DNA from: Emiliania huxleyi CCMP1516
Taxonomy: Eukaryota
DNA: 64,000 bases
Assembly (NCBI RefSeq): GCF_000372725.1
Contig: NW_005201287.1
Location: 1,023,081-1,087,080 of the forward strand
Direction: 5' to 3'
Part shown: positions 1 through 64,000 of the stretch, piece after piece
Layout of the letters: every line of letters begins with the position of its first letter
Position numbering within the stretch: the first letter of the stretch is position 1
The notes under the pieces: model-generated
Seen by the model: only the letters and a program-made list of their open reading frames with translations
Told to the model about the DNA's origin: nothing
Databases searched by the model: none
Position numbers and translations under genes: made by a program

Positions 1-617
1 GTGGTGGCGTCGCGCTGGAGCCGCACGCACAGCATCGCGTGCGCCAGATCGCCGGCGGCGGAATCGTCGCCGCCCATCTGCGAGGAGGCGTCCGTGCCGA
101 CCGTCGCAGCCACGGACGTCTCGTCCTCCTCGCCCCCCTCCTCGTCGTCGGAGCACGCCGATCCGGCGCTCAGCCGCTGCGCGCGGTCGTCGGGCGAGCT
201 CAGCTTTGCGATGGGCACGAAGGCAGCGACGTACACCTCCTTGCGCGGGATGGTGGCGCTGACGTCCTGGTACGACGCGCGCGCGCTCCGGGCGGTCAGT
301 TCGCCGCCTCCGCGCGCCGCGCGCCCGCAGGGGGGGGAGGGGGGTCGCGCGCGCACCGCAAATCGCTGGCAGCGGTCGCCGCGCAGCTGCGCGGAGGCCT
401 CGGTTTTTTCACCGAGGATGCGACAGATCTCTGGCTCCGAGACGTCATGGTTGTCATCCGTCGGATCGTACAGCTGCCGCGAGAAGACCTGCCAGCTGCT
501 CGTGCTGTGCGTAAACGCGAGCGCGGCGCTGCTGCCCGTGGGGTCGACCTCGGTCGAGCCGGCCGCTGCAGGGTCCACCCCTGCAGCAGCCGCCTCCGCC
601 CCGGCCGGGCCGGTCAT
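1..617 (-). CDS. Hypothetical protein, 5' part (runs off the left edge); probable intron 267-356
   Basis: My own translation of the minus strand from ATG at 617: MTGPAGAEAAAAG...WQVFSRQLYDPTDDNHDVSEPEICRILGEK...DVSATIPRKEVYVAAFVPIAK. A 90-nt low-complexity GT..AG segment is in frame. Confidence 0.5.
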   Translation of the reverse strand, partial: MTGPAGAEAAAAGVDPAAAGSTEVDPTGSSAALAFTHSTSSWQVFSRQLYDPTDDNHDVSEPEICRILGEKTEASAQLRGDRCQRFAVRARPPSPPCGRAARGGGELTARSARASYQDVSATIPRKEVYVAAFVPIAKLSSPDDRAQRLSAGSACSDDEEGGEEDETSVAATVGTDASSQMGGDDSAAGDLAHAMLCVRLQRDAT

Positions 618-1492
618 CCGCCCACAAGGGGAGGGGCCTCGCCAGCGCTGGAAATTTCGAGAGCTCTAGGCGCTGGCTTGACCGGGCTGGAAACGAACGA
701 CCTGTGAATAGTGCGATTTCGAGCCCGAAAGGGCGGCCCGCCCTCGACCTTGCTCTACATGGTAACGGATAAGAAGAGAAACTCTATGCACCGGGACACG
801 CTGTGGTTCAGACGTCCCCCCCCTCGACGCAGTCGAGTGACTCACATGAATAGGGAGGAGAAAGTGTCCCCCACATATCACCACAGACGCAGCACAGGCA
901 GGGGCTCCAATCCTGTCCCAGCCTGGGGGCCTCGGCTAGATCTCCAGTGGGGAGTGCGAGGGCTGGATCGACTGCAGCGAGAGTGTGGGTTGTGGACCGT
1001 CCCAGGGATAGCGTGTGGCATAGATGTTCCCCTGGAAGCAACCCCTGCCTAGACGAGTACAGCTAAAGAGTACCCGGGGCTCCCCACACGGAGGGCCCTT
1101 GCGGAAATCCCCGCAAAGCACCGGCATTCCTTGCCCAGCTCAAACTCGGCGCAGTCTCGGCCGGCGCGCGCTCCTGCGCGGCCACCTAAATTCCCGAGTC
1201 GCTGCACCCCGCCAGAGCACCCACCCACCTTGCCGCCACAAGCAGGAGCGGCGGTAGAAGTCGAAACGTGCGCCGCACGGCCGCCTCGCTTGAACGGCCG
1301 CTTCCGCAGAGTCGACCGATAGCCGCCGCGCTGCACACCCGGCCACAGCCTGACCACCCCGCGCGGACACAGGGCGCACTGTAGCCCTGCTGGACTGCCC
1401 GGCCGCTCACACACCGCCTCGGCCGCCCACACCAACGCACAGACCCGCCTGCGCCCGGCGGTGACTCGTGCGACCGCTGCCCCTGCAGGACC

Positions 1493-2482
1493 ATGGACGC
1501 CGGCGCGGACGCTGACGTGGAGATGGAGACGGACGAAGAGAGCGCGGACGAGGGCCGCAGCGGCGAGGAGAGCGAGCACGAGGGTTCTCGTCGTGAGAAC
1601 TTCGACCCTGTCGTGGATCGGCAGAATCTCGCCCGGTCGGACCCGCATGGACCCTTCGAGGTCACCGCGCTCTGGGAGCTGCTGAGGTCGCCACGCTACG
1701 AGGTGACCGTTCCTCTCAAGGGCGGTGGCAGGCGTGCGCACGCGCCCGCACCGCCGCGGGCGTTGGGGGAGGGTGGGATCTCACACTTCCGCTCTCTCCG
1801 CTGCCTGCGCAGTTGCCGAGTCAAGCTGCGCCTCGGCTGGCGCTGGGCCGAGCTGCTCGGTCTTCTCGCCGCGGCCCTGGACAAGTCTATGGCTGCACTC
1901 GCCGGCGGCAGCGGCCCTATCGACCTCGGCGATGCGCCGTGCTCGCGGTCGCAGCACGCCAACGCCATCCTCTCCCACGCCACCTACCTCCTCGGCGTGG
2001 TCCACATGCAGAGCCGAGGCGGGCGCCCGCCGCCACCTCGATGCACTGTCCTCCCGGCCAAGTGCACCATAAAGGAGAACTCGACCGGCGTGCCCGCCGA
2101 GCAGCTGCTCTTTGCATGCTTCCACAGCGATGCGTCGGCGGTGCTGCGACTCCTCCTCGCGCGCTGGGCCGACGGCTCGCCGGATGAGGCCACCCTGGCT
2201 CAGAACAAAGGGCTCATAGACGAGCTGCGCGAGGCCGGGACGCGCATCGGAAGGTCCCTTCCGCATGAGCGGAGCTCACTGACCAAGGCGCAGTGGCGGA
2301 AGCAGGCGTTGCTGCTCCTCAAGGGCTCGGGCGGCGCCTTCCTGCAGGAGGAGGCGAGCGGCGCCGTCGATGTGCTCGAGAACCTGTGCGACTACCTGCT
2401 CCATGTGTGGAGCTGCCACAAACTCGCCGCCGAGCGTGCCACCGAAGGCGTCCCGTCGGAGGTGATGGAGTATGAGACCTGA
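1493..2482 (+). CDS. Hypothetical protein; probable in-frame intron 1732-1812
   Basis: 329-aa ORF with protein-like composition and an acidic N-terminus; GC..CAG segment with a pyrimidine tract. No family recognised. Confidence 0.55.
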   Translation: MDAGADADVEMETDEESADEGRSGEESEHEGSRRENFDPVVDRQNLARSDPHGPFEVTALWELLRSPRYEVTVPLKGGGRRAHAPAPPRALGEGGISHFRSLRCLRSCRVKLRLGWRWAELLGLLAAALDKSMAALAGGSGPIDLGDAPCSRSQHANAILSHATYLLGVVHMQSRGGRPPPPRCTVLPAKCTIKENSTGVPAEQLLFACFHSDASAVLRLLLARWADGSPDEATLAQNKGLIDELREAGTRIGRSLPHERSSLTKAQWRKQALLLLKGSGGAFLQEEASGAVDVLENLCDYLLHVWSCHKLAAERATEGVPSEVMEYET

Positions 2483-3249
2483 GGCTGCGGAGGTGACGCC
2501 TGAGGTACCGGCCCGTGCACAGCGACTCAGCCGGCGACCGCCACGGGCTCAGACGAGACCTGTCGACGCGTTCCGGCTCACCGCAGCTTCACCGTGGTCA
2601 TCGGGCGTCTGTCGACGTCAGGACCACCCATACAGCTCGCGGGTTTGAGGTCGCAAGAGCCAAGATGGTGGCGTTTGGACATCCCAACCATCACACACGA
2701 CAGCCTGTAGGTGGTGGCGGGACGGCGCAGTGTTTGTGGCACTCGGCAGTAGGCACCCGCGGCACGGCCCCGCTGTCGGCTCGCTCGCGGGCTGCGGAAC
2801 CGGCCCCAGAAGGGGACGGTCCGGGCAAGTGTGGCAGCTCCTGCGCTAGTATGGGCACCCTCTATCATAGCACTACTGATCCTGGTCATTAGAGCTGCCA
2901 GGGATAGCGTCAGGACAGGCCGGTAGGAGTCAAAACCTTTCATATTATTTGAGACATCACGTGGGGCCCATACTCGCTCGCACAACGAGCCAGGCCGCCT
3001 GCGCCTCTCGTGCCTGCGGGATTTCGTCTTTTAAGCCTTGCATTCGCTAAGGATGGTTTAATAGATCCCAAAACGTCCTTCCTCCACGCTGGCGGTCTCA
3101 GAGCCAGCGCGGCCGCGAGCCCCGCGCCGAGCGACAGCCGACTCGTGGCGAGAGCAGAACTGGGCGCAAATACGTTGCCGTGGCAGCCCGACTGGGAGCG
3201 GCGGCACAGTAGCGAGGGCGACGGGTGGCAGAATGGCCTCGGCGCACGG

Positions 3250-4344
3250 TCATTCGGCGCGCCGCTTCGGCATCGGCGTCGGCATGGTCGCCTTGCGCGT
3301 GGCGTGTATCGCGACGCCGGAGACAACCGACGCGCCAGAGAGAAACATCATGCCCGAGACCGGCTTCGGAAACACGATAAAGGAGAGGCAGATCGAGACG
3401 AGCTTGCGGCTGTTCGTCGCCACGACCGCCGCCGTGCCGCCGTGGGAGCGAGTGAGGGCGAGGAAGCAGCAGACGCCGATCCACGACGAGGCGCCGTACA
3501 GGAGCAGCCGCCCCCAAGGCAGCCCGACCGGCACCGCGTCGACCTCGCCGGTGAAGGCGATGGCTGCGACGACTGCGGCGAAGGCGATGCCTGGAAGGGG
3601 CGAGGGGAGGGTGAGGAGAGCGAGCCGCGGTGCGCCGCTCTGCCCGCGGGGCGGGGCGGCGGCGCCGTTTGTGAAGAGCATCACATGCATCGGCGTGAGC
3701 AGCGGGTGGGAGCGCATCATCCGCTCCTGCAGCAGCACCTGCACCGCATCGCAGCAGACCGCGAGCATCAGCAGCGCGAGGCCCACCCAAGAAGTCTGCT
3801 GCTCCTCCTCCCCGCCCGACGGCTCTCTCGCCGCAGATCCGTGCGACGCGAGCGTGAAGCCGACGAGGCCGCAGCAGAGCAGCAGCGCGGCGGCGTGGTC
3901 CCACACAGTGTACGACTTGTGCAGCAGCAGCGAGCCCAGCGCCATCGTGGGGAGGAGCTTGCACGACTTGACGATCACCTTCACCGGGAAGGAGACCCAG
4001 CGGAGCGCGACGTTGCCAGAGACGAGCGAGGCAAAGACGAGGGCGGAGATGCGAGCGAGCGGCCAGAGCGGCGCGCGCGCGCCGCCGCCGCCGGCCAGCA
4101 GGAGGTAGGCGCCGGAAAGACTGGAGCAGACGCCAAACTCGTACGCAGTCACAACGAGCGGCATTTTCGCGGGCATCGCGTAGAGCATCTGCTCCTGCAG
4201 GAGCGCGTGCGCGACGCCGGCGGCGACGACCCCGCCGCACAGCATCGCGAGCCGCGCGCCGCCGGACGAAGCGGCCGGCTTCGACAGCATCGCGGCCTGG
4301 CACATGCAGAGGTGCCGCTGGCGATAGCTGGACAGAGAGACCAC
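3250..4344 (-). CDS. UAA-family nucleotide-sugar/PAPS transporter (SLC35B-like); GC-AG intron 3591-3665
   Basis: Motifs SGNVALRWVSFPVKVIVKSCKLLPTM, DAVQVLLQE and ATNSRKLVSICLSFIVFPKP are typical of SLC35B2/B3; multiple hydrophobic segments. Start may be a downstream Met. Confidence 0.85.
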   Translation of the reverse strand: MVSLSSYRQRHLCMCQAAMLSKPAASSGGARLAMLCGGVVAAGVAHALLQEQMLYAMPAKMPLVVTAYEFGVCSSLSGAYLLLAGGGGARAPLWPLARISALVFASLVSGNVALRWVSFPVKVIVKSCKLLPTMALGSLLLHKSYTVWDHAAALLLCCGLVGFTLASHGSAAREPSGGEEEQQTSWVGLALLMLAVCCDAVQVLLQERMMRSHPLLTPMHVMLFTNGAAAPPRGQSGAPRLALLTLPSPLPGIAFAAVVAAIAFTGEVDAVPVGLPWGRLLLYGASSWIGVCCFLALTRSHGGTAAVVATNSRKLVSICLSFIVFPKPVSGMMFLSGASVVSGVAIHATRKATMPTPMPKRRAE

Positions 4345-4497
4345 TTCTTCTTCAGGTCAGTAGGCAAAGCGTCGGCCACGAGGGTGAGATCTCAGCAGCA
4401 GCCGGCTCGCAAGAATTTTAGAAGAGCGCGCACAACACTGGGCACGGCACTGGCGCGCAACAAGAAATCGTGGCCCCTGGCATTCTGGATTTAGCCC

Positions 4498-4560
4498 TTT
4501 GTGGTGGCGGCGCGCCGTACTCCCATCCCTCCCTTGGGCTGCCTGGTTTCTTTCTTTGTT
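4498..4560. repeat. Dispersed repeat; inverted copy at ~38445-38501
   Basis: gtggtggcggcgcgccgtactcccatccctcccttgg matches the reverse complement of ccaagggagggatgggaggacggcacgccgccaccac. Confidence 0.75.
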
Positions 4561-4942
4561 TCTTGATTTAGGTTGCATGCTTGCAGCCGCCGTGTGGTGG
4601 GGAAAGAAACCTGGGGAGCGGCGCTGCCTGCCCCGCCCGCTGCCCCGCTGCCACCGCCACAACCTCCTCATCAAAACGGAGCAAAGGCAGAAAAAACTCA
4701 ATCGCCCGCCCAGCACGCAGCAGCCATAGAGCCATTCGCAGCATGCACTAAAGCCCTACCTTTCCATTGTGCCGAATCCTGAGGGAAAAGGTCTCTCTTG
4801 ACATTGATTGACCGACCGGACGCTGGAAGAGCCTCTCTCCCGCGCTGGCGAGGCCTCTGCTCCCCTGGGCGATGACCGGCCCGGCTGCCGGGGGCGGCGG
4901 AGGAAGTGAGCAAGGAAAAACACCTGGGCGAAGTTAGATCTA

Positions 4943-5207
4943 AAAGAAAGAAAGAAGACAGACAAACCCAAACGAGGGATGGGGGAGGAGGACAGGGTCC
5001 ACACCTGCACGAGCAGGATTTTGGAAGGACGATCCGGGGCACAGGTGGGGCTCCGCTGCTCCTGACAAGGGACACAACAGGCTCGCAGCGCGGTGCACGG
5101 TGGACTCCCAACTCCACTGGCGGTCTCATCTCAGTCTAGCGACCTGCCTCCAGCTTCTCACTGGCAGTCTCGCAACCACAGGCACGCTGACACAGGGGTG
5201 GCAGGGG
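4943..5207 (+). repeat. ~260-bp dispersed repeat (copies at 38782-39044 and partial 39062-39192)
   Basis: Near-identical sequence ...ggaggacagggtcc(a/c)cacctgcacgagcaggattttggaaggacgatc...ctgacacaggggtggcag at these loci. Confidence 0.9.
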
Positions 5208-5325
5208 CGGCGGCAGGAGTCTCCCACACTATGCGCGCTGCAATGGCAGTGCGGGCTGTGCAGGGGGCCCAGCCCTCAACGTGTGCCAGTGATGGCCCTA
5301 GGGAGGAGGAGTGTGCTGAGGGCTC

Positions 5326-5530
5326 TAACCCAAACCTAACCCGAGACTAACCCGGCACTAACCCGGCGCTAACTAACCCGAGCTGCTCGGGGGCATACAT
5401 TAGGACGGGTTAGTGCCGGGTTAGTGCCGGGTTAGCGCCGGGTTAGCCTCGGGTTATGGTAACCCGTTCTGACCCGAGCTGACCCTTGCCGGGTTAGTGT
5501 GGCTTAACCCGGTGAAACCCACGCTAACCT
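5326..5530. repeat. Inverted array of 11-nt TAACCCGG(C/G)NC telomere-like units (hairpin)
   Basis: Left arm 5337-5380 (taacccgagac taacccggcac taacccggcgc) and right arm 5406-5456 (cgggttagtgc x2, cgggttagcgc, cgggttagcct, cgggtta) are reverse complementary. Confidence 0.8.
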
Positions 5531-5592
5531 GCGCTTACCGACAGAACGAACAAACTCTCTCGCGGACGAGTCTTGCCACGACTGCGTCCGTC

Positions 5593-7184
5593 ATGTGGGC
5601 CTCATTCCTCTCTCGTTGGGGCCTGCAACCGCCAGCCCTCTCGGCGCTCATCGCTTCCGCGTCGGGATCGCTCGTCGCTTCCGCGTCAACATCCTCTTAC
5701 CTGCGCCCATTTCTAGCTGCATCGCTCCTGTACCACGGCTTCGAGCAGTACATTCGCTGGCGCCGCCGTGCGCGCCTCGCCGTGAAGGGCGTGCCCGAGG
5801 CCGTGGCTGCTGCAATGCCCGAGGTGGATCCTGCGGTGAGCCGCCTCCAAAACTTAGTGCACTCCATCAGGCACGCGATGATCGCTCCGCTGCATCTGCC
5901 ACTAGGAGTACGCCCGAGCCCAGGAGTACTCGGCCGCAAAGAACAACTTTGGCTTCGTCGCAGACTTGTACGGGCTCGCCACCGGCCTCGTGCACCTCTG
6001 GCTGCAGGCGGCCGTGTGGAACGGCCCGGCCCTCTCGCTCGTGCTTCGTTGCGGCGGGACGGCGTCACACGAGCTTGCGCGCGCGGGCGCGAGCATGCTG
6101 CTCTGTGCGCCGTGGGACCTCCTCTCTGGCGTGCCAGTCGACCTGTACCGCACCTTCGTGCTCGAGGAGCGGTTCGGGTTCAACAAGCACACGTGGCTCA
6201 GCTGGCTGGGCGACTCGCTCAAGCACTTCGTCGTCGAGGAGCTGCTGATGGGCTCGCTGATGATGGCGCCTCTCGTGCTGCTCGTCCGCTCGCTCGGCGC
6301 CGCCCCTCCTCTCGCCGCGCGCGCCTGCCCGCGTCCGGTGACCGCCCTCCCGTCGCCGCCCGCAGGCCCCTCCTCGTGGCTGTACGGCTTCGGCTTCACG
6401 TCCCTCTTTGTGCTGCTCTTGAACGTCGTCTACCCTGTCTGGATCGCGCCGCTCTTCAACACATTCGCACCGCTGCCCGAGGGCGATGTGCGCGACGGCG
6501 TCGAGGCGCTGGTCAAGTCGAGCGGCATCAACTGCAGCCGCATCTTCCAGGTCGACGGCTCGCCCACTAGTGGTGCGCATTAGCACTCACTTCGTGATCA
6601 ACCGCAGCCGCGTCCTACAGGTCGACGGCTCGCGCCAGTCCGCCCACTCCAATGCCTACGTGGCTGGCTTCTTCGGCTCCAAGCGCATCGTCATCTACGA
6701 CACCCTCATCACGCACCTCGACGGCGACGTGGAGGACATCTGCGCCGTCGTCGCGCACGAGATTGGGCACGCGCAGCTGCACCATAACTACGCGCTGCTC
6801 GGCGTGTCAACGGCGCAGCTTTTCGTCATGTTTCGGCTCTTTGGGGTCTGCACCGACCCGCGCCTCGTCACGGACTTTGGCTTCGACGCCCCCTGCGCCT
6901 ACTTGTCGCTGCTCACCTTCTTCACCCTCTGGTCGGTCGCAATGCCTCTGGTGTCGTTCGGCCTCAACGCATTCACGCGGCAGCTCGAGTACCAGGCGGA
7001 CGCTTACTCGGTGCGTCTCGGCTTTGACATACGAAAGGCGCTCGCGAAGATCTCAAAGACGAACCTGAGCGATCTCAATCCGGACCCCCTCGACTCCCTC
7101 TTCCACCACTCCCATCCGACCACCGTGCAGCGGGTGCTCGCAGTCAAGCAGCTGCTGGACACGTGCGAGCGCAAGGCCCTTTGA
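5593..7184 (+). CDS. STE24: CAAX prenyl protease 1 (peptidase M48, STE24/ZMPSTE24 family); introns 5836-5905, 6297-6365, 6551-6620
   Basis: Motifs LYRTFVLEERFGFNK, IAPLFNTFAPLPEG, VDGSRQSAHSNAY, IVIYDTL, zinc motif AHEIGH, EYQAD and HSHP. Splicing the three introns joins the frames. Confidence 0.92.
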
Positions 7185-7361
7185 AAGGGCATGTCCATGT
7201 GCCGCGAGCATGTACACGTGTACTGAGTTGCCACATAACACACTGGGTGTGGCGTATTTTGTATCGCGGCGGTGGGGCGTGTCGCTGTCCTCGCGATCGC
7301 GTTTTGTTTTTATGTTTATATTACATGTCAGCACGGCCGAGCTCGGAGCTGCGGTTTTTGA

Positions 7362-8119
7362 TATCTCTCGGTGAGTGGGGGGCCGAGCCGCCTCGGGGTG
7401 GCGGGCGGGCGGGCGTTTTGAAAAACAGAAAACAGAAAACAGAGGGGGGCCAGGGCCCCCACTACGATTAGACATACGCACCTGGCTCCTGGGACAAGGC
7501 GAGAATCGCAGCGCATGCAGTTCAGCGGAGTCCCAGTGCCGGGGGGAGAAGGGGGGGGGGGGGGGGGAGCCGAGGGGGCGACGTCCCGACACGGCAGGTT
7601 GGAGCTGACCCCGGGAGAGAAAGAGAACAGCGATGGCAGCCCCCAATGACCGTAGATAGACATGACGAGCCGACAGCGATGCAGCGGCAGCGAAGGCGGC
7701 GAGGAGGGCCCGCGCTGCCTAGAGCTCCGCCGGGCGGCAGCAGAGACATCGGCGGACGGGGGAGCACGCGGGACACGTCGGCATCGAACGTGTCGGCATA
7801 GGAGCCAGGGGGGTGGGCTGGGAGAGTTGAGTCAGATGCAACAGCACCGTCTCGGCAGCGAGGCCCATGATGGCGACGGCGGCGACGTAGGCGAGACGGC
7901 GCGGGCGAGGGTGGCGACGGTCACGATGAAGGTGGCTTGACGAAATGGATGACGCCATCGCGCAACATGACATCCTCGCTGTCGTCGTCCTCTAGGCGGC
8001 GCGCAGCGCCGCTCTCGCAGGCTGTTTTTGACTGCTTCTCGATTTTGTTTTTGTTTTCAGTCTAGGGGGCCCGACCCCCTCAGAGGGGCGGCGGGCGGGC
8101 GCCCACTCACCGAGAGATA
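7362..8119. mobile_element. Putative non-autonomous element with 18-bp inverted repeats
   Basis: tatctctcggtgagtggg (7362-7379) and cccactcaccgagagata (8102-8119) are perfect inverted repeats; A-rich/T-rich subterminal tracts are also mirrored. No clear TSD. Confidence 0.5.
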
Positions 8120-8502
8120 AAAAACGCTCGGCCCATGACGAGAGAGAGCGGGCTGTGTGGACGTGTGCCGAGACGCCGAGACACCCCCTCGCCCTCCCCC
8201 GCCTCTGCGCTCTCCCCCCGATGCATTTCACATTTCCCATCTCGATCCGGGCGCCCCCCCGCGCACACAAAAGTCACAACGACGGTCTAGAGAGAGCGAT
8301 ATACAAAAGGACAAGCCGGCTAGAGTTGCTGTGTCGCGTGGTGTGGTGCATATTGACTGGAGGACTCGTTCCGACATGCATCGAGACACTATCCTGCGAG
8401 ATGTTGTGTCTGGCGTCGCGTGTGGGCCCAAAAGAAAAGCTCCGGGCCTCCGGCGCCAATGCCCCGGCGGTTAGCCTCGCTCCCTCGGCGACCTCCACAG
8501 AC

Positions 8503-10175
8503 TTACGCCTCAGCCACGAGGCGTTGCAGTAGCTTCGCCTCCTTCGCGTTCTCTGCATTGTGTGTTGGTTTCTCCGTCTCCCCAGCCAGTGCCTTCACAT
8601 TGCCAAGCACCTTGCCGAACAGGCTGCCCCAAGGCGGGCTTTTGGGATCGGCACCGACCCGAGTGGATGCCGCGCGCTCTACGTCGTCGAAGCGCGAGGT
8701 GGCAAAGTCGGTTGCAAAGGCAAACGGGAGCTCTTGCTGTTGGAGGCCCTCCTTTGCCAGTGCGCTCTCGGCGAACCCGACCGCAAGGCCCGGACGGGCG
8801 TTGAGCGCGCCTGGCGCTGCATTCCTGGCGCTGAAGGCGATGTCAAGCTTGTGGTGCGGGCCGGAGAGGCGGTCGGAGACGTTGTCGCCCTTGACGTGGA
8901 CGACCCATTCCTTCACCTCGAAGGTGGCGCTCGCGTATTCCACCTTGATCACGGCCTCCTCGCACGACATGCTCGCTCCCAGGCCGAGGCGAAAGAAGTC
9001 GCCGTCGCAGGTGCCGTTGACCAGCTTCCAGCCTGCAGGCGGGAGGCGGCGGCTGGGAGCGGGGGGCAGTGTCTGGGGCTACGTGTCTGCGAGGGCTTGC
9101 GCGACCGGTGTTGAATTGGTTCAGCTCGTCCGCCCAGAAGGAGACGTTGAGGAGCTCTCGCTTGGCCCCTCCGACCCTCGCCACCAGGTGAGCAGAGGTG
9201 ATGGCGCCGCCTTCCGTCTTGACGTTGACTGCGAGGTTGGGGGCGGAGAAGAAGGAGAGGAAGGAGCTGCGCACGCCGTGCGAGTCGGCATCGACCAAGC
9301 CGGGCATCACCGTGCGCTCTGCATCGTCGAAGCGCGAGAAGACAAAGTCGGTCGCATAGGCAGACGGCAGTTCGTACAGCTTGAGGCCGTCCTCCACAGT
9401 CTCTGCGAACCCGACTGCAAAGTGGCCCTCCGTCGGGTAGGGGGTCAGCGTGCCGAGGCGCAAGTCTGGTGATGACAACGACTCCCCGATGATGCCGTGC
9501 GGGAGGAATCGCTCCGGCGCTACGTTCTTGGCGCTGAAGGCGATGTCAAGCTTGTGGTGCGGGCCGGAGAGGCGGTCGGAGACGTTGTCGCCCTTGACGT
9601 GGACGACCCATTCCTTCACCTCGAAGGTGGCGCTCGCGTATTCCACCTTGATCACGGCCTCCTCGCACGACATGCTCGCTCCCAGGCCGAGGCGAAAGAA
9701 GTCGCCGTCGCAGGTGCCGTTGACCAGCTTCCAGCCTGCAGGCGGGAGGCGGCGGCTGGGAGCGGGGGGCAGTGTCTGGGGCTACGTGTCTGCGAGGGCT
9801 TGCGCGACCGGTGTTGAATTGGTTCAGCTCGTCCGCCCAGAAGGAGACGTTGAGGAGCTCTCGCTTGGCCCCTCCGACCCTCGCCACCAGGTGAGCAGAG
9901 GTGATGGCGCCGCCTTCCGTCTTGACGTTGACTGCGAGGTTGGGGGCGGAGAAGAAGGAGAAGAAGGAGCCGTGTTTGCCTCGGAAGTCGGCACCTCCAT
10001 GCACGAACTTCAGGTCGGCCTGCAGGCGGCGCTTGCCAGAGGCTAGAGTTGCATCAATGTTGTTTGCCGCCTGGAGACCCCAAGATTCGGCAGGACTGAT
10101 TCCGCGGCCTGCGACGGGCAGTGCTGTCGAGCGAACGGCAGAAAGGAGAAGCAACATTGCGGCGTGCGTGCTCAT
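8503..10175 (-). CDS. Secreted hypothetical protein with an internally duplicated domain; introns 9736-9808 and 9033-9105
   Basis: Signal-like N-terminus MSTHAAMLLLLSAVRSTALP. The domain FSFFSAPNLAVNVKTE...SFWADELN..GWKLVNGTC..HHKLDIAFS occurs twice. Removing two 73-nt GT-AG introns gives one reading frame. Confidence 0.7.
8826..9960. repeat. Near-exact internal duplication (8826-9257 = 9529-9960, 703-bp offset)
   Basis: Identical nucleotide blocks, including the intron. Confidence 0.9.
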
Positions 10176-11024
10176 CGCGTTGTCGCCCATCGGAAGGTGG
10201 CCGTTTTGAGCGAGCCGGGGGCCGTCGCGGGTTCCTGGTGATTCCGGTCGTCCGTATGGCGATCGCGACGTGTGTGTTTGGCGAAACGCGGAATTTGGCG
10301 ACACTTTTGCCCAATAGATCCCAATTCCGAGACTCATCAAATGATGCATTTGGGCCGCCTCCGGAGGGAAAAGCAACGAACGATCGCGAACCTACCTGCT
10401 TGGGCGTGGCACGCACGCGGGGGGCGCCCCCCCCCCCCCCTGTCTGTCTGTGTTTGTGCGTCGTCCATCACTCTTTCTTTACTTATTTCCTTGTCCGCTC
10501 TATTTACGCACATTCGTTTAATAAACCTGCTTGCTCTGGGGGCGCACGCTACGTGTGAAGGGTCGCACGCAGGTTGTAGAATATATTCGTCGCAGGTGGC
10601 TCTGGAGGCTGCGCTCTGCAGGCTGCGCTAGGCCGAGCGCCGACCCTTCCAGCTCATCACAGCTCGGTCACAAAACAACAGGTGGGTGGATGCTCACAAG
10701 CAAGCGGTTGGTTGGTGATTCGATCACCCGAAATGCCACGCACGTCGGAGTCGCTCCTCATTCATCGCAAAACCTGTGAGTCAGCAGTCTTCCACCCTCG
10801 GGTGTGTTCGTATAGAGCCACATAGCCTAGGATACGCCCATCACTGAGCCGACGATGCTACGGGTAGCCCCAGGGTGGCGCGCCCACCCCCTTCCCCTCA
10901 GGCACTTGCTTGTGCCCTGGCCGCGCATGCCGCGCACGCCGCCCGCGCACACGCCAATTTCATTGTACCCGGTGCCACTGCCACCCGGTCCAAGTACGCC
11001 AATTTCAAGTACGGGATCCCAAAA

Positions 11025-11636
11025 TCACCCCGTTTTTGCCCATTTTCGGTCATCCGTCAAAATATCTGTTCCGCTGTTAACACCTCGAGCTCCATCGATA
11101 GGTGTCCCTCTCGCAGCCTCCCGCGACAGCCCCCTGGCGACCCGCTGTTGCCGTGCGGCGAGGTGCCGGCGCAGCGCCTGGTGAGGGTTAGGGTTAGGGT
11201 TACGGTTAGGGTAAGGTTGGGGCTGGGGTTGGGGTGTGGGTTGGGGTTAGGGTGCGGCGCAGTGCCGCGGGCTCGGCCCCCCTCAGCCGGCCGCTGCCCT
11301 CGTGGCTCGCCTAGGGTTAGGGGATAGGGTTAGGGTTACGGTTACGGTTAGGACCCGGCGACCCGGTGCGAACCACAGCGAGTCCGCCATCGCAGCCAGG
11401 TGGGCCGACCTCTCCATCGCGACCCCTCCCAGCTCCGTTCTGCACGCAGCGCAGCCATACCGGAAGTGGGCGCGCGTGTCCGGGCCGCCCTCGCATAGGT
11501 GGCACGCGGCTCGGGGGCGAGCCCCTTCCAGCCGCACTATCCTCCGGATGGCTTCGGCGTCCGGCCCGCCCTGCGCCTGCAACTCTGACGCCGTGCAGCT
11601 CATTCTTCCTAACGCGGCTCGCATGGCCTCCTCCAA
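11025..11636 (-). CDS. Small hypothetical protein with CxxC...CxxC motif; intron(s) made of telomere-like repeats within 11178-11354
   Basis: MEEAMRAALG...CHLC...CAAC...WFAPGRR continues after CAG at 11178 as ALRRHLAARQQR...KTG*. A 45-nt middle exon (11266-11310) is possible. Confidence 0.5.
11184..11351. repeat. Interstitial TTAGGG-like repeats (two tracts)
   Basis: agggttagggttagggttacggttagggtaaggttggggc... and tagggttaggggatagggttagggttacggttacggttagg. Confidence 0.85.
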
Positions 11637-11749
11637 GAGCGGGCCCGGGAGCGTACTTTGCTTTTTTTTTTTGGCCAGGGCGGCGCTCGAGGTCGCGCCG
11701 GGCCGTGCAGGCCCTCAGCGCGTAGTGAGTGGGAGGGCTTGGCGCTCGC

Positions 11750-13104
11750 ATGAGCGATTCTCGCTGGCCCCCTGACGAGCTGACGTGCCGGCAGCACAGC
11801 GTCCGACCGCCAAACAGGCTGCGCGGCGTCCCCAACTACAACGCTATTCGCCGCTTCCCCAGCGGTGCCAGCGGTGCCGCCCTGCCGGTGGCTCGCCGCG
11901 CCAGCGCCGCCAAAGGCGACGGCGCCGGCAGTGATGGCAGTGGCGACGCTGGCGACGGCGCCTCTGGCGAGCTGTACCTCGGCCGCTTCGCTGCGCTGAC
12001 CGCGCTGTACGCGCTCGCCGAGGGCGCGATGACTCACCCGTACGAGCTGATCAAGACGCGGCAGCAGGCGGGCGCGCCGCGAGCGCTGGCGCACCGGATG
12101 AGCACCGGCCGCTACCTCGTACACCTGGCCGAGAGCGGCGGGCTGCGCGAGCTCTACCGCGGCTTCGGCTGGTCCGTGCTCGGCGGCGTCCCTTCCGAGG
12201 TCGTCTACTACGTTGGCTACACCGAGACGAAGCGTGCGCTGCTCGGCACCGCCGCCGGCGCCGCCTCGCCCTCCTCCGTCTACCTCGCGGCGGGCGCTTT
12301 TGCAGACGCCCTCTCCGTCCTCGTCTCGGTGCCGGCCGACGTCATCTCGCAGCGGCTTCAGCTCCAGGGCGCCGACGCGAGAGGTGCCGACGCGGCGCCG
12401 ACGGCGCGGCCGCAGCACGGCCACGGCGCGGCCGCGCTCCCGAGCATGGGCCTTGCCTCCGCGTCCCGGGCTCGGCACCTCCACGCGCCGCCGCCGCTCC
12501 TCTCCGGCGGCACTGCCGCAGGCGCGGCCCGACTAGGCGCACTGCCGCGCAGCTACTGCCGCGCAGCTCGGCGTCTGCTGGTTGGGCCCTGCAGGCACGT
12601 CCTTCCTCCCGAGTAGGCGGGCTCGAGATCGCAGCCTCGATCGTGCGGCAGGAGGGGCCGCTTGGCTTGTGGCGAGGGACGGGGGCGACGCTCGCGTACT
12701 ACGGCCCCAACTCTGCTGTCTGGTGGCTGACGCACGAGCACGCCAAGGGGGCGCTCGCGGAGCGGCTGGACGGCCTTAGCGCAGGGGAATGCGCGGCGGG
12801 CGGCGCGGCGGGCGGCGCGGAGGGCGGCGCGGAGGGCGAGCCGTCGAGCGCGGTGCTAGCGATGAGCGGCGCTCTCGCGGGCGCAACCTCGACCGTGGCC
12901 ACCAACCCGCTCGACCTGATCAAGACGCGCCTTCAGACGTCGACGCGGCCGACGAGCGTGGGACCGGTCCTCGCCGCGGTGTGGAAGGAGGCGCGCTGGA
13001 GAGGGTTGTACGCCGGCCTCGTGCCGCGCCTCTTCTCGGCCATCCCGCGCTCCATCTGCACCGTGCTCGCCTACGAGCGGGCCGTCGAGTTTTGTAGGAA
13101 GTAG
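11750..13104 (+). CDS. Mitochondrial carrier family protein (SLC25A44-like), intron(s) around 12380-12635
   Basis: Three carrier signatures: PYELIKTRQQ, PADVISQRLQ, PLDLIKTRLQ. Also ESGGLRELYRG, QEGPLGLWRG and RGLYAGLVPR. Confidence 0.9.
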
Positions 13105-13377
13105 AAGAGACAAGAGAGAGAGTAGGACTTGCCAGATGCCACGCTTTACGACTCCGCGCGTATTTTCTCCTGCCGGCCGACCCTCACAGCTCACAGTACA
13201 CAGATTCTCTCTTCTCACCTTGGGGAGCTGGGGGGAAGACGTTGGGCACGTTCGCAGGGTAAGAAAGCAGGATCGTTTTGGAAGGTCCCGATCAGGGCGA
13301 AACTACACCAGGTACGTGCTTTCACCGCGGGAGTTTTTTCTGCTGCTCGCGCCACTCCACCGGCATACATTTTGTGT

Positions 13378-15700
13378 ATGTGGCAGCTCGCTCACGCGGA
13401 GCAACCGCGGCGACGGCGGCAGCCCTGCCTGGGCGCAGCGAGGCTGGCCTCCGACCTGGCACAGCTGCCGGCGGTGCACTCGCTCGGCCGCCCTGGGGAC
13501 GACGCCCCGCGCATCGCCACCGTCGCGTTTGAGGCCGACGGCACGCTGCTCGCCTCTGCGACGGTGGGCGGACGCGTAGGCGTGCAGCAGGTCGAGCAGT
13601 ATTTGCCTTCGGCGGTGTCCGCTGCTGCGGCGGCGGGGCGCAAGGACGGGCACCGCCTCACGCCCCGACCTTCGGCCGAGACACTCCCGCTCCTCGAGTT
13701 TGAGACACGCCGGACTGTCGCGGCGCTGCGCTGGAGGCCGGGACGGGCAGGCCAGCTGGCGGTGGCGGCGGCGGCCCCGCGGGGCTCCCACGCGCCGCAG
13801 GGCGGAGGCGCGGGCGTGCTCATCTACGACGTGGCCAGCGCCCGGCCAGAGAGGCCGGTCCACCTCTGCTCTGACGGCGCACCCGGCGCGCTGCACGACC
13901 TCGTCTTTGTCGACGCGGGCGGGGGCGGGGGCTCTCCCCTGCTGATCGGCGCCGGTCGGGACGGCGAGCTTCGAGCGTGGGACTTGCGCGACGCGCGGCC
14001 CGTCGTCCGTCCGTCCAACACCGTCTCCGGCTGGACGCTGGGCAAGCGAGCGCGCGACTACAAGAGCGGCGCTCCGCCAGCCTCGCCCCTCCCGGCCCCA
14101 CGCCTGGTCCGCCTCCCCACCCCCGCTCGTGGACCCCGCGCCCAGGCTCCATCTCGGCGCTCGCCGTCGACGCGCGCGAGCAGCTCGTCTCCGCTGGCAC
14201 GCCCGACGGCGAGGCGCCGGACGTGCGCGAGACACGTCCGGGACATGTCCGTGACGTGTCCCACAGGCACGTCCGACGGCGCGCTGCTCACGTGGGACGT
14301 GCGCAACCTCAAGTCGGTGCTCTGCTGCACGCGCGTCAGCCGCGCCCTCGCCGGCCGCGCCTCGTCGGGCGTCGACTCGCTGCTGCCCCACCCGCGCGTG
14401 CGCGACACGCTCCTCGCTCAGCTCTCTTGCGGCGCCGTCGCTGCCGTCGATGTCTGTGCGGGCGCCCGGTCCAGCGAGGCGGCAGGGGGGGGAGAGGGAG
14501 GGCGACGGAGTGAGGCGCGTCTGGTCCGGCTAGGCGCCATCCTGTGCCACACCGCGGTGGAGGACCCCGCCTCCGCAGCAAGGCGGGCCGAGGCAGTGAC
14601 CCGCGAGGAGGAGTGTTGCCCGCTCCACCTCCACCAACCAGCCGCGAGACTGCTCTCTCAGCTCCGCAAGCCCGCGCCTGTAGGAGCCTCCCGCCGCCGC
14701 CTCCTTTGCTCACCGCGGCGGCCCGGTCGAGTCCGCCGGTCGAGCCCTCGAGACCTCGAGGGTAGAGTCGCGCAGCCGCCCAATAGGCAACCGGCTGGCG
14801 TGGCTCTGCGGGGACGAGTGGCTGGCGTGCGGCGTCCCCTCCTCGCCGGCGGTGGGCCTGCTGCAGCTGAACCACGGCTGCTCCGCCATCGCGGCGAGGC
14901 TCTTCACGCCGACCTCCGCCCCGGCGTGTGCCCTCTCCGCTTCGCCGCGCGGACACTTCGTCGCCCTCGGCCTCGAGGACGGCTCCATCGGCATGTTGCA
15001 CCCGCTGGCAAACAAGCGCGAGGCGGAGGAGCGCGCGGCCGAGGAGGCGCGAGACGCGAGCTCGAAGCGGCAGGCGTCGGCCGAGCGGGCGGTGGACGCG
15101 GCGCGCAGCTGGCTGGAGCCGTCGCTACGCGCGGCTGGTTACCATTGGGGCGGCGCCTCCCGCGCGCTCTCTCTCCTCTGCTGCGCCGCTCCGGAGAGCG
15201 ACGCCACCTCTCTCCTCGGCTGGCTGGGCGGCTCCAGCCCAGCTCCTGTCCTGACCGCCCTCGAGGCCGTGGCCCTCGAGGGCGCGGCTCCCGCCCCAGC
15301 GGCTGCCGGCGTGGGTGGCTCGATCGCATTGGCATGCCGGCATTTGCTGGCGGCGAGGGTGGCGGCAGAGGCGGAGGCCGCGGAGGCGGCGGAAGAAGCC
15401 GCGGCGGCCGCAGAAGCCGCGGCGGCGGAGGCGGAAGCCGCAGAGGCTGCAGCGGCGGTGGCAGAGGCGGAGATGGCAGCGGCAGCGGCAAGAGAGGAGG
15501 CAGAGGTGACGGCGGCACCGCCCCGGCCGCCAGCACGGCCGCCACGAAGCAATCTTGCTCCCGCTCCCGCTTCCACTGCCACGTCTGCGCTGCAGCAGCG
15601 CTGTGAGAACCCGCCAGCAACGGCCAGAAGAGATCAGCCACCTCTCGAGGCGAAAAAGATGCGACAGTCCTCGTTGGCGGCGCTGTGGGGGCGACCCTGA
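13378..15700 (+). CDS. WD40-repeat protein, multi-exon
   Basis: WD-type segments VAFEADGTLLASAT, GAGRDGELRAWDLR, AGTSDGALLTWDVR and FVALGLEDGSIGML; Ala/Glu-rich tail; several GC-AG introns (e.g. 14197-14266). Confidence 0.7.
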
Positions 15701-16282
15701 GCGGCGCTGTCGCTGTGGTCAGCGTCTCGGGGCTCGGCCAATCGGTACAATTTTCTACACATCTCTGAATAAATAAAAGGCAGGGAGCAACAAGACCGGT
15801 TCGCGACTTTCTTTTTCCGCTCGCATGGCACATATGGCTTATGGGGCTCGACATATCGTGTTCGACATCCTCGTTCGCTCGCTCGCGCGCTCTCCTCGTC
15901 GCGGCTCGCGCGCTACGACGTGTACGGCTTTACGAGCTAGCGCACCCTCCACCTCCCTCTCGCGCCCCCGTTCGCCACGCCGCAAGCAGCTTGCCCTCGG
16001 CGATAGTGAGAAGCCGTCACTTCCTAAAGCCGTATGTGCGATCCGTCTTGGAGAGGCACTTTGTATGGGTTTACACTAGTAGCGGAAAAAGAAAGAATGG
16101 CCCCGCCGGAGGCGAGTTACTGATTGCTGAAGGGATTTTTTTCCGGCCGCCGCTGTCTTCACTTTAGCTGCCCGAATGACTGCGAGAAAGTGCGCGCACG
16201 ATCCCTGCAAAATCCACGCAAATATTCCACCCTGTCATGTGCGTCCTCAATAATGAAACCCCCACCTTTCCACCCGCTCGTT

Positions 16283-17071
16283 CTACATGACGGTGCACGC
16301 GCACAGCTTGAACTCGATCTCTACGTTTATGATGCCCTTGCCCGAGACGCAGCAACGGCAGACTCCAATTCCAAATACGGGCGGCACGTCATCATCGTCC
16401 TCCCACTCCTCTGCGAGGTGGATGCACGTCACTGTGCCGTGCCTGAAGTTAGGCCCAATCGCAATGCCAACGCCCTGGAAGAAGGGATCGAAGGCCACCG
16501 GCAGCTTGTCCGCGTCCAGGAGGAGCTCGGCAATCACGGCCGTCGCATTGGCCACCACGTCTTGCATGTCGTCCATCTTATCGGCGCGGCCGCTGAGGCC
16601 AAGGCAGTGCAGGTATGGCTTCTCGCCGAGGATCTCGTCTGGCTCTTCCTCTACGTAGCCAAGCCGCCCCACCTTTTTCATCGCATCGCTTGTCAGCTCG
16701 CCGGAGATTGCCTGGAAAGGTGGCACCGCCTGAATCGTGTGGCACAGCTCTGCGGCACGCGGCGGCAGCCCTGGGGTGGTGGAGTAGCCAATTGGATCGG
16801 TGCGCGCCGCATTGTACTGGTGAAATATCTCGTTCCGCAGCGCCTCGATGTACTGCTCCATGTCAAGCCTCTTTTTTGCCAGGTAGTCTGGCCGTGGCGG
16901 TGGCGCTCCTGGCATCGGCAGATCGCCCTTGCCGTCTGCGCACGATTTCAGACGTTCGAACGTGCGCTTGATTCCCGACCACGAGAGCGAGGGTAGCTCG
17001 AAGCCGAACGTCTTGCCGGCGGCAGGCTCCGGCTCTCCTTTCCCGACCGTGATCATCACGCAGCTAGGCAC
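16283..17071 (-). CDS. CAP/SCP-domain-like protein
   Basis: EIFHQYNAARTDP and FDPFFQGVGIAIGPNFRHGTVTCIHLA resemble protist CAP-domain proteins, but the catalytic His appear degenerate. Confidence 0.55.
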   Translation of the reverse strand: MPSCVMITVGKGEPEPAAGKTFGFELPSLSWSGIKRTFERLKSCADGKGDLPMPGAPPPRPDYLAKKRLDMEQYIEALRNEIFHQYNAARTDPIGYSTTPGLPPRAAELCHTIQAVPPFQAISGELTSDAMKKVGRLGYVEEEPDEILGEKPYLHCLGLSGRADKMDDMQDVVANATAVIAELLLDADKLPVAFDPFFQGVGIAIGPNFRHGTVTCIHLAEEWEDDDDVPPVFGIGVCRCCVSGKGIINVEIEFKLCACTVM

Positions 17072-17931
17072 TGTCTTGGCGAAGCCGTCCCGACCTATCT
17101 TTCAGCGCGAGTAAAATGACCCTGGAGGGGGCGGGCGGTTTTTCTTCTCAATTCCGCCTCTCAGCCCACCGACCCCGGCGAGAAGGCCGCTGCATACAAA
17201 CCAGCACCGACCAACTCCGGGACCCCTGTGCCCTGAGCCCAAAGCCATCGAGCAGAGACGCCGCTTTCTGGACAACACGCGATAATCCCTGGCTGGCTGG
17301 CTGGCGCCAAAAACTGCTGGGGTAATGAGGCTACAACGGAGGCGTCGGGCGAATCGGTGAAGGCGAGGATGATCGATGATCGTCGAAACGACCTCGTCGC
17401 AGTCGGTCACTTGAGAGCCCATCCTTGAAGCGTCTTTACGGCCTGTTATTCAGAGCACAAAGGCGCATTCGCACGATAGACGATTAGCATTAGGGGGGGT
17501 CTGTAAGTACCGGGCGTTGCATGAGTCACCAGGGGCCTAGGCGCTAGGGGGCTACTAGCAACTAGGGCGAGTGCCTCTACATTCGCAGATATTCGCGGCG
17601 GGGGCAGAGCACGCGCATAGCAAGCGCAGTGGCCCACACCTGGTTTCAGCCCGGGGCTGCTGCAAAACGTTATGAGCATTGTAGCTCCCCCACCTGGTGT
17701 CGAATTTCTTTTTGAGTTTGACTTTATTTTTGTTTTCGTGCCGCCGCCCGCGCCGCCCCCGGCCGCGCGGTCTCCTCCCCCGCCGGTGCACGCCTCCAGT
17801 GCTTCCCGATAGCGTACGTACGTGTGTTGTTTGCGAGAGTCAGAGAGGATAGGCTCGCAGTGTACGGCTCTAACACAAACAACGCAACCCGCGCAACCGG
17901 CACATAAAGAATCTGCCGTCGCACTTGCCTC

Positions 17932-18384
17932 TCACTTCTCGTCCCGCTCGCCGCGCGCTGATGGCTCGCCCTCAAGCTCTAGCGCTACCTCCTCCAGCAG
18001 CTCCGCACGACCTTTCAGGTCCTTCCGCAGCGCCCACACCGCACCGGCGACCACCGCGACGTCGACGAACAGGTTCCCGGCATCGGCCAGAGGGTTGGTG
18101 TCAGTGCGGAAGCCCCCCACGCCGGCGATGATTCGCGTCAGGGCGACGTAGGATGCGATCGAAGCGCCGGCAATGGTGGAAGGGTAGACGAAGAAAATTC
18201 GCGCCTGCCTCAGCGGCGCACGCGTTTCGGCCGTGATTTTCACCTTTGTGGAGAACTCGCGCATCGCAGCGGCCGCGCGAGGCGTCGGAGCGCCAGCTGC
18301 GCGTCCCGCGACGCGGAGAGCGGACGCGTCTAGAGCGAGCGAGGAAGCGACGAGCAGGCACCACAGCGCTCTGACGAGCTTCAT
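17932..18384 (-). CDS. Plastid-targeted DUF3493/LPA1-like protein
   Basis: Signal peptide plus transit-like leader (MKLVRALWCLLVASSLALDASALR), then AETRAPLRQARIFF...GASIASYVALTRIIAG...NLFVDV, typical of the LPA1/DUF3493 region. Confidence 0.7.
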   Translation of the reverse strand: MKLVRALWCLLVASSLALDASALRVAGRAAGAPTPRAAAAMREFSTKVKITAETRAPLRQARIFFVYPSTIAGASIASYVALTRIIAGVGGFRTDTNPLADAGNLFVDVAVVAGAVWALRKDLKGRAELLEEVALELEGEPSARGERDEK

Positions 18385-18553
18385 ACTAGAGCTGAGCGCT
18401 TCTCTGTGCTTTTGCCAGTCTTTTCTTTTTGTCGATTTTTGAGTACCACCTGCGGGACGCGGCCACGAAAGGTGTGTACAGCGCAGTTCCAGCGGACGCA
18501 GCGAGCGTCGGGACTCCGTCTCTGAGCTTGATGATCTCGCAGTGTGACCGCAG

Positions 18554-19192
18554 ATGATCTCGCCAGTCTCTGCGCTGTGTGCTGCTGGCTTTGCCGCCGC
18601 GCTGTATGCGCACCGCTTTTGGATGCCGCCGTGCGTGCTCAAGGAGCCGGAGCGGTGCCGCGCCTTTGGTCGGCTGTCGTACTTCACCGTGCAGACCAAC
18701 CTGATCAACTTTGCGTACCACACACTACGCTGCCTCGCGCCGAAACACCCGCTCGTCGGCCGGCTGCACCCGCTCGCCTTTGCCACGGCCAGCATGCTGA
18801 CAGTCTTATACTACAGTCTCGACCACTGGAACGCGCAAAAGGCGGCGGGCGACCGGAAGTGGATCGCCAAAGGCTACACCAGGCTCCCGCTCGGCAACCA
18901 CGTCGAGCACGGCCACGCGCTGCCGCTCGCACTGCTCGACGCGCTCTGCCTGCCGCGCGCGGCCGCGTCCGCCAGCGACGTGCTCTGGATCAACGGCGGG
19001 TACGGCGCGGCGTATTTCGCGGTGATGGTGCTGCTGGGCAAGCGGCTCAACGGGGAGTGGATCTACCCCGTGCTCGACGACCTCGAGAAGGGGTTCGGGC
19101 CGGCAGGCCCTTACCTGCTCGCCGCTGCAATCATCGCGATTTCCCTCCTGCTCGGCCTCGCGGACCGCTCCCTGGCCGCGGGCGCGGCGTGA
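18554..19192 (+). CDS. FAR-17a/AIG1/ADTRP-like membrane protein
   Basis: FGRLSYFTVQTN, LYYSL, NHVEHG and GEWIYPVL, with the conserved Thr and His of this family. Confidence 0.8.
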   Translation: MISPVSALCAAGFAAALYAHRFWMPPCVLKEPERCRAFGRLSYFTVQTNLINFAYHTLRCLAPKHPLVGRLHPLAFATASMLTVLYYSLDHWNAQKAAGDRKWIAKGYTRLPLGNHVEHGHALPLALLDALCLPRAAASASDVLWINGGYGAAYFAVMVLLGKRLNGEWIYPVLDDLEKGFGPAGPYLLAAAIIAISLLLGLADRSLAAGAA

Positions 19193-19207
19193 GTGGGGCG
19201 TCGAGCA

Positions 19208-19871
19208 TAGGGTTGTCAAACGTTAACTTTGGGCCTAACAGTTGCACAATTGTTGGCTGAAATCCTCAACGTTTTTCAAGTGTTCTCCCCAGCCCAAGCT
19301 GTTACTGTTTGCTGTTGTTACTGTTGTTCAGTGGTCAGCAAGCAGAAAATGTCAAAAAACCCGGGTAAACCAAAAATACGTTTTGCGTTTTTCCCGGGTA
19401 TTTTTTCGCATTTCGGGTATATTACCCGCACTGGACGCTGGAGATCGTCGTGGTTACTTCCCCCAGGATTGGTCTTCACTGCCCGCGGGAACACCCTCGG
19501 GCGGCCGGGTGGGGCTGCGTGCGGCTGGAGCTAGCATGGCTCGGTAGAGCCGAGACCCCGTGTTGAGCTTGAGGCGGCGCTCCCGTGGGCGGCTGTGGAA
19601 TCGGTAGATTCGACCTCAGATCTCCAGTATTCTCATCCCAGTGGATGAACGTCCGGACGTCCCTTTGTGTTCCTCTCGCCGTCCGCCAGCGAGACGCTCT
19701 GTCGCTGGCGGCCGCAGTTTTCTGTGACCAGAGAAGGGTCACTGCCAGGCCTTCCTTATTGTTGTTCAGCCGGCCTAATGTTCGCTACTGTTGTTGGGGA
19801 GCCCCACTGTTGTTCTGTTGTTACTGTTAACACTAGCAACACTGTTCAGCTCTTAACGTTTGACAACCCTA
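19208..19871. mobile_element. hAT-type MITE (664 bp)
   Basis: 19-bp perfect TIR TAGGGTTGTCAAACGTTAA (19208-19226 / 19853-19871) and 8-bp TSD GTCGAGCA (19200-19207 / 19872-19879); AT-rich, no real ORF. Confidence 0.92.
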
Positions 19872-21192
19872 GTCGAGCACTGCGCTGAGTCGCTCCTGAG
19901 AGGAGCTGTGTGTCGCTCTGTGGGTCGGGGCGCGAGACGGTTTGCAGGGATCCAACAGGCGGAGTGGAGGCTCGAGGGGCGTCTCAGGAGAGTTCGGCGT
20001 GGCTGACTGCACGCTAAAGGCTACACGCTCGCACACCACTTGCAGAGTGGCTCTCCCAGGCGCTCACCCCACGGCGGAGGCACGCCAGGCCCCGGGCAGC
20101 CGGCCGTCACTCGCCTAAAAGCGCCTAAGCGGCCTAAGCGGGGGGTGCTTAGGGTGCTAAGGCGCTTAGGCGGCCCTTGCGAGCGTAGGCCCGTAGCGGC
20201 GTGGTGATATCGTGTAATACAGGTGACTCCGATGACACTCATGATGCCCCTGCTAGTGTCATCGCTCAGAGAGCAGCCTCACGTGCACGCAGTGTGCAAT
20301 CTTTACCGGTATGGGAGTTTTTGGCTAATCAAACCCAAGGCCTGCACTAATCAAAAAGTGGTACGGGATACCAGTTGCCTCACGGAAATCAAAGCGAGTC
20401 GGAGTGCCTTCTTGGTGGCAAAATCGGCAAAATCGGCAAAATACCGGGTATTTTGCGGGTACTCGCCTCTGCTGATCCCCACTATCGGCTTGCCTCACCG
20501 CTCTCTTGCATCTCTGCTACCTCTCCCCGCACTATTCCCATCTGCGTGACGCCACGGCGTCGCCACCTCACCGTTCTCACAGCGTGCTCTCTCTTCAGTC
20601 GCGTGCTCGCGCCCACCCGCCTCCCTCCACCCTTCGGCCACACTCCCCCTGTCTCTCACCGCGTAGCTCCGCCCCCACCCCGTTCGCCTCTCGCGCCGCG
20701 AACGCCGCACTCATCGTGTCGCCGCCTCACCTCGCCACCCCGCCTCTTGGGCACTGCCGCAGGCGCTAGCCGCGTTGACCTCGACCTAACACGAGGACGC
20801 GTCCATGACGCGCCGCCTACCGCCACCGCCGAAACTCGACGGCAGCGCCCGTCGCGGCGGGCCAATCCCGGAGTATATTTCCGTGTCCACACGCAGTGCA
20901 CCTCGGCGCTATCCGGTCGCGCTTTCGGACAGGTGTCACCGCACCGCGTGAAGCGCATACGTTTTTTACTACCCGCGTCAATTGTCCGTCCATCCGCCAC
21001 TTTCCCGAGCCTTGCACGGTATTTTCCTTGCAGAGCTCTCTCTCTCTCGGTCTCGCCGCTCACCCCTCACCGAGAGACACACACACACCCACATCTAGGC
21101 TGTTCCCTCGTTTGAGACCGACACAAACCACGTCACGCCAAACAGCAAAAGCGATCGTCCTTTCACTGCACGGCCTAGTGGGCCAATGCCTC

Positions 21193-21714
21193 CTATGGGT
21201 CGAGGTGAATTGAGTAGCCCTTCCTGCAGTAATAGCACACCTGCTCGGCCGGGTTCTTCTCTTCCGAGCAGCCCGGCATGGTGCACTTGGAGCTCCCCTT
21301 GTCCTCGGCGGGGTGGGACGCGGCACCGTTTTGAACTGACATCGACACCGCGCCCCCGTCCACCACCACCGTTCCTCCTTCCGTGAAGCAGCGGCCAAGC
21401 GCAGCCTGCCCGTCTTGCACAGCGCTCGCCGTGCTGGCCGCTGCCGTTGAAACAACGACCTCACTCGCGGGCGCGATCGTGATGTCCCACGGCTCCTTAA
21501 GCACATCGCAGCACGTCTTACACATGGGGCCGCTTGCGTCTAGCCCAAGACGTGCGAGCACACCATCTTGCCGGCAGTGCCGTCCACACACGCAGCAAGC
21601 GACGAGCATCCCGCCGTCCGGCATAACGTTGACCACTTCCCACAGCTGAATCTCACGTGCCTCCGATGCTGTAAGTCCGGTGTGCAATCCCACCTGCAGC
21701 TTACCTGACGGCAT
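21193..21714 (-). CDS. Cys-rich (putative zinc-finger) ORF inside the element
   Basis: CCVCGRHC...MCKTCC and CTMPGC...VCYYC clusters; first ATG at 21714 (the track ORF extends to 21822). Confidence 0.45.
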   Translation of the reverse strand: MPSGKLQVGLHTGLTASEAREIQLWEVVNVMPDGGMLVACCVCGRHCRQDGVLARLGLDASGPMCKTCCDVLKEPWDITIAPASEVVVSTAAASTASAVQDGQAALGRCFTEGGTVVVDGGAVSMSVQNGAASHPAEDKGSSKCTMPGCSEEKNPAEQVCYYCRKGYSIHLDP

Positions 21715-21738
21715 TGCCCTGGTCACCACTCTCAGAAC

Positions 21739-21809
21739 GGGTCGACCTCTTTCGGACGACCTGGGTCGACCTCTTTCGGACGACCTGGGTCGACCTCTTT
21801 CGGACGACC
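21739..21809. repeat. 3 x 24-bp tandem repeat GGGTCGACCTCTTTCGGACGACCT
   Basis: Read directly; followed by an AT-rich tract at 21821-21856. Confidence 0.9.
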
Positions 21810-22165
21810 CCTGTTGTGCCAAAAAACAAGAATCTTAAAAGAATTTAAATAATTTCGCCACGCGCCTCAGACGGCTTGCACCACGCTCTTTCCCTTAAAC
21901 TCTGTTGGTGGTGGCGTGCCCCCCCCCCCACCCCCCTCCCGCAGCTATCGATATTTCTTTCTTTCAGCGGCTTTCTCTCCGAGCGCCTTTCATTCGCTTA
22001 CACCTCAAATGACCGTCCGCAATCACCCGGACACATGCGTGCGAATCTCAATCAGCGCCGTACCGATCACCGAACACGTCTCCGCTCACAAATGGGTCAG
22101 AGGCGCATATCACCGGCCAGCAACTCCGCCCCCCTCTCGCCTCCCCCCTTCTGGGCATCAGCTCT

Positions 22166-22516
22166 CGGGCTCGGCCGCCAACATGGACATGGACATGGAC
22201 ATGGACAGACGGGCACCCCCTCGCGCCGCTCGGCCCGCCCTCTTCCCCCTCCCCCAAGCACGCACCTGGGGCGGGCGCGAGCCAGACAGACCCTTGCGCT
22301 TGCCTCGAGCGCTGGGGGACTTCGGGCTCGGCCGCCCAACATGGACGTGGACATGGACATGGACAGACGGACGCCGGACCCTCGCGCCGCTCGGCCCCGG
22401 GCGCCGGACCCTCGCGCCGCTCGGGCCGCCTCCTCCCTCCCCCCCCCCCCCCCCCCCAAACGCACCTGTCGCGGGCGCGCAAGCCAGACCCCCGCGCTTG
22501 CCTCGAGCGCTGGGGA
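22166..22516. repeat. Duplicated blocks containing (ACATGG)n
   Basis: cgggctcggccgcc-aacatggac... at 22166 and 22323; gcgcttgcctcgagcgctgggg twice (~22296 and ~22494). Confidence 0.8.
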
Positions 22517-22540
22517 ACGTGATGACCAGCACGACGCGCC

Positions 22541-25500
22541 CTACCCGGTGCGCTGCGCCCTCTTGTCCACCTCGAGCTGCGCCGCCGCGACACGCTCGTC
22601 CGAGAAGCTCCCGACGCCGAGGCGCGCCTGCCAGAGCACCGACTTCGGGTGCAGCTCCATCTTCTCCCGCAAGTCGAGCCCGCCGTCGTCCACCGCGATG
22701 CCCGAGATCTTTAGCTTCTCTCTCGGTCGCGTGCAGGCCGTGTAAAGCAAGTTGCGCTGCCCCTTGAAGCGGTCGGCGTGCACGTGGACGTTCTTCGCCT
22801 GGCTCCCCTGCGCGGAGTACACCGTCACGATGTCCGAGTACCTACAGTGCAGATACTCACACGCCACTCACCATTCCATACTAGCCTGGTAGTTACCCCA
22901 CGCATTGCCAGGCGTACCGCCACGGCGGGCCCCACACCTTGGCGACGCCGTGCTCGCCGAGGTCGACCCACACGAACTCCTCCGGGATCCAAGCCGACGG
23001 GCACCCCTTCAACATCGGGCACGTCACCTCAAGCTGCCGCGTCTCCGCGTGGTAGCACACGACGTCGAGCGGCTCGCCCTTGCTCAGGTACCACCCACGG
23101 CCAGCCTGTCGACCCGTCCGCACGCCGGCCTTGCCGATCGGAAGGTAGTGAACCCGCTGGCCCGGGAAGGTGTACACCTCCGTCAGCATCCGCGTCGCCT
23201 GACTCGCACGCCGCTGCGCTGGCCGCGGCCAGAAGCGAAGGTCGGACCCCCCCGGTCCGCCAGACTCGCATCGGGCACGCACCACCGATAGCCCCGGCTT
23301 CGACGCGAACTTCTCCCTCGCAATCGCGTAAATCTCGAGGTTGTCGTGCACCACGTCCATGAAGGTGTCGTCGGCGACTGTCGTCGAGCACTGCTGCACG
23401 ATCGGCCAGACCGCGTCGAAGTCCTCGCGCCGCAGACCCCGGCTGAGCTTCAGCAGGTCCGCGTCGCCCGTGCGGTAAATCGTCTCGAGCGGGAAGCACG
23501 CGAGCTCGCCGTTGCTCTCTGCGCTCGTGATGAGATCTCCCTCCCAGATCATCTCCCGATCGCCCGCCCCAGCGGCGTCGTTCACAGGGGGCGTCTGCAG
23601 CCCGTCCATGAGCAGCACAAACCTAGGCTTGTTGCCGCTGCACACGCGTGGTGCGACTTGATGCGCCATGTCCAGCTGGCCGAAGTGCGTCTGCGCCGCC
23701 TCGTCGCACACGAGGGTGCTCTTGGCGAACACCCCCGCCGCCTTCACCTTCCTGGGATCGTTGCGACGGATCCCCGCCACCACCGCATCCGCCGACCACG
23801 TCTCTCCGAGCCCGACTCCCAAACCGGTGAACGTCGTGAGCGCCTCGATCTCGGGCGCGAAGCTGCGCCGCGGCAATACCTTGTCGATCGCCTCTTGGAT
23901 CGCGCGCCGTGCTCCATGAGTGGGAGCGAGCACCGCGATGTCGTCCGTCCGCAGCAGCGCCAGGATCTCGATCAGCGCAGTCTTCCCGCAGCCGGCCGGG
24001 CCAGACACGATGGTCACCTCCTTGCTGTCGACAAGCACGCCGTGCAGCGCCGCTCGCTGCGCTACATCGAGCCGCGAGTACAATTGCATAGCCTGCGCCT
24101 GCTTGTTCGCAGGTGCCTCGCCGATCACCTTTAGCAGCGCTGCCGCAACCTCATCCTCACCCCTCGGGGCGAGCATGTCGATCACCTCGTCCACGGTCAG
24201 ATTTGCGCCATCGCCTGTCAGGCCAAGCGCGCGCGCAGCGTCGCCAGGCGAGGTCGCGTCGATTGCGGAGTCGCCCGCGCGCCCGGTCCCTTGCCCGAGC
24301 CTCGACGGCGTGGAGAAGGCGACGCCAGCCGCCGCCGCCGCCCCCGTCGCCTCCGGCGCCGTCGCCACCGCCGGACTCTCCACTACCGCCGCCTTGTCCG
24401 CCGCCGCCGCCGCCTCTGCCCCCACCGCCTCCGTCGCCGCCGCCGCCTTCAACGCCTCCGCCGCCGCCTCCGGCGCCGCATCGTCCTCATCCGAGGATCC
24501 GAGATCCATCGGCAAGTCCGCCGAGTCGCCCGGGCGGGACTCCTCGCGCGGCGCCGCATCCTCGTCGTCGGAGAATCCGACCTCCATGGGCGCTCCCGCG
24601 GAGTCGCCCAAGCGAGGAGCACCGTTGCTGGACTCGTCCTCCTCGCTGCTGGCAACGACCGGCACGCGTGACGACAAACCGGGCTCCACGACGGCGGCCG
24701 CCATCGCAGGAGCCTCTCCCGTCGACGCAGGGCTCGCCGTCGCCGACACCGCAGCCATTGTGCGCCTAAACTTTCGCACGTGCAGCACCGAAGCCGCAGC
24801 AGCCTTTGAAAGCCGCAACAATTCCTCTGCGAGCTGTAGCTCCTCTTCATCGTATTCATAGCCCGCATCGCCATCTCCATCCTCGCCGCCGCCGTCGCCG
24901 CCGCCGTCGTCGCCGCCGCCGCCGCTGTCGCCGCCGCTGTCGCCGCCGCTGTCGCCGCTGTCGCCGCCGCTGTCGCCGCCGCCGTCGTCACCGGCCGCTG
25001 TGCTACGCGTCGCCTCGGCGAAGCCGCCGCCGATGTCGCCGCCGCCGCTCTCCTCGACGCCGTCGCCTGCCCCGCCGTAGCCCGCCTCACCGCTGTTGCC
25101 AGCCTCGCCGCCGCCAGCCTCACCACCGCCTTTCTCGCCGCCGCCCACCTCGCCGCCGTCGACCTCCTCGTCGCCCGTCGCCTCCGCTCCACTGTCGAGC
25201 ACTGCCTGCACCTCTCCGCCTGCCTCACCGCCAGACAAGATTGCGGAGCCGGCCGCGTCGCCCGCCGCTTCCGTCGCCTCGGGCGAGAGCCCCGCAGCGG
25301 TCGCATCGAGCGCCGCCTGCGCCGCCGAGCCCGCTACCGCCCCAGCAGCAGCCGCGGTAAACTGAATGCGCTCGGCCTCCTCGCCGCCGTAGAGCACGAC
25401 CGCGGCACCGCCGCCCAGCAGCACCAGAGCCATCTCCTCGGCGCCGCCCTCGGCGCCGCCACCTGCGCCCTCGCCGCCGCCCTCGTCGCCGCCCGCCTCG

Positions 25501-26334
25501 CCGCCGCCCCACACCCGCTGGTCCGAGTCGGACGTGACCGCCGAACCATACACGCCCGCGTAGTACACGCCCTTCTTGCGCGCGAAGGTCAACTCAAGCT
25601 CGGCCAGAGCCTGCGGCGCGAGGTACTGTATGGCCTCCCCCGCCTCGCCGCCATACAACGGCCGGGCAACGCCGCCGCCCAGCATCAGTCGCCGGCGCCC
25701 GGGGGCGCCATCCGGGAAGCGCATCAGGGCCGGCCGAGGTTCCACCGTCGGCTCGGCGATGGGCATCGAAGTTACCTCCCGCTCCTCGTCCGACCACTCG
25801 GAGGTCGACACGGACCACCAGTTCACAGACTCGTTAGCGCCGCTGTTGCCGTCGCCGACACCCTCGCCGCCCTGCATCGAGTCGTCCTCCGAGACCTCGA
25901 CCACCTCGCCTCCTGGCATAGAGACGTCCTCCGAGCCCTCGACCACCTCGCTGCCCTGCATCGAGTCGTCCTCCGAGTCGGTGACCACCTCGACCCAGAC
26001 CTCACGAGGATCGTCGCCGCAGCCGTCCTCGGCGCCGACCCCTTCGTCGCCCTCGCCGCCGCCGCCGCTGCCGCCCCCTCCGTCGCCGTCGTCGCCGCCC
26101 TCCGCCACGCTCTCGTCGCTTGCCCCGCCGTCGCCTGCCTCGGCCGCATCGCCCGCCGCTGTCTCCGCCGCCTCGGGCGAGAGTCCCGTTGCGGTCGCAC
26201 CGAGCGCCGCCTGCGTCGCCGAGGACGCTACCGCCCCAGCAGCAGCCGCCGTAAACTGGATGCGCTCGGCCTCCTCGCCGCCGTAGAGCACGCACGCAAC
26301 GCCGCCGCCCAGCAGAGCCAGAGCCATCTCCTCC

Positions 26335-26414
<80 letters not shown>

Positions 26415-28244
26415 CTCGCCGCCGCCCTCGCCGCCGCCCTCGCTGCCGTCGCCGCTGCCGTCGCCCTCGCCTCCACCGCCGTCTACGTCGCCGCCGTCGC
26501 TGCCTCCCTCCGCCTCGCCCTCGCCTCCGCCTCCCTCCGCCTCGCCCTCGCCTCCGCCGCCATCAGCATCGTCCTCGCCATCCCCTCTCTCCGCCCCGTC
26601 GAAGCCGCCGCCGTCCGCCTCCCCGCCGCCTCCGCCGCCTCCGCCTCCGCCACCACCGCTATCGCCACCCTCGCCGCNNNNNNNNNNNNNNNNNNNNNNN
26701 NNNNNNNNNNNNNNNNNNNNNNNNNNNNNNNNNNNNNNNNNNNNNNNNNNNNNNNNNNNNNNNNNNNNNNNNNNNNNNNNNNNNNNNNNNNNNNNNNNNN
26801 NNNNNNNNNNNNNNNNNNNNNNNNNNNNNNNNNNNNNNNNNNNNNNNNNNNNNNNNNNNNNNNNNNNNNNNNNNNNNNNNNNNNNNNNNNNNNNNNNNNN
26901 NNNNNNNNNNNNNNNNNNNNNNNNNNNNNNNNNNNNNNNNNNNNNNNNNNNNNNNNNNNNNNNNNNNNNNNNNNNNNNNNNNNNNNNNNNNNNNNNNNNN
27001 NNNNNNNNNNNNNNNNNNNNNNNNNNNNNNNNNNNNNNNNNNNNNNNNNNNNNNNNNNNNNNNNNNNNNNNNNNNNNNNNNNNNNNNNNNNNNNNNNNNN
27101 NNNNNNNNNNNNNNNNNNNNNNNNNNNNNNNNNNNNNNNNNNNNNNNNNNNNNNNNNNNNNNNNNNNNNNNNNNNNNNNNNNNNNNNNNNNNNNNNNNNN
27201 NNNNNNNNNNNNNNNNNNNNNNNNNNNNNNNNNNNNNNNNNNNNNNNNNNNNNNNNNNNNNNNNNNNNNNNNNNNNNNNNNNNNNNNNNNNNNNNNNNNN
27301 NNNNNNNNNNNNNNNNNNNNNNNNNNNNNNNNNNNNNNNNNNNNNNNNNNNNNNNNNNNNNNNNNNNNNNNNCTGCCGGGCAGTCCGACCTCGTCGACAC
27401 CGCCTCCGCCGCGACCTCCCAAGCCGACGAGGTCGTCGCCGCCGTCAACGACATCGAGATCGAGCACGGTTTCGCCACCAGGAACGACGCCAGGCACAGC
27501 GCCGCTGCTCAAGCCGCCAGCGCCAGCGCCGCCGCCAAAACCGCCACGCAGGCACTCGTAGCCGCCAGCGACAACACCCACACCATCGTCGCCGACCTCT
27601 CCGCCTGCGAGAGGTGAAGGCATGGCATCCGACGCGCATGCTTTCCACAACTCGTAGACGAGATCCGCGTCTCCCTCCTCGTCGCAGCTGGATGCGCCAA
27701 TGTCCAGCCTCGGCGGCGACTCGGGCCGCTCGCCGGCAACCTTTGCAGCCTTTGCAGGACTTGCAGCCCAGTACTTACGTTTTCTCCACTGGCTGATCGC
27801 GACGCCGCGGATCACGTGCACGCCCTCGACGCGGCAAAGTACCGTCTGCACGTCCATGGGGGTCTTGGCCTCGCGTATGGATGGCATGAACTGCCAGGCC
27901 AGCTCCTTGCTGTCCGGATGCAAGATTGATTTTCGACACCAGCACGGCTTAAACTTCGTGTACTTCTGATGCTTGTTGGGCATTCGTTTGACTTGCAATC
28001 GTCCCAGCTTGGTATGACCTTGGTACGACCCAAATCTCGCCCTCGATTTCTTTCCCAGACTTTTCGGTGCCCGTCGTTTCCACGTTATTTTCAGCGCCGT
28101 TTGCGCCCGGACATGATTTTTTTGGCGCTCGGGCATTCCCCTGCGCGATTTCTTTTCACGAGAGCAAGTAGAAGGTGTCCGTCCCCTTCCGCTCGACGCT
28201 GGAGTCACGGTCCCCGACGCCACGCCAGCCCCAGCTTGCTGCAC
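22541..28244 (-). CDS. Pif1/RecD-family SF1B helicase with a long low-complexity mosaic N-terminus (gap 26678-27372; intron ~22842-22917)
   Basis: Walker A GPAGCGKT, motif Ia LAPTHGA, Walker B VCDEA, DGLQTPPV, LETIYR, and after the intron VTVYSAQGSQ and LYTACTR. Continuity across the N gap is unproven. Confidence 0.8.
26678..27372. other. Assembly gap
   Basis: Run of N. Confidence 1.
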
Positions 28245-28359
28245 AGCAACTGCGCCACAGCGGCGTCCCGGCCGCGGCCTGCTTCACCCGCTGTAATTAC
28301 AGAAATTCTCCTGCTGTAATTGCTTCTACAACAGGCTCAAATCTCGAAAGCCACGCCTC

Positions 28360-29065
28360 ATGCCGATCCTGGCTCTACCACCGCCAATCACACCACCGCC
28401 GCCACGCCCACCCCACGCCGTCAGGCCAAGGACGTCAAACAGACCGGGCCTACACCGCGTTATCACCGGCCTTGCCACCGGTACGGTACGGGCGGGGGCC
28501 GCACCACCGGCCTCACCGCGCACCACCGGCCTCACCACCACCGCCACCACCCTCCGCACCGCCCCTCCTCCGCCCTCCCTGTTGTCGCAGACGCCTCCCT
28601 CGCGGGGATTTACGCCGCCTCTCCGCCGCCTTTCCGCCATCCTCGCCTCCGCCCGCCGCCCTCGCCGCCGCCGCCCTCACACCCGCCGCCGCTGCCGCCG
28701 CCGCCGCCGCCACCCTCGCTGCCGCCGCCCGCCCCGCCGCCGCCCTCGCCTCCGCCGCCGTCCGGGATGCCGCCGCTCTCGCCCTCGCCTCCAGCCGCGC
28801 CGCCCCCGTCGCCGCCTGCCCGCCCCGGCGCCCTCCCCACGGCGGTGCTGTGCGCGCCTTCGCACAGTGGCGCCACTGTGCCAGTTACTGTCCCTGCGCC
28901 AGTGACACCAGAGCCTTTTTTTTCACGGATTCAAGATCAAAGATTACCTGCGCTTCGCTCGCCATCCCGAGATCACCCACACACGACCGTATTACACATT
29001 TGCACCCCGACTCACGGTCTCACATTTGCACCCCGACTCAAACCTCTTGCGACGCACCGCGGTGA
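28360..29065 (+). other. His/Pro-rich (SPPPP) low-complexity segment inside the element, possibly a captured host gene fragment
   Basis: HHRPHHHRHHPPHRP...PPPSPPPPSHPPP in one + frame; no clear start or domain. Confidence 0.3.
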
Positions 29066-32000
29066 TCACTCGCGTCTTCATCAGCCTCATCGCCGCAGCC
29101 CGGCGCTCCGTCGCCTCCGTCGAGCGCCGCGATCGCCTCGGCGACCGTCTCGTCGTCGAGCTCGAGCTCGTCGACGGCCGCGCCCAGCAGGGGCGCGTCT
29201 CCCGCCTCGCTCGCGCTCGCCTTGGCGGTCGCCGCCGCCCCGGCCGCGTACGCCGCGTTGCCGATCGCGGCCCGCGCCGAGAGGTTGTACCACGCCCAAT
29301 ACGTCTCCCGGAAGCTCTCGCCCAGCGATGCGGCCGCGCCCACCGCGAGCGGCTCGACGGCTGCGTTCTCGGCCTGGGGTTCGCGCTGCCAGCGCAGCCG
29401 CACCGCGCCGCCGCAGTGCACGCACCGCCGCTCCTCGAACCGTGCGACCGTGGTCGGCCACTCGATGGAGGGTCGGCCTGCGCAGTCCTCCGAGCCGCAC
29501 TCGAGGATGCAGATGTCCTCGCTCCGCCGCCGCACGCGCCCGTACACCTCTGCCGGTGTGCCCGCCGTCGGAAGCACGTGCAGAGCCCCCACACGCAGGA
29601 TCGAGCCCTGCAGCTTCGCCGGAAGCTTCCGCAGCATCCGCAGCTCGCGCGTGCGGTCCCTGCGATCCAGCCCGAACGCGATCGCGTCGTCCTCCGACCG
29701 AGGGGCCCACGCGTGCGTCGAGAGCATCGCCATCCGCAGCGCCGGCGCAGCGCGCAGCCGCTCCTGCCCCTCCTTGTAGAGCCGAAGCTGGTGCGCCTCC
29801 ACCGCGTCGCTCTCCGCCTCACCCTTCCGATGGCGGAGCCGGAGCTGCGCCGCCTCGTACTCGTCCACCTCCTCGCCGCCACCGGCCGCACGCGCGCTCG
29901 CCTTGAAATACTTCGGCAGCAGCGCGACGCCGAGCCGCCGCTGCAGCTTGCGTCGTGCGCTCGCCACCTCCTCCACCGCCTCCGCCACCTTCGCGTCGCT
30001 GCGCGCCGCCTGCCGCTCCGGGCACGCCTGCGGCAGGTCGCCGAAGCCGCGCACGCCACCCACCTCCGGCACACGCGACGCCGAGAGCGACGTCAGCGGC
30101 GCGCGCTCCACGCTCCCGAGCGCGTCGCGCCGCATCCAGTAAGCGCCGAGATCGCGCGTGCGCAGGTCTGCGCGATACACCCGATTCATCGTCCGAGAGT
30201 TGACCTGGCGGTGGCCCAGCACTCGCGCAGCGACGGCGCCGTCGCCCGCCGACGCCGGCTGCTCGCACGCGTCTTTGCGCAGGCTCCACGCGCCCACCTT
30301 ATGCCGGCTCATGCCAAGCTGGCGCCCCGTCTCGATCAGGCGCCGGCAGAGTCGCTGCACGTCGAAGCTCTCGGTGAACAAGAAGAGGCCCGTCGCCTCG
30401 TCGACGCCTGGGAACAGAGGCCGGTCCAAGGCCGCCTTGTCGAGCACCCAGCCATCCGCTCGGCACGCCGCCACTAGCGCCGGGAGCGTCTCGTAACCCG
30501 TGTCCGCCAGCTCGAGCCCGGCGAACCCGCTCGGCTCGGCCACCTTGCGACGCAGCGCCGCCGCGCTCGCTTCGCTCAGCTTCGAGTAGCACGCCCTGAA
30601 GCTTCCGCAGCGCAGCAGCAGGCGCACCATCGCCAGCGTCCCGATGCGCATCATCTGGTCCGAGTCGGGCGTGATCGCCGTCCCAAACTCGTAGCACGCG
30701 TAGTACTCGCCCTTCTTCCGCGCAAAGGTCACCTCCATCCGGATGAGGGCCTCGAAGTCGCCCTCGGTCATCACGCCCGCCCCGCCTAGTCCCCGCAGCA
30801 GCTCATCCGCGGCGATGGACAGGTCGCCCATCGTCAGCGGCGGCAGCTCGTGCCTGCCGGCGAGCGGCACGGCTCAGTGTCATCTCGCCCCATCGCACGC
30901 CAACGCCACCGTTCTACTCGCCTCTCTCTCTCTCTCTCTCAGCGGGAGACGCGCGCCAGTGGCTGTCCGAATCGGCCGCGTCCGCCGCGTCGTTCACCGC
31001 CATGCCCGGCCGGCACCCGGTCTGCCGCGCGAAGCACAAGTAGGCGTTCATGATGAAGGCCACGTTCACCTCGAACGGCTCCATCAGCTGCGTGTCCTGC
31101 ATCTGGTACTCTCCCACCTGGAAGAGGTGCTGCTTCGTGCACGGCTTCGTCGTCGCCTCGCGCAGCTCGGCCATCGTCCGCCGGCTCGCCACCGCGCTCG
31201 CCCTCTCGCTCGCCGCCCGCTGCGCCGCCTCACTCTGCCCGTGCGACGCGCTCTCCTGCGCCGCCTCGCGGCCCGCCGCCCGGCCGGCGGCTCCTGCCGC
31301 GTCCTTCATCCCGCCGCCGCCGCCGTCGTACAGCGACATCACCTGCTTGGTCACCAGCCGCCAGTACTGCCTCGCGTCGTCCGGCATCGCCGGCCAGATC
31401 TCGCGCCACACGTGGTTCTTCATGTGCTGCAGCGCGACGTAGACCGTGTTCTCGCCGCGCCCCGTGCGCACCGTCGGCTCCTCGTCCCGCGCGTCGCCCC
31501 GCTCGGTCGCGTGCCACCGGCTCGCCCTCGGCGCGGTGATTCGCGTCGTCGCCAGCCACTTGCCGAAGCGGATCGTCCACCGCACCGTCGGGTGCAGACC
31601 GAGGGCCGTCCGCTGCATCGGCACGCTCTTCCCCGCCGCGGCCTGCGTCGCCAGGAACTCGCGCAGCCGCAGGCGCACGCGCCGAAGCTGCACCGACAGC
31701 GCCGGCCCGTGTGGCGCTAGCATCGGCCGCCCATCGCCGCACGCGGCCTCCTCCTGCCGCTCGTCATCCTCCGCCTCGAGGGCGTCCGCCAGCGCGCTGC
31801 GCCGCACACCCCGGCGCACAGGAGGCGGCGCCGGCCGCACCTCGGCCGCCTCGGCGTCGCCCGCGGCACGGGCGCCCCGCTCGCCGTCCGCGCGGTCCAT
31901 CGCCGCATCCCCATCCCCGTCTGCGGCAGCGCCGCCTGCGCCCGTGCCGGCCTGCTCTGCGACGGCTCGCCACCGCTCGTCGTCCAGCATGTGCCACCAC

Positions 32001-32572
32001 CGCCGATCCGGGTAGCCGTCGTACTCGACCTGGTGCGCGATCCGTCCGTCCCCGTCCTCCTCCCGCGCCATGACGGTCGCAGGGTACCACCGCTCACTGT
32101 CGCAGAAGATCTCGAGGCGCGATCCGGTGGACAGGACAGTGTGGCCGTCGAGCGCCGCCCTGGCATCCTCGCGCTGTCGCTTCCGCCGCTTCGCCTTCGT
32201 CTCCTTGCTGCGCAGCAGGGTGTAGTTCGGGCCCACCTCCGCCACGCTGTCCAGCAGCTGGGCGGCGCTCGCCATCTCGACCGCGTCGTCCTCCGGCGGA
32301 AGCTCCGCGTCGCCCGCGGCCGCTTCCCGAGCGCGCTCGTCGCGCATCCGCTCGTGGTGGGCCTGCCGACGCGCCACGCCGGCGCCCGTGTGCCTCGCCG
32401 CCGCGTCCGGTGACCGCATCGGTCGCTGCCACAGGTCGTCCCACAGGTCGTACCAACAGGTCGTCCCAAAGGGGACGCATCCAAACCGCCGCATTTCGCC
32501 CGCCGAAAAGTCTCCCACTCGCTCTGCCCCAATCTCGAACCAATCTCGAGTCGTCTCACTAGTTACATACAT
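29038..32572 (-). CDS. Tyrosine recombinase with N-terminal Tudor-like domain and C-terminal Cys finger; GC-AG intron 30854-30956
   Basis: Catalytic set in order: R (FARQTGCRPG), K (FARKKG), SLR (WSLRK), H (RVLGH), Y (MNRVY). Tudor-like GSRLEIF..RWYPATV..HQVEYDG; C-terminal CGSEDC..CVHC. The intron joins the two track ORFs in frame (..HW|HELPPLTMGDL). Confidence 0.82.
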
Positions 32573-33415
32573 ACCTGGAAAAACCCGGGTATACCCGGGT
32601 AATACCCGCACTTTTGCATGGTTTCGCCCCCGGGACCACACCGACAGCCGCTACAACTACTTAAAACCCCGCATACCACTTTCGCATACCACTATACCAT
32701 ACCACTCCAAAACTAATCAAAATATCGCCAAATACCAGTCTCATACCGGTAAAGATTGCACACTGCGTGCACGTCCACTGTCTACCAGGCCCTGGTCGCA
32801 CACTGGACTGCCACTGAGCTGCGCTGGTGCGGAAACTCAGCATCAGGATCTACTGGCGCTCTTCTCGCAGCCGCAAAAAAGAATTTTTATAATATTCCTG
32901 TAGGCGCGGCGCGCCACGGTGAGAGGCGGATCTTCACGGCCGCAAGTTTGTGTGAAAGGAGGCGGTCTTCCCGTGGATCCTCGCGCGCTCCCACCGGCAG
33001 GAGGGCGCCCGCCGCCGTCTTCCCGGGCGAGCTCAACTTGTCGGCAGATGTTCAGTGTAAAAACTTTTTCATCGTGGCCGCCAATGCCAGCGAACGCGAA
33101 CATACTCGCATCGATCTCGCTCTCGCACGACATTTGCGATTTGGATTTTCAGGATTCATCTCCGCGGACGCGCGGAGACTACTGCGCTCGTGTCGCGCGC
33201 GGCGCCACCCCCCCCCCCCCCCCCCCGGGGGGCGGGCCATTGCCCTAACTCACCTACTGCCTCACACACCCGAGGGCGGAGCAAGCGAGAGGCCTGCAGG
33301 CTGCTAAAGAGCGCAGGCCAGCTCCTCCTCGCCCGCCCTCGGTGCGCCCAGAACCGAGAGAAGCAGCCCTGCCTCGCCCTCCCTACTTTTGTTGCCGCGC
33401 CGGAGGGGCGGGGAG

Positions 33416-35143
33416 TCAGTCCGAGTCGGACAGCTCGCGCGTGAAGAGCGTGCTCGACGGGTGGAGCCCCAGCTCCGACAGCGAGGAGCCGCGCAGCTCG
33501 CGCCCAAACTCCTTGCGCGGGTAGCTCGAGGCGAGGCCGAACTCCTCCCCGTCGGGGTCGGACGCCTCGACCCAGTCAACCACAGCCTGCAGCGGCGCCT
33601 GTCGCAGACGGCGATGCGTCAAGAAGCGCTCTCCCTCCTCCCACTCCCCCCCCCCCNNNNNNNNNNNNNNNNNNNNNNNNNNNNNNNNNNNNNNNNNNNN
33701 NNNNNNNNNNNNNNNNNNNNNNNNNNNNNNNNNNNNNNNNNNNNNNNNNNNNNNNNAGCCTCGGGAGGGAAGGGGCGGATCAACGGTCGACAGTCCGGCA
33801 GCTAGACCGCCAGGGAAGGACCGCCGGACCCCGCCGCAGGCTCCGCCGGGAGGCAGTCCGCCTTTGCCAGCCGCGCCTCCCGCCGCGCCGCCGCCGCCGC
33901 CTCTGCGCCAGCCGCCTACGGGCGCGCCGTGGACATGTCCTGGACATGTCTCGCAAGGCTCGGAGCACCTGGTTGGGCCAGCCGCCTCGGCCTCGGCAGC
34001 CTCGGCCGCCTCGGCGGCGGCCCTCTCGGCCTCTTCAGCGGCGGCGGCGGCGGCCACCTCTGCCTCCTCCCGCGCCTGGTCCTCTGCGAGCGCCCGCTCG
34101 TACTCGCTCGCTTGCTCCTGGGGGGGGAGGGGGAGGGGGAGGTGCGCCGTGCGCCTTGCAGGGCGGGGAGGGGTGGGTCGCCCGAGCGCCGCTCGCTCCT
34201 GGATGATTGCCCGGTCGACCGCGCGCGCCGTCAGCTCCTCCCGCGCCTCCTCGAGCAGCGGAGCCCACGTCTGCAGCGTCTCGGACAAGGCGGCGACCGT
34301 CCCGTCCACGTCGCGCAGCCGCACGCCGGCAACCTGAGCCAGCGCCTGCGCGCCGCGACCCCGGCCGGCGCCCTCGGCCTGCGCGAGCACGACGAGCGTG
34401 GGCAGCTCGCGCGGCCGCAGCGCCTGCCGCACCGCCCGCCCGTCCGCTGTCGCGTCATCTGCCACCCAAAAGACAAAGTTTTCGTCCACAAACGCGGCAA
34501 AGAGCGCATTCGCAATCAGCTCGTCGCAGGTGGAGGCGGCGGCGGGGTGGGCGGCGGAGTGGAGGTAGACGAGGCAGAACTTGGCCTCCCTCCGCGCTCG
34601 CGACAGCGCCTCGGAGCAGCTCCCGCGGAAGAAGCGCGGGTGCGTCTCGCCGTGCAGCTCCTCAAACTCGGCGGTGAAGCGCGCGGCGGCCTCGGCGGCG
34701 GACTCGCGCGGCGGCGGCGCCAGGAAGCCGAGGAGGCGCAGCGGTGTGAGGAGGAGGAGGTCGGCGACGGGGAGCACCAGCGAGAGCAGGCCGGTGCGCT
34801 GAAGCAGCCGCCCAAGGCCGACAAAGAGGAGGCGGAGGTGAGAAAAGCCCGGGAGGCCTCCGACGTAGCTGAGGAAGTCGAGCACGCCGGCGCCGCTACC
34901 GGCGGCGGCGGCGGGAGGCTGGCGCGCCGGCGGGCGCGCCGCCGGATCGCCGCCGTCACCGTGCGCCTCCCCGCCGCCGCCGCCGCCGCCGCTGCGCGCC
35001 GCAGCACTGCTTCCGGCGGCGCTGTCCTCTTGGTCGAAGTGGAGCTGGACGGCAACCTCCAGGTTGCCGCCCGCCGCGTCGAGGAGCGACTGGCTCGCCT
35101 CCTCGCTCAGACCCGTGATGGCCGCGACTTCTGAGGCCGCCAT
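33416..35143 (-). CDS. UBX-domain protein (UBA-like + UAS + UBX; FAF2/PUX10-like); introns 34118-34198 and 33916-33985; gap 33657-33756
   Basis: AAITGLSEEASQSLLDAAGGNLEVAVQLHF; HPRFFRGSCSEALSRARREAKFCLVYLHS; FVDENFVFW; SSYPRKEF..SLSELGLHPSSTLF. Confidence 0.88.
   Translation of the reverse strand: MAASEVAAITGLSEEASQSLLDAAGGNLEVAVQLHFDQEDSAAGSSAAARSGGGGGGGEAHGDGGDPAARPPARQPPAAAAGSGAGVLDFLSYVGGLPGFSHLRLLFVGLGRLLQRTGLLSLVLPVADLLLLTPLRLLGFLAPPPRESAAEAAARFTAEFEELHGETHPRFFRGSCSEALSRARREAKFCLVYLHSAAHPAAASTCDELIANALFAAFVDENFVFWVADDATADGRAVRQALRPRELPTLVVLAQAEGAGRGRGAQALAQVAGVRLRDVDGTVAALSETLQTWAPLLEEAREELTARAVDRAIIQERAALGRPTPPRPARRTAHLPLPLPPQEQASEYERALAEDQAREEAEVAAAAAAEEAERAAAEAAEAAEAEAAGPTRCSEPCETCPGHVHGAPVGGWRRGGGGGAAGGAAGKGGLPPGGACGGVRRSFPGGLAAGLSTVDPPLPSRGXXXXXXXXXXXXXXXXXXXXXXXXXXXXXXXXXXGGGEWEEGERFLTHRRLRQAPLQAVVDWVEASDPDGEEFGLASSYPRKEFGRELRGSSLSELGLHPSSTLFTRELSDSD
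33657..33756. other. Assembly gap
   Basis: Run of N. Confidence 1.
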
Positions 35144-35564
35144 CGCGCTGTTTCGCGAAAAATAATACCGGCGCCGCGTGGCGTGGAGCGGTTGAGCATC
35201 CCTCCGGGGGGGGGGCTCTGCGCCGGGAGGCGTTCTTGGAGGCTAAACCCCTTTTTAAATTCGGGGCCGACTCCGCTACGCTCCGACCCGAATCGTCTGG
35301 TCGTCGTCTCTTAACAAAACATCGTCTCTTTCACTTTCAAACAAAAACTTTCTCTCACTTTCTTCTCGAATTTGGAGAGAGAGAGATTTTTGAAAACCAA
35401 CAAGATTGGGCTCGGCAGACCAACAAGATTGGGCTCGGCAGCTTGAATTTGGAGGGCCTAAAAGTTAAGGTGTTGCTTCAAAAGGGGCTAGTGCTAGAAA
35501 AGAGGTCGGGCAAACAACAATATCAAACAACAAACAGGTCGCAGCGTGTACCTAACGCGCTCCG

Positions 35565-36700
35565 ATGGCACCTACGCCACGTGGGGTGGGGCGCTACCGA
35601 CCGAAAGCTCGTCGCAGGATGCAGAGACGAAGGCCCTCGTGGAATGCGTCGAGAGAGCCAGCAAGGGATAGACAGCGGAGATCAGAGCCGACTCCTAGTA
35701 TTAATCGACAGCAGACCGGTTGGCCAATCGGTGGACGCAGCATGGAAGGCGAGGAGCCCTCAAGCTATACGTGCGAGGCCGAGGAGAGAAGACATGGGGT
35801 CCCGTACCATGCGGAATCGACCCTATCCGGTGCTCAAGTGCTCAAGACATGGAGCAGATTGCGCTTGCGAAATGAGACAAACTAGGAAGCCTCAAGCTCC
35901 TCTGGATTCCGAGTCACGTAGGAATCATCCCCAACGCCTACGCCGACGCGATTGCCGACGCCCACCGATTCGACGCGCCCAAGGACACATACCCGAGCCC
36001 CGGGTCGTGTCTCGTCAGATACGCGAAGCTCGAGAACGGCAACCACGGAGCAGGACGGGCGAACGGAATCTTCTCCACGACAGCCGGGGCGCGACCGGTG
36101 CACACGACCTGGCCAGAGACGGCGTCCAGAGGTGGATCGCCAAGCGATTTGGATGCGGGTTACGACGACTCCGGCGATTGGAGACCCAGAGACTTACCTC
36201 GACTCGACTGGGACAGAGATTGGAGACCGAATCTCGGTGAGGCCTGGCGGGAGGCTAGCAAATGGACAGCAGTCATCCGCATCTCCAGCTCGGGTGGCGA
36301 GGGCCAGCACAGTTCCACAAACCCCTCTGAACTCGGAGCCGTAATGATGCTGCGGGCGGACAAATTCCCCATCGCGGTCGCCCTCAAGGAATGCCCCATC
36401 TGCAGCACCGCGTGGGACGAGCAACCCTTCGCGACACTACGCCACGTCCTTCGGGAAGTATGGGGACAGATCTTGGACGCTGGCGATGCAACCTCAGACA
36501 TACTTCACGGTCACGCCGCAGAGGAGGCGGCGAGGAAGAATGCGCTCGCCGCTCGGTATGGCAGGCCAGACGATAGAAAGGAGGCTGCGCGGAGAGGAGG
36601 GGGCGGAGGCCAGCGAGGAGCAGGAGCGGAGAGCGAGCGGAGGGGACGAGGAGGAGGGAGGGGCAAGTGACAGACCAGGGAATAGAGGGCGCTGGCAGAG
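35565..36700 (+). mobile_element. Degenerate non-LTR retrotransposon fragment (RNase H C-terminus + zinc-binding motif)
   Basis: Frame from 35891 reads LKLLWIPSHVGIIPNAYADAIA (RNase H end) and later CPICSTAW..ATLRHVL (zf-RVT-like). A frameshift/stop lies near 35875. A second copy of 35796-35846 is at 38107-38159. Confidence 0.7.
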
Positions 36701-37087
36701 GCGGAGGTTCAACCGGAGGAGCGCCACAAAGGAGGCGCAGCGAGCGGAGGAAGCGGCGCCAACCAGCGACGACGTGGAAATGGAGAGGCAGCTCGAGGGG
36801 GAGGCGGATCTCTCAACCGCTGGCGGCAGGCCTCAATGCGGCCCGGTCAGCGACGACGAGGACGAGATGAGAATTTGCGACGCCTTCGACGAGGTGGGGA
36901 GGGGTCCAACTCGATCCGCCCGGCGGCACAAGGGGAGGCGCTCGACGACGAGGCGCCAGCCGCGATGGCGGCAGGCATGCGCGCCAACCACCCCCGGTGT
37001 TTTGACACCATTATTTGGTATATTAACCTTGCGGCCGCCTAGATAGACTGAAAGAGGTAGACACCACAGGAGGCGAGGCCACCGCTA

Positions 37088-37098
37088 ATGCTGCTGCT

Positions 37099-37143
<45 letters not shown>

Positions 37144-37230
37144 AGTGCTGCCGCCACTGCTGCTGCTCTCTCCCGCCCCGCCCGCCCTCCCCGCCCCGCC
37201 CCGCCCGCCTGCCCACCCGCCCGCACGCCC
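37088..37230 (+). repeat. (GCT)n followed by CCCG-rich tract; similar block at 63304-63392
   Basis: The same order of motifs appears at both loci. Confidence 0.6.
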
Positions 37231-38781
37231 TCCTTCCCACCAGTCGCCCCACCCCTCCGCCCCCTCCAGATCGCCCTTTTCCCAATCGACAAATAGGCGC
37301 TCGATTCCTCCTCTCGCTGCCTACTCGCTGCCTCGAGGGGAGGAGGGGAAGATGTCGAGCGGGCGCCACTGCGCTAGCACGGCCGGAGGCCCCTCCCCGA
37401 AAGGCAAGTATTAGACCCACGAAACCGAGACCGTCCCCTCCCCACCGCCCCGATGCCCCCACCCCCCTGCTCCCCTCCCCCCCTCGGGAGGGCCGAAGAG
37501 AGGCGCCCGTGGGGACCCCGCAATTCCCTTCCCCCCTCGGAGGGGGCCGGACGGAGGCGTACCCCGAGGGCCCCGCTCTTTCCTTCGCATAGCGGCCACT
37601 CTTCGGATCGCTGGTCGAGCGACCCGGGGGATGCCCTGCGCGCCTGACCCAGGCGCGAGAAACGAATCTGCGAGGCGCGGCCGCTTATGCGGCCCGATGG
37701 GGAGGAGTGGGGCGGACTACGGGGATCGGCTTCTTACACCGCCCTCCCTTGCAGCGAGCCCCCTCCAACCCACCGGCGCTAGGTCCCGGGGGACGCAGGG
37801 GTCAGCCCCGCGCGACCTCGGAAACTAGCCGGGGCAGTCGGAGAAGGGGCAACTCCGTGCACTGACGGTCGGCCGCCAGAAAACACGCCTGCGTGGACCG
37901 CGTCACACCAATGCTCGCTACCCAACGCGGCCAAAGCATATCCACCTCGAGAACCTCGAGAGAGACAGGTCGCAGCTCATGCTAAGTCCTAAGAGCTAGA
38001 CAGCTAGAGAGAACAACCACCCTGTCCCCCCATTATTGCGTACACCAACACTTTCCAGAAAAGCTCTCTCTCTCCTGGGTGGCAGGTATTGGTGGAGACG
38101 ATCCGAGGGGTCCCGTACCAATGCGGAATCGACCCCTATCCAGTGCTCAAGTGCTCAAGCGTGGCGGCGCTTTGCTTTTGATTACTTTGCCGGCCCCGAA
38201 TCGTGAGCGGAGCTCCTCCCTCAAGCTCGATCACGCATGCACGTTGAGTGACTACGGCGGCGAGCTGCTCAATCAGGCCAGGTTGCCGGAGGCGGAGCAC
38301 CTCCAACTCCTCCTCCGAGAGCCTCCGTGCTCCGAGTCAGACACGACAACGGCGACTGCCGCCCCCCCTCGCCCCCTCCATTCGTCGACTGCGCCCTCTT
38401 CTCCTCCATTCGCCGCCTGAAGCAGCGGTCTTCTAAAAGAAAGAAAAGAAAGAAAACAGACAACCAAGGGAGGGATGGGAGGACGGCACGCCGCCACCAC
38501 ACAGGGATTTTAAGGAGAGGAGTGTGGTGCTAGCCGTCGCCCACCCTAACCCTTGGTGCTTGGTCGTCTGCCTCTTTCTATCTCCCTTCGCAGTCCCTCG
38601 CCGATTCTCGCTGCAACCTTCATGCGTCTTCGCGGTTTTCTTTTCCAGGGTGCACGGAGCTAAGACCTAAGTGCCTCGCCACCCTCGCAGGAGTCGCTTA
38701 GGCGGCTCCCGTGGTGTACCTGTGTTAGAGTTAGTGCCAGTGCGCGCCAGTCCCGTGCCCAGTGTTGTGCGAGGGAGCTTT

Positions 38782-39192
38782 AAGAAAGAAAGAAAACAGA
38801 CAAACCCAGACGAGGGATGGGGGAGGAGGACAGGGTCCCCACCTGCACGAGCAGGATTTTGGAAGGACGATCAGGGGGACAGGTGGGGCTCTCCTGCTCC
38901 TGACAAGGGACACGACAGGTTCGCAGCGCGGTGCACGGTGGACTCCCAACTCCACTGGCGGTCTCATCTCAGTCTAGCGACCTGCCTCCAGCTTCCCGCT
39001 GGCAGTCTCTCACTACCACAGGCACACTGACACAGGGGTGGCAGAGGGGCGGCGGCACGCTTTAAGAAAGAAAGAAAGAAAACAGAGAAAGCCAGACGAG
39101 GAAGGGGGAGGAGGACAGGGTCCCCACCTGCACGAGCAGGATTTTGGAAGGACGATCAGGGGGACAGGTGGGGCTCTCCTGCTCCTGACAAG
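38782..39192 (+). repeat. One and a half tandem copies of the 4943-5207 repeat
   Basis: Direct sequence identity. Confidence 0.9.
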
Positions 39193-39352
39193 GCACGCTT
39201 TGTTGTCAATGAAAAAATTGTTTTTGCGAGACTGCCCGCCCCCGCAAGAGGTGCGCTTCTGATCCAGCCCACCCTCAACGCGGGCAGAAGATACAAACAC
39301 CCAACGCGGCCAGAAGATATCAACCTCGAGAACCTCGAGGGAGTGCTGCCGA

Positions 39353-40240
39353 ATGCGGACCGCCCTCGCCACCGAGGTGCACCGCAGCGACTCGACGTCC
39401 AAGTTGATATCGTCGCCCTCGCGCTCCCTCACGCCCGACCTGCCAGAGACGGAGGACGAGGCCGCCTGGCTCGGTGCGGAGGATGCGGTGCCGGGCTTTC
39501 TGAGCCCAAAGACGAAGCTCGGATGGCTGCCGCAGCGATCTGTGACAGTGGCCTTCTCGTGCCTCGCCTTCTTCGCGCCCTTTCTCTGGGGCGCTTGGCC
39601 GATGTGGCCTGTGCAGTGCGCGCTCTCTCTCCTCAGCGATTACGCCAGGCCGCCTAGATGCGCGAAAGTGTGAGGTCGCACTGTGGGCGCGCACTGCGTC
39701 TGCGAGCGCACTGCATCGGCCGCGCGCGCGCTCGTCGCGTGCGTGCGCTCCTCGAAGCGGCCGCCCTCATTGTCCGCAGGTGCACACGGGGCAGGACTCG
39801 TGGTGGCACGTCGCGGACCGGCTGCTGGCGAGGAGCCTGTCTGTCTTCATGATTTGTACCTCCCTCGTCTCCCTCGGCCTGTGGTGCACGGTCGCCCTCA
39901 TCGCGGGCTCCTTCTCCTTTTACGGCATCTCGGTCCGGGCGATGTGGAGGCAGGACTACACCACTTATGTCTGGGCGCGCCGTCCCTCGCACTGCCCCCG
40001 CGGTCGGCGCCAGAAGGGCCTCCCGCGCTCACGCCGCGCCCGCGCTCGCCGCAGGCGCACACGATGTGGCACCTCGCCGCGGGCGCCTCCAACTCGGTCA
40101 TCATGGCGAGCGTGTGCGACGCGTCCCTCTCGGCGCAGTGCAGGCCGCGCGCGTGGCTCTTTGGCTACGTCAGCTGCAGATGTTTATCGTGGAGGCCGCC
40201 TGGGGAGGACCTAGCGACGAGCTCCACCTTTGAGTTCTAA
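39353..40240 (+). CDS. Hypothetical multi-pass membrane protein (SDY..H..DR and H..WH motifs), two introns
   Basis: Exons join as ..LSLLSDY|VHTGQDSWWHVADRLLAR..TTYVW|AHTMWHLAAG via GC-AG introns (~39643-39779 and ~39975-40054). Confidence 0.6.
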
Positions 40241-40682
40241 CCTTGTCAATGGTAGAGAGAGAGAGAGAGACCGGGTGAGAGAGCGTGCTCTTGACAGAGG
40301 AGAGTGACGTCGACTCTGAGCTGTCGTGTGTCAGTGAGCGCACGAGATGGCAAATTACGTTATACGTAAAACGAAAACCTCATCACATGGCATGGAATGG
40401 GGCGGCGAGCGCGCGCGTCAGCTCTCACACACTCAGCCACTCAGCTCTCACCACGCCCACACTACACACTGCGTCACTCTGGGAAAACACGACCGCTCTC
40501 TGAAACGTGAAAGAGCGGTGAGAGATCGATAGAGTAGACGGAATATCTGGGCATTGCTACTTTGCTGCCCGGCCGCTGCCTCCCTCCCCGCTGAGAGTAG
40601 CCGAATGCTAGCACGCCCGGGGGGGGGCGGGGGCTCGGGCGGCTCGACTATACATCGACGACGAGTACTCGAGGAAGGGTTC

Positions 40683-42728
40683 CTACATGCGTCGAGGTTT
40701 GAGCGCCGGGTCGAGCGACGCCCACACGTGCTGGTAGGGCACGCCGGGGGCGAGCCAGGGGCGGAGCAGCGCGCGGACGCGCCGCTCCTGCTCCGGCTCG
40801 GTGCGGGGCCCAAAGGCGAAGTCGACCACAGAGACCGTGGCGGCGAGCATCGAGGCCACCCGCGCGTCGAAGGTGAGGGCGAGGCACCACCGGAACTTGA
40901 AGAAGGCGAGGGGGCTGGCGTCGGCGGCCTGCTCCCACTTGTCGTGCCGCACCGTCACGCGGCCGTCCCTCTCGATGTCGACGGAGACGCGCCACTCGCC
41001 GCGCAGGTCGCGGTAGCGCGCGAGCGAGTAGACGGAGCGGTGCAGCGCCTTGACGGCGGGCGCCACCATCGACTGGCTGATGCAGCGCAGCACCGCGAGG
41101 GCCGCGCTCGTGGGCGGCAGCCAGGGCTGGGAGAAGAGGGCCTGTAGCTTGTCGGGCAGCTCGCCCTCCGCCACGGGCACGGCCTCGCGGAGCCAACCGT
41201 CCCAACCGTCGCAGATCGCGGCCGACACGGCCGGCGGGTCGAGCCTGCGAGACAGGCTTCCCAAGAGCTGGCCGAGGCAGGCGAGCTGCGAGGCGGGCGA
41301 CTCCCGCCAGCGGCCGTCGTCTTCGTACAGCGTCTCGCCGCGGGCATGGCACCGCACGGCTAGGCCCCTCATCAGGCGGGGCAGGTCGCGGTGGACGCAC
41401 TGTTCGCCGAGCGGGCGGCGCCAGAGGACGTGGTACTCGAGGTGCGGCGGCAGCAGCGGCCGAAGCACGCAGACCAGCTCCTCCTTCGCCGCCGCGTCGA
41501 CCCCCTCGGCGCAATAGTCGCAGATCTGAACGCGGGCCTGTCTGACCGCGCCGAGCGAGGCGCCCAGCGAGAGGGAAAGCTCGAGCTGGAAGAAGAAGCT
41601 CGTCGGGCCCGAGGCGCCCGCCCTGCGCAGGGCGGCGGACGCCCACACACGGTGGAGCACAGAGACCCCCTCCTCGATGCTGACCTGCATCGTCCAGCTG
41701 CCGCCGTCCAGAGACGCGGAGACGCGGTCGCCGAAGAGCTCAGAGGCGGCCTCGAGGGCGGGCACCAGCACGCGCGGATGTGACCAGCGCATCAGCTCCG
41801 CCGTCCGCCCGCCGACGCCGCACACGGCAATGACGTCTGGAATGGGCGACTCGATCTCGAGCACAACTTTGGCCACAACCTTTTCGAACACCGCGGGCGC
41901 CTCCCCAAGCCGGCGCGCGATCTCGGAGAGCACGTCCGACAGCCCGGCCGCCCCGCCGGCCGGATGCCCATGCGGGGGCGCCTCGTGCGCTGGGCCTCTC
42001 GGGGCGAGTGAGACGGTGGGCGCGACGAGGCCAAGTGGGCTGCCCTCCAGGAGGTCTGCAATACGTGCGGTTCCCAGCGGAGGCTCGGTCTCGGATTGGC
42101 GGCGCAGCCGCTCCTTGAGCACAGCGCCCACCCACGCCGCCGCCTCTGCAGCGCTCGAAGCCCGCAGCGTCAGCTGCCGCATCCCCGTTACTTGGATGAT
42201 AATATCGCTCGGGGAGCTTGTGCTCGGGAGGACGCTCTCCACAGCCGAGAGAGCGAGGCACCTAGCGTTTAGTAGCGAGGTGGCTCGCTTCTTTAAGAGT
42301 TGCTTACTGCCACTGCTACTGCTGCTAGCGAAGCACCTGGCGGCCGCGTGGGGCGTGGAGTGGTGTGCGATGACGAGCGCAGACGGCGTCAGGACGATGA
42401 AGCGCTTCTGCCACCCAGCAAGTCCGTGGGAGCGCTTTTGCAGCCAGCCGCTACGGACCGTTTCTCCGTCGGAGAGGGACGCGGCCGCAGCGGCCGCGGC
42501 CTCGAGCGTGGCGGCACGCACGCTCCCGGGCGAAGCCAGATCGGCTGAGTCTCCTCCTTGGTCGCCAGCTCGGGCCTTGCCTCGGGCGGTAATCTCGTGC
42601 AGCAGAATCCCGCGAGCCATGGTCTTGGCGCTCGGATCGGTGGCGGGCGGCACAGGTCTTAGGGAGCGGCCAGCCGATATCTCGGACAGTAGGTCCTGGG
42701 AGAGCGACCGGCGACGCTCAGAACTCAT
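40683..42728 (-). CDS. WH2 + PH-domain protein with a C-terminal domain resembling the glfB-like C-terminal domain
   Basis: DLLSEISAGRSLRPV (WH2); RSGWLQKRSHGLAGWQKRFIVL..LRASSAAEAAAWV (PH); QCVHRDLPR..LRCISQSMVAPA..WRVSV..HDKWE..FKFRWCL. Confidence 0.7.
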   Translation of the reverse strand: MSSERRRSLSQDLLSEISAGRSLRPVPPATDPSAKTMARGILLHEITARGKARAGDQGGDSADLASPGSVRAATLEAAAAAAASLSDGETVRSGWLQKRSHGLAGWQKRFIVLTPSALVIAHHSTPHAAARCFASSSSSGSKQLLKKRATSLLNARCLALSAVESVLPSTSSPSDIIIQVTGMRQLTLRASSAAEAAAWVGAVLKERLRRQSETEPPLGTARIADLLEGSPLGLVAPTVSLAPRGPAHEAPPHGHPAGGAAGLSDVLSEIARRLGEAPAVFEKVVAKVVLEIESPIPDVIAVCGVGGRTAELMRWSHPRVLVPALEAASELFGDRVSASLDGGSWTMQVSIEEGVSVLHRVWASAALRRAGASGPTSFFFQLELSLSLGASLGAVRQARVQICDYCAEGVDAAAKEELVCVLRPLLPPHLEYHVLWRRPLGEQCVHRDLPRLMRGLAVRCHARGETLYEDDGRWRESPASQLACLGQLLGSLSRRLDPPAVSAAICDGWDGWLREAVPVAEGELPDKLQALFSQPWLPPTSAALAVLRCISQSMVAPAVKALHRSVYSLARYRDLRGEWRVSVDIERDGRVTVRHDKWEQAADASPLAFFKFRWCLALTFDARVASMLAATVSVVDFAFGPRTEPEQERRVRALLRPWLAPGVPYQHVWASLDPALKPRRM

Positions 42729-43212
42729 TGTGGAAGCCGGCGTCGGAACTACCGCCAAAACAGGTTCCCGACCCCCGCTGCGCACCACGCGCGCTCCGGC
42801 GCGTGGGTTGAGATCACCCCCGGCAGCCCTAGCCAGGCCCCGCGCGCTGGCCGCGACCGCGACCGCGGCTCTCGCTCGAGCCCGAACTGCCCGTCAGACA
42901 TGTCGGACTTGTCGGAGAATAGCGACTAGCACACCTCTGTCAAGAGTCCCCAGAAACCCGAGGAGTCACTCAGTCCACCTGTGTGATGCACGCCGCGAGC
43001 GGGGCGGGGTGGCGGGGTGCGCACTCTGGTGGTGGTGCCCCCGTCTGTGACTGTGTTCGTGCGTCGCCCATCTCTCCTGGAGGTGGCTGCTCTATTTATT
43101 TATTCGGCACACGCCATGCTCCACGTGCACCTCTCTCTCCAACACGGGGCCGCACCCTCTCCCTACACACCACCCACTGATGCACACGCACGCGCACACG
43201 TACCCCGAGAGA

Positions 43213-44352
43213 TCACAGCAAGCCCACAACGCCAACCGTCTCGCTGGGCTGGGGCCGCCGCTGCCTCCGGTTCCGGTGCCGCTTGGCGGCGAGCGCGGCG
43301 GCGACGGCAGCGGCGAGCACCGCCAGCGGGAGGAGCAGCAGGGTCGCGCCGGGCGGCGGGGCGGCGGCGGCAGCGGCCGGCTCGGAGCGCTGCCAGTAGG
43401 GCACAAAGGGGATCGGGAGGCTGAGCACGGCCCAGCCCGGGTGGGGAAGCGCCGCGTGCGGCCAGTCGTGCCACGCCGCCACGCCCGCCACCACCCCGCC
43501 GCCCACACAGCCCGGCGCGCAGCCGATGCCGCCCGCCGCGGCGCCGCCAGCAGCGCAGCCCGCCATGCACCCCTTGAGCGCGCCTTGGACGGTGTCGACG
43601 ACGGTGGCGTCCCACTCGGACATGTCGGCGCCGCACGGCCGGCCGCAGCAGAGCCCCACCGACGAGACCGCGGCGATCGCGGTGGCGGCCATGTCGCACT
43701 GGTGCGACCGGTTGAGCAGCAGGTCCTCTGCGTCGCACCGCTGCTGGCACTCGATCATGCTGTGGTCGCAGCTGCTCGTGTCGTTGGCGAGGCCGCAGCA
43801 GCGGTCGTGCTCGCGGCAGCAGCCGTCCGCGCAGAACGCCGGCTCCACCGAGAAGTTGCAGGCGAAGTGGTCCCGCGGCCCGTACCGCTCGCGCACGGGG
43901 CTGCCGCCGCACCAGCGCACGCCGCAGTAGTTGCCGCACGCAGTGACGCCCCACCAGTGCATGTCATCGGGCTCGCTCACCAGGTCGACTAGGTCGACGG
44001 TGAAGCGCAGCGGGCTGTCCGGGTCGAACGGTGGGAGCGGCGGCGGCGGCGGCGGCGGCGGTGGGTCTGGCGGCGGCGGAGGAGGAGGCGGCGGAGGCGG
44101 CGGCGGCGGAGGCGGTAGAGGAGGGTCGGGCGGCGGCGGCGGCGATGGTGGCGGCCGGGGTGGCTGCGGTGGAGACGGAGGCGGGTGCGGAGGATCCGGC
44201 GGTGCAGGTGGCCCCGGCGGCGGAGCCGGTGGCGCCGGCTGCGAGGGTGGTGCAGGCGGCCAGGGCACATCATCGCCGCCGAGCAACCACGTCCCGAGCA
44301 TCGCTGCCCCTGAGACGGCCGCAGTGGCGAGGGCGAGCTCCAAGACTACCAT
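43213..44352 (-). CDS. Secreted phospholipase A2-like protein with a Pro-rich stalk
   Basis: Ca-loop CGNYCGVRWCGG and catalytic DGCCREHDRCC (His-Asp); N-terminal hydrophobic segment; SPPPP linker; C-terminal Gly-rich hydrophobic region. Confidence 0.75.
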   Translation of the reverse strand: MVVLELALATAAVSGAAMLGTWLLGGDDVPWPPAPPSQPAPPAPPPGPPAPPDPPHPPPSPPQPPRPPPSPPPPPDPPLPPPPPPPPPPPPPPPPDPPPPPPPPPLPPFDPDSPLRFTVDLVDLVSEPDDMHWWGVTACGNYCGVRWCGGSPVRERYGPRDHFACNFSVEPAFCADGCCREHDRCCGLANDTSSCDHSMIECQQRCDAEDLLLNRSHQCDMAATAIAAVSSVGLCCGRPCGADMSEWDATVVDTVQGALKGCMAGCAAGGAAAGGIGCAPGCVGGGVVAGVAAWHDWPHAALPHPGWAVLSLPIPFVPYWQRSEPAAAAAAPPPGATLLLLPLAVLAAAVAAALAAKRHRNRRQRRPQPSETVGVVGLL

Positions 44353-45114
44353 GGGGTCTAAGAGGTTCTCGGCTCGCAGCCGCACCAGACCGAGAGCTCG
44401 AGGACGGAAGCGCGAGCCGGCCTCGCAAGGAGGGACCGAAAAAAAATTTCGCCAAGTGGCGATTTCGTTGTTAATAATTTTTCTTTCCTCTGCGACATTA
44501 GGCACTCCTTAGCCTCAAGCATAAGATGAGATTCCCAGACGAGAACGGGGGGAAGGACAGGCGAGCGACATTTGACGACGTCGGGGGTCACAATGATCAA
44601 TGTGACGACCAAAACGATCTTGGGAGCCAGGGTGAGACAACAGGTCGGGGTGCCACACGGGGCACACCACAGGCGTATCCTAGAGGGGGGAAAGAAACGA
44701 GGAATGAGGGGCCCCGCCACGAGAAGTGCGTTCTGGGGATGCAGAGCGTGCAAGGCGGCTAGGGATGTGCTTCACCTTTGAGTCACCGTCTGTGTCGGCA
44801 ACAGCCATCATGGGCTCTGCCATTTCGGCCGCCATGCCAAGCATTTCCAACACCTACAGTGGCCAAGCCAATCATGATCATCCGATGGCATGTCTCCCTG
44901 TCACGGCCCGCCTCCGTCTGTGGCTGCCTTCGGGAACTCCGACATGTCAATGCCTCCACTGCCGTCGGCGTCGCACGCGGCGAATGCTTCCCGTATAGCA
45001 TCCTTGGTGGATGGCATACTCCTCACCCGATGGGGGCCAGCGATCTACCGCGAGAGTGAAGTGTTCGAAGTTGCCGTGTGGGGCGCCAAGAGCCTCGTCT
45101 TCTCCTTGTACTTT

Positions 45115-45215
45115 CGAGTACTTGTACTTGTGTACGTACTTTTAGCTTACTCTCTCTTGTGTACGTCTCTCTCTCTCTTGTGTACGTACTTTTAGCTTAC
45201 TCTCTCTACTTGTGT
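45115..45215. repeat. Short tandem repeat cttgtgtacgtacttttagcttactctct
   Basis: Two full copies and partial copies, read directly. Confidence 0.7.
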
Positions 45216-45313
45216 GTGTTTGATGTGGAGAAACCCATGTGGCACTCACGAGTCGCATCAGCAGTCGTGCAGTCCGCCTCCGGTGAAGGTTGGGAGCTAT
45301 ACCTCAAATCTTG

Positions 45314-45515
<202 letters not shown>

Positions 45516-45649
45516 CCGACAGGCACAGCCGACAGGCACAAGACAGGTGCCGACGGCGCGTGCTGGCACCAACATTCGAATTTTACAAGAAAAAAATTGC
45601 GCGACTCTAATCGGCGTCGGGCTTTCGCGTTTCGCAGACATATTGCAAT

Positions 45650-46934
45650 ATGGCTCGGGGGTCGGGAGCCGGTGAACCGAGCATCCCGACGCTGGAACGA
45701 CGCGAGACAGAGAGCTTGATTGCAAAGGCACTCGAGGCGTCGGAACAAGCGAGCGAGGATCGCGAAGTTATCGTAGGCGCTGGGTGGATGGCTCAGACGG
45801 CACGCCTGGAAGGTAAGTCGCAGGCGGACGTGGATAAGATCTACGAGGCTGGGGTGGCCGCGGGGCAAGCGGCGATTCGTGGAGGGTCGACCGCTAAGTG
45901 GGCAATTGTTGCTGCTGCACGGGCCGCGGGCGCTGCCATCATGAGCGGCCAGACTGCCGAGGAGGCTGCTGACGCGGGCAAGCGCATCGTTGCGCTTGCT
46001 CTCACCACCAAGGAGAAGCAAGAGAGGATGGCGGACTCGGTGGGTGGAGGAAAGCTGAGCTCGCTGCTATTTGTGACCGTCGACGCTGCAATATCGGCCA
46101 TCCTTTCCGGCGTGCCCACGCATGTTGCGATGCTCGCTGGCACGGCTGCCTCAGTGGCTGCGGTGGCGGCGGCTGAGGCTCACACCAATTACCCCATCGC
46201 AGGCAGTGTACCCCGTTGCAGTCACCAATCACCCCATCGCAGCTGAGGCTCACGCCAATTGCCCCATCGCAGGCAAGGTGGCGGGCAAAATCATTGCCCA
46301 AGGCTACACAGGCAAGCAGGCGGCGGCGGCAAGCAGGGCCGCGGGGGAAGCTGCCTACTCAATGCGAGAAGAGTTTCCCGAGGGCAGCAAGTACCACAAC
46401 ACTCCGATGGCGGGGATCGCAATGGGGGAGGTGGGCGAAATTGTGGGCTTCGCCGTCGCCGACGGCAAGCCAGAGGAGGTGAAGCCGTCGCGCCTCGCCA
46501 AGCTCATTCGGGCGGTCACCGGTGCGACGAAGGCTGTTGCCGACACCTACGAGTTCCCTCTGCAATCGCAAGCACTCGTCGAGCTCTGCCTAGCCCAGAC
46601 AAAGGCCGCCGCCGCCGCCGCCGGAGCGGCAATCATGGCCAACACCACCGAGGCACAGGCAGCAGCGGCCGCTGCAGCAGCGGCAAGCGCAGCCGAGGCA
46701 GTGTACCATGCCGGCTACAAGGGAGAGAGCGCCATTGCCGCTGCGGGTAAGGCAGCTGCCTCGGCGATCATCGATGGGAAGACTGGCGCGGAAGCGGTCG
46801 CTGCTGGCAAGGCAGCAGCGGCACACGCCGTTCAACAGATTCGCGGCAATGCTTCGGTGTCCGGAACCGAAGTTGCCTTGGCTGCTGCCGCTATCGTGGC
46901 CGCTGCCATCGCGGTGAAGTTTCTTCGTCGGTAA
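45650..46934 (+). CDS. Ala-rich helical-repeat hypothetical protein with a C-terminal hydrophobic anchor; GC-AG intron 46203-46272
   Basis: Repeats such as AAGAAIMSGQTAEEAADAG and AAASAIIDGKTGAEAVAAG. The 70-nt intron joins the two track ORFs. Confidence 0.65.
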
Positions 46935-47540
46935 GAACGCCAGCCCTGTTGGGGCTTGCTGGCACTGTGTGCGGTCGGCTGTGTGCTGAGTTGTTGACGC
47001 TGATCCCGCGCGCACACTCTGCTCGCGAATTCCTTGGAGGGCTGGCCCGTGAGCTGGACACGCCGGAGGGGTCAGAGTAGGTGTAGAGCCGTAGCTTCCG
47101 TCACGATGTCACCAAAGAAGGCGAGAACATTGTGGCTGCTCGGGCGAACGATCGAGAGACTGAGTGGTGTGTCAGTGGACGCACAGTTAATAGCTACATA
47201 CACAAACTTCCGCGCGCACACACGCCGCCGATAATGCGATCGAGCGCCTCGACGGACGACGGTCGACGCTCGAGCGCGCCGCGCCTTGCTCGAGCTTGTT
47301 GGGCCCCAGCAGCCGCTACTAGTTGAATTATAGCGGTAAGGCCAAGGGTAACACGACTAACGATACGTGATCGTAGCGATAGAGACCCCCCGCCCGGAGA
47401 GAGACCACGCACGCGCGTCATGCGTCAAGTCTCAAGATCACGGTCAGTCACTTTCGGCAGAGTTCTTTGTGCTGTCTCACATGCTCTCCGCACTTCTCTT
47501 AGGTAGGAGATGATATACAGTCTAGAGAATAAGAACACTC

Positions 47541-49873
47541 TCATCTATCAGAGAAGGTCCACTGGCAACGATCGCCGAGTGCAGCGTCGAGCAACATGTC
47601 TCCGAAGGCCGAGGACGGCGACTGGAATCCCGGCGGCGCGCTGCCACTGAGGACGCGGGAAGCGATCTCCACCACGCAGAGTACCGTCGTGTCGTACGGA
47701 TCGGGCACGCGCAGGAGGCCTCGGCCCAACAAGCCACCCGCAGCATCACGCGCCTCGCCAGAGCAGACAGCCGCGGCCGCCATGCGAACCCTTTCGTCTG
47801 GGCCTGTGGCCGAAGCCGCCGCGAAACGCTCAAGCAACGGCTCCACCTCGTGCGGCCGCGCCGAGGCAAACCAGCCTGCCTGCGTGATGAGTAGCGAGGA
47901 GACGCGCGGCTCTCCGGCCCGTGACGGCAGCAGCGATGCGGTGATGAGGTCGGGGAGAGCCGTCACTGCCGTTGGCAGCGCGCCATGCGGCGCCCCAAAG
48001 TCCAGGCTCGGCCCGACCCCCGAGCAAGGCTGCACCTCGCCGCCAACCAGCGCGAGCGGCGTCTCTCCCGCACGGCGAGCACGCAGCAGCACGCGGGCAG
48101 TGCCGCGGGAGAGGGCCCCCCGCACAGGTAGCACCCCAACCACCACCGCCGTGGAGGCGGCCCACCGCAGCTTGAGTCTGGCGGCGAGCGCGTCGGTCGG
48201 CACAGAGTCGAAGCCGGCGGCGGGGAGAAGCATCACTCCCGAGGCGGCGGCGCGGTCGCCGAGAGCCTGCACCGCCTGCACAGACCTCCACTCGCCAGAC
48301 ACGTCGACGTAGTGTGTGCGCGCGAGGACGGCGCCGCTGGCGACGGCCGACGCGGTCTCCTCGTACGGTCCCGCCAGGTGCAGGACGCACTCTGCTCGCC
48401 GCAGCGCGCCGTGGAGCGCTTGCGTGTCGCGCAGGGAAAAGCACGAGAGCGCCACGGCCCCCTCAGCTGCGGCGCGCCCCTCCTCGCGCGCCGCCGCCGC
48501 AGCAGCGTCCGTCACGATCCGCGCAACCTCCGCCAGCTTGGCTCCGTCCCTGCCGCAGAGAAGGAGCCGCCAGCCGCGCCGCGCCGCCGCCTCGGCGACG
48601 AGGCGTCCGGTGAAGCCGTACGCGCCGTAGAGCAGCAGGTCGAACTCGCGCCGCGAGGCAGAGGAGGGGAGCGAGGAGGGGAGCGAGGAGGGGAGCGAGG
48701 AGGGGAGCGAGGACGGCTTGGAGGAAGGCGGTGGGTCGCAGGCGCGGGAACGTCCGCCTCGGAGCAGGTCGGGAGGCGGGGCGGAAGGCGGCGGCCTAGG
48801 CGGCGGCGCCTTCAGGCGGCCGATGCCGTTCGCAGAGCCGTTTGTGAGAGCGGGCCGGGCGGCGGCCGCGTCACTGGCGTGGGGGTGGCCTCTGTGGCGC
48901 GGTCGGTCGGTTCCCGTTGCGGCTGTGGGGAGGGAGGCGCCGGCGGGCGGGGGGGAGGTGCGGCCTCTGGAGAGGGGGGAGCAGAGCGAGGAGGAGGCCG
49001 AGGGAGGGCCCTCCTCCCACGCCTCCTCTGCGGCGCTGGGCTCGTGTGCCTCCTCCTCCTCCTCCTCCGCTCCGCCCGCCTCCGCCTCCGGCCCGCCCTC
49101 GCCCGATCCGCCCTCGCCCAACGCACCCTGCACGCCGACGACCTCGCCGTTCTGGAGGATCACACGCCGACGCGCAGCAGGCAGCGGCAAGCCCAGCTCC
49201 TCCTGCTCGCCACCCCGCCACCCTCCCGTCGCCTCGTCCCTCCCGCCCCTCGCGTGCAAGTCGCTCGTGGGGTGAAAGCGCAGCGGAGAGGGTGGCGCGC
49301 AGCCTGGTGCGGGCGAGAGGGCGTCCGGTGAGGGCGTGCTCTCCTGTCTGAGGGCGAGGCTGGCACAGGCGGCACACCTGCGCCAACTTCGGCAGCCAGC
49401 GGCCGCGCGGAGCCCGAGGAAACGGGCAGCGCGCGCTCAGCGTCTGACGGCGAGAGGCGAGCTTCGCGCCGCGCCTTGAAGAGGGCCGTGGCAATGACCT
49501 GCCGCATCGCGAGCGGCGCTACTCCGGCTTCGCGAAGCCCAGCCAAGAGCGCGACGCGGCCACTCTGACCTTGCCGCTGCTGCTCGGGCGTCGGCGGACG
49601 CACCCAGCTGGTCAATCCATCTCGCTGCTCGAGAGCGAGCGCGCCGCCCCGCCCCTCAAGCCTCAGGGGCGCCGCGCCTTCGCGCGTATGCCCGGCGAGC
49701 TCCACCATGCGAGTGAGTGGCAGCCGCGCCAGCAGAACCGTGTGTGTGGCGGCAACCTGCGGGTCGTCGCGCGGCAGCTCGGCCGCCTCCAGCAATGCCA
49801 TCACGTCGGTCACGATGACCCCGTTGCGCGGTCCGCGCTCGTTCCCCTCGCTCCGGTCGCCGATGGAGGGCAT
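47541..49873 (-). CDS. Saccharopine dehydrogenase-like oxidoreductase with a long N-terminal extension (probable intron near 49260-49350)
   Basis: LLLYGAYGFTG, LCGRDGAKL, VLHLAGPY, HYVDVSGE and GFDSVPTD. The N-terminal exon assignment is uncertain. Confidence 0.8.
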
Positions 49874-50487
49874 TTAGGAGAGCGTGGCGGCGAGGTCGGC
49901 GGCGTTTACGGTGTCGTGCGACAACGATCACACGGCGTTCGCGTCGAACTGAGACGCCGCGCCACTTAATTCTTTTTGAGCTAGACTTCGTTGTTAATTG
50001 GAACAAGCGAAGGCACACACGACATGACGCCAAACACACGATTGCACGCACCGCACCGCACCTCGCACCCGCACCCGCCGCCCCCCCGCCCCCTGCCCCG
50101 CCTAGGTGGGAAAGAGATGAGGAGATGGGACAGCGAAGGAGGAGCCACGAACACGTATGGGAGGTTTCGTTGATGCGTCACGCTGCCCGGCGTCTCTCAC
50201 TTTCCGGGACAGCCCCGCCCTTGTGAGGCAGGAGGGTGTGACGACTACCCCGTACGCCCTGTTGCTTCCCCTCGCAACTACGACGCTTCCGCGGCGCATT
50301 TCCGTCATCATCCGGCCGCGCCCGAACAATCAAAATCGTCGCATTCTGGGGACGGACGCAACTCGTTGTCGTCTCTCGCCGCCGCTGGCTGCGCTGCCCT
50401 CAAGAGTCAGTGCTGCACCGTGCGATACAGCTGGCCGCACCTGACTCGTTCCTCACCTTTCCGCCCCCACCCTCCGCCAACAGGACC

Positions 50488-53400
50488 ATGCCCAAGGGCT
50501 ACTACAAAGAGGTTGACGGCGTCAACTATGATCGCAAGCTGCTGGAGAAGGCACAGAGGCTTGCAAGGGAGAATGCAGGAACGTTGAGCAAGGACGCAGT
50601 GGAGAAGCTTTGGGTCGACGTGCGTTCGGACGGCCGGAATCGCGGCCACGAAGACGGCGTGTGGGATGTGGAGTTGAGGACGCTCCTTCACATTGCCGAC
50701 ACACTCAAGTTGGACAAGTCTGCGGCGGCACTGATGAAGAAGGAAACTGCAGTGCACGAAGCAAGCGCTGGGGGCTCCGGCTCCGGCGCAGACTCCTCGA
50801 GTGGCGCGGGTAAACGTTCGCGTGGGTCGGTGGAACGGTTCGAGGCAGGGCCCGCAAGCGGCAAGGCGGCTGGCTCGGGTAGTGGCTCGGGCAGCGGCTC
50901 CGGGAAGCGCAAGAAGTCGGGCTCGTCCGACGACTACTACCAGATCATCGACGGCGTCAAGTACGACCGCGCCTTGCTCGAGATGGCGGAGGAGCTCTCG
51001 AGCGGCGGCAAGCTCGACGCGGCGGCGGTCGAGCAGCTGCTCGGGGCCATGCAGGACGCCGGCAAGGTGACCCCGACCGAGCTCGCGACGCTGCAGTACA
51101 TCGCCGAGTCGTACAAGCTCGACAAGAAGGCGCAGGCCGCGATGGACAAGGGGCTGGCGGCGGCGGGCGGCGCAAAAAGCCGCTCCCTCGGCGGCAACGG
51201 CTCGGGCAGCGGCTCCGGGAAGCGCAAGAAGTCGGGCTCGTCCGACGACTACTACCAGATCATCGACGGCGTCAAGTACGACCGCGCCTTGCTCGAGATG
51301 GCGGAGGAGCTCTCGAGCGGCGGCAAGCTCGACGCGGCGGCGGTCGAGCAGCTGCTCGAGGCCATGCAGGACGCCGGCAAGGTGACCCCGACCGAGCTCG
51401 CGACGCTGCAGTACATCGCCGAGTCGTACAAGCTCGACAAGAAGGCGCAGGCCGCGATGGACAAGGGGCTGGCGGCGGCGGGCGGCGCAAAAAGCCGCTC
51501 CCTCGGCCAGGACCCGATCACTGTTATCGATGGAGTGGAGTACGATGCCGGCATCCTCGCTCTCGCGGAGGAGCTCGCGGCCGCCAACGGCGGGACCCTC
51601 ACCATGGCGGACGTGCAACGGCTTTGGCGGGAGAGGACGCTCGATTTCGGCGATGTGACGGCTGTCGAGATGCGGACGCTCAGCTATGTCGTCGATCATT
51701 TCAAGATGGACAAGAAGGCGTCTGAGTTCTTGGTCAAGGAAGTGCAGGCCTGGAATGCCACTCACCTGGGAGGAGCAGGCAACGTGCACGTCACCAAGGA
51801 GGGAGCCGTCGCAGCTATGGCGGCGCAGGCCGCACTCGATGCGGGTCTGTCGCCAGAAGCAGCACGGGCGGCGGGCGAGGCGGCTGCGCTTGCAGTGAGT
51901 CTCGGCCGGACGCAGGCAGAGGCGCTCAAGGAGGGCGCCGCTGCGGCAAAGGCAGCGCAGGCGGCACTCGACGCAGGGCTTTCGACGGACGCAGCGCTTG
52001 TTGCCGGTGAGTTGGCCGCCAAGGCGGTCAGCGAGGGGGCGACTTTGCCAGAAGCGATGAAGGAGGCGTCGGCTGGTGGCAAGGCCGCGCAGGCCGCGCT
52101 TGACGCTGGCCTCTCGACCGATGCCGCGCAGATCGCTGGGTCCGAGGCGGCAAAGGCCATTCACGATGGCAAGTCGGCCGCTGACGCGGCCAAAGTGGGG
52201 ATTGCCGCCGGCAAAGCAGCGCAGGTTGCGCTCGACGCGGGCCTCTCAAAGCAGGCGGCGCAAGTGGCCGGCATGGCGGCGGCCAAAGCGGTGGGCGAGG
52301 GACGCTCACCAGCCCAGGCGGCCAAGGAGGGACTGGTTGCAGGACAGGCAATGCAGGCCGCCCTGGACAGTGGCGCATCTACGGAGGCCGCAAGCGTGGC
52401 TGGCTTGATGGCGGCCAAGGCGGTGAGCGAGGGCAAGACGCCGGCCCAAGCGCTCAAGGAGGGAGCTGCCGCTGCCAAGGCTGCGCAGAAGCTCATCGAC
52501 GCTTTTGTCAAGGAGGGCTTGTCGCCGGAGGATGCCGCTGAGGCTGCGTCCGCGATGCTTGCTGCCGGACCGCCCCAGCCCGACATTGCCGCGGTGGCCG
52601 ACCTGATCGAGGGCGGCTTGGATCCAGAGGAGGCCATTGCCCAGGCGCACAACATCGCCAAGAACAAGGAGAACGCGGCGGCTGCGAGGGGCCTTGCGGC
52701 TTCGGAGGAGGAGGCGGCGAAGAAGGCGGCGGCGGCCGCCGCCGCGGCCGACAAGAAGGCCAAGGCTCAGCAGGCCGAGCTCGCCAAGGCGGAGGCTGCG
52801 GCCGACAAGGAGCGCGCCGCAGCAGACGCGGCGGCAAAGAAGGCGGCGGCAGCAAAGGCCGCCGCCGACAAGAAGGGGAAGGACCAGGCGGCGGCTGAGT
52901 CCAAGGCGGAGGCTGCGGCGAAGAAGGTGAAGGACCTCGCTGACAAGGCTGCTGCAAAGAAGAAGGCGGCGGACCAGACCGCGGCCGAGAAGGCGGCCGA
53001 GGAGAAGGCGGCCAAGGCGGCCAAGGATGACGCAGCAGCGAAGAAGAAGGGCGCTGCCGACGCTGCCGCGGCGACAAAGAAGGCAGCGGCTGACGCGGCC
53101 GCGGCTGACAAGAAGGCCAAGGATCAGGCGGCGGCCGCCGCCAAAGCCGAGGCTGCTGCGGCGAAGGAGCGGGCGTTGGCGGACAAGCAGGCGAAGGACG
53201 CGGCCGCTGCCAAGGCTGCAGCGGCGAAGCAAGAGAAGGAGCTGTCGAGCGAGCAGACCAAGGCCGAGGCAGCGGCCGCAAAGGCACGCGAGGCGGAGAA
53301 GGAGGCGAGGGACGCCAAGAAGGCAGCCGACCAAGCCGCGGCCGCGACCAAATCGAAGGAGAAGGATGCGGCCAAGGCCAAGGCGGACGCGGACGCAGCG

Positions 53401-56400
53401 ATGGAGCGCGCGACGAAGGCGGCGAAGGTGGCAGAGGCAGCGGCTAAGGCAGCAGCCGAGGCAGAGAAGAAGGCAAAAGAGGCGGCAGCGGACAAGTCGG
53501 CGGCGGACAAGGCGGCCGCGCAAGAGGGCAAGTCGGCCGACGCCGCGGCGCGCAAGGCTGCCGCAGAGAAGGCGGCAGCGGAGAAGCGGATGAGGGACCA
53601 AGGCGTCACAAAGGCCAAGGCCGAGGCAGCTGAGACAAAGGAGCTCGCAGCATCTGAGAAGGCCGCTGCCAAGAAGGCCGCTGCAGACGCGGCGGCGGCA
53701 GAAAAGGCCGCGGAGGAGCAGGCGGCCGCGCAGGCCAAGGCGGACGCGGCAGCGGCCAAGAAGGTGGCGGCGGCCGCTGCCGCCGCGGCCAAGAGGGCGA
53801 CGGCCGACGCAGCTGCGGCGGAGAAGCTCGCAAAGGACCAGGCGGCAGAGCAGGCCAAGGCGGAGAAAGTCGCTGCCAAGGAGAAGGAGGCAAGCGCTGC
53901 GGCGGCAAAGAAGGTCGCAGCCGAGAAGGCCATCGCGGAAAAGAAGGCGAAAGAGCAGGCGGCGGCTAACGCCAAGGCGGAAGCCGCGGCGAACAAAGAG
54001 CGTGCGGCTAAGGAGGCGGCAGCGGAGAAGACGCTGGCGGCGGACAAGCTCGCCGCAGAGAAGGCGGCGAAAGACAAGGCTGCAGCCAAGGCCAAGGCGG
54101 ATGCGGACGCCAAGAAGAAGGACGCGGATGCGGAGGCGACGGCAGCCAAGAAGGCGGCGGCGGCGGCGGCGGCGGCAGACAAGGACGCAAAGGACAAGGC
54201 GGCGGAGCAAGCAAAGGCGGAGGCCGCGGCAAACAAGGCCCGGGCTGCAGCGGAGGCGGCCGCAAAGAAGGCGGCGGCGGAGAGGGCGGCGGCGGACAAG
54301 CAGGCCAAGGAGCAGGCTGCCGCCAAGGCCAAGGCGGACGCCGCAACAGAGAAGGAAAAGGTCGCGGCCAAGGACGCGATCGACAAGGCGGCGGCGGCTC
54401 AGAAGGCAGCGCTAGAGAAGCAAGCCTCGGACGAGAAGGCGAAAGCGGCAAAGGCGGAGGCGGACAAGGCCAAGAGCGGCGCTGCAAGCGAGAAGGCGGC
54501 GGCGGCAAAGGCGGCGGCTGATGCGGCGGCGGCGGAGAAGCTCGCAAAGGAGCAAGCGTCGGAGGTGGCCAAGGCCGAGAAGGCGGCGGCAAAAGAGAGG
54601 GGCGCAGCTGAAGCTGCTGCGAAGAAGGCAGCGGCGGAGAAGGCTGCGGCCGATCGGCAGGCCAAGGAGAAGGCGCAGGCAGACGCCATGGCAGCCGCGG
54701 CAGTCAAGAAGGAGAAGGACGCGGCGGACAAGGCGGCTGCCAAAAGGGCGGCGGCGGACAGGGCGGCGGCCGACCTCAGCGGCGCGGAGAAGCTCGTGAG
54801 GCAGGCGAGCGATGAGACGGAAAAGGCGAAGAAGCAGGCGGATGCCGAGGCGGCGGCAGCCAGAAAGGCCATGGAGGGTGGCATGGCCGCGGAGAAGGAG
54901 GCCAAGGCGGCCGCCGCCGCCAAAGCCAAAGCGGAGGCGGCGGCTGCGAAGGCGGCGGCAGCGGCCGAGGCGGCGGCCAAGAAGGCGGCTACAGAGAAGG
55001 CTGCCGCGGACAAGCAGGCAAAAGACGCCGCCGCTGCCAAGGCCAAGGCCGACGAGGCCTCATCAAAGGCGCAGAAGGCCGACAAGGAGGCCGCCGCCGC
55101 ACGAGCGGCGGCCGACAAGGCTGCAACTGACGCCAAGCAAAAGGAGGCAGCGGCCGAAAAGGCCAAGAAGCTCGCCGACGCCGCGCAGGACAAGGCAGAC
55201 GCCGCAGCCGACGCGGCGACCAAAGCGGCCAAGGCCGCATCAGACGCGGAGAAGGCTGCCAAGGCAGCAGCGACGGCGGCCGATAAGGCGGCTGCGGCAG
55301 CGGAGAAAGCAGGGGATTCCGCGGAGGCGGCCGCCAAGAAGGCTGCAGCGGACAAGGCGTCTGCAGATGCGAAGGCAAAGCAGCAAGCTGCCGCGAAGGC
55401 TGCAGCCGACGCCGCGGACGCTAAAGATAAGGCCGCGGCCGACAAGGCCGCCGCCAAGAAGGCTGCTGCGGATGCGGCGGCAGCCGAAAAGGCAGCGCAG
55501 GAGCAGGCAGCTGCAGCAGCCAAGGCGGAGGCAGCAGCGATAAAGGCCGAGGCCGCGGCGACGGCGGCAGCTGCCAAGAAGACGGCGGCGGATGCGGCCG
55601 CTGCCGACAAGCTCGCAAAGGACCAAAGCTCGGCGCACGGCAAGGCCGCGGACGCAGCAGGCAAGTGGCGCGACTCAGCCTCGGCAGCACTCAAGCAGGC
55701 GGCTGCCGAAAGGGAGGCGGCGGACAGGAAATCTGCGTCACACGCCGCCGCCAAGCGCAAGGCCGACGCGGCCGAGCTAGCCGAACGCGAAGCTTACGAG
55801 ACTGCGCAGTCGATGAAGGGCGCGCCGTCGCCGCGCAAGAGGCAACGCTCGGTTAGCTTTGGGCAGAGCAGCGCCGAGATGGCAGCGGAGATTGCGGTGC
55901 GCGCGGCCCAGTCGGCGGCAGACAAGATGTCGGCGGAAGAGAAGGCCGCAGCAGATCGCCTCGGCCACGACGCGTCGAAGAGGACGCTCAGCGCGATGGA
56001 CGATGACCTCTTGCGCGCATTGAGCCGGCAGGAGTCCTCCTCCGGCGGTGGCGGCTCGTCCGGCGATTACTACCAGATCATCGACGGCGTCAAGTACGAC
56101 CGCGCCTTGCTCGAGATGGCGGAGGAGCTCTCGAGCGGCGGCAAGCTCGACGCGGCGGCGGTCGAGCAGCTGCTCGAGGCCATGCAGGACGCCGGCAAGG
56201 TGACCCCGACCGAGCTCGCGACGCTGCAGTACATCGCCGAGTCGTACAAGCTCGACAAGAAGGCGCAGGCCGCGATGGACAAGGGGCTGGCGGCGGCGGG
56301 CGGCGCAAAAAGCCGCTCCCTCGGCGGCAGCGGCTCGGGCAGCGGCTCCGGGAAGCGCAAGAAGTCGGGCTCGTCCGACGACTACTACCAGATCATCGAC

Positions 56401-56958
56401 GGCGTCAAGTACGACCGCGCCGTGCTCGAGATGGCGGAGGAGCTCTCGAGCGGCGGCAAGCTCGACGCGGCGGCGGCGCAGCGCCTTTGGGAGTCGCGGG
56501 TCGCTGACGGTCGCGGAGTGACGGAAACGGAGCTAGAGACCCTCCGCTACATCATGGAGACGTACAAGCTCGACAAGAAGGCGCAGGCATACCTTCAGTC
56601 GGCCGCGAGCGGCTCGTCGTCGAGCGGCTCATCGTCGAAGCGCAGCCTGTCTGACACCGACCTCGGCTCTGGAGGCGCGTCTTCCAAACGAGGCCGGTCG
56701 GGCGGCAAGAGCTACTACCAGCAAATCGACGGGGTGAACTACGACCGCGAGCTGCTCGAGATGGCGGAGAAGCTGTCCAAGAGCAACGGTGGCAAGCTCG
56801 ACTTGGCGGCCGCCCAGAAGCTTTGCCAAGAGGCGTGCGAGGATGGACGTGGCGTGACGGACTGCGAGAAGCGCACGCTGCAGTACATTGCGCAAACACA
56901 CAAGCTGAACCCGGCAGCCACGACCTTCATGGAGATGGAGTTCGAGCTCTCGGCTTAG
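50488..56958 (+). CDS. ~2150-aa protein: seven copies of a YYxxIDGVxYDR domain flanking Ala-rich repeats and a very long Ala/Lys/Glu coiled coil
   Basis: Single uninterrupted ORF with ATG at 50488; four N-terminal and three C-terminal domain copies; near-exact 315-bp tandem duplication (50885-51507) with further copies at 56066-56480. Confidence 0.85.
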   Translation: MPKGYYKEVDGVNYDRKLLEKAQRLARENAGTLSKDAVEKLWVDVRSDGRNRGHEDGVWDVELRTLLHIADTLKLDKSAAALMKKETAVHEASAGGSGSGADSSSGAGKRSRGSVERFEAGPASGKAAGSGSGSGSGSGKRKKSGSSDDYYQIIDGVKYDRALLEMAEELSSGGKLDAAAVEQLLGAMQDAGKVTPTELATLQYIAESYKLDKKAQAAMDKGLAAAGGAKSRSLGGNGSGSGSGKRKKSGSSDDYYQIIDGVKYDRALLEMAEELSSGGKLDAAAVEQLLEAMQDAGKVTPTELATLQYIAESYKLDKKAQAAMDKGLAAAGGAKSRSLGQDPITVIDGVEYDAGILALAEELAAANGGTLTMADVQRLWRERTLDFGDVTAVEMRTLSYVVDHFKMDKKASEFLVKEVQAWNATHLGGAGNVHVTKEGAVAAMAAQAALDAGLSPEAARAAGEAAALAVSLGRTQAEALKEGAAAAKAAQAALDAGLSTDAALVAGELAAKAVSEGATLPEAMKEASAGGKAAQAALDAGLSTDAAQIAGSEAAKAIHDGKSAADAAKVGIAAGKAAQVALDAGLSKQAAQVAGMAAAKAVGEGRSPAQAAKEGLVAGQAMQAALDSGASTEAASVAGLMAAKAVSEGKTPAQALKEGAAAAKAAQKLIDAFVKEGLSPEDAAEAASAMLAAGPPQPDIAAVADLIEGGLDPEEAIAQAHNIAKNKENAAAARGLAASEEEAAKKAAAAAAAADKKAKAQQAELAKAEAAADKERAAADAAAKKAAAAKAAADKKGKDQAAAESKAEAAAKKVKDLADKAAAKKKAADQTAAEKAAEEKAAKAAKDDAAAKKKGAADAAAATKKAAADAAAADKKAKDQAAAAAKAEAAAAKERALADKQAKDAAAAKAAAAKQEKELSSEQTKAEAAAAKAREAEKEARDAKKAADQAAAATKSKEKDAAKAKADADAAMERATKAAKVAEAAAKAAAEAEKKAKEAAADKSAADKAAAQEGKSADAAARKAAAEKAAAEKRMRDQGVTKAKAEAAETKELAASEKAAAKKAAADAAAAEKAAEEQAAAQAKADAAAAKKVAAAAAAAAKRATADAAAAEKLAKDQAAEQAKAEKVAAKEKEASAAAAKKVAAEKAIAEKKAKEQAAANAKAEAAANKERAAKEAAAEKTLAADKLAAEKAAKDKAAAKAKADADAKKKDADAEATAAKKAAAAAAAADKDAKDKAAEQAKAEAAANKARAAAEAAAKKAAAERAAADKQAKEQAAAKAKADAATEKEKVAAKDAIDKAAAAQKAALEKQASDEKAKAAKAEADKAKSGAASEKAAAAKAAADAAAAEKLAKEQASEVAKAEKAAAKERGAAEAAAKKAAAEKAAADRQAKEKAQADAMAAAAVKKEKDAADKAAAKRAAADRAAADLSGAEKLVRQASDETEKAKKQADAEAAAARKAMEGGMAAEKEAKAAAAAKAKAEAAAAKAAAAAEAAAKKAATEKAAADKQAKDAAAAKAKADEASSKAQKADKEAAAARAAADKAATDAKQKEAAAEKAKKLADAAQDKADAAADAATKAAKAASDAEKAAKAAATAADKAAAAAEKAGDSAEAAAKKAAADKASADAKAKQQAAAKAAADAADAKDKAAADKAAAKKAAADAAAAEKAAQEQAAAAAKAEAAAIKAEAAATAAAAKKTAADAAAADKLAKDQSSAHGKAADAAGKWRDSASAALKQAAAEREAADRKSASHAAAKRKADAAELAEREAYETAQSMKGAPSPRKRQRSVSFGQSSAEMAAEIAVRAAQSAADKMSAEEKAAADRLGHDASKRTLSAMDDDLLRALSRQESSSGGGGSSGDYYQIIDGVKYDRALLEMAEELSSGGKLDAAAVEQLLEAMQDAGKVTPTELATLQYIAESYKLDKKAQAAMDKGLAAAGGAKSRSLGGSGSGSGSGKRKKSGSSDDYYQIIDGVKYDRAVLEMAEELSSGGKLDAAAAQRLWESRVADGRGVTETELETLRYIMETYKLDKKAQAYLQSAASGSSSSGSSSKRSLSDTDLGSGGASSKRGRSGGKSYYQQIDGVNYDRELLEMAEKLSKSNGGKLDLAAAQKLCQEACEDGRGVTDCEKRTLQYIAQTHKLNPAATTFMEMEFELSA

Positions 56959-57655
56959 CCGGTCAGCCCAGCGTTCATATGCGCGGCAGTGGGGGACTTC
57001 ATTCACCAGAGCATCTGCGTTCATGCTCATCGCTTCCGATTCTGAGATGGGGGTCGCGGAGGGCGGGGGGGGGGGGGGGGGGGGCAGATGAAGGACGGAG
57101 ACGCGGCACAACCGCAAACCGGCAGAAGCTAGATATCGGCAAACGCAAAGCACAGAGGGAGAGAGGCGAGATTTGGATATGCTCTTCAGCGTTTCGGAAG
57201 GAAGGCTGCGAGGGCGTTCCGAGCACCGGGCGATTATATTGATTCGCCGGGCGGACTGAGACAGTGATGTCAGTGTGTGGGCTTGTCCTAATAATATCTC
57301 GCGGGCGTTGGGCGGGGGCTCGCGTGGGGGCACACAGCTCGCGCACGTCACAGGGGGGCCGGCACAGCGGCACACACCCCACACGGGGCGGGGTCGCGGT
57401 GGTAATCTGTTTAAACCTAACGAGGGCGCGGTAATGACGACGGTCTTCCCCCCCCCCCCCCCCCTGCGCACAACAGAGCTACGTTACATGAGACACGGCA
57501 CTCCATAACCAGCTAAGAGCACACACGAGCGAAAGTGCACTGCAGCAAAAAGCAAGACACCCGCCGGTGGTGACGCTTTCGGGCTTTCCGGGCTGCCATT
57601 GAAGAGCTTGGTCGTGGATTGCACCGCCTGCACCGCGCCCACCGCGCTGCCGCGC

Positions 57656-58652
57656 TCAGGCGAGCGACGCGGTGTGCGCGAGGAGGCGCGGCTCGACCGG
57701 CGTGCCCTCCACCTTCGCGGCCCGGCAGACGAGGGCAGGCTTCGCGGCCTTGGCACGAGGCGGCGCGGTGGCGCGCTGCACCGCGAGCACGCCGCCGACC
57801 CCGACGACGAGCCCGAACGCCATCGCGACGAGCTCGCCGCCGCCGGCGGGCGAGGCGACAGGCACCTGTGCGAGGCGCCGCGTCGCGGCGACGACCGCGT
57901 CGTGCGCGGCCGCGACGTCCTTGTCGTGGACGACGAAGCCGAGGAGGCCGTCGCCGTCCTTGATGGCGAGGAAGAGGGGCGCGAAGACGACCGAGATGAT
58001 GGCCATCAGCTTCATCATGATGTTGAGCGCCGGGCCGGACGTGTCCTTGAGCGGGTCGCCGACCGTGTCGCCCGTGACGGCCGCCTTGAAGATCTGCGAC
58101 TTTTTGGTCTGGACCTTGCCGGTGTTGTCGACCGTCTCGGGCTCCTCCTCCCCGATGACGGCGTCCATCGCGCCCTTGGAGATGTACTTCTTGGCGTTGT
58201 CCCACGCGCCGCCCGTGTTGGACGACGAGATCGCCATCTGGACCGACGAGGCGATGGCGCCTGCGAGCAGGCCGGTGACGCAGCGCGTGCCGAAGCAGAC
58301 GCCGCAGAGGACGGGCGAGAGCATGACGAGGGCGCCCGGCGCGATCATCTCCTGCAGCGACGCGTCGGTCGAGATCTTGATGCACGTGTCGTAGTCGGGC
58401 CGGTCGGGGTGGTTGGGGATGAGCAGGTTCGGGTTGGCGTCGAACTGGCGCTTGATCTCGAGGACCATCGCGTTGGCGGCCATGCCGACCGACTTCATGG
58501 TCATGGCCGAGAACCAGTAGGGCAGCATCGCGCCGACGAGCAGGCCGGCGAAGGTGATCGGGTCGAGCAGGTCGACGTGCAGGTCGCCGCCCGCCGCATC
58601 CTCCAGCCGCGTCACAAAGGCGCCGAAGAGGGCGAGGCCGACGAGGCAGGCG

Positions 58653-58696
<44 letters not shown>

Positions 58697-60503
58697 CGCG
58701 GCGTCGAGCGCGTCCGTCTTCTCGCGGACGGACGGGTGCAGCTCGCACATCTCGGCGATGCCGCCCGCGTTGTCGCAGACCGGGCCGTACACGTCGATCG
58801 CGAGGCAGGTGGCGAGGGTGGAGAGCATGCCGAGCGCGGCGAGCGCGATGCCGTAGAAGCCGGCGAGGGTGTGCGCGCCGTACACAATGAGCGAGAGGAG
58901 GAAGACGGGGACGATGGCGGACTTGTAGCCGAGCGCGAGCCCGTAGATGATGTTTGTGGCGGCGCCGGTGCGGCAGGCGTTGGCAACCTCCTTGACGGGC
59001 GAGTACGAGAAGGACGTGTAGTACTCGGTGACGAAGCCGATGAGGCAGCCGCCCCACAGGCCGAAGGCGACGCACAAGAAGGCGTTGATGCGCGACGAGC
59101 AGATGGAGCCGATGTAGAAGCCGCCAGTGCAGCCGCCGCAGGTGGCGGAGGGGAGCAGGGCGACCGCGAGGCCGTACACACACGGCGTCATCAGCAGCGA
59201 GGAGACGAGCAGCTGCGTCTTGAGCACGCGCTCGATGTCCGCCTCCTTGCGCACCGGGCTCAGGTCGGTGGCCACGAAGTTTGTGATTAGGCAGACGACG
59301 ATCCCGACGCCCGAGACGGTGAGCGGGAACATGAGCGCGCCCCAGCCGGCGGCGACGATCATCGGCGACGAGGCGCCGACGAGGAGGGCGGCGCAGCTCG
59401 CCTCGCCAAACGAGCCGAAGAGGTCGGAGCCCATGCCCGCCACGTCGCCGACGTTGTCGCCCACGTTGTCGGCGATGGTGCCCGGGTTGTGCGGGTCGTC
59501 CTCAGGCAGGTCCTGCACCACCTTGCCCGCCAGGTCGGCGCCCACGTCCGCCGCCTTTGTGTAGATGCCTCCGCCGACGCGGCCGAACATGGCGATGGAC
59601 GAGCCGCCGAGGCCGAAGCCGGCGACGACGTCCATCAGCTGCTTGTAGCCCTCGTCGCTGTCCGGGAAGGCGGTGCGGAGGATCGCGAGCAGGATGTAGA
59701 GCGCGAGGATGGCGATGCCTGCGGCGGAGTACGCGGCTCGTGCGCCATCCCGCTGCCATCCCGCTGCCCTCCCGCTGCCCCCCCGCTGCGCGCGGCTGTG
59801 GGCGGCGGCGCACCCGTGAGCGAGAAGCCCATCACGCCGCCCGCGCGGAAGGCGGTGTTGAAGGAGCGAGTCCACCCCTTGGAGGGGTCGCACGCGCCGA
59901 CGGTGCAGCGCGCCTGCGGACGAGGGATCGGGCGCAGCCGTCGACAGAGCACGAGGAGGGAGGAGGAGGGGGAGAGGGGTGAAGGGGAGAAGAGGGGAGG
60001 AAGGGAGGAGAGGGAGGGAACGGCATAGTGAGCGGCACGTTGGAGAAGACGGCGACGCGCATGCCGATGTAGCCGCACACAATCGAGGTGATGGCGCCGA
60101 CGACAAAGGAGACGCCGGAAAGCCAGCCGTTCTTCCACTCCCACTTGCCGTCCTCCTTGTCGCCCCAAGCGATCAGCACCGACATCGCCGGGAATGCGAG
60201 AACGATGAAGATCCCGCAGAGCTTGTACTCGGACCGCAAAAAGGCGTTGGCGCCGGTGGTGATGGCGGCGTACAGCTCGAGAAGGCGGGCGTTTTGCTCG
60301 GCGACGTCGGCGCCGTTGATGGGCTCGGAGCCCACGAGCGGCTCGTTGTTGGAGGCAACGTCGAGGGCGATGCTCGAGACGAGCTTGAGGAGGAAGACCG
60401 AAAACGCGATGCCGATGAGGCCCGTCACGATGATCAGCGCCGGAGCAGCCTCCGACGCGTCGGAGGCCGTGATGTTGCCGTTGACGCAGGCAAAGTCGTC
60501 CAT
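57656..60503 (-). CDS. Membrane H+-translocating pyrophosphatase (V-PPase, K+-stimulated type); introns 59914-60038 and 59719-59813
   Basis: GGGIYTKAADVGADLAGKV, EDDPHNPGTIADNVGDNVGDVAGMGSDLFGS, GNTTAAIGKGFAIGS, GGAWDNAKK and GDTVGDPLKDTSGP. Ala in GNTTAA indicates K+ dependence. Confidence 0.97.
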
Positions 60504-60780
60504 GAGGCGAGACGGAGCAGCACTTGTGGATGCAAGCGGGTGTCTGGGCGGGCGCGCCGCGCCGCCTTTTTTTTTTCCTTGCCAGTGGTAAAATCCTGTA
60601 ATGCCCGCAACCCACTGTATCCACCACGAGAACCTCGAGAACAGCCGGAAAGAAAAACAAGAATTCCGCCATGTTGTCGAGTGACTGACTTCGTACTCGG
60701 GATGGGCATCGGATGGGGCGCCTTTTTTTTCTCTGAGAAAAGAATTTTGAGCCGCGCGCGGGCTGCCGCGACGGCTTCCA

Positions 60781-61650
60781 ATGTTGACGCCCCGGTTCGA
60801 CTTGTCCCAAGACGAGGAGTTCGTGCACGTGCGGCTGCGAGTTCCGCACATTCGGATGGACGACGGCGAGTTTTACATTGACGGCCACGAGTTCAAATTC
60901 CACCTCAAGCCGTACTTTTTGCGGCTCACGTTCCGCGCCCGCCTCTGCGAGGACGGCCGCGAGCACGCGAGCTACGATGCGGTGGCCGGCGTCCTCGCGG
61001 TGCGGCTTCCAAAGGAGACGCCCGGACAACACTTTGAGGACCTGCACATGCTCTCGGAGCTCCTCCGGCGACCGCAGCCTCCCGCCGGCCGCGGCGGTGG
61101 CGCTGGCGGCCCGGGAGCATCACGAGGGGCGCCCCTCATCGAGGTGGTCTCTTCGACGCCGGCGGGTGGTGAGGCCGAGGCGGGCGAGGAGGGCGAGGAG
61201 GGCGACGAGGGCGGCGGCGAGAGCGAGGGCGACGAGGAGGCGTGGGCGGAGATGCTTGCGCACGACGCTGAGGCGGAGCAGGCTCTGCCGACGGACGACC
61301 CGGAGCTGCGGCCGTCCACGGCGTACGGCTTCAACGGCCGCCACGCCGGCCTCTTCCGCGGCCTCGAGGCGGAGGCTGTGCTCGAGCTTCCCGACCCCGA
61401 GTCGGCGAGCGCCGCCGAGCGGCGGGCGGCGCGGCTGGAGGCGGAGGAGGAGGCGTTCGACCCCGACCACTACATTGCCGACTTCATGGAGCACCGCCTC
61501 GCGCCCGAGAGTGCCGTCGGCCGAGCACTCGCCTACCAGCCGTGGTGGAGGGCCGAGGCGGCGCGGCGGGAGGCGGGTGCGGCGGGCGGAGGGTCGCCAG
61601 GCGAGGAGGAGTCTGCCGAGCCGCGCGAGGGCGGTGAGGGCGGCGAGGGT

Positions 61651-61699
<49 letters not shown>

Positions 61700-62490
61700 C
61701 CGTGTGGGACGAGGAGGAGAGGGAGGCGCTCGTGTCGCTTCCCTCTGTGGAGCTCCTCATCGACCGCGAGGGCAGCCTGCGGGCGCTGTGCGGCCTGGCG
61801 GACCTGCTGTACGGGTACTGCTACGACGTGCGAGCCACCGAGGGAGAGCCGACCTGCGAGTCTGGCTGGACGGTGCGCATGCTCTCGACGCAGCTCTCCT
61901 GGCTCGACCCGCCAGCCTCGCCCGCCGAGGCTGCGGGCGCGAGCGTGCGGCGATCCCTCTGCTACCCTCTGCTCCGGCACTGGCTGCTGTCGCTCCGCGC
62001 CCTCGACGACGTGTGCTGCCTGCTCCGCCTCGGAAAGGCGTCGGCGACCCCCCCGGCCGTGTCTCGGCCTGCGTCCCGGCTAACCCTCCTCCGCCTTGGC
62101 CAGGTGGCCACGATCCGAGCCCTCCTCGCGGCGCGCAAGCTGCTGCAGGGCGGCGCCGAGTACGGCTACCTCCTCAACCGAGCGTGGCTCGACGACACCG
62201 TGATCTGGCTGCAGCGGGTCCCGGCGCGGCGGCTCGTGCGGCTGGCAGCTGCGCTCGAGGCGGCAGCACCAAGCAAGCCGACGGTGGGCTGGCCACTGGA
62301 GCAGTATGAGGCGCTGGCACTCGAGGACGAGGAGGGCGGGGAGGGTGAGGCGAGTAGCTCAGAGAGCGGCGACAGCGACAGCGGTGAGAGTGGAGAGGGC
62401 GGCGAGCGCGAAGCGGCTCCGGGTGGCGCAAATCATGCCGACACAGGGAGATCGGAACGGGGTATGGAAGTGGAAGGAACCTTGGTATGA
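60781..62490 (+). CDS. SHQ1: H/ACA RNP assembly factor SHQ1; in-frame GC-AG intron 62038-62103
   Basis: MLTPRFDLSQDEEF..KPYFLRLTF (CS domain), YGFN, FDPDHYIADF, EGEPTCESGWT..LS..LSWLD and RRSLCYPL.RHW. Confidence 0.93.
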
Positions 62491-62586
62491 CTACATCAAC
62501 ATGAGTGACACACGTATTTCGTCGCCCTGTGTGTGTCCTCTCTGGTCTCTGCACTCTGGACTCGATCTGGCATGTTGTGCGAGTAT

Positions 62587-63129
62587 ATGGGCAAAAGCGT
62601 CGAAAATGCGCGGAAAAATTTTTTACGTGCGTCCCAAATGCGCGTTTGCGGCTTGCCTGTGCTCTCGGCCGCCTCGCTGAGCGGGACCGAGCGCGGTGCT
62701 GGTGGCGCCGACACTGCGGATCCGTCGAGCACTGCGATGGCTGCTGAACCAGTGAGAGTCGGCAGCGCTGCCTCTGCGGATGGTGCGCCTGCACAAACCA
62801 CGCCAAGCGACTGCAAACTGGGCGCAAACCTGTCTGGCAATGCTCTGGGCGAGGATGTCAATGTGGAAACCACTCGAGACCTTCAGCTTGATCCTGCCAC
62901 GACGACTCGCACCGCAAACGCGGGTCCTGCACTTCCTCGCGGTGCTGACATCTCTGTCCTGCGCCATGTTGACGCCAATTACTCTGCTTTCAACATGCTC
63001 AACGAGACGGGCGCTGCTGCAGCGCTGACTCCCAACGAGGCCGCACGACTGAATTGGAATGCCGCACAGCTCAATTGGAATGGCATGCCGAGCGCCGCGC
63101 TCCCTGGCGGCGGCGTGGCTGCGGAATAA
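62587..63129 (+). CDS. Possible hypothetical ORF
   Basis: Open frame with plausible composition; no recognisable motif. Confidence 0.25.
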   Translation: MGKSVENARKNFLRASQMRVCGLPVLSAASLSGTERGAGGADTADPSSTAMAAEPVRVGSAASADGAPAQTTPSDCKLGANLSGNALGEDVNVETTRDLQLDPATTTRTANAGPALPRGADISVLRHVDANYSAFNMLNETGAAAALTPNEAARLNWNAAQLNWNGMPSAALPGGGVAAE

Positions 63130-63639
63130 GCTAGTCTATGGTCACCATCCTCTCCGGCTACGACAATGTGAACGTCATCTGGTCCTCACGGGGGTGACCC
63201 GTCTCCTCTTCTGCGTGTGATAGGGGGTAGACAGCGCCCAAAATCAACATCCTTCTGCTCTTCGACCTCAGCCTCGCTGCCCTCTGCGCGGCTGACCTAA
63301 CCTGTGCTGCTGCTGCTGCTGCTGTTGCAGCTGATGCTGCTCCTGCTACCCTCCCGCCCGCCCACCCTGCCCGCCCGCCCTGCCCGCCCGCTCGTAAGGG
63401 GTCTTCACCTTCACACTGGTCTGGCCACAGGTGGGCAACCCTCCCGTCGAAGGTCAAGCGGTCTCAACTTCGCGCTCTACTGCCCGCCCTCGCCCTCGCC
63501 TACCGCCTCCCGCCTCCGCCCGCCGACCCGCCGCCAGCTCGTCCGCCAACCCGTCGTCTCTGTCGCCTCTCGCCCGCCCGCCATCGCCCTCGCCTTTCAC
63601 CTCCCGCCGCCTCCCGCCGACCGCCACGCCAGCTTGCCT

Positions 63640-64000
63640 GCCGCCCTGTCGTCTCGCCTGTCGCCTGCCCGCCCTCGCCGCCTCTCGCCGACCACCACGC
63701 CAGCTTGGCCGCCGCCCTGTCGTCTCGCCTATCGCCCGCCCGCCCTCGCCCTCGCCCCCTCCTCCCGCCACCACCCTCGCCTCACCCTCCCGCCGCCTCG
63801 CCGCTCGCTTGCTCGCTCGCGCGCCCGCTCGCGCCTGGCTTTCTACTTCCTCGTGATCGCCCGAATCTCTCCTTCCTCGTGATCCACCCTCGCCTCACCC
63901 TCCCGCCGCCTCGCTGCTCGCTCGCCGCTTGCTCGCCCGCCCGACTTTCTACTTCCTCGTGATCCGAACCGCCACCACCCTCGCCTCACCCTCCCGCCGC
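63640..64000 (+). repeat. Pyrimidine-rich tandem repeats (ccaccctcgcctcaccctcccgccgc x3; ctttctacttcctcgtgatc x2)
   Basis: Read directly; continues off the window. Confidence 0.75.

What the first reader, a model, noticed from the sequence alone, without database searches (positions are those of the whole stretch)
20281..32774. 12.5-kb tyrosine-recombinase element with terminal inverted repeats and a Pif1 helicase (Starship/Crypton-like) in an algal genome
Seen: perfect 33-bp inverted repeats at 20281-20313 and 32742-32774, with shared subterminal motifs (CTAATCAAA, AAAGTGGTA, GCGGGTA). A spliced tyrosine recombinase begins ~200 bp inside the right end, pointing inward, followed on the same strand by a Pif1-family helicase and a Cys-rich ORF. 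No DDE transposase, HUH/Rep, RT, capsid or PolB is visible. Known: Cryptons are YR-only DNA transposons with short terminal direct and subterminal inverted repeats. Fungal Starships have a terminal YR 'captain' plus cargo. Pif1 is normally paired with HUH-Rep in Helitrons or with some MULEs. Inference: this is a YR-mobilised, helicase-carrying element that may represent an undescribed class, possibly excising as a circle.
Basis: partly seen in the sequence, partly recalled or inferred. Interest (0 to 1): 0.95.

Follow-up and report, generated by a model that had tools for sequence, protein, structure and literature searches.

The report
Recombinase-helicase transposon inside a MITE
The inverted repeats belong to a small, common 384-base repeat, and what sits inside it at one exact spot is a 12-kb insert that carries a tyrosine recombinase of an apparently undescribed family and a helicase, likely a Crypton- or Starship-type jumping gene of marine haptophyte algae.

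Summary
The 33-bp inverted repeats, the spliced tyrosine recombinase (YR), the SF1B helicase and the Cys-rich ORF are real. The repeats are not the ends of the YR element. Contigs from 4 of 4 runs join 20460 to 32571, giving an empty 384-bp MITE-like repeat. The 12,110-bp insert (20462-32571) lies in a GGTA^TACC palindrome, with no duplication beyond one base. Its YR-side end recurs with other flanks: a 97.6% copy breaks off at that point, a 70-76% relative keeps the terminal motif, and contigs of one run show that end on the other half of the palindrome. The YR has a Cre-like fold, intact catalytic residues and 449 related clusters, but no Pfam family at threshold. The helicase follows the YR in wild populations, but many YR copies appear to lack it. 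In relatives it is fused to another YR-like domain. The far end is seen in this copy only. Verdict: a new variant of the Crypton/Starship kind, not a TIR-plus-YR class.

The parts
20281..20461 (.). Left half of the host MITE-like repeat (33-bp inverted repeat at 20281-20313; ends in the left half of the target palindrome)
20462..32571 (-). Inserted YR element, 12,110 bp; the cut may lie one base to the left at both ends (one shared letter); no terminal repeats of its own
   Evidence: joint 20460->32571 in 4 of 4 runs; loose ends behind 20461; ends 12/60 identical in inverted register and GC skew flips at 20462
32555..32571 (-). YR-side terminus, motif TGTATGTAA..AGTGA, 152 bp upstream of the ATG
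   Evidence: shared with L001 (140 bp upstream) and L002 (157 bp upstream); seen behind 20461 in X5
30957..32419 (-). YR exon 1: Tudor/Agenet-like reader, helical core-binding region, first catalytic Arg (TGCRPG)
30854..30956 (-). GC-AG intron of the YR gene
   Evidence: intronless relatives P0006, L002, L007, L008
29038..30853 (-). YR exon 2: Lys hairpin, WSLRK, VLGH, catalytic Tyr, Cys-rich C-terminal part, SQEV end
22918..28136 (-). Helicase gene, long exon (start codon uncertain): CxCxKS/HTH-like module, Gly/Asp/Glu linker spanning the gap, SF1B helicase core from about 24100
26678..27372 (.). Assembly gap (695 N) inside the low-complexity linker
   Evidence: not bridged by any listed contig
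25518..25595 (-). 81-nt piece of the YR gene (30655-30735, 83% identical) embedded in frame in the helicase ORF
22842..22917 (-). GT-AG intron of the helicase gene
22541..22841 (-). Helicase last exon (UvrD_C_2 motifs)
21193..21714 (-). Cys-rich ORF, 173 aa from the first Met, no family found
32572..32774 (.). Right half of the host MITE-like repeat (second GGTATACC palindrome at 32588; inverted repeat at 32742-32774)

Best explanation
A 12,110-bp insert carrying a tyrosine recombinase and an SF1B helicase sits at a GGTA^TACC palindrome inside a 384-bp inverted-repeat unit that also exists empty, and it is most likely a TIR-less DNA transposon of the Crypton/Starship kind that its own recombinase would cut out and insert. 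Shown: the empty site; the insert's limits; one terminus recurring with different flanks and on both halves of the palindrome; a Cre-like fold with conserved catalytic residues under purifying selection. Inferred: the YR binds its own ends and a short (G)TA^TA(C) target, excises the element as a circle or single strand, and integrates it without target duplication. The Tudor or chromo reader would steer it to particular chromatin. The helicase is probably an optional accessory. Because donor and target share only one base at the crossover, it would most plausibly help resolve or replicate the strand-exchange intermediate. The inverted repeats belong to a separate non-autonomous repeat, probably moved by an unknown DDE transposase.
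For: Empty site: joint 20460->32571 in X5, X9, X1 and X6 (depth 66, 715, 79, 42; shorter side 42, 37, 21, 21). X9 record 23 and X2 record 10 carry 50-65 nt of this repeat's left arm and run on through the empty palindrome. Mobile terminus: L001 is 97.6% identical over 2,651 nt, ends at 32574 and has a 557-nt flank with no match in the window. L002 (70-76% identical) shares 16 of 18 terminal letters at the same distance from the ATG. In X5 the consensus of 3 contigs behind 20461 begins with the 14 letters of this terminus. Far limit: GC skew goes from +0.06 to -0.48 at 20462. YR: top Foldseek hits are Cre structures (E 1e-3, prob 1.00; model of L002, pLDDT 80.6). Among covered homologs R is kept in 10/10, K 18/19, second R 24/27, H 23/24, Y 21/24; dN/dS 0.20-0.27 on the catalytic exon. 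Helicase link: X1 and X6 contigs tile 27521-29152 with 0-1 differences each. P0111, P0097 and P0098 fuse the same helicase to a different YR-like domain.
Against: The far end (20483-20513) has no cover in 4 of 4 runs, so the 12.1 kb is shown to be inserted once, not to move as a unit. No 4-6-bp direct repeat, which most Cryptons and Starships have. The terminal motif was found in only 2 of the 5 loci that reach upstream of the YR start. The X5 evidence is a 14-letter loose end, and those contigs were found because they hold the target motif, so site preference is biased; L001 and L002 flanks share only TA or GTA. The tool warns that joints at likeness under 95 or side under 30 often come from other repeats (true for X1 and X6), and many contigs at the motif belong to other repeat families. 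L001 has adapter-like ends (recalled), so a chimera is possible. None of 11 YR loci holds the helicase (all 4.6 kb or shorter). None of 297 proteins holds both this YR and the helicase. X5 record 11 leaves the window at 29017, just behind the YR stop. Exon 1 against L001 gives dN/dS 0.78 on 20 differences.
Confidence: 0.75

Rival explanations
1. One reading: the inverted repeats are the ends of one 12.5-kb YR element, and the 384-bp form is its internally deleted non-autonomous derivative.
For: The repeats are perfect and enclose all genes. Short non-autonomous derivatives are usually more abundant than full elements (Kojima and Jurka 2011, passages read), as the short form is here.
Against: A 97.6% YR copy lacks the repeat arm and breaks at the same junction. 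The same terminus is joined to the opposite half of the palindrome in X5. A distant relative keeps the inner terminus motif. Composition changes at 20462, not at 20281.
Confidence: 0.06
2. Composite or one-ended event: a short YR-only Crypton-like element (about 32571-28950) is the mobile unit, and the helicase block is separate DNA that was captured or nested behind it once in this lineage.
For: Summed contig depth in X9 falls from 533 (31382-31601) to 134.5 (28951-30307) to about 1 (27908-28363), and X5 diverges at 29017. The far end is seen in no run. No other locus links the two genes.
Against: The whole 12,110 bp lies between the two halves of one empty site. A piece of the YR gene is built into the helicase ORF. 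The YR-to-helicase spacer is near-identical in two metagenome studies. The helicase family is fused to another YR-like domain elsewhere. This rival is compatible with most of the best explanation and differs only on whether the helicase travels.
Confidence: 0.3
3. A capsid-less remnant of a Polinton-like virus or transpoviron (YR plus SF1 helicase).
For: PLVs often encode a YR and an SF1 or SF3 helicase (PMC5499653, passages read).
Against: No capsid, packaging ATPase or polymerase hit. Both genes have spliceosomal introns and host-like GC. No relative of the YR (20 candidate stretches) or helicase (18) was confirmed in viral contigs.
Confidence: 0.07
4. Misassembly at the 695-N gap joins two unrelated insertions in two copies of the multi-copy repeat.
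For: No listed contig bridges the gap, and the repeat is multi-copy.
Against: The ORF stays in frame across the gap. A profile from helicase relatives alone picks the module right of the gap as best of 1,301 segments (E 3.9e-5, next 0.19), in the same order as in those relatives. A YR-derived piece lies left of the gap.
Confidence: 0.04

Closest known systems
Crypton DNA transposons (Kojima and Jurka 2011, PMC3212892, outline and parts 1-2 of section 3 read; active CryptonF-1_cRei, bioRxiv 10.1101/2022.05.23.493040, passages read)
   Same: YR is the only recombinase; no TIRs; short target motif; many shorter copies; some Cryptons carry a second gene (C48 peptidase).
   Different: No 4-6-bp direct repeat (one base only); no GCR1_C or DUF3504 hit; Trp in place of the His of HxxR; Tudor or chromo reader and Cys-rich tail; SF1B helicase as second gene; 12 kb; haptophyte host, not in that paper's host table.
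Starships (PMC10104507 and PMC11162782, passages read)
   Same: YR is the first gene at the 5' end, pointing inward, followed by other genes; target-site preference; the only Pfam hint is DUF3435.
   Different: DUF3435 is far below threshold (13.3 bits against 25.8; best E 0.0021 in 4 of 19 relatives); no direct repeat; far smaller; Starship YRs were not found outside Dikarya in that fungal survey; faithful movement of cargo not shown here.
Polinton-like viruses, Tlr1 and transpovirons (PMC5499653 and PMC12220804, passages read)
   Same: YR and SF1B helicase in one element; no target duplication.
   Different: No capsid, ATPase or polymerase; intron-containing genes; no relatives confirmed in viral contigs.
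Helitrons (Rep-HUH plus Pif1; recalled, not read)
   Same: Pif1-like helicase, no TIR, no target duplication, one well-defined end and a variable other end.
   Different: No HUH Rep; the recombinase is a Cre-like YR.
MarCry-1_FO and Tec elements (YR inside a TIR element with a DDE transposase; PMC3212892, passages read)
   Same: A YR gene lies between TIRs.
   Different: No DDE gene here, and the TIR unit occurs empty, so this is nesting in a MITE, not a fused autonomous element.

Membership tests
   Empty 384-bp unit in 4 of 4 runs; YR copy without the arm; terminus on the other half-site
Crypton | Catalytically intact YR as sole recombinase; no RT, DDE or HUH | tested here: met
   the 695-N gap is unread but lies in a low-complexity in-frame linker
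Crypton | No terminal inverted repeats | tested here: met
   insert ends 12/60 identical in inverted register
Crypton | 4-6-bp terminal direct repeats (CryptonF and S; absent in A and I per PMC3212892) | tested here: not met
   one shared base at the joint ('both' = 1)
Crypton | YR falls in a described group (F with GCR1_C, S, A or I with DUF3504) | tested here: inconclusive
   no GCR1_C or DUF3504 hit; Atlas feature hits at 0.92-0.94 to Phage_integrase, diatom YR, DUF3504 and NDC10_II clusters alike; no reference sequences for a tree
Crypton | Excision, presumably as a circle | not testable with these tools
   only contigs were available; no end-to-start joint among the 15 joints shown (305 not shown)
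Starship | DUF3435 captain | tested here: not met
   E 0.038, 13.3 bits against cut-off 25.8; 4 of 19 relatives, best E 0.0021; 0 of 37 further relatives at E 0.1
Starship | YR is the first gene at the 5' end | tested here: met
   ATG 152 bp from the terminus; 140 and 157 bp in L001 and L002
Starship | Flanking direct repeats | tested here: not met
Starship | Cargo genes move faithfully with the captain | tested here: inconclusive
   one full insertion; far end not seen elsewhere; spacer conserved in X1 and X6, absent behind the YR in X5
Polinton-like virus / transpoviron | Major capsid protein and packaging ATPase, or TIR-bounded linear genome | tested here: not met
Helitron | HUH Rep domain with the helicase | tested here: not met
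   no Rep hit in the helicase ORF pieces or in 7 relatives
MITE (host repeat) | Short, non-coding, TIR-bounded, multi-copy, with target duplication | tested here: inconclusive
   384 bp, 33-bp TIR, high summed depth in 4 of 4 runs; the only possible duplication is the palindromic ACGT; no empty site at the outer ends among the joints shown

The most novel reading that the evidence does not exclude
A separate superfamily of tyrosine-recombinase DNA transposons in haptophytes and other marine protists, analogous to fungal Starships, in which a dedicated SF1B helicase lets the recombinase integrate almost without core homology or copy the element replicatively from one fixed end. The same helicase family has been recruited by two unrelated recombinases, once as a neighbour and once as a fusion.
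Probability: 0.25. Interest if true: 0.85.

Novelty: new variant of a known kind. Interest (0 to 1): 0.56.

Why it matters
How Cryptons and Starships move is still inferred, and cargo-carrying YR transposons are described mainly from fungi. This is a large, unnamed YR family (449 clusters at 50% identity) with a sharp terminus, a simple palindromic target inside a high-copy repeat, and copies that differ between sequenced populations of a bloom-forming alga. That makes excision, target choice and the role of a helicase directly testable by PCR and long reads. It also shows how a host MITE can pass for the ends of a nested element.

Tried and rejected
No whole genome is held for this window, so no genome-wide copy count. 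The inverted repeat has no exact match in viral contigs or metagenome contigs. YR and helicase have no confirmed relative in viral contigs. The terminal motif gave 28 viral loci, none encoding YR or helicase; taken as chance. Sequence and profile searches of the PDB with the YR found nothing relevant. The first structure model (19 sequences, pLDDT 49.6) gave no fold match; the deeper alignment fixed this. VIA-align searches did not complete, so there are no Z-scores. The two YR types (this family and the one fused to helicase relatives) do not align (probability 0.5%). The CxCxKS module at the C-terminus of P0019 and L005 resembles the helicase-side module by eye, but neither one-sided profile finds the other, so it is not used as evidence. 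A protelomerase or hairpin-end reading was considered and dropped: the EhV86 telomere resolvase ranks only 33rd (E 0.24). Lack of cover at the far end in low-depth runs is not proof of absence. A loose end behind 20461 in X1 (3 contigs, agreement 0.7) might be another junction type but cannot be resolved from a mixed consensus. Earlier-findings look-ups by sequence and place found nothing. Eight paper searches listed no description of a YR-plus-SF1B-helicase transposon in haptophytes; Repbase and subscription journals were not searchable, and no supplements were opened.
Full report
Observation. The inverted repeat is perfect over 33 bp at 20281-20313 and 32742-32774 and occurs nowhere else in the window; shuffles give none. 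On the minus strand lie a two-exon YR gene (32419-30957 and 30853-29038, GC-AG intron), a long ORF that is open across the 695-N gap and ends in an SF1B helicase with a second intron at 22917-22842, and a 173-aa Cys-rich ORF. Both splice junctions are confirmed by intronless relatives. The named homologs are from Emiliania huxleyi (P0032, 94% identical over exon 2, a different copy) and Phaeocystis antarctica (P0290), so the host is most likely an Emiliania-type haptophyte. No whole genome was available.

The inverted repeats belong to a host repeat. Laying contigs of four public runs on 19700-33350 gave a joint from 20460 to 32571 in all four (summed depth 66, 715, 79, 42; one letter fits either side). 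A closer look at 20390-21300 showed loose ends behind 20461 that read on as the sequence from 32572 (X9, 6 contigs). Two contigs (X9 record 23, X2 record 10) carry 50-65 nt of this repeat's own left arm and continue through the intact palindrome. The empty unit is 384 bp. Caveats: likeness was set at 90 and 85, two of the four joints have a side of only 21, and the motif around the site is shared by several other repeat families (loose ends before 20419-20428).

The YR-side end is a mobile terminus. L001 matches the window at 97.6% from 29924 to 32574 and then has 557 nt with no match in the window. L002, only 70-76% identical in the coding region, shares TATGTATGTAA and AGTGA at the same distance from its ATG. 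In run X5 the consensus of three contigs behind 20461 starts with the first 14 letters of this terminus (median length 14). That is the same cut in the palindrome GGTA^TACC, with the element pointing the other way. These contigs were found because they contain the motif, so they show that the site is reused, not how strict the preference is. The unbiased flanks (L001, L002) share only GTA or TA. Three other loci that reach upstream of the YR start (L004, L005, L007) lack the motif.

The far end is less secure. The empty site and a sharp change in GC skew (+0.06 to -0.48) place it at 20462. But 20483-20513 has no cover in any of four runs; only 20531-20650 (about 90% alike) and 20848-21079 (identical, X1) are seen. 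The two ends share no inverted or direct repeat, and the overlap with the target is one base.

The recombinase. 29 relatives were found in the 90% library and 449 clusters at 50% identity with E up to 0.001 (150 listed, mostly fragments). Pfam gives only a sub-threshold DUF3435. A model of the L002 core from 131 sequences (pLDDT 80.6) has Cre recombinase structures as top hits, followed by integron, Tn1549, Xer and lambda integrases; viral hits are phage integrases. Mapped on P0006, the catalytic positions are kept in most covered sequences: R 10/10, K 18/19, R 24/27, H 23/24, Y 21/24; the His of HxxR is Trp in 27/27. The catalytic exon has dN/dS 0.20, 0.26 and 0.27 against L001, L002 and L004; exon 1 against L001 gives 0.78 on few changes. 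Members carry a Tudor/Agenet-like domain at the N-terminus (UniRef name of P0032; E 0.011 for L002) or a chromo domain (3 of 19).

The helicase. It is SF1B: AAA_30, UvrD_C_2, PHROG Dda-like, weak RecD2, with Pif1 structures among the best profile hits. Eleven related clusters were found. Three long relatives (P0111, P0097, P0098) begin with a different YR-like domain (Pfam Phage_integrase E 0.098 and PHROG integrase E 0.007 for P0111; Atlas 0.96 to a cluster with Phage_integrase on 44% of members), then a CxCxKS module and a ubiquitin-like domain. A profile of that module from these three alone ranks the start of the window's helicase ORF first of 1,301 segments (E 3.9e-5; I had spotted the motif by eye first). 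With an 81-nt YR-derived piece left of the gap, this argues against a misjoin or a hidden gene in the gap. Contigs of two metagenome studies tile the YR stop, the spacer and the start of the helicase ORF almost without differences, so the arrangement exists in the sea; no listed contig spans both genes. Against an obligate link: X5 leaves the window just behind the YR stop; X9 summed depth falls from 533 to 134.5 along the YR and to about 1 in the spacer (depth is no copy number); none of 11 short YR loci holds the helicase.

Mechanism. Shown: insertion of 12,110 bp at a palindrome without duplication, reuse of one terminus, and an intact YR. Inferred from the chemistry of Cre-type enzymes (own knowledge) and from the Crypton and Starship literature: excision by the YR, probably through a circle, and integration at a short target. 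With one base of shared core, the second strand exchange needs tolerance of mismatch or replicative resolution, as known for Tn916-type and integron integrases (recalled). A 5'-3' helicase is a plausible helper there. I put about 0.75 on a TIR-less YR transposon nested in a MITE, and about even odds on the helicase being a functional accessory rather than passive or once-captured DNA.

Comparison and novelty. It works like a Crypton or small Starship but fails the direct-repeat test of both and the DUF3435 test of Starships, and it cannot be placed in a Crypton group without a tree. It lacks the defining genes of PLVs, Helitrons and DIRS. Eight searches of the paper library listed no such element in haptophytes; the Tisochrysis survey mentions no recombinase (passages) and a 2026 YR overview has no occurrence of 'helicase' or 'haptophyte' (passages). 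Repbase was not searchable. Earlier notes of this scan describe similar pairings in other genomes; they are unchecked leads, not support.

Verdict. Real feature, wrong boundaries. The TIR-plus-YR class is not supported. What remains is an apparently undescribed YR transposon family with a captain-like layout, a palindromic target in a MITE and an optional helicase: a new variant of a known kind, interest 0.56.

Noticed in passing
window 19210-19869: A second MITE-like repeat with a 17-bp or longer inverted repeat, flanked by TA on both sides, and sharing the CCCGGGTA motifs of the host repeat; the bin 19700-20155 has very high summed depth.
   Followed up: partly
window 20419-20461 and 32572-32610: The motif around the insertion site is an array of GGGTA/TACCC half-sites shared by several different high-depth repeat families; a second perfect GGTATACC lies at 32588, unused.
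   Followed up: partly
P0111, P0097, P0098: YR-like domain + CxCxKS module + ubiquitin-like domain + SF1B helicase in one protein; in P0098 the helicase halves are in swapped order. Possibly a second undescribed element family.
   Followed up: partly
window 20040-20140 and 32775-32800: In run X5 the flanks on both sides of the MITE have the same summed depth (about 50) as the MITE itself, but not in X1; the MITE may sit in a larger amplified unit in that organism.
   Followed up: no
YR family C-terminus (window 29041-29052): 14 of 244 YR-family proteins held (many redundant or fragments) end in SQEV or SQEM despite unalignable sequence before it; L002 and L007 end likewise.
   Followed up: partly
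L005 about 770-890: A run of TTAGGG repeats interrupts the 5' part of a YR relative.
   Followed up: no
L011: YR relative with its two halves in opposite orientation on one contig; inversion or misassembly.
   Followed up: no
window 50242-56958 (+): 2,238-codon purine-rich repetitive ORF with only weak Pfam hits.
   Followed up: no
window 18548-19192 (+) and 33416-35242 (-): Flanking host genes: a FAR-17a/AIG1-like protein and a UBA/UAS (FAF1-like) protein; the nest of repeats is intergenic.
   Followed up: no

Follow-up and report, generated by a model that had tools for sequence, protein, structure and literature searches.

Two adjacent open reading frames (ORFs) on the minus strand of an Emiliania huxleyi CCMP1516 contig (NW_005201287.1) raise the question of whether they form a single gene and, if so, whether its product moves DNA. 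We analyzed a 64,000-nt stretch of this contig, here called the window, and all coordinates are window positions. The gene is predicted to code for a tyrosine recombinase (YR) and is probably the transposase of an undescribed group of haptophyte-associated DNA transposons that resemble Cryptons and Starships.

Two ORFs are joined by a GC-AG intron

The ORF list of the window contains minus-strand frames at 30914 to 32650 and 29038 to 30873. Excision of nucleotides 30854 to 30956 (minus strand) merges them into a single open frame with one stop. As the first-pass annotation had proposed, the excised segment is a 103-nt intron with a GC donor, a CAG acceptor, and a GA run of about eight units. 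When 35 in-frame GT/GC-AG options were scored against nine homolog segments, this junction ranked first (2204, versus 2097 for the runner-up), and the remaining 34 were rejected on their lower scores. The homologs agree with this choice: L003, a copy with 92 to 98% identity, carries an identical intron; L005 has an intron at the same site, but with a GT donor; and in intronless relatives the frame runs uninterrupted across this position. Homology alone shows splicing at 30956/30854. For a copy with 92% identity (P0192), an automated E. huxleyi gene model pairs this acceptor with an upstream GT donor that removes the catalytic Arg, and homology argues against that donor.

The length of the protein required revision. 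An in-frame ATG at 32572 would give 1,143 amino acids, and a second at 32419 would give 1,092. Because homologs begin at the position equivalent to 32419 and L003 carries deletions between the two ATGs, 32419 is the likely start, and the length of about 1,140 amino acids given earlier is probably some 50 too long. With this start, exon 1 (30957 to 32419, minus strand) would encode an N-terminal segment, a Tudor-like insert, the core-binding domain, and the first catalytic Arg, and exon 2 (29038 to 30853, minus strand) the remaining catalytic residues (K, W, R, H, and Y) followed by a helical, Cys-containing C-terminal region.

The protein is a predicted Cre-like tyrosine recombinase

Catalytic residues were assigned by motif order in an alignment, as the set R-K-(W)-R-H-Y. 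The first Arg, within TGCRPG (31010 to 31012, minus strand, as are the positions that follow), is present in all 41 aligned proteins. The Lys at 30714 is shared by 48 of 51, the Trp occupying the first-His slot at 30288 by 48 of 49, and the second Arg at 30279 by 45 of 49; the His at 30213 is found in 41/41 and the Tyr at 30177 in 39/41. The order R-K-(S)LR-H-Y with a TGxRPG motif, read earlier from the DNA, therefore stands, with TGCRPG, K, W-S-L-R, G-H, and Y all in place. The catalytic part is under constraint (dN/dS, 0.20); exon 1 compared with L003 gives a dN/dS of 0.78.

An initial structure model, of homolog P0009 (22 alignment rows), reached a pLDDT of only 55, with a poor catalytic part and no YR match; the C-terminal region, which was modeled confidently, resembled nothing more specific than generic helical hairpins. 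We modeled the fold instead on the intronless homolog L001, which is 62% identical to the window protein (pLDDT, 78). The best 14 matches of this model among 48,161 representative chains were all tyrosine recombinases, with Cre, Xer, and lambda integrase at Z scores of 12 to 14. The match to Cre had a Z score of 14.4 (rmsd, 10.0; 274 residues aligned) and a Foldseek E value of 4e-4, and that to the lambda Int core a Z score of 12.1 (rmsd, 3.0; 162 of 164 aligned). Structural comparison with Cre and Xer thus recovered the YR fold, in the model of a homolog, and suggests that the window protein is likely a Cre-like tyrosine recombinase. Sequence searches of the PDB with the YR returned nothing significant.

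The resemblance to DUF3435 captains noted in the first-pass annotation was upheld only in part. A DUF3435-like cluster is the nearest named one in the ESM Atlas (0.97, a feature score that expresses likeness only), which also gives NDC10_II (0.96). By Pfam, the DUF3435 match of the window YR (E value, 0.038; 13.3 bits) falls under the cut-off of 25.8, and 8 of 101 family members match at an E value of ≤1, the best at 0.016. The C-terminal CxxxxC..CxxC motif was found as described: a putative zinc site, C-x4-C ... C-x2-C (29413 to 29499, minus strand), is kept in most full-length homologs and partly lost in P0014.

The recombinase belongs to a large family

The YR family comprises at least 388 clusters at an E value of ≤0.001, and the homologs of the window YR amount to 29 plus 2 matches and 12 loci. 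Near-identical and divergent copies both occur, E. huxleyi has three distinct proteins of the family, and three truncated or interrupted copies (L003, L012, and P0056) look like transposon debris. Among 145 further family fragments, Pfam detected no YR or reader family at an E value of ≤0.05. The intron is not family-wide, since some relatives lack it. Because the copy with 92 to 98% identity retains the intron, and because no reverse transcriptase family was found by Pfam in the 26 frames within or overlapping the surrounding block (which includes a gap of 695 N), spread by DNA-based transposition rather than retrotransposition, as first suggested, is supported. We regard it as very likely that the window protein is the YR of a DNA transposon.

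What is new here is a haptophyte-associated YR family in which a reader slot holds a Tudor domain, a chromodomain, or nothing, together with a terminal SQE-hydrophobic-stop tail and a block that is bounded by 33-bp repeats and includes a gene for a Pif1-like helicase. In the open-access literature we found no haptophyte YR transposon, Tudor-YR fusion, or H2A.X-like transposase tail.

A 12.5-kb block contains the recombinase and a Pif1-like helicase

The window contains an inverted repeat whose 33-bp arms match perfectly (48 bp at 90%), the left arm at 20281 to 20313 (plus strand) and the right arm at 32742 to 32774 (minus strand), some 320 bp upstream of where the YR probably starts. Of the 33 exact repeats of at least 20 bp, it alone is complex. 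The outermost ACGT, itself palindromic, may also be taken for a 4-bp direct repeat around 29-bp arms. The block thus delimited (20281 to 32774; no more than about 12.5 kb in the assembly) sits between two host genes, has host-like GC content, and carries one or two ORFs besides the YR. If the right arm is its end, the YR lies near one end and points inward. Missing from the first-pass annotation were the helicase, the 33-bp repeats, and the tail that resembles H2A.X.

The larger neighbor is a gene for an SF1B Pif1/RecD-like helicase (22541 to 28283, minus strand), identified by an AAA_30 match (E value, 2e-7), nine homologs at 44 to 62%, and matches to Pif1 and Dda. Its long, low-complexity N terminus contains the 695-N gap (26678 to 27372) and precedes the helicase core; a 76-nt GT-AG intron (22842 to 22917), whose junction is colinear with P0039, P0040, and P0043, separates the last exon, which carries motifs V and VI. 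No Helitron Rep family matched P0003 or P0039, the helicase ORF itself including the gap. The other neighbor is a putative Cys-rich ORF of 213 amino acids (21193 to 21834, minus strand) with no Pfam match.

There is about an even chance that the 12.5-kb block is one element. A somewhat weaker, still serious candidate is a Crypton-sized YR unit of about 3.6 kb (approximately 28995 to 32574) that, along with an unrelated helicase element, is nested in a short element with terminal inverted repeats. Several observations speak for such a unit. L003 departs from the window sequence exactly at 32574. L001 begins 10 nt ahead of a TATGTATGTAA motif that it has in common with the window (32563 to 32608, about 150 bp before the start, adjoined by a 16-bp palindrome at 32584 to 32599) and ends at its stop codon, and in P0056 a tail resembling window positions 32573 to 32608 abuts internal YR coding sequence. 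A neighboring hAT-type MITE contains a similar CCCGGGTA cluster, and of two exact 20-bp direct repeats (28995 to 29014 and 29021 to 29040), the second overlaps the YR stop, making them a candidate 3′ end if the unit is small. Given the L003 breakpoint and the P0056 junction, the right arm may be part of a different repeat. Against this, the YR, helicase, and Cys-rich ORFs all lie on one strand, and a YR catalytic-domain piece of about 80 bp lies in frame inside the helicase ORF (25518 to 25595, minus strand; 83% identical to 30655 to 30735), which suggests past contact. L003, moreover, may be chimeric or carry a separate insertion; both of its termini are what we take to be library-adapter sequence. 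None of the 12 YR loci extends far enough downstream to cover the position of the helicase.

A variable reader slot and an H2A.X-like tail

The N-terminal Tudor-like domain noted in the first pass was recovered as a Tudor/Agenet-like domain (31970 to 32146, minus strand) within a variable, low-complexity linker, by matches that are weak by E value. Pfam Agenet matched below its cut-off (E value, 0.023), and ESM Atlas matches to the Tudor clan scored 0.84 to 0.88, with nine of the ten best family-bearing matches falling in one family or clan. In the L001 model the domain is a five-stranded barrel (residues 3 to 53; pLDDT, 62 to 83), for which Foldseek retrieved the ERCC6L2 and 53BP1 Tudor domains weakly (E values, 0.1 to 0.5; for ERCC6L2, probability 0.97 at an E value of 0.46). 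These Tudor/PWWP matches are weaker than those to the YR fold, and a sequence profile search of the PDB with the domain found no Tudor. Its W/Y-P and E/Q-Y aromatic positions are conserved and may form a methyl-binding aromatic cage.

Thirteen relatives have both anchors flanking the slot: four contain a Tudor domain, one a chromodomain, and eight neither, so that Tudor is missing from nine. Two further family proteins have a C-terminal chromodomain. In a tree of 11 core-binding segments, the four Tudor rows share one side of a weak branch (69/83), and the domain may therefore still have had a single origin in the family.

The protein ends in SQEV-stop (29038 to 29052, minus strand), which matches the SQ(E/D)-hydrophobic motif of H2A.X. 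Among the 30 proteins that reach the last conserved block, 9 have an SQE-hydrophobic-stop ending, with an expectation from composition of about 0.002; the carriers represent seven distinct lineages plus L006. In 18 of the 30, SQE is not near the predicted end, although many of these may be cut or miscalled. The tails preceding the motif are unalignable, 26 of 28 pairs being no better than shuffles. In protists the last residue of the H2A.X motif is variable, SQEM included (PMC4751559), and on other H2A variants SQ(E/D)-hydrophobic is a minimal BRCT-recruiting signal (PMC11143218). The chance that the tail is a functional PIKK/BRCT motif seems to us slightly short of even.

That the reader domain biases integration, as the first pass suggested, is a tentative idea. 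A combination of YR, zinc finger, and histone reader has already been proposed to target integration to chromatin, in the Starship captain Kirc (excerpt of PMC8092012). It is possible, if a little less so than the small-unit arrangement, that the YR moves the element while the Tudor or chromodomain and the SQE tail serve self-regulation, localization, or turnover or are near-neutral passengers. The reader is lacking in 8 of the 13 relatives and in P0046, which is 69% identical; constraint on the Tudor-like domain is weak (dN/dS, 0.67 to 0.79, versus 0.20 for the catalytic part); and YRs usually choose sites by DNA sequence (excerpts of PMC10104507 and PMC9977147). Such other roles fit less well with the presence of two reader folds in the same linker, the chromodomain also occurring C-terminally, with a Tudor domain that is about 51% identical across relatives while the surrounding linker is unalignable, and with a terminal motif retained against unrelated tails.

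A proposed mechanism and its implications

If the YR acts as Crypton and Starship recombinases do, it would recombine a short core at both element ends, for which the ACGT on either side of the 29-bp arms is a candidate, and release a circle. As has been reported for Starships, the circle would be reinserted where a matching core occurs. The reader would bias the enzyme to particular methylated chromatin. Phosphorylated by ATM/ATR-type kinases, the tail could bind host BRCT proteins and so link the DNA damage response to YR activity or to the repair of insertions. The helicase would be carried along by the element, either as a partner of the YR or as cargo. In its full form, this scheme gives haptophytes captain-like, cargo-bearing YR transposons in which a Tudor or chromodomain picks the landing chromatin, an H2A.X-mimicking tail either brings in BRCT proteins of repair or checkpoint pathways or activates the enzyme once DNA is damaged, and a Pif1-like helicase assists; we consider the whole conjunction unlikely.

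Two other origins are far less probable still. The block could be what is left of a transpoviron or polinton-like virus, with terminal inverted repeats, YR, and helicase, and its size and gene set are like those of the end modules of polinton-like viruses (excerpt of PMC11296320). It has spliceosomal introns and host-like GC content, however, and no capsid, ATPase, or primase family was found by Pfam in the frames scanned, although such capsids can escape Pfam and the block includes the 695-N gap. In IMG/VR, no relative was confirmed among 17 YR and 18 helicase pattern matches, and two 25-nt end patterns had no match. Marginally less probable again is that a YR was domesticated by the host, as happened for DUF3504 genes or Ndc10, and now serves as a chromatin protein. 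Host proteins typically have an intron, a reader, and a PIKK-type site, and the NDC10_II likeness is in keeping, but nearly all members retain an intact catalytic set, whereas domesticated genes lost theirs (excerpt of PMC3212892), and divergent or truncated copies are numerous, a single E. huxleyi strain having three or more distinct proteins.

The proposed YR transposons would constitute a large unannotated family, of which an alga that dominates globally has named members, listed in databases simply as Tudor, Agenet, or Chromo proteins. Their Tudor, chromo, and reader-less versions offer a natural comparison for asking whether readers steer YR insertion, a question raised for Starship captains. 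The conserved H2A.X-like tail provides a concrete and cheap way to ask whether a transposase taps DNA damage signaling; if it does, a transposase would be mimicking a histone tail, a case that we did not find in the open-access literature.

Comparison with known systems

The tail shares with H2A.X a four-residue pattern at the extreme C terminus but ends a recombinase rather than a histone. Chromodomain LTR retrotransposon integrases likewise fuse a histone reader to an integrase, and the title of Gao et al. 2008 (cited in an excerpt of PMC12506042) has chromodomains directing their integration; those are DDE enzymes that depend on reverse transcription, whereas the window protein carries its reader on a YR and no reverse transcriptase was found in the scanned frames. 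Polinton-like viruses have a YR and a helicase together with inverted repeats (excerpt of PMC11296320), as the window block does, but the block has introns, no capsid or packaging genes in the scanned frames, and no confirmed relatives in viral contigs.

Cryptons (CryptonF, S, and A) are YR-mobilized DNA elements, as proposed here, with 4- to 6-bp terminal direct repeats (excerpt of PMC3212892), and active and algal examples exist (excerpt of PMC9977147). They are described as being without terminal inverted repeats, whereas the window block lies between inverted repeats that may be its ends; the window YR has no Pfam match to the Crypton families GCR1_C or DUF3504; and the text of the Crypton paper mentions neither a chromodomain, as occurs in the window family, nor a helicase, as lies in the window block.

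Starships are fungal elements of tens to hundreds of kilobases with DUF3435 captains, whereas the window block lies in a nonfungal host, spans about 12.5 kb at most, and encodes a YR below the DUF3435 cut-off. It differs also in its perfect symmetric inverted repeat and Pif1-like helicase, its family in an N-terminal Tudor that alternates with a chromodomain, and its YR in an SQE-hydrophobic tail that does not appear in the accessible portion of the Starship captain text. There are likenesses as well. Starship captains lie near one end and point inward, as the window YR would if the right arm is the end of the element; in HhpA, the captain of Hephaestus, Tyr replaces the first His (excerpt of PMC10104507), where the window YR has Trp; and Kirc, the captain of Enterprise, combines a YR, a zinc finger, and a chromodomain (excerpt of PMC8092012), where the window protein combines a YR, a Cys motif, and a Tudor-like domain.

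A spliced gene encodes a predicted tyrosine recombinase

The first-pass annotation joined two ORFs into a single tyrosine recombinase (YR) gene. Both are present on the minus strand (contributing exon 1, 30957..32419, and exon 2, 29038..30853), and excision of 30854-30956 leaves a single frame with a single stop. Because 35 in-frame GT/GC-AG junction options lie nearby, the open frame by itself is little proof of the junction. Scored against nine homolog segments spanning the site, the proposed junction ranked first (2204; next, 2097). The metagenome locus L001 contains an uninterrupted 1136-aa ORF, 62% identical over residues 54-1081, the Tudor-like domain included. L003 (92-98% identical) has an intron identical to that of the window, L005 has an intron with a GT donor at the same site, and the family protein P0046, four of whose five cluster members are full-length, ends at the same residue. 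Judged from these alignments, the spliced gene is real. The proposed length of ~1140 aa is probably too long: the starts of relatives are level with the ATG at 32419, which would give 1092 aa. In P0192, an automated E. huxleyi gene model, the GC donor is skipped and the catalytic Arg is lost; this mis-modeling may be why the family lacks a recombinase annotation.

The only Pfam match was DUF3435, the captain family (E 0.038; 13.3 bits, cut-off 25.8). In the ESM Atlas a DUF3435 cluster was at the top (0.97, 174 features), followed by NDC10_II (0.96); unnamed clusters account for 22 of the 30 hits. The suggested likeness to DUF3435 captains is thus backed by the Atlas, against a Pfam score below cut-off. 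An earlier structure model with 22 alignment rows was poor; L001 residues 140-795, modeled with 101 rows, reached a pLDDT of 78. Foldseek matched this model best to Cre (E 4e-4) and XerH, and in VIA-align, among 48,161 chains, the top 14 were all tyrosine recombinases, with both domains covered. The homolog model therefore agrees with the predicted YR fold. Among 106 core-covering proteins, counting those with any residue at the position, the catalytic columns were R 41/41, K 48/51, W 48/49, R 45/49, H 41/41, and Y 39/41. The W occupies the slot of the usual YR His; HhpA, the Hephaestus captain, is described with Tyr at the first-His slot (PMC10104507). The dN/dS of the catalytic part was 0.20.

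An exchangeable putative reader domain

Support for the Tudor-like domain proposed earlier was divided. Tudor-clan matches in the ESM Atlas (0.84-0.88) and weak-E matches of the L001 model to the ERCC6L2 Tudor, 53BP1 Tudor, and NSD3 PWWP domains point to such a fold, against Agenet matches below cut-off (E 0.005-0.02) and a sequence profile that found no Tudor in the PDB. Among 13 proteins with both N-terminal anchors, the linker held a Tudor domain in four (two near-copies included), a chromodomain in one, and neither in eight. In P0007 and P0009, a chromodomain match (E 2e-4, below cut-off) lies at the C terminus. The tree gave no sign of more than one Tudor gain, and Tudor dN/dS values of 0.67 and 0.79, over ~38 synonymous sites, indicate modest constraint. 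The reader domain is dispensable for the family; two distinct reader folds in one slot favor a chromatin role. Kirc, the Enterprise captain, combines a YR with a zinc finger and a chromodomain, for which targeting has been proposed (PMC8092012), so the concept of a reader-fused YR is already known.

An H2A.X-like tail

The YR protein ends in SQEV. Among 30 proteins with the last conserved block, nine terminate in SQ(E/D)-hydrophobic-stop (two pairs are near-copies, leaving seven lineages), three have SQE in the final ten residues, and 18 have neither, many perhaps being cut or mis-called. With L006 included, the number of lineages rises to eight. From composition, 0.002 such ends would be expected among 30 proteins. 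For 26 of 28 pairs, alignment of the 40 residues ahead of the motif scores no higher than shuffled sequence, so the terminal motif is kept on its own. Tail differences in the three copies with DNA are synonymous or stop-preserving. This pattern favors selection at the protein level, and DNA-level constraint near the stop could also act. The SQ(E/D)-hydrophobic C terminus is reported as the H2A.X signature (PMC4751559, PMC11143218); by analogy, the tail might be phosphorylated and bind BRCT domains. Separately, TGAGT(T/C)GG overlaps the YR stop in three divergent copies (L002, L008, and the window), and GGTGCAA then follows the stop in the window and L006, a possible 3' cis element.

Family, surrounding block, and mode of spread

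Protein searches returned 29 + 2 matches; at 50% identity the family comprises at least 388 clusters, and there are 12 metagenome loci. The viral-contig search found no YR relatives. Among the matches listed, named members are limited to three E. huxleyi proteins, labeled Tudor, Agenet, and Chromo domain proteins, from which we infer a haptophyte host. Several copies are cut or interrupted, as expected for a transposon family. A TTAGGG-type telomeric array breaks the YR copy at L002 760-940; L003 50-603 has CCCTCTG repeats in both orientations that end in a CACT-like terminus adjoining the YR start and may represent a CACTA-type insertion.

Of the 33 exact repeats of at least 20 bp in the window, a single one is complex, a perfect 33-bp inverted repeat (20281-20313, 32742-32774). 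The 12.5 kb it encloses carry three minus-strand features: the YR, a Pif1/RecD-like helicase that has an intron of its own, and a Cys-rich ORF. A FAR-17a/AIG1 gene lies on one side and a UBX gene on the other. A stretch with 83% identity to the YR lies in frame within the helicase ORF. L003 departs from the window sequence at 32574, and in P0056 the motif adjoining 32574 sits beside internal YR sequence; both argue against a single element. All 12 loci end too soon downstream for helicase linkage to show. From sequence, one element and a nest appear about equally probable.

Other repeats lie in and around the block. Short tandem arrays at 21740-21810 (+) and 32430-32470 (-), in its left and right parts, share GACGACC in opposite orientation and are possible binding sites. 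Immediately downstream of the helicase, a 160-200-bp unit containing GGACAT repeats is present twice, in diverged form (22165-22518); the helicase homolog P0037 has an N terminus that looks ubiquitin-like by eye. Directly after the FAR-17a/AIG1 stop is a non-autonomous, presumably hAT-like element (19208-19871) that has 19-bp TIRs beginning with TAGGG and shows an 8-bp target duplication; its CCCGGGTA motif cluster resembles those within both arms of the block. The repeat-rich intergenic stretch at 35400-39400, with duplicated segments, is probably further degraded mobile DNA. A 2238-aa ORF (50242-56958) with 315-bp near-identical repeats and an Ala/Lys-rich region of 357-bp period has only a weak Pfam match.

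Most likely, the YR would recombine short cores at the element ends, excising a circle that is then reinserted. This route is reported for Starships (10.64898/2026.09.21.753150; PMC10104507) and proposed for Cryptons (PMC3212892, PMC9977147). The intron had been taken to argue for DNA-based transposition. A near-identical copy (L003) keeps it, and a scan of 26 frames yielded no reverse transcriptase; both results support DNA-based spread, but given intronless relatives, the intron itself marks only a sub-lineage.

Comparison with known systems

We found no literature description of the family, the Tudor-YR fusion, or an H2A.X-like transposase tail; supplements or Repbase may hold such elements (further comparison literature: PMC3627910, PMC13465315, PMC11162782, PMC12506042, PMC8869645, PMC11296320, PMC9156397). 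Published reader-fused captains and the hypothetical nature of chromatin guidance lower the weight of the finding; it gains weight from the large family, the exchange of reader domains, and the tail. In working mode the YR resembles a Starship captain or a Crypton YR. It scores below the DUF3435 cut-off, and the block is too small for a Starship; we therefore do not file it as one.
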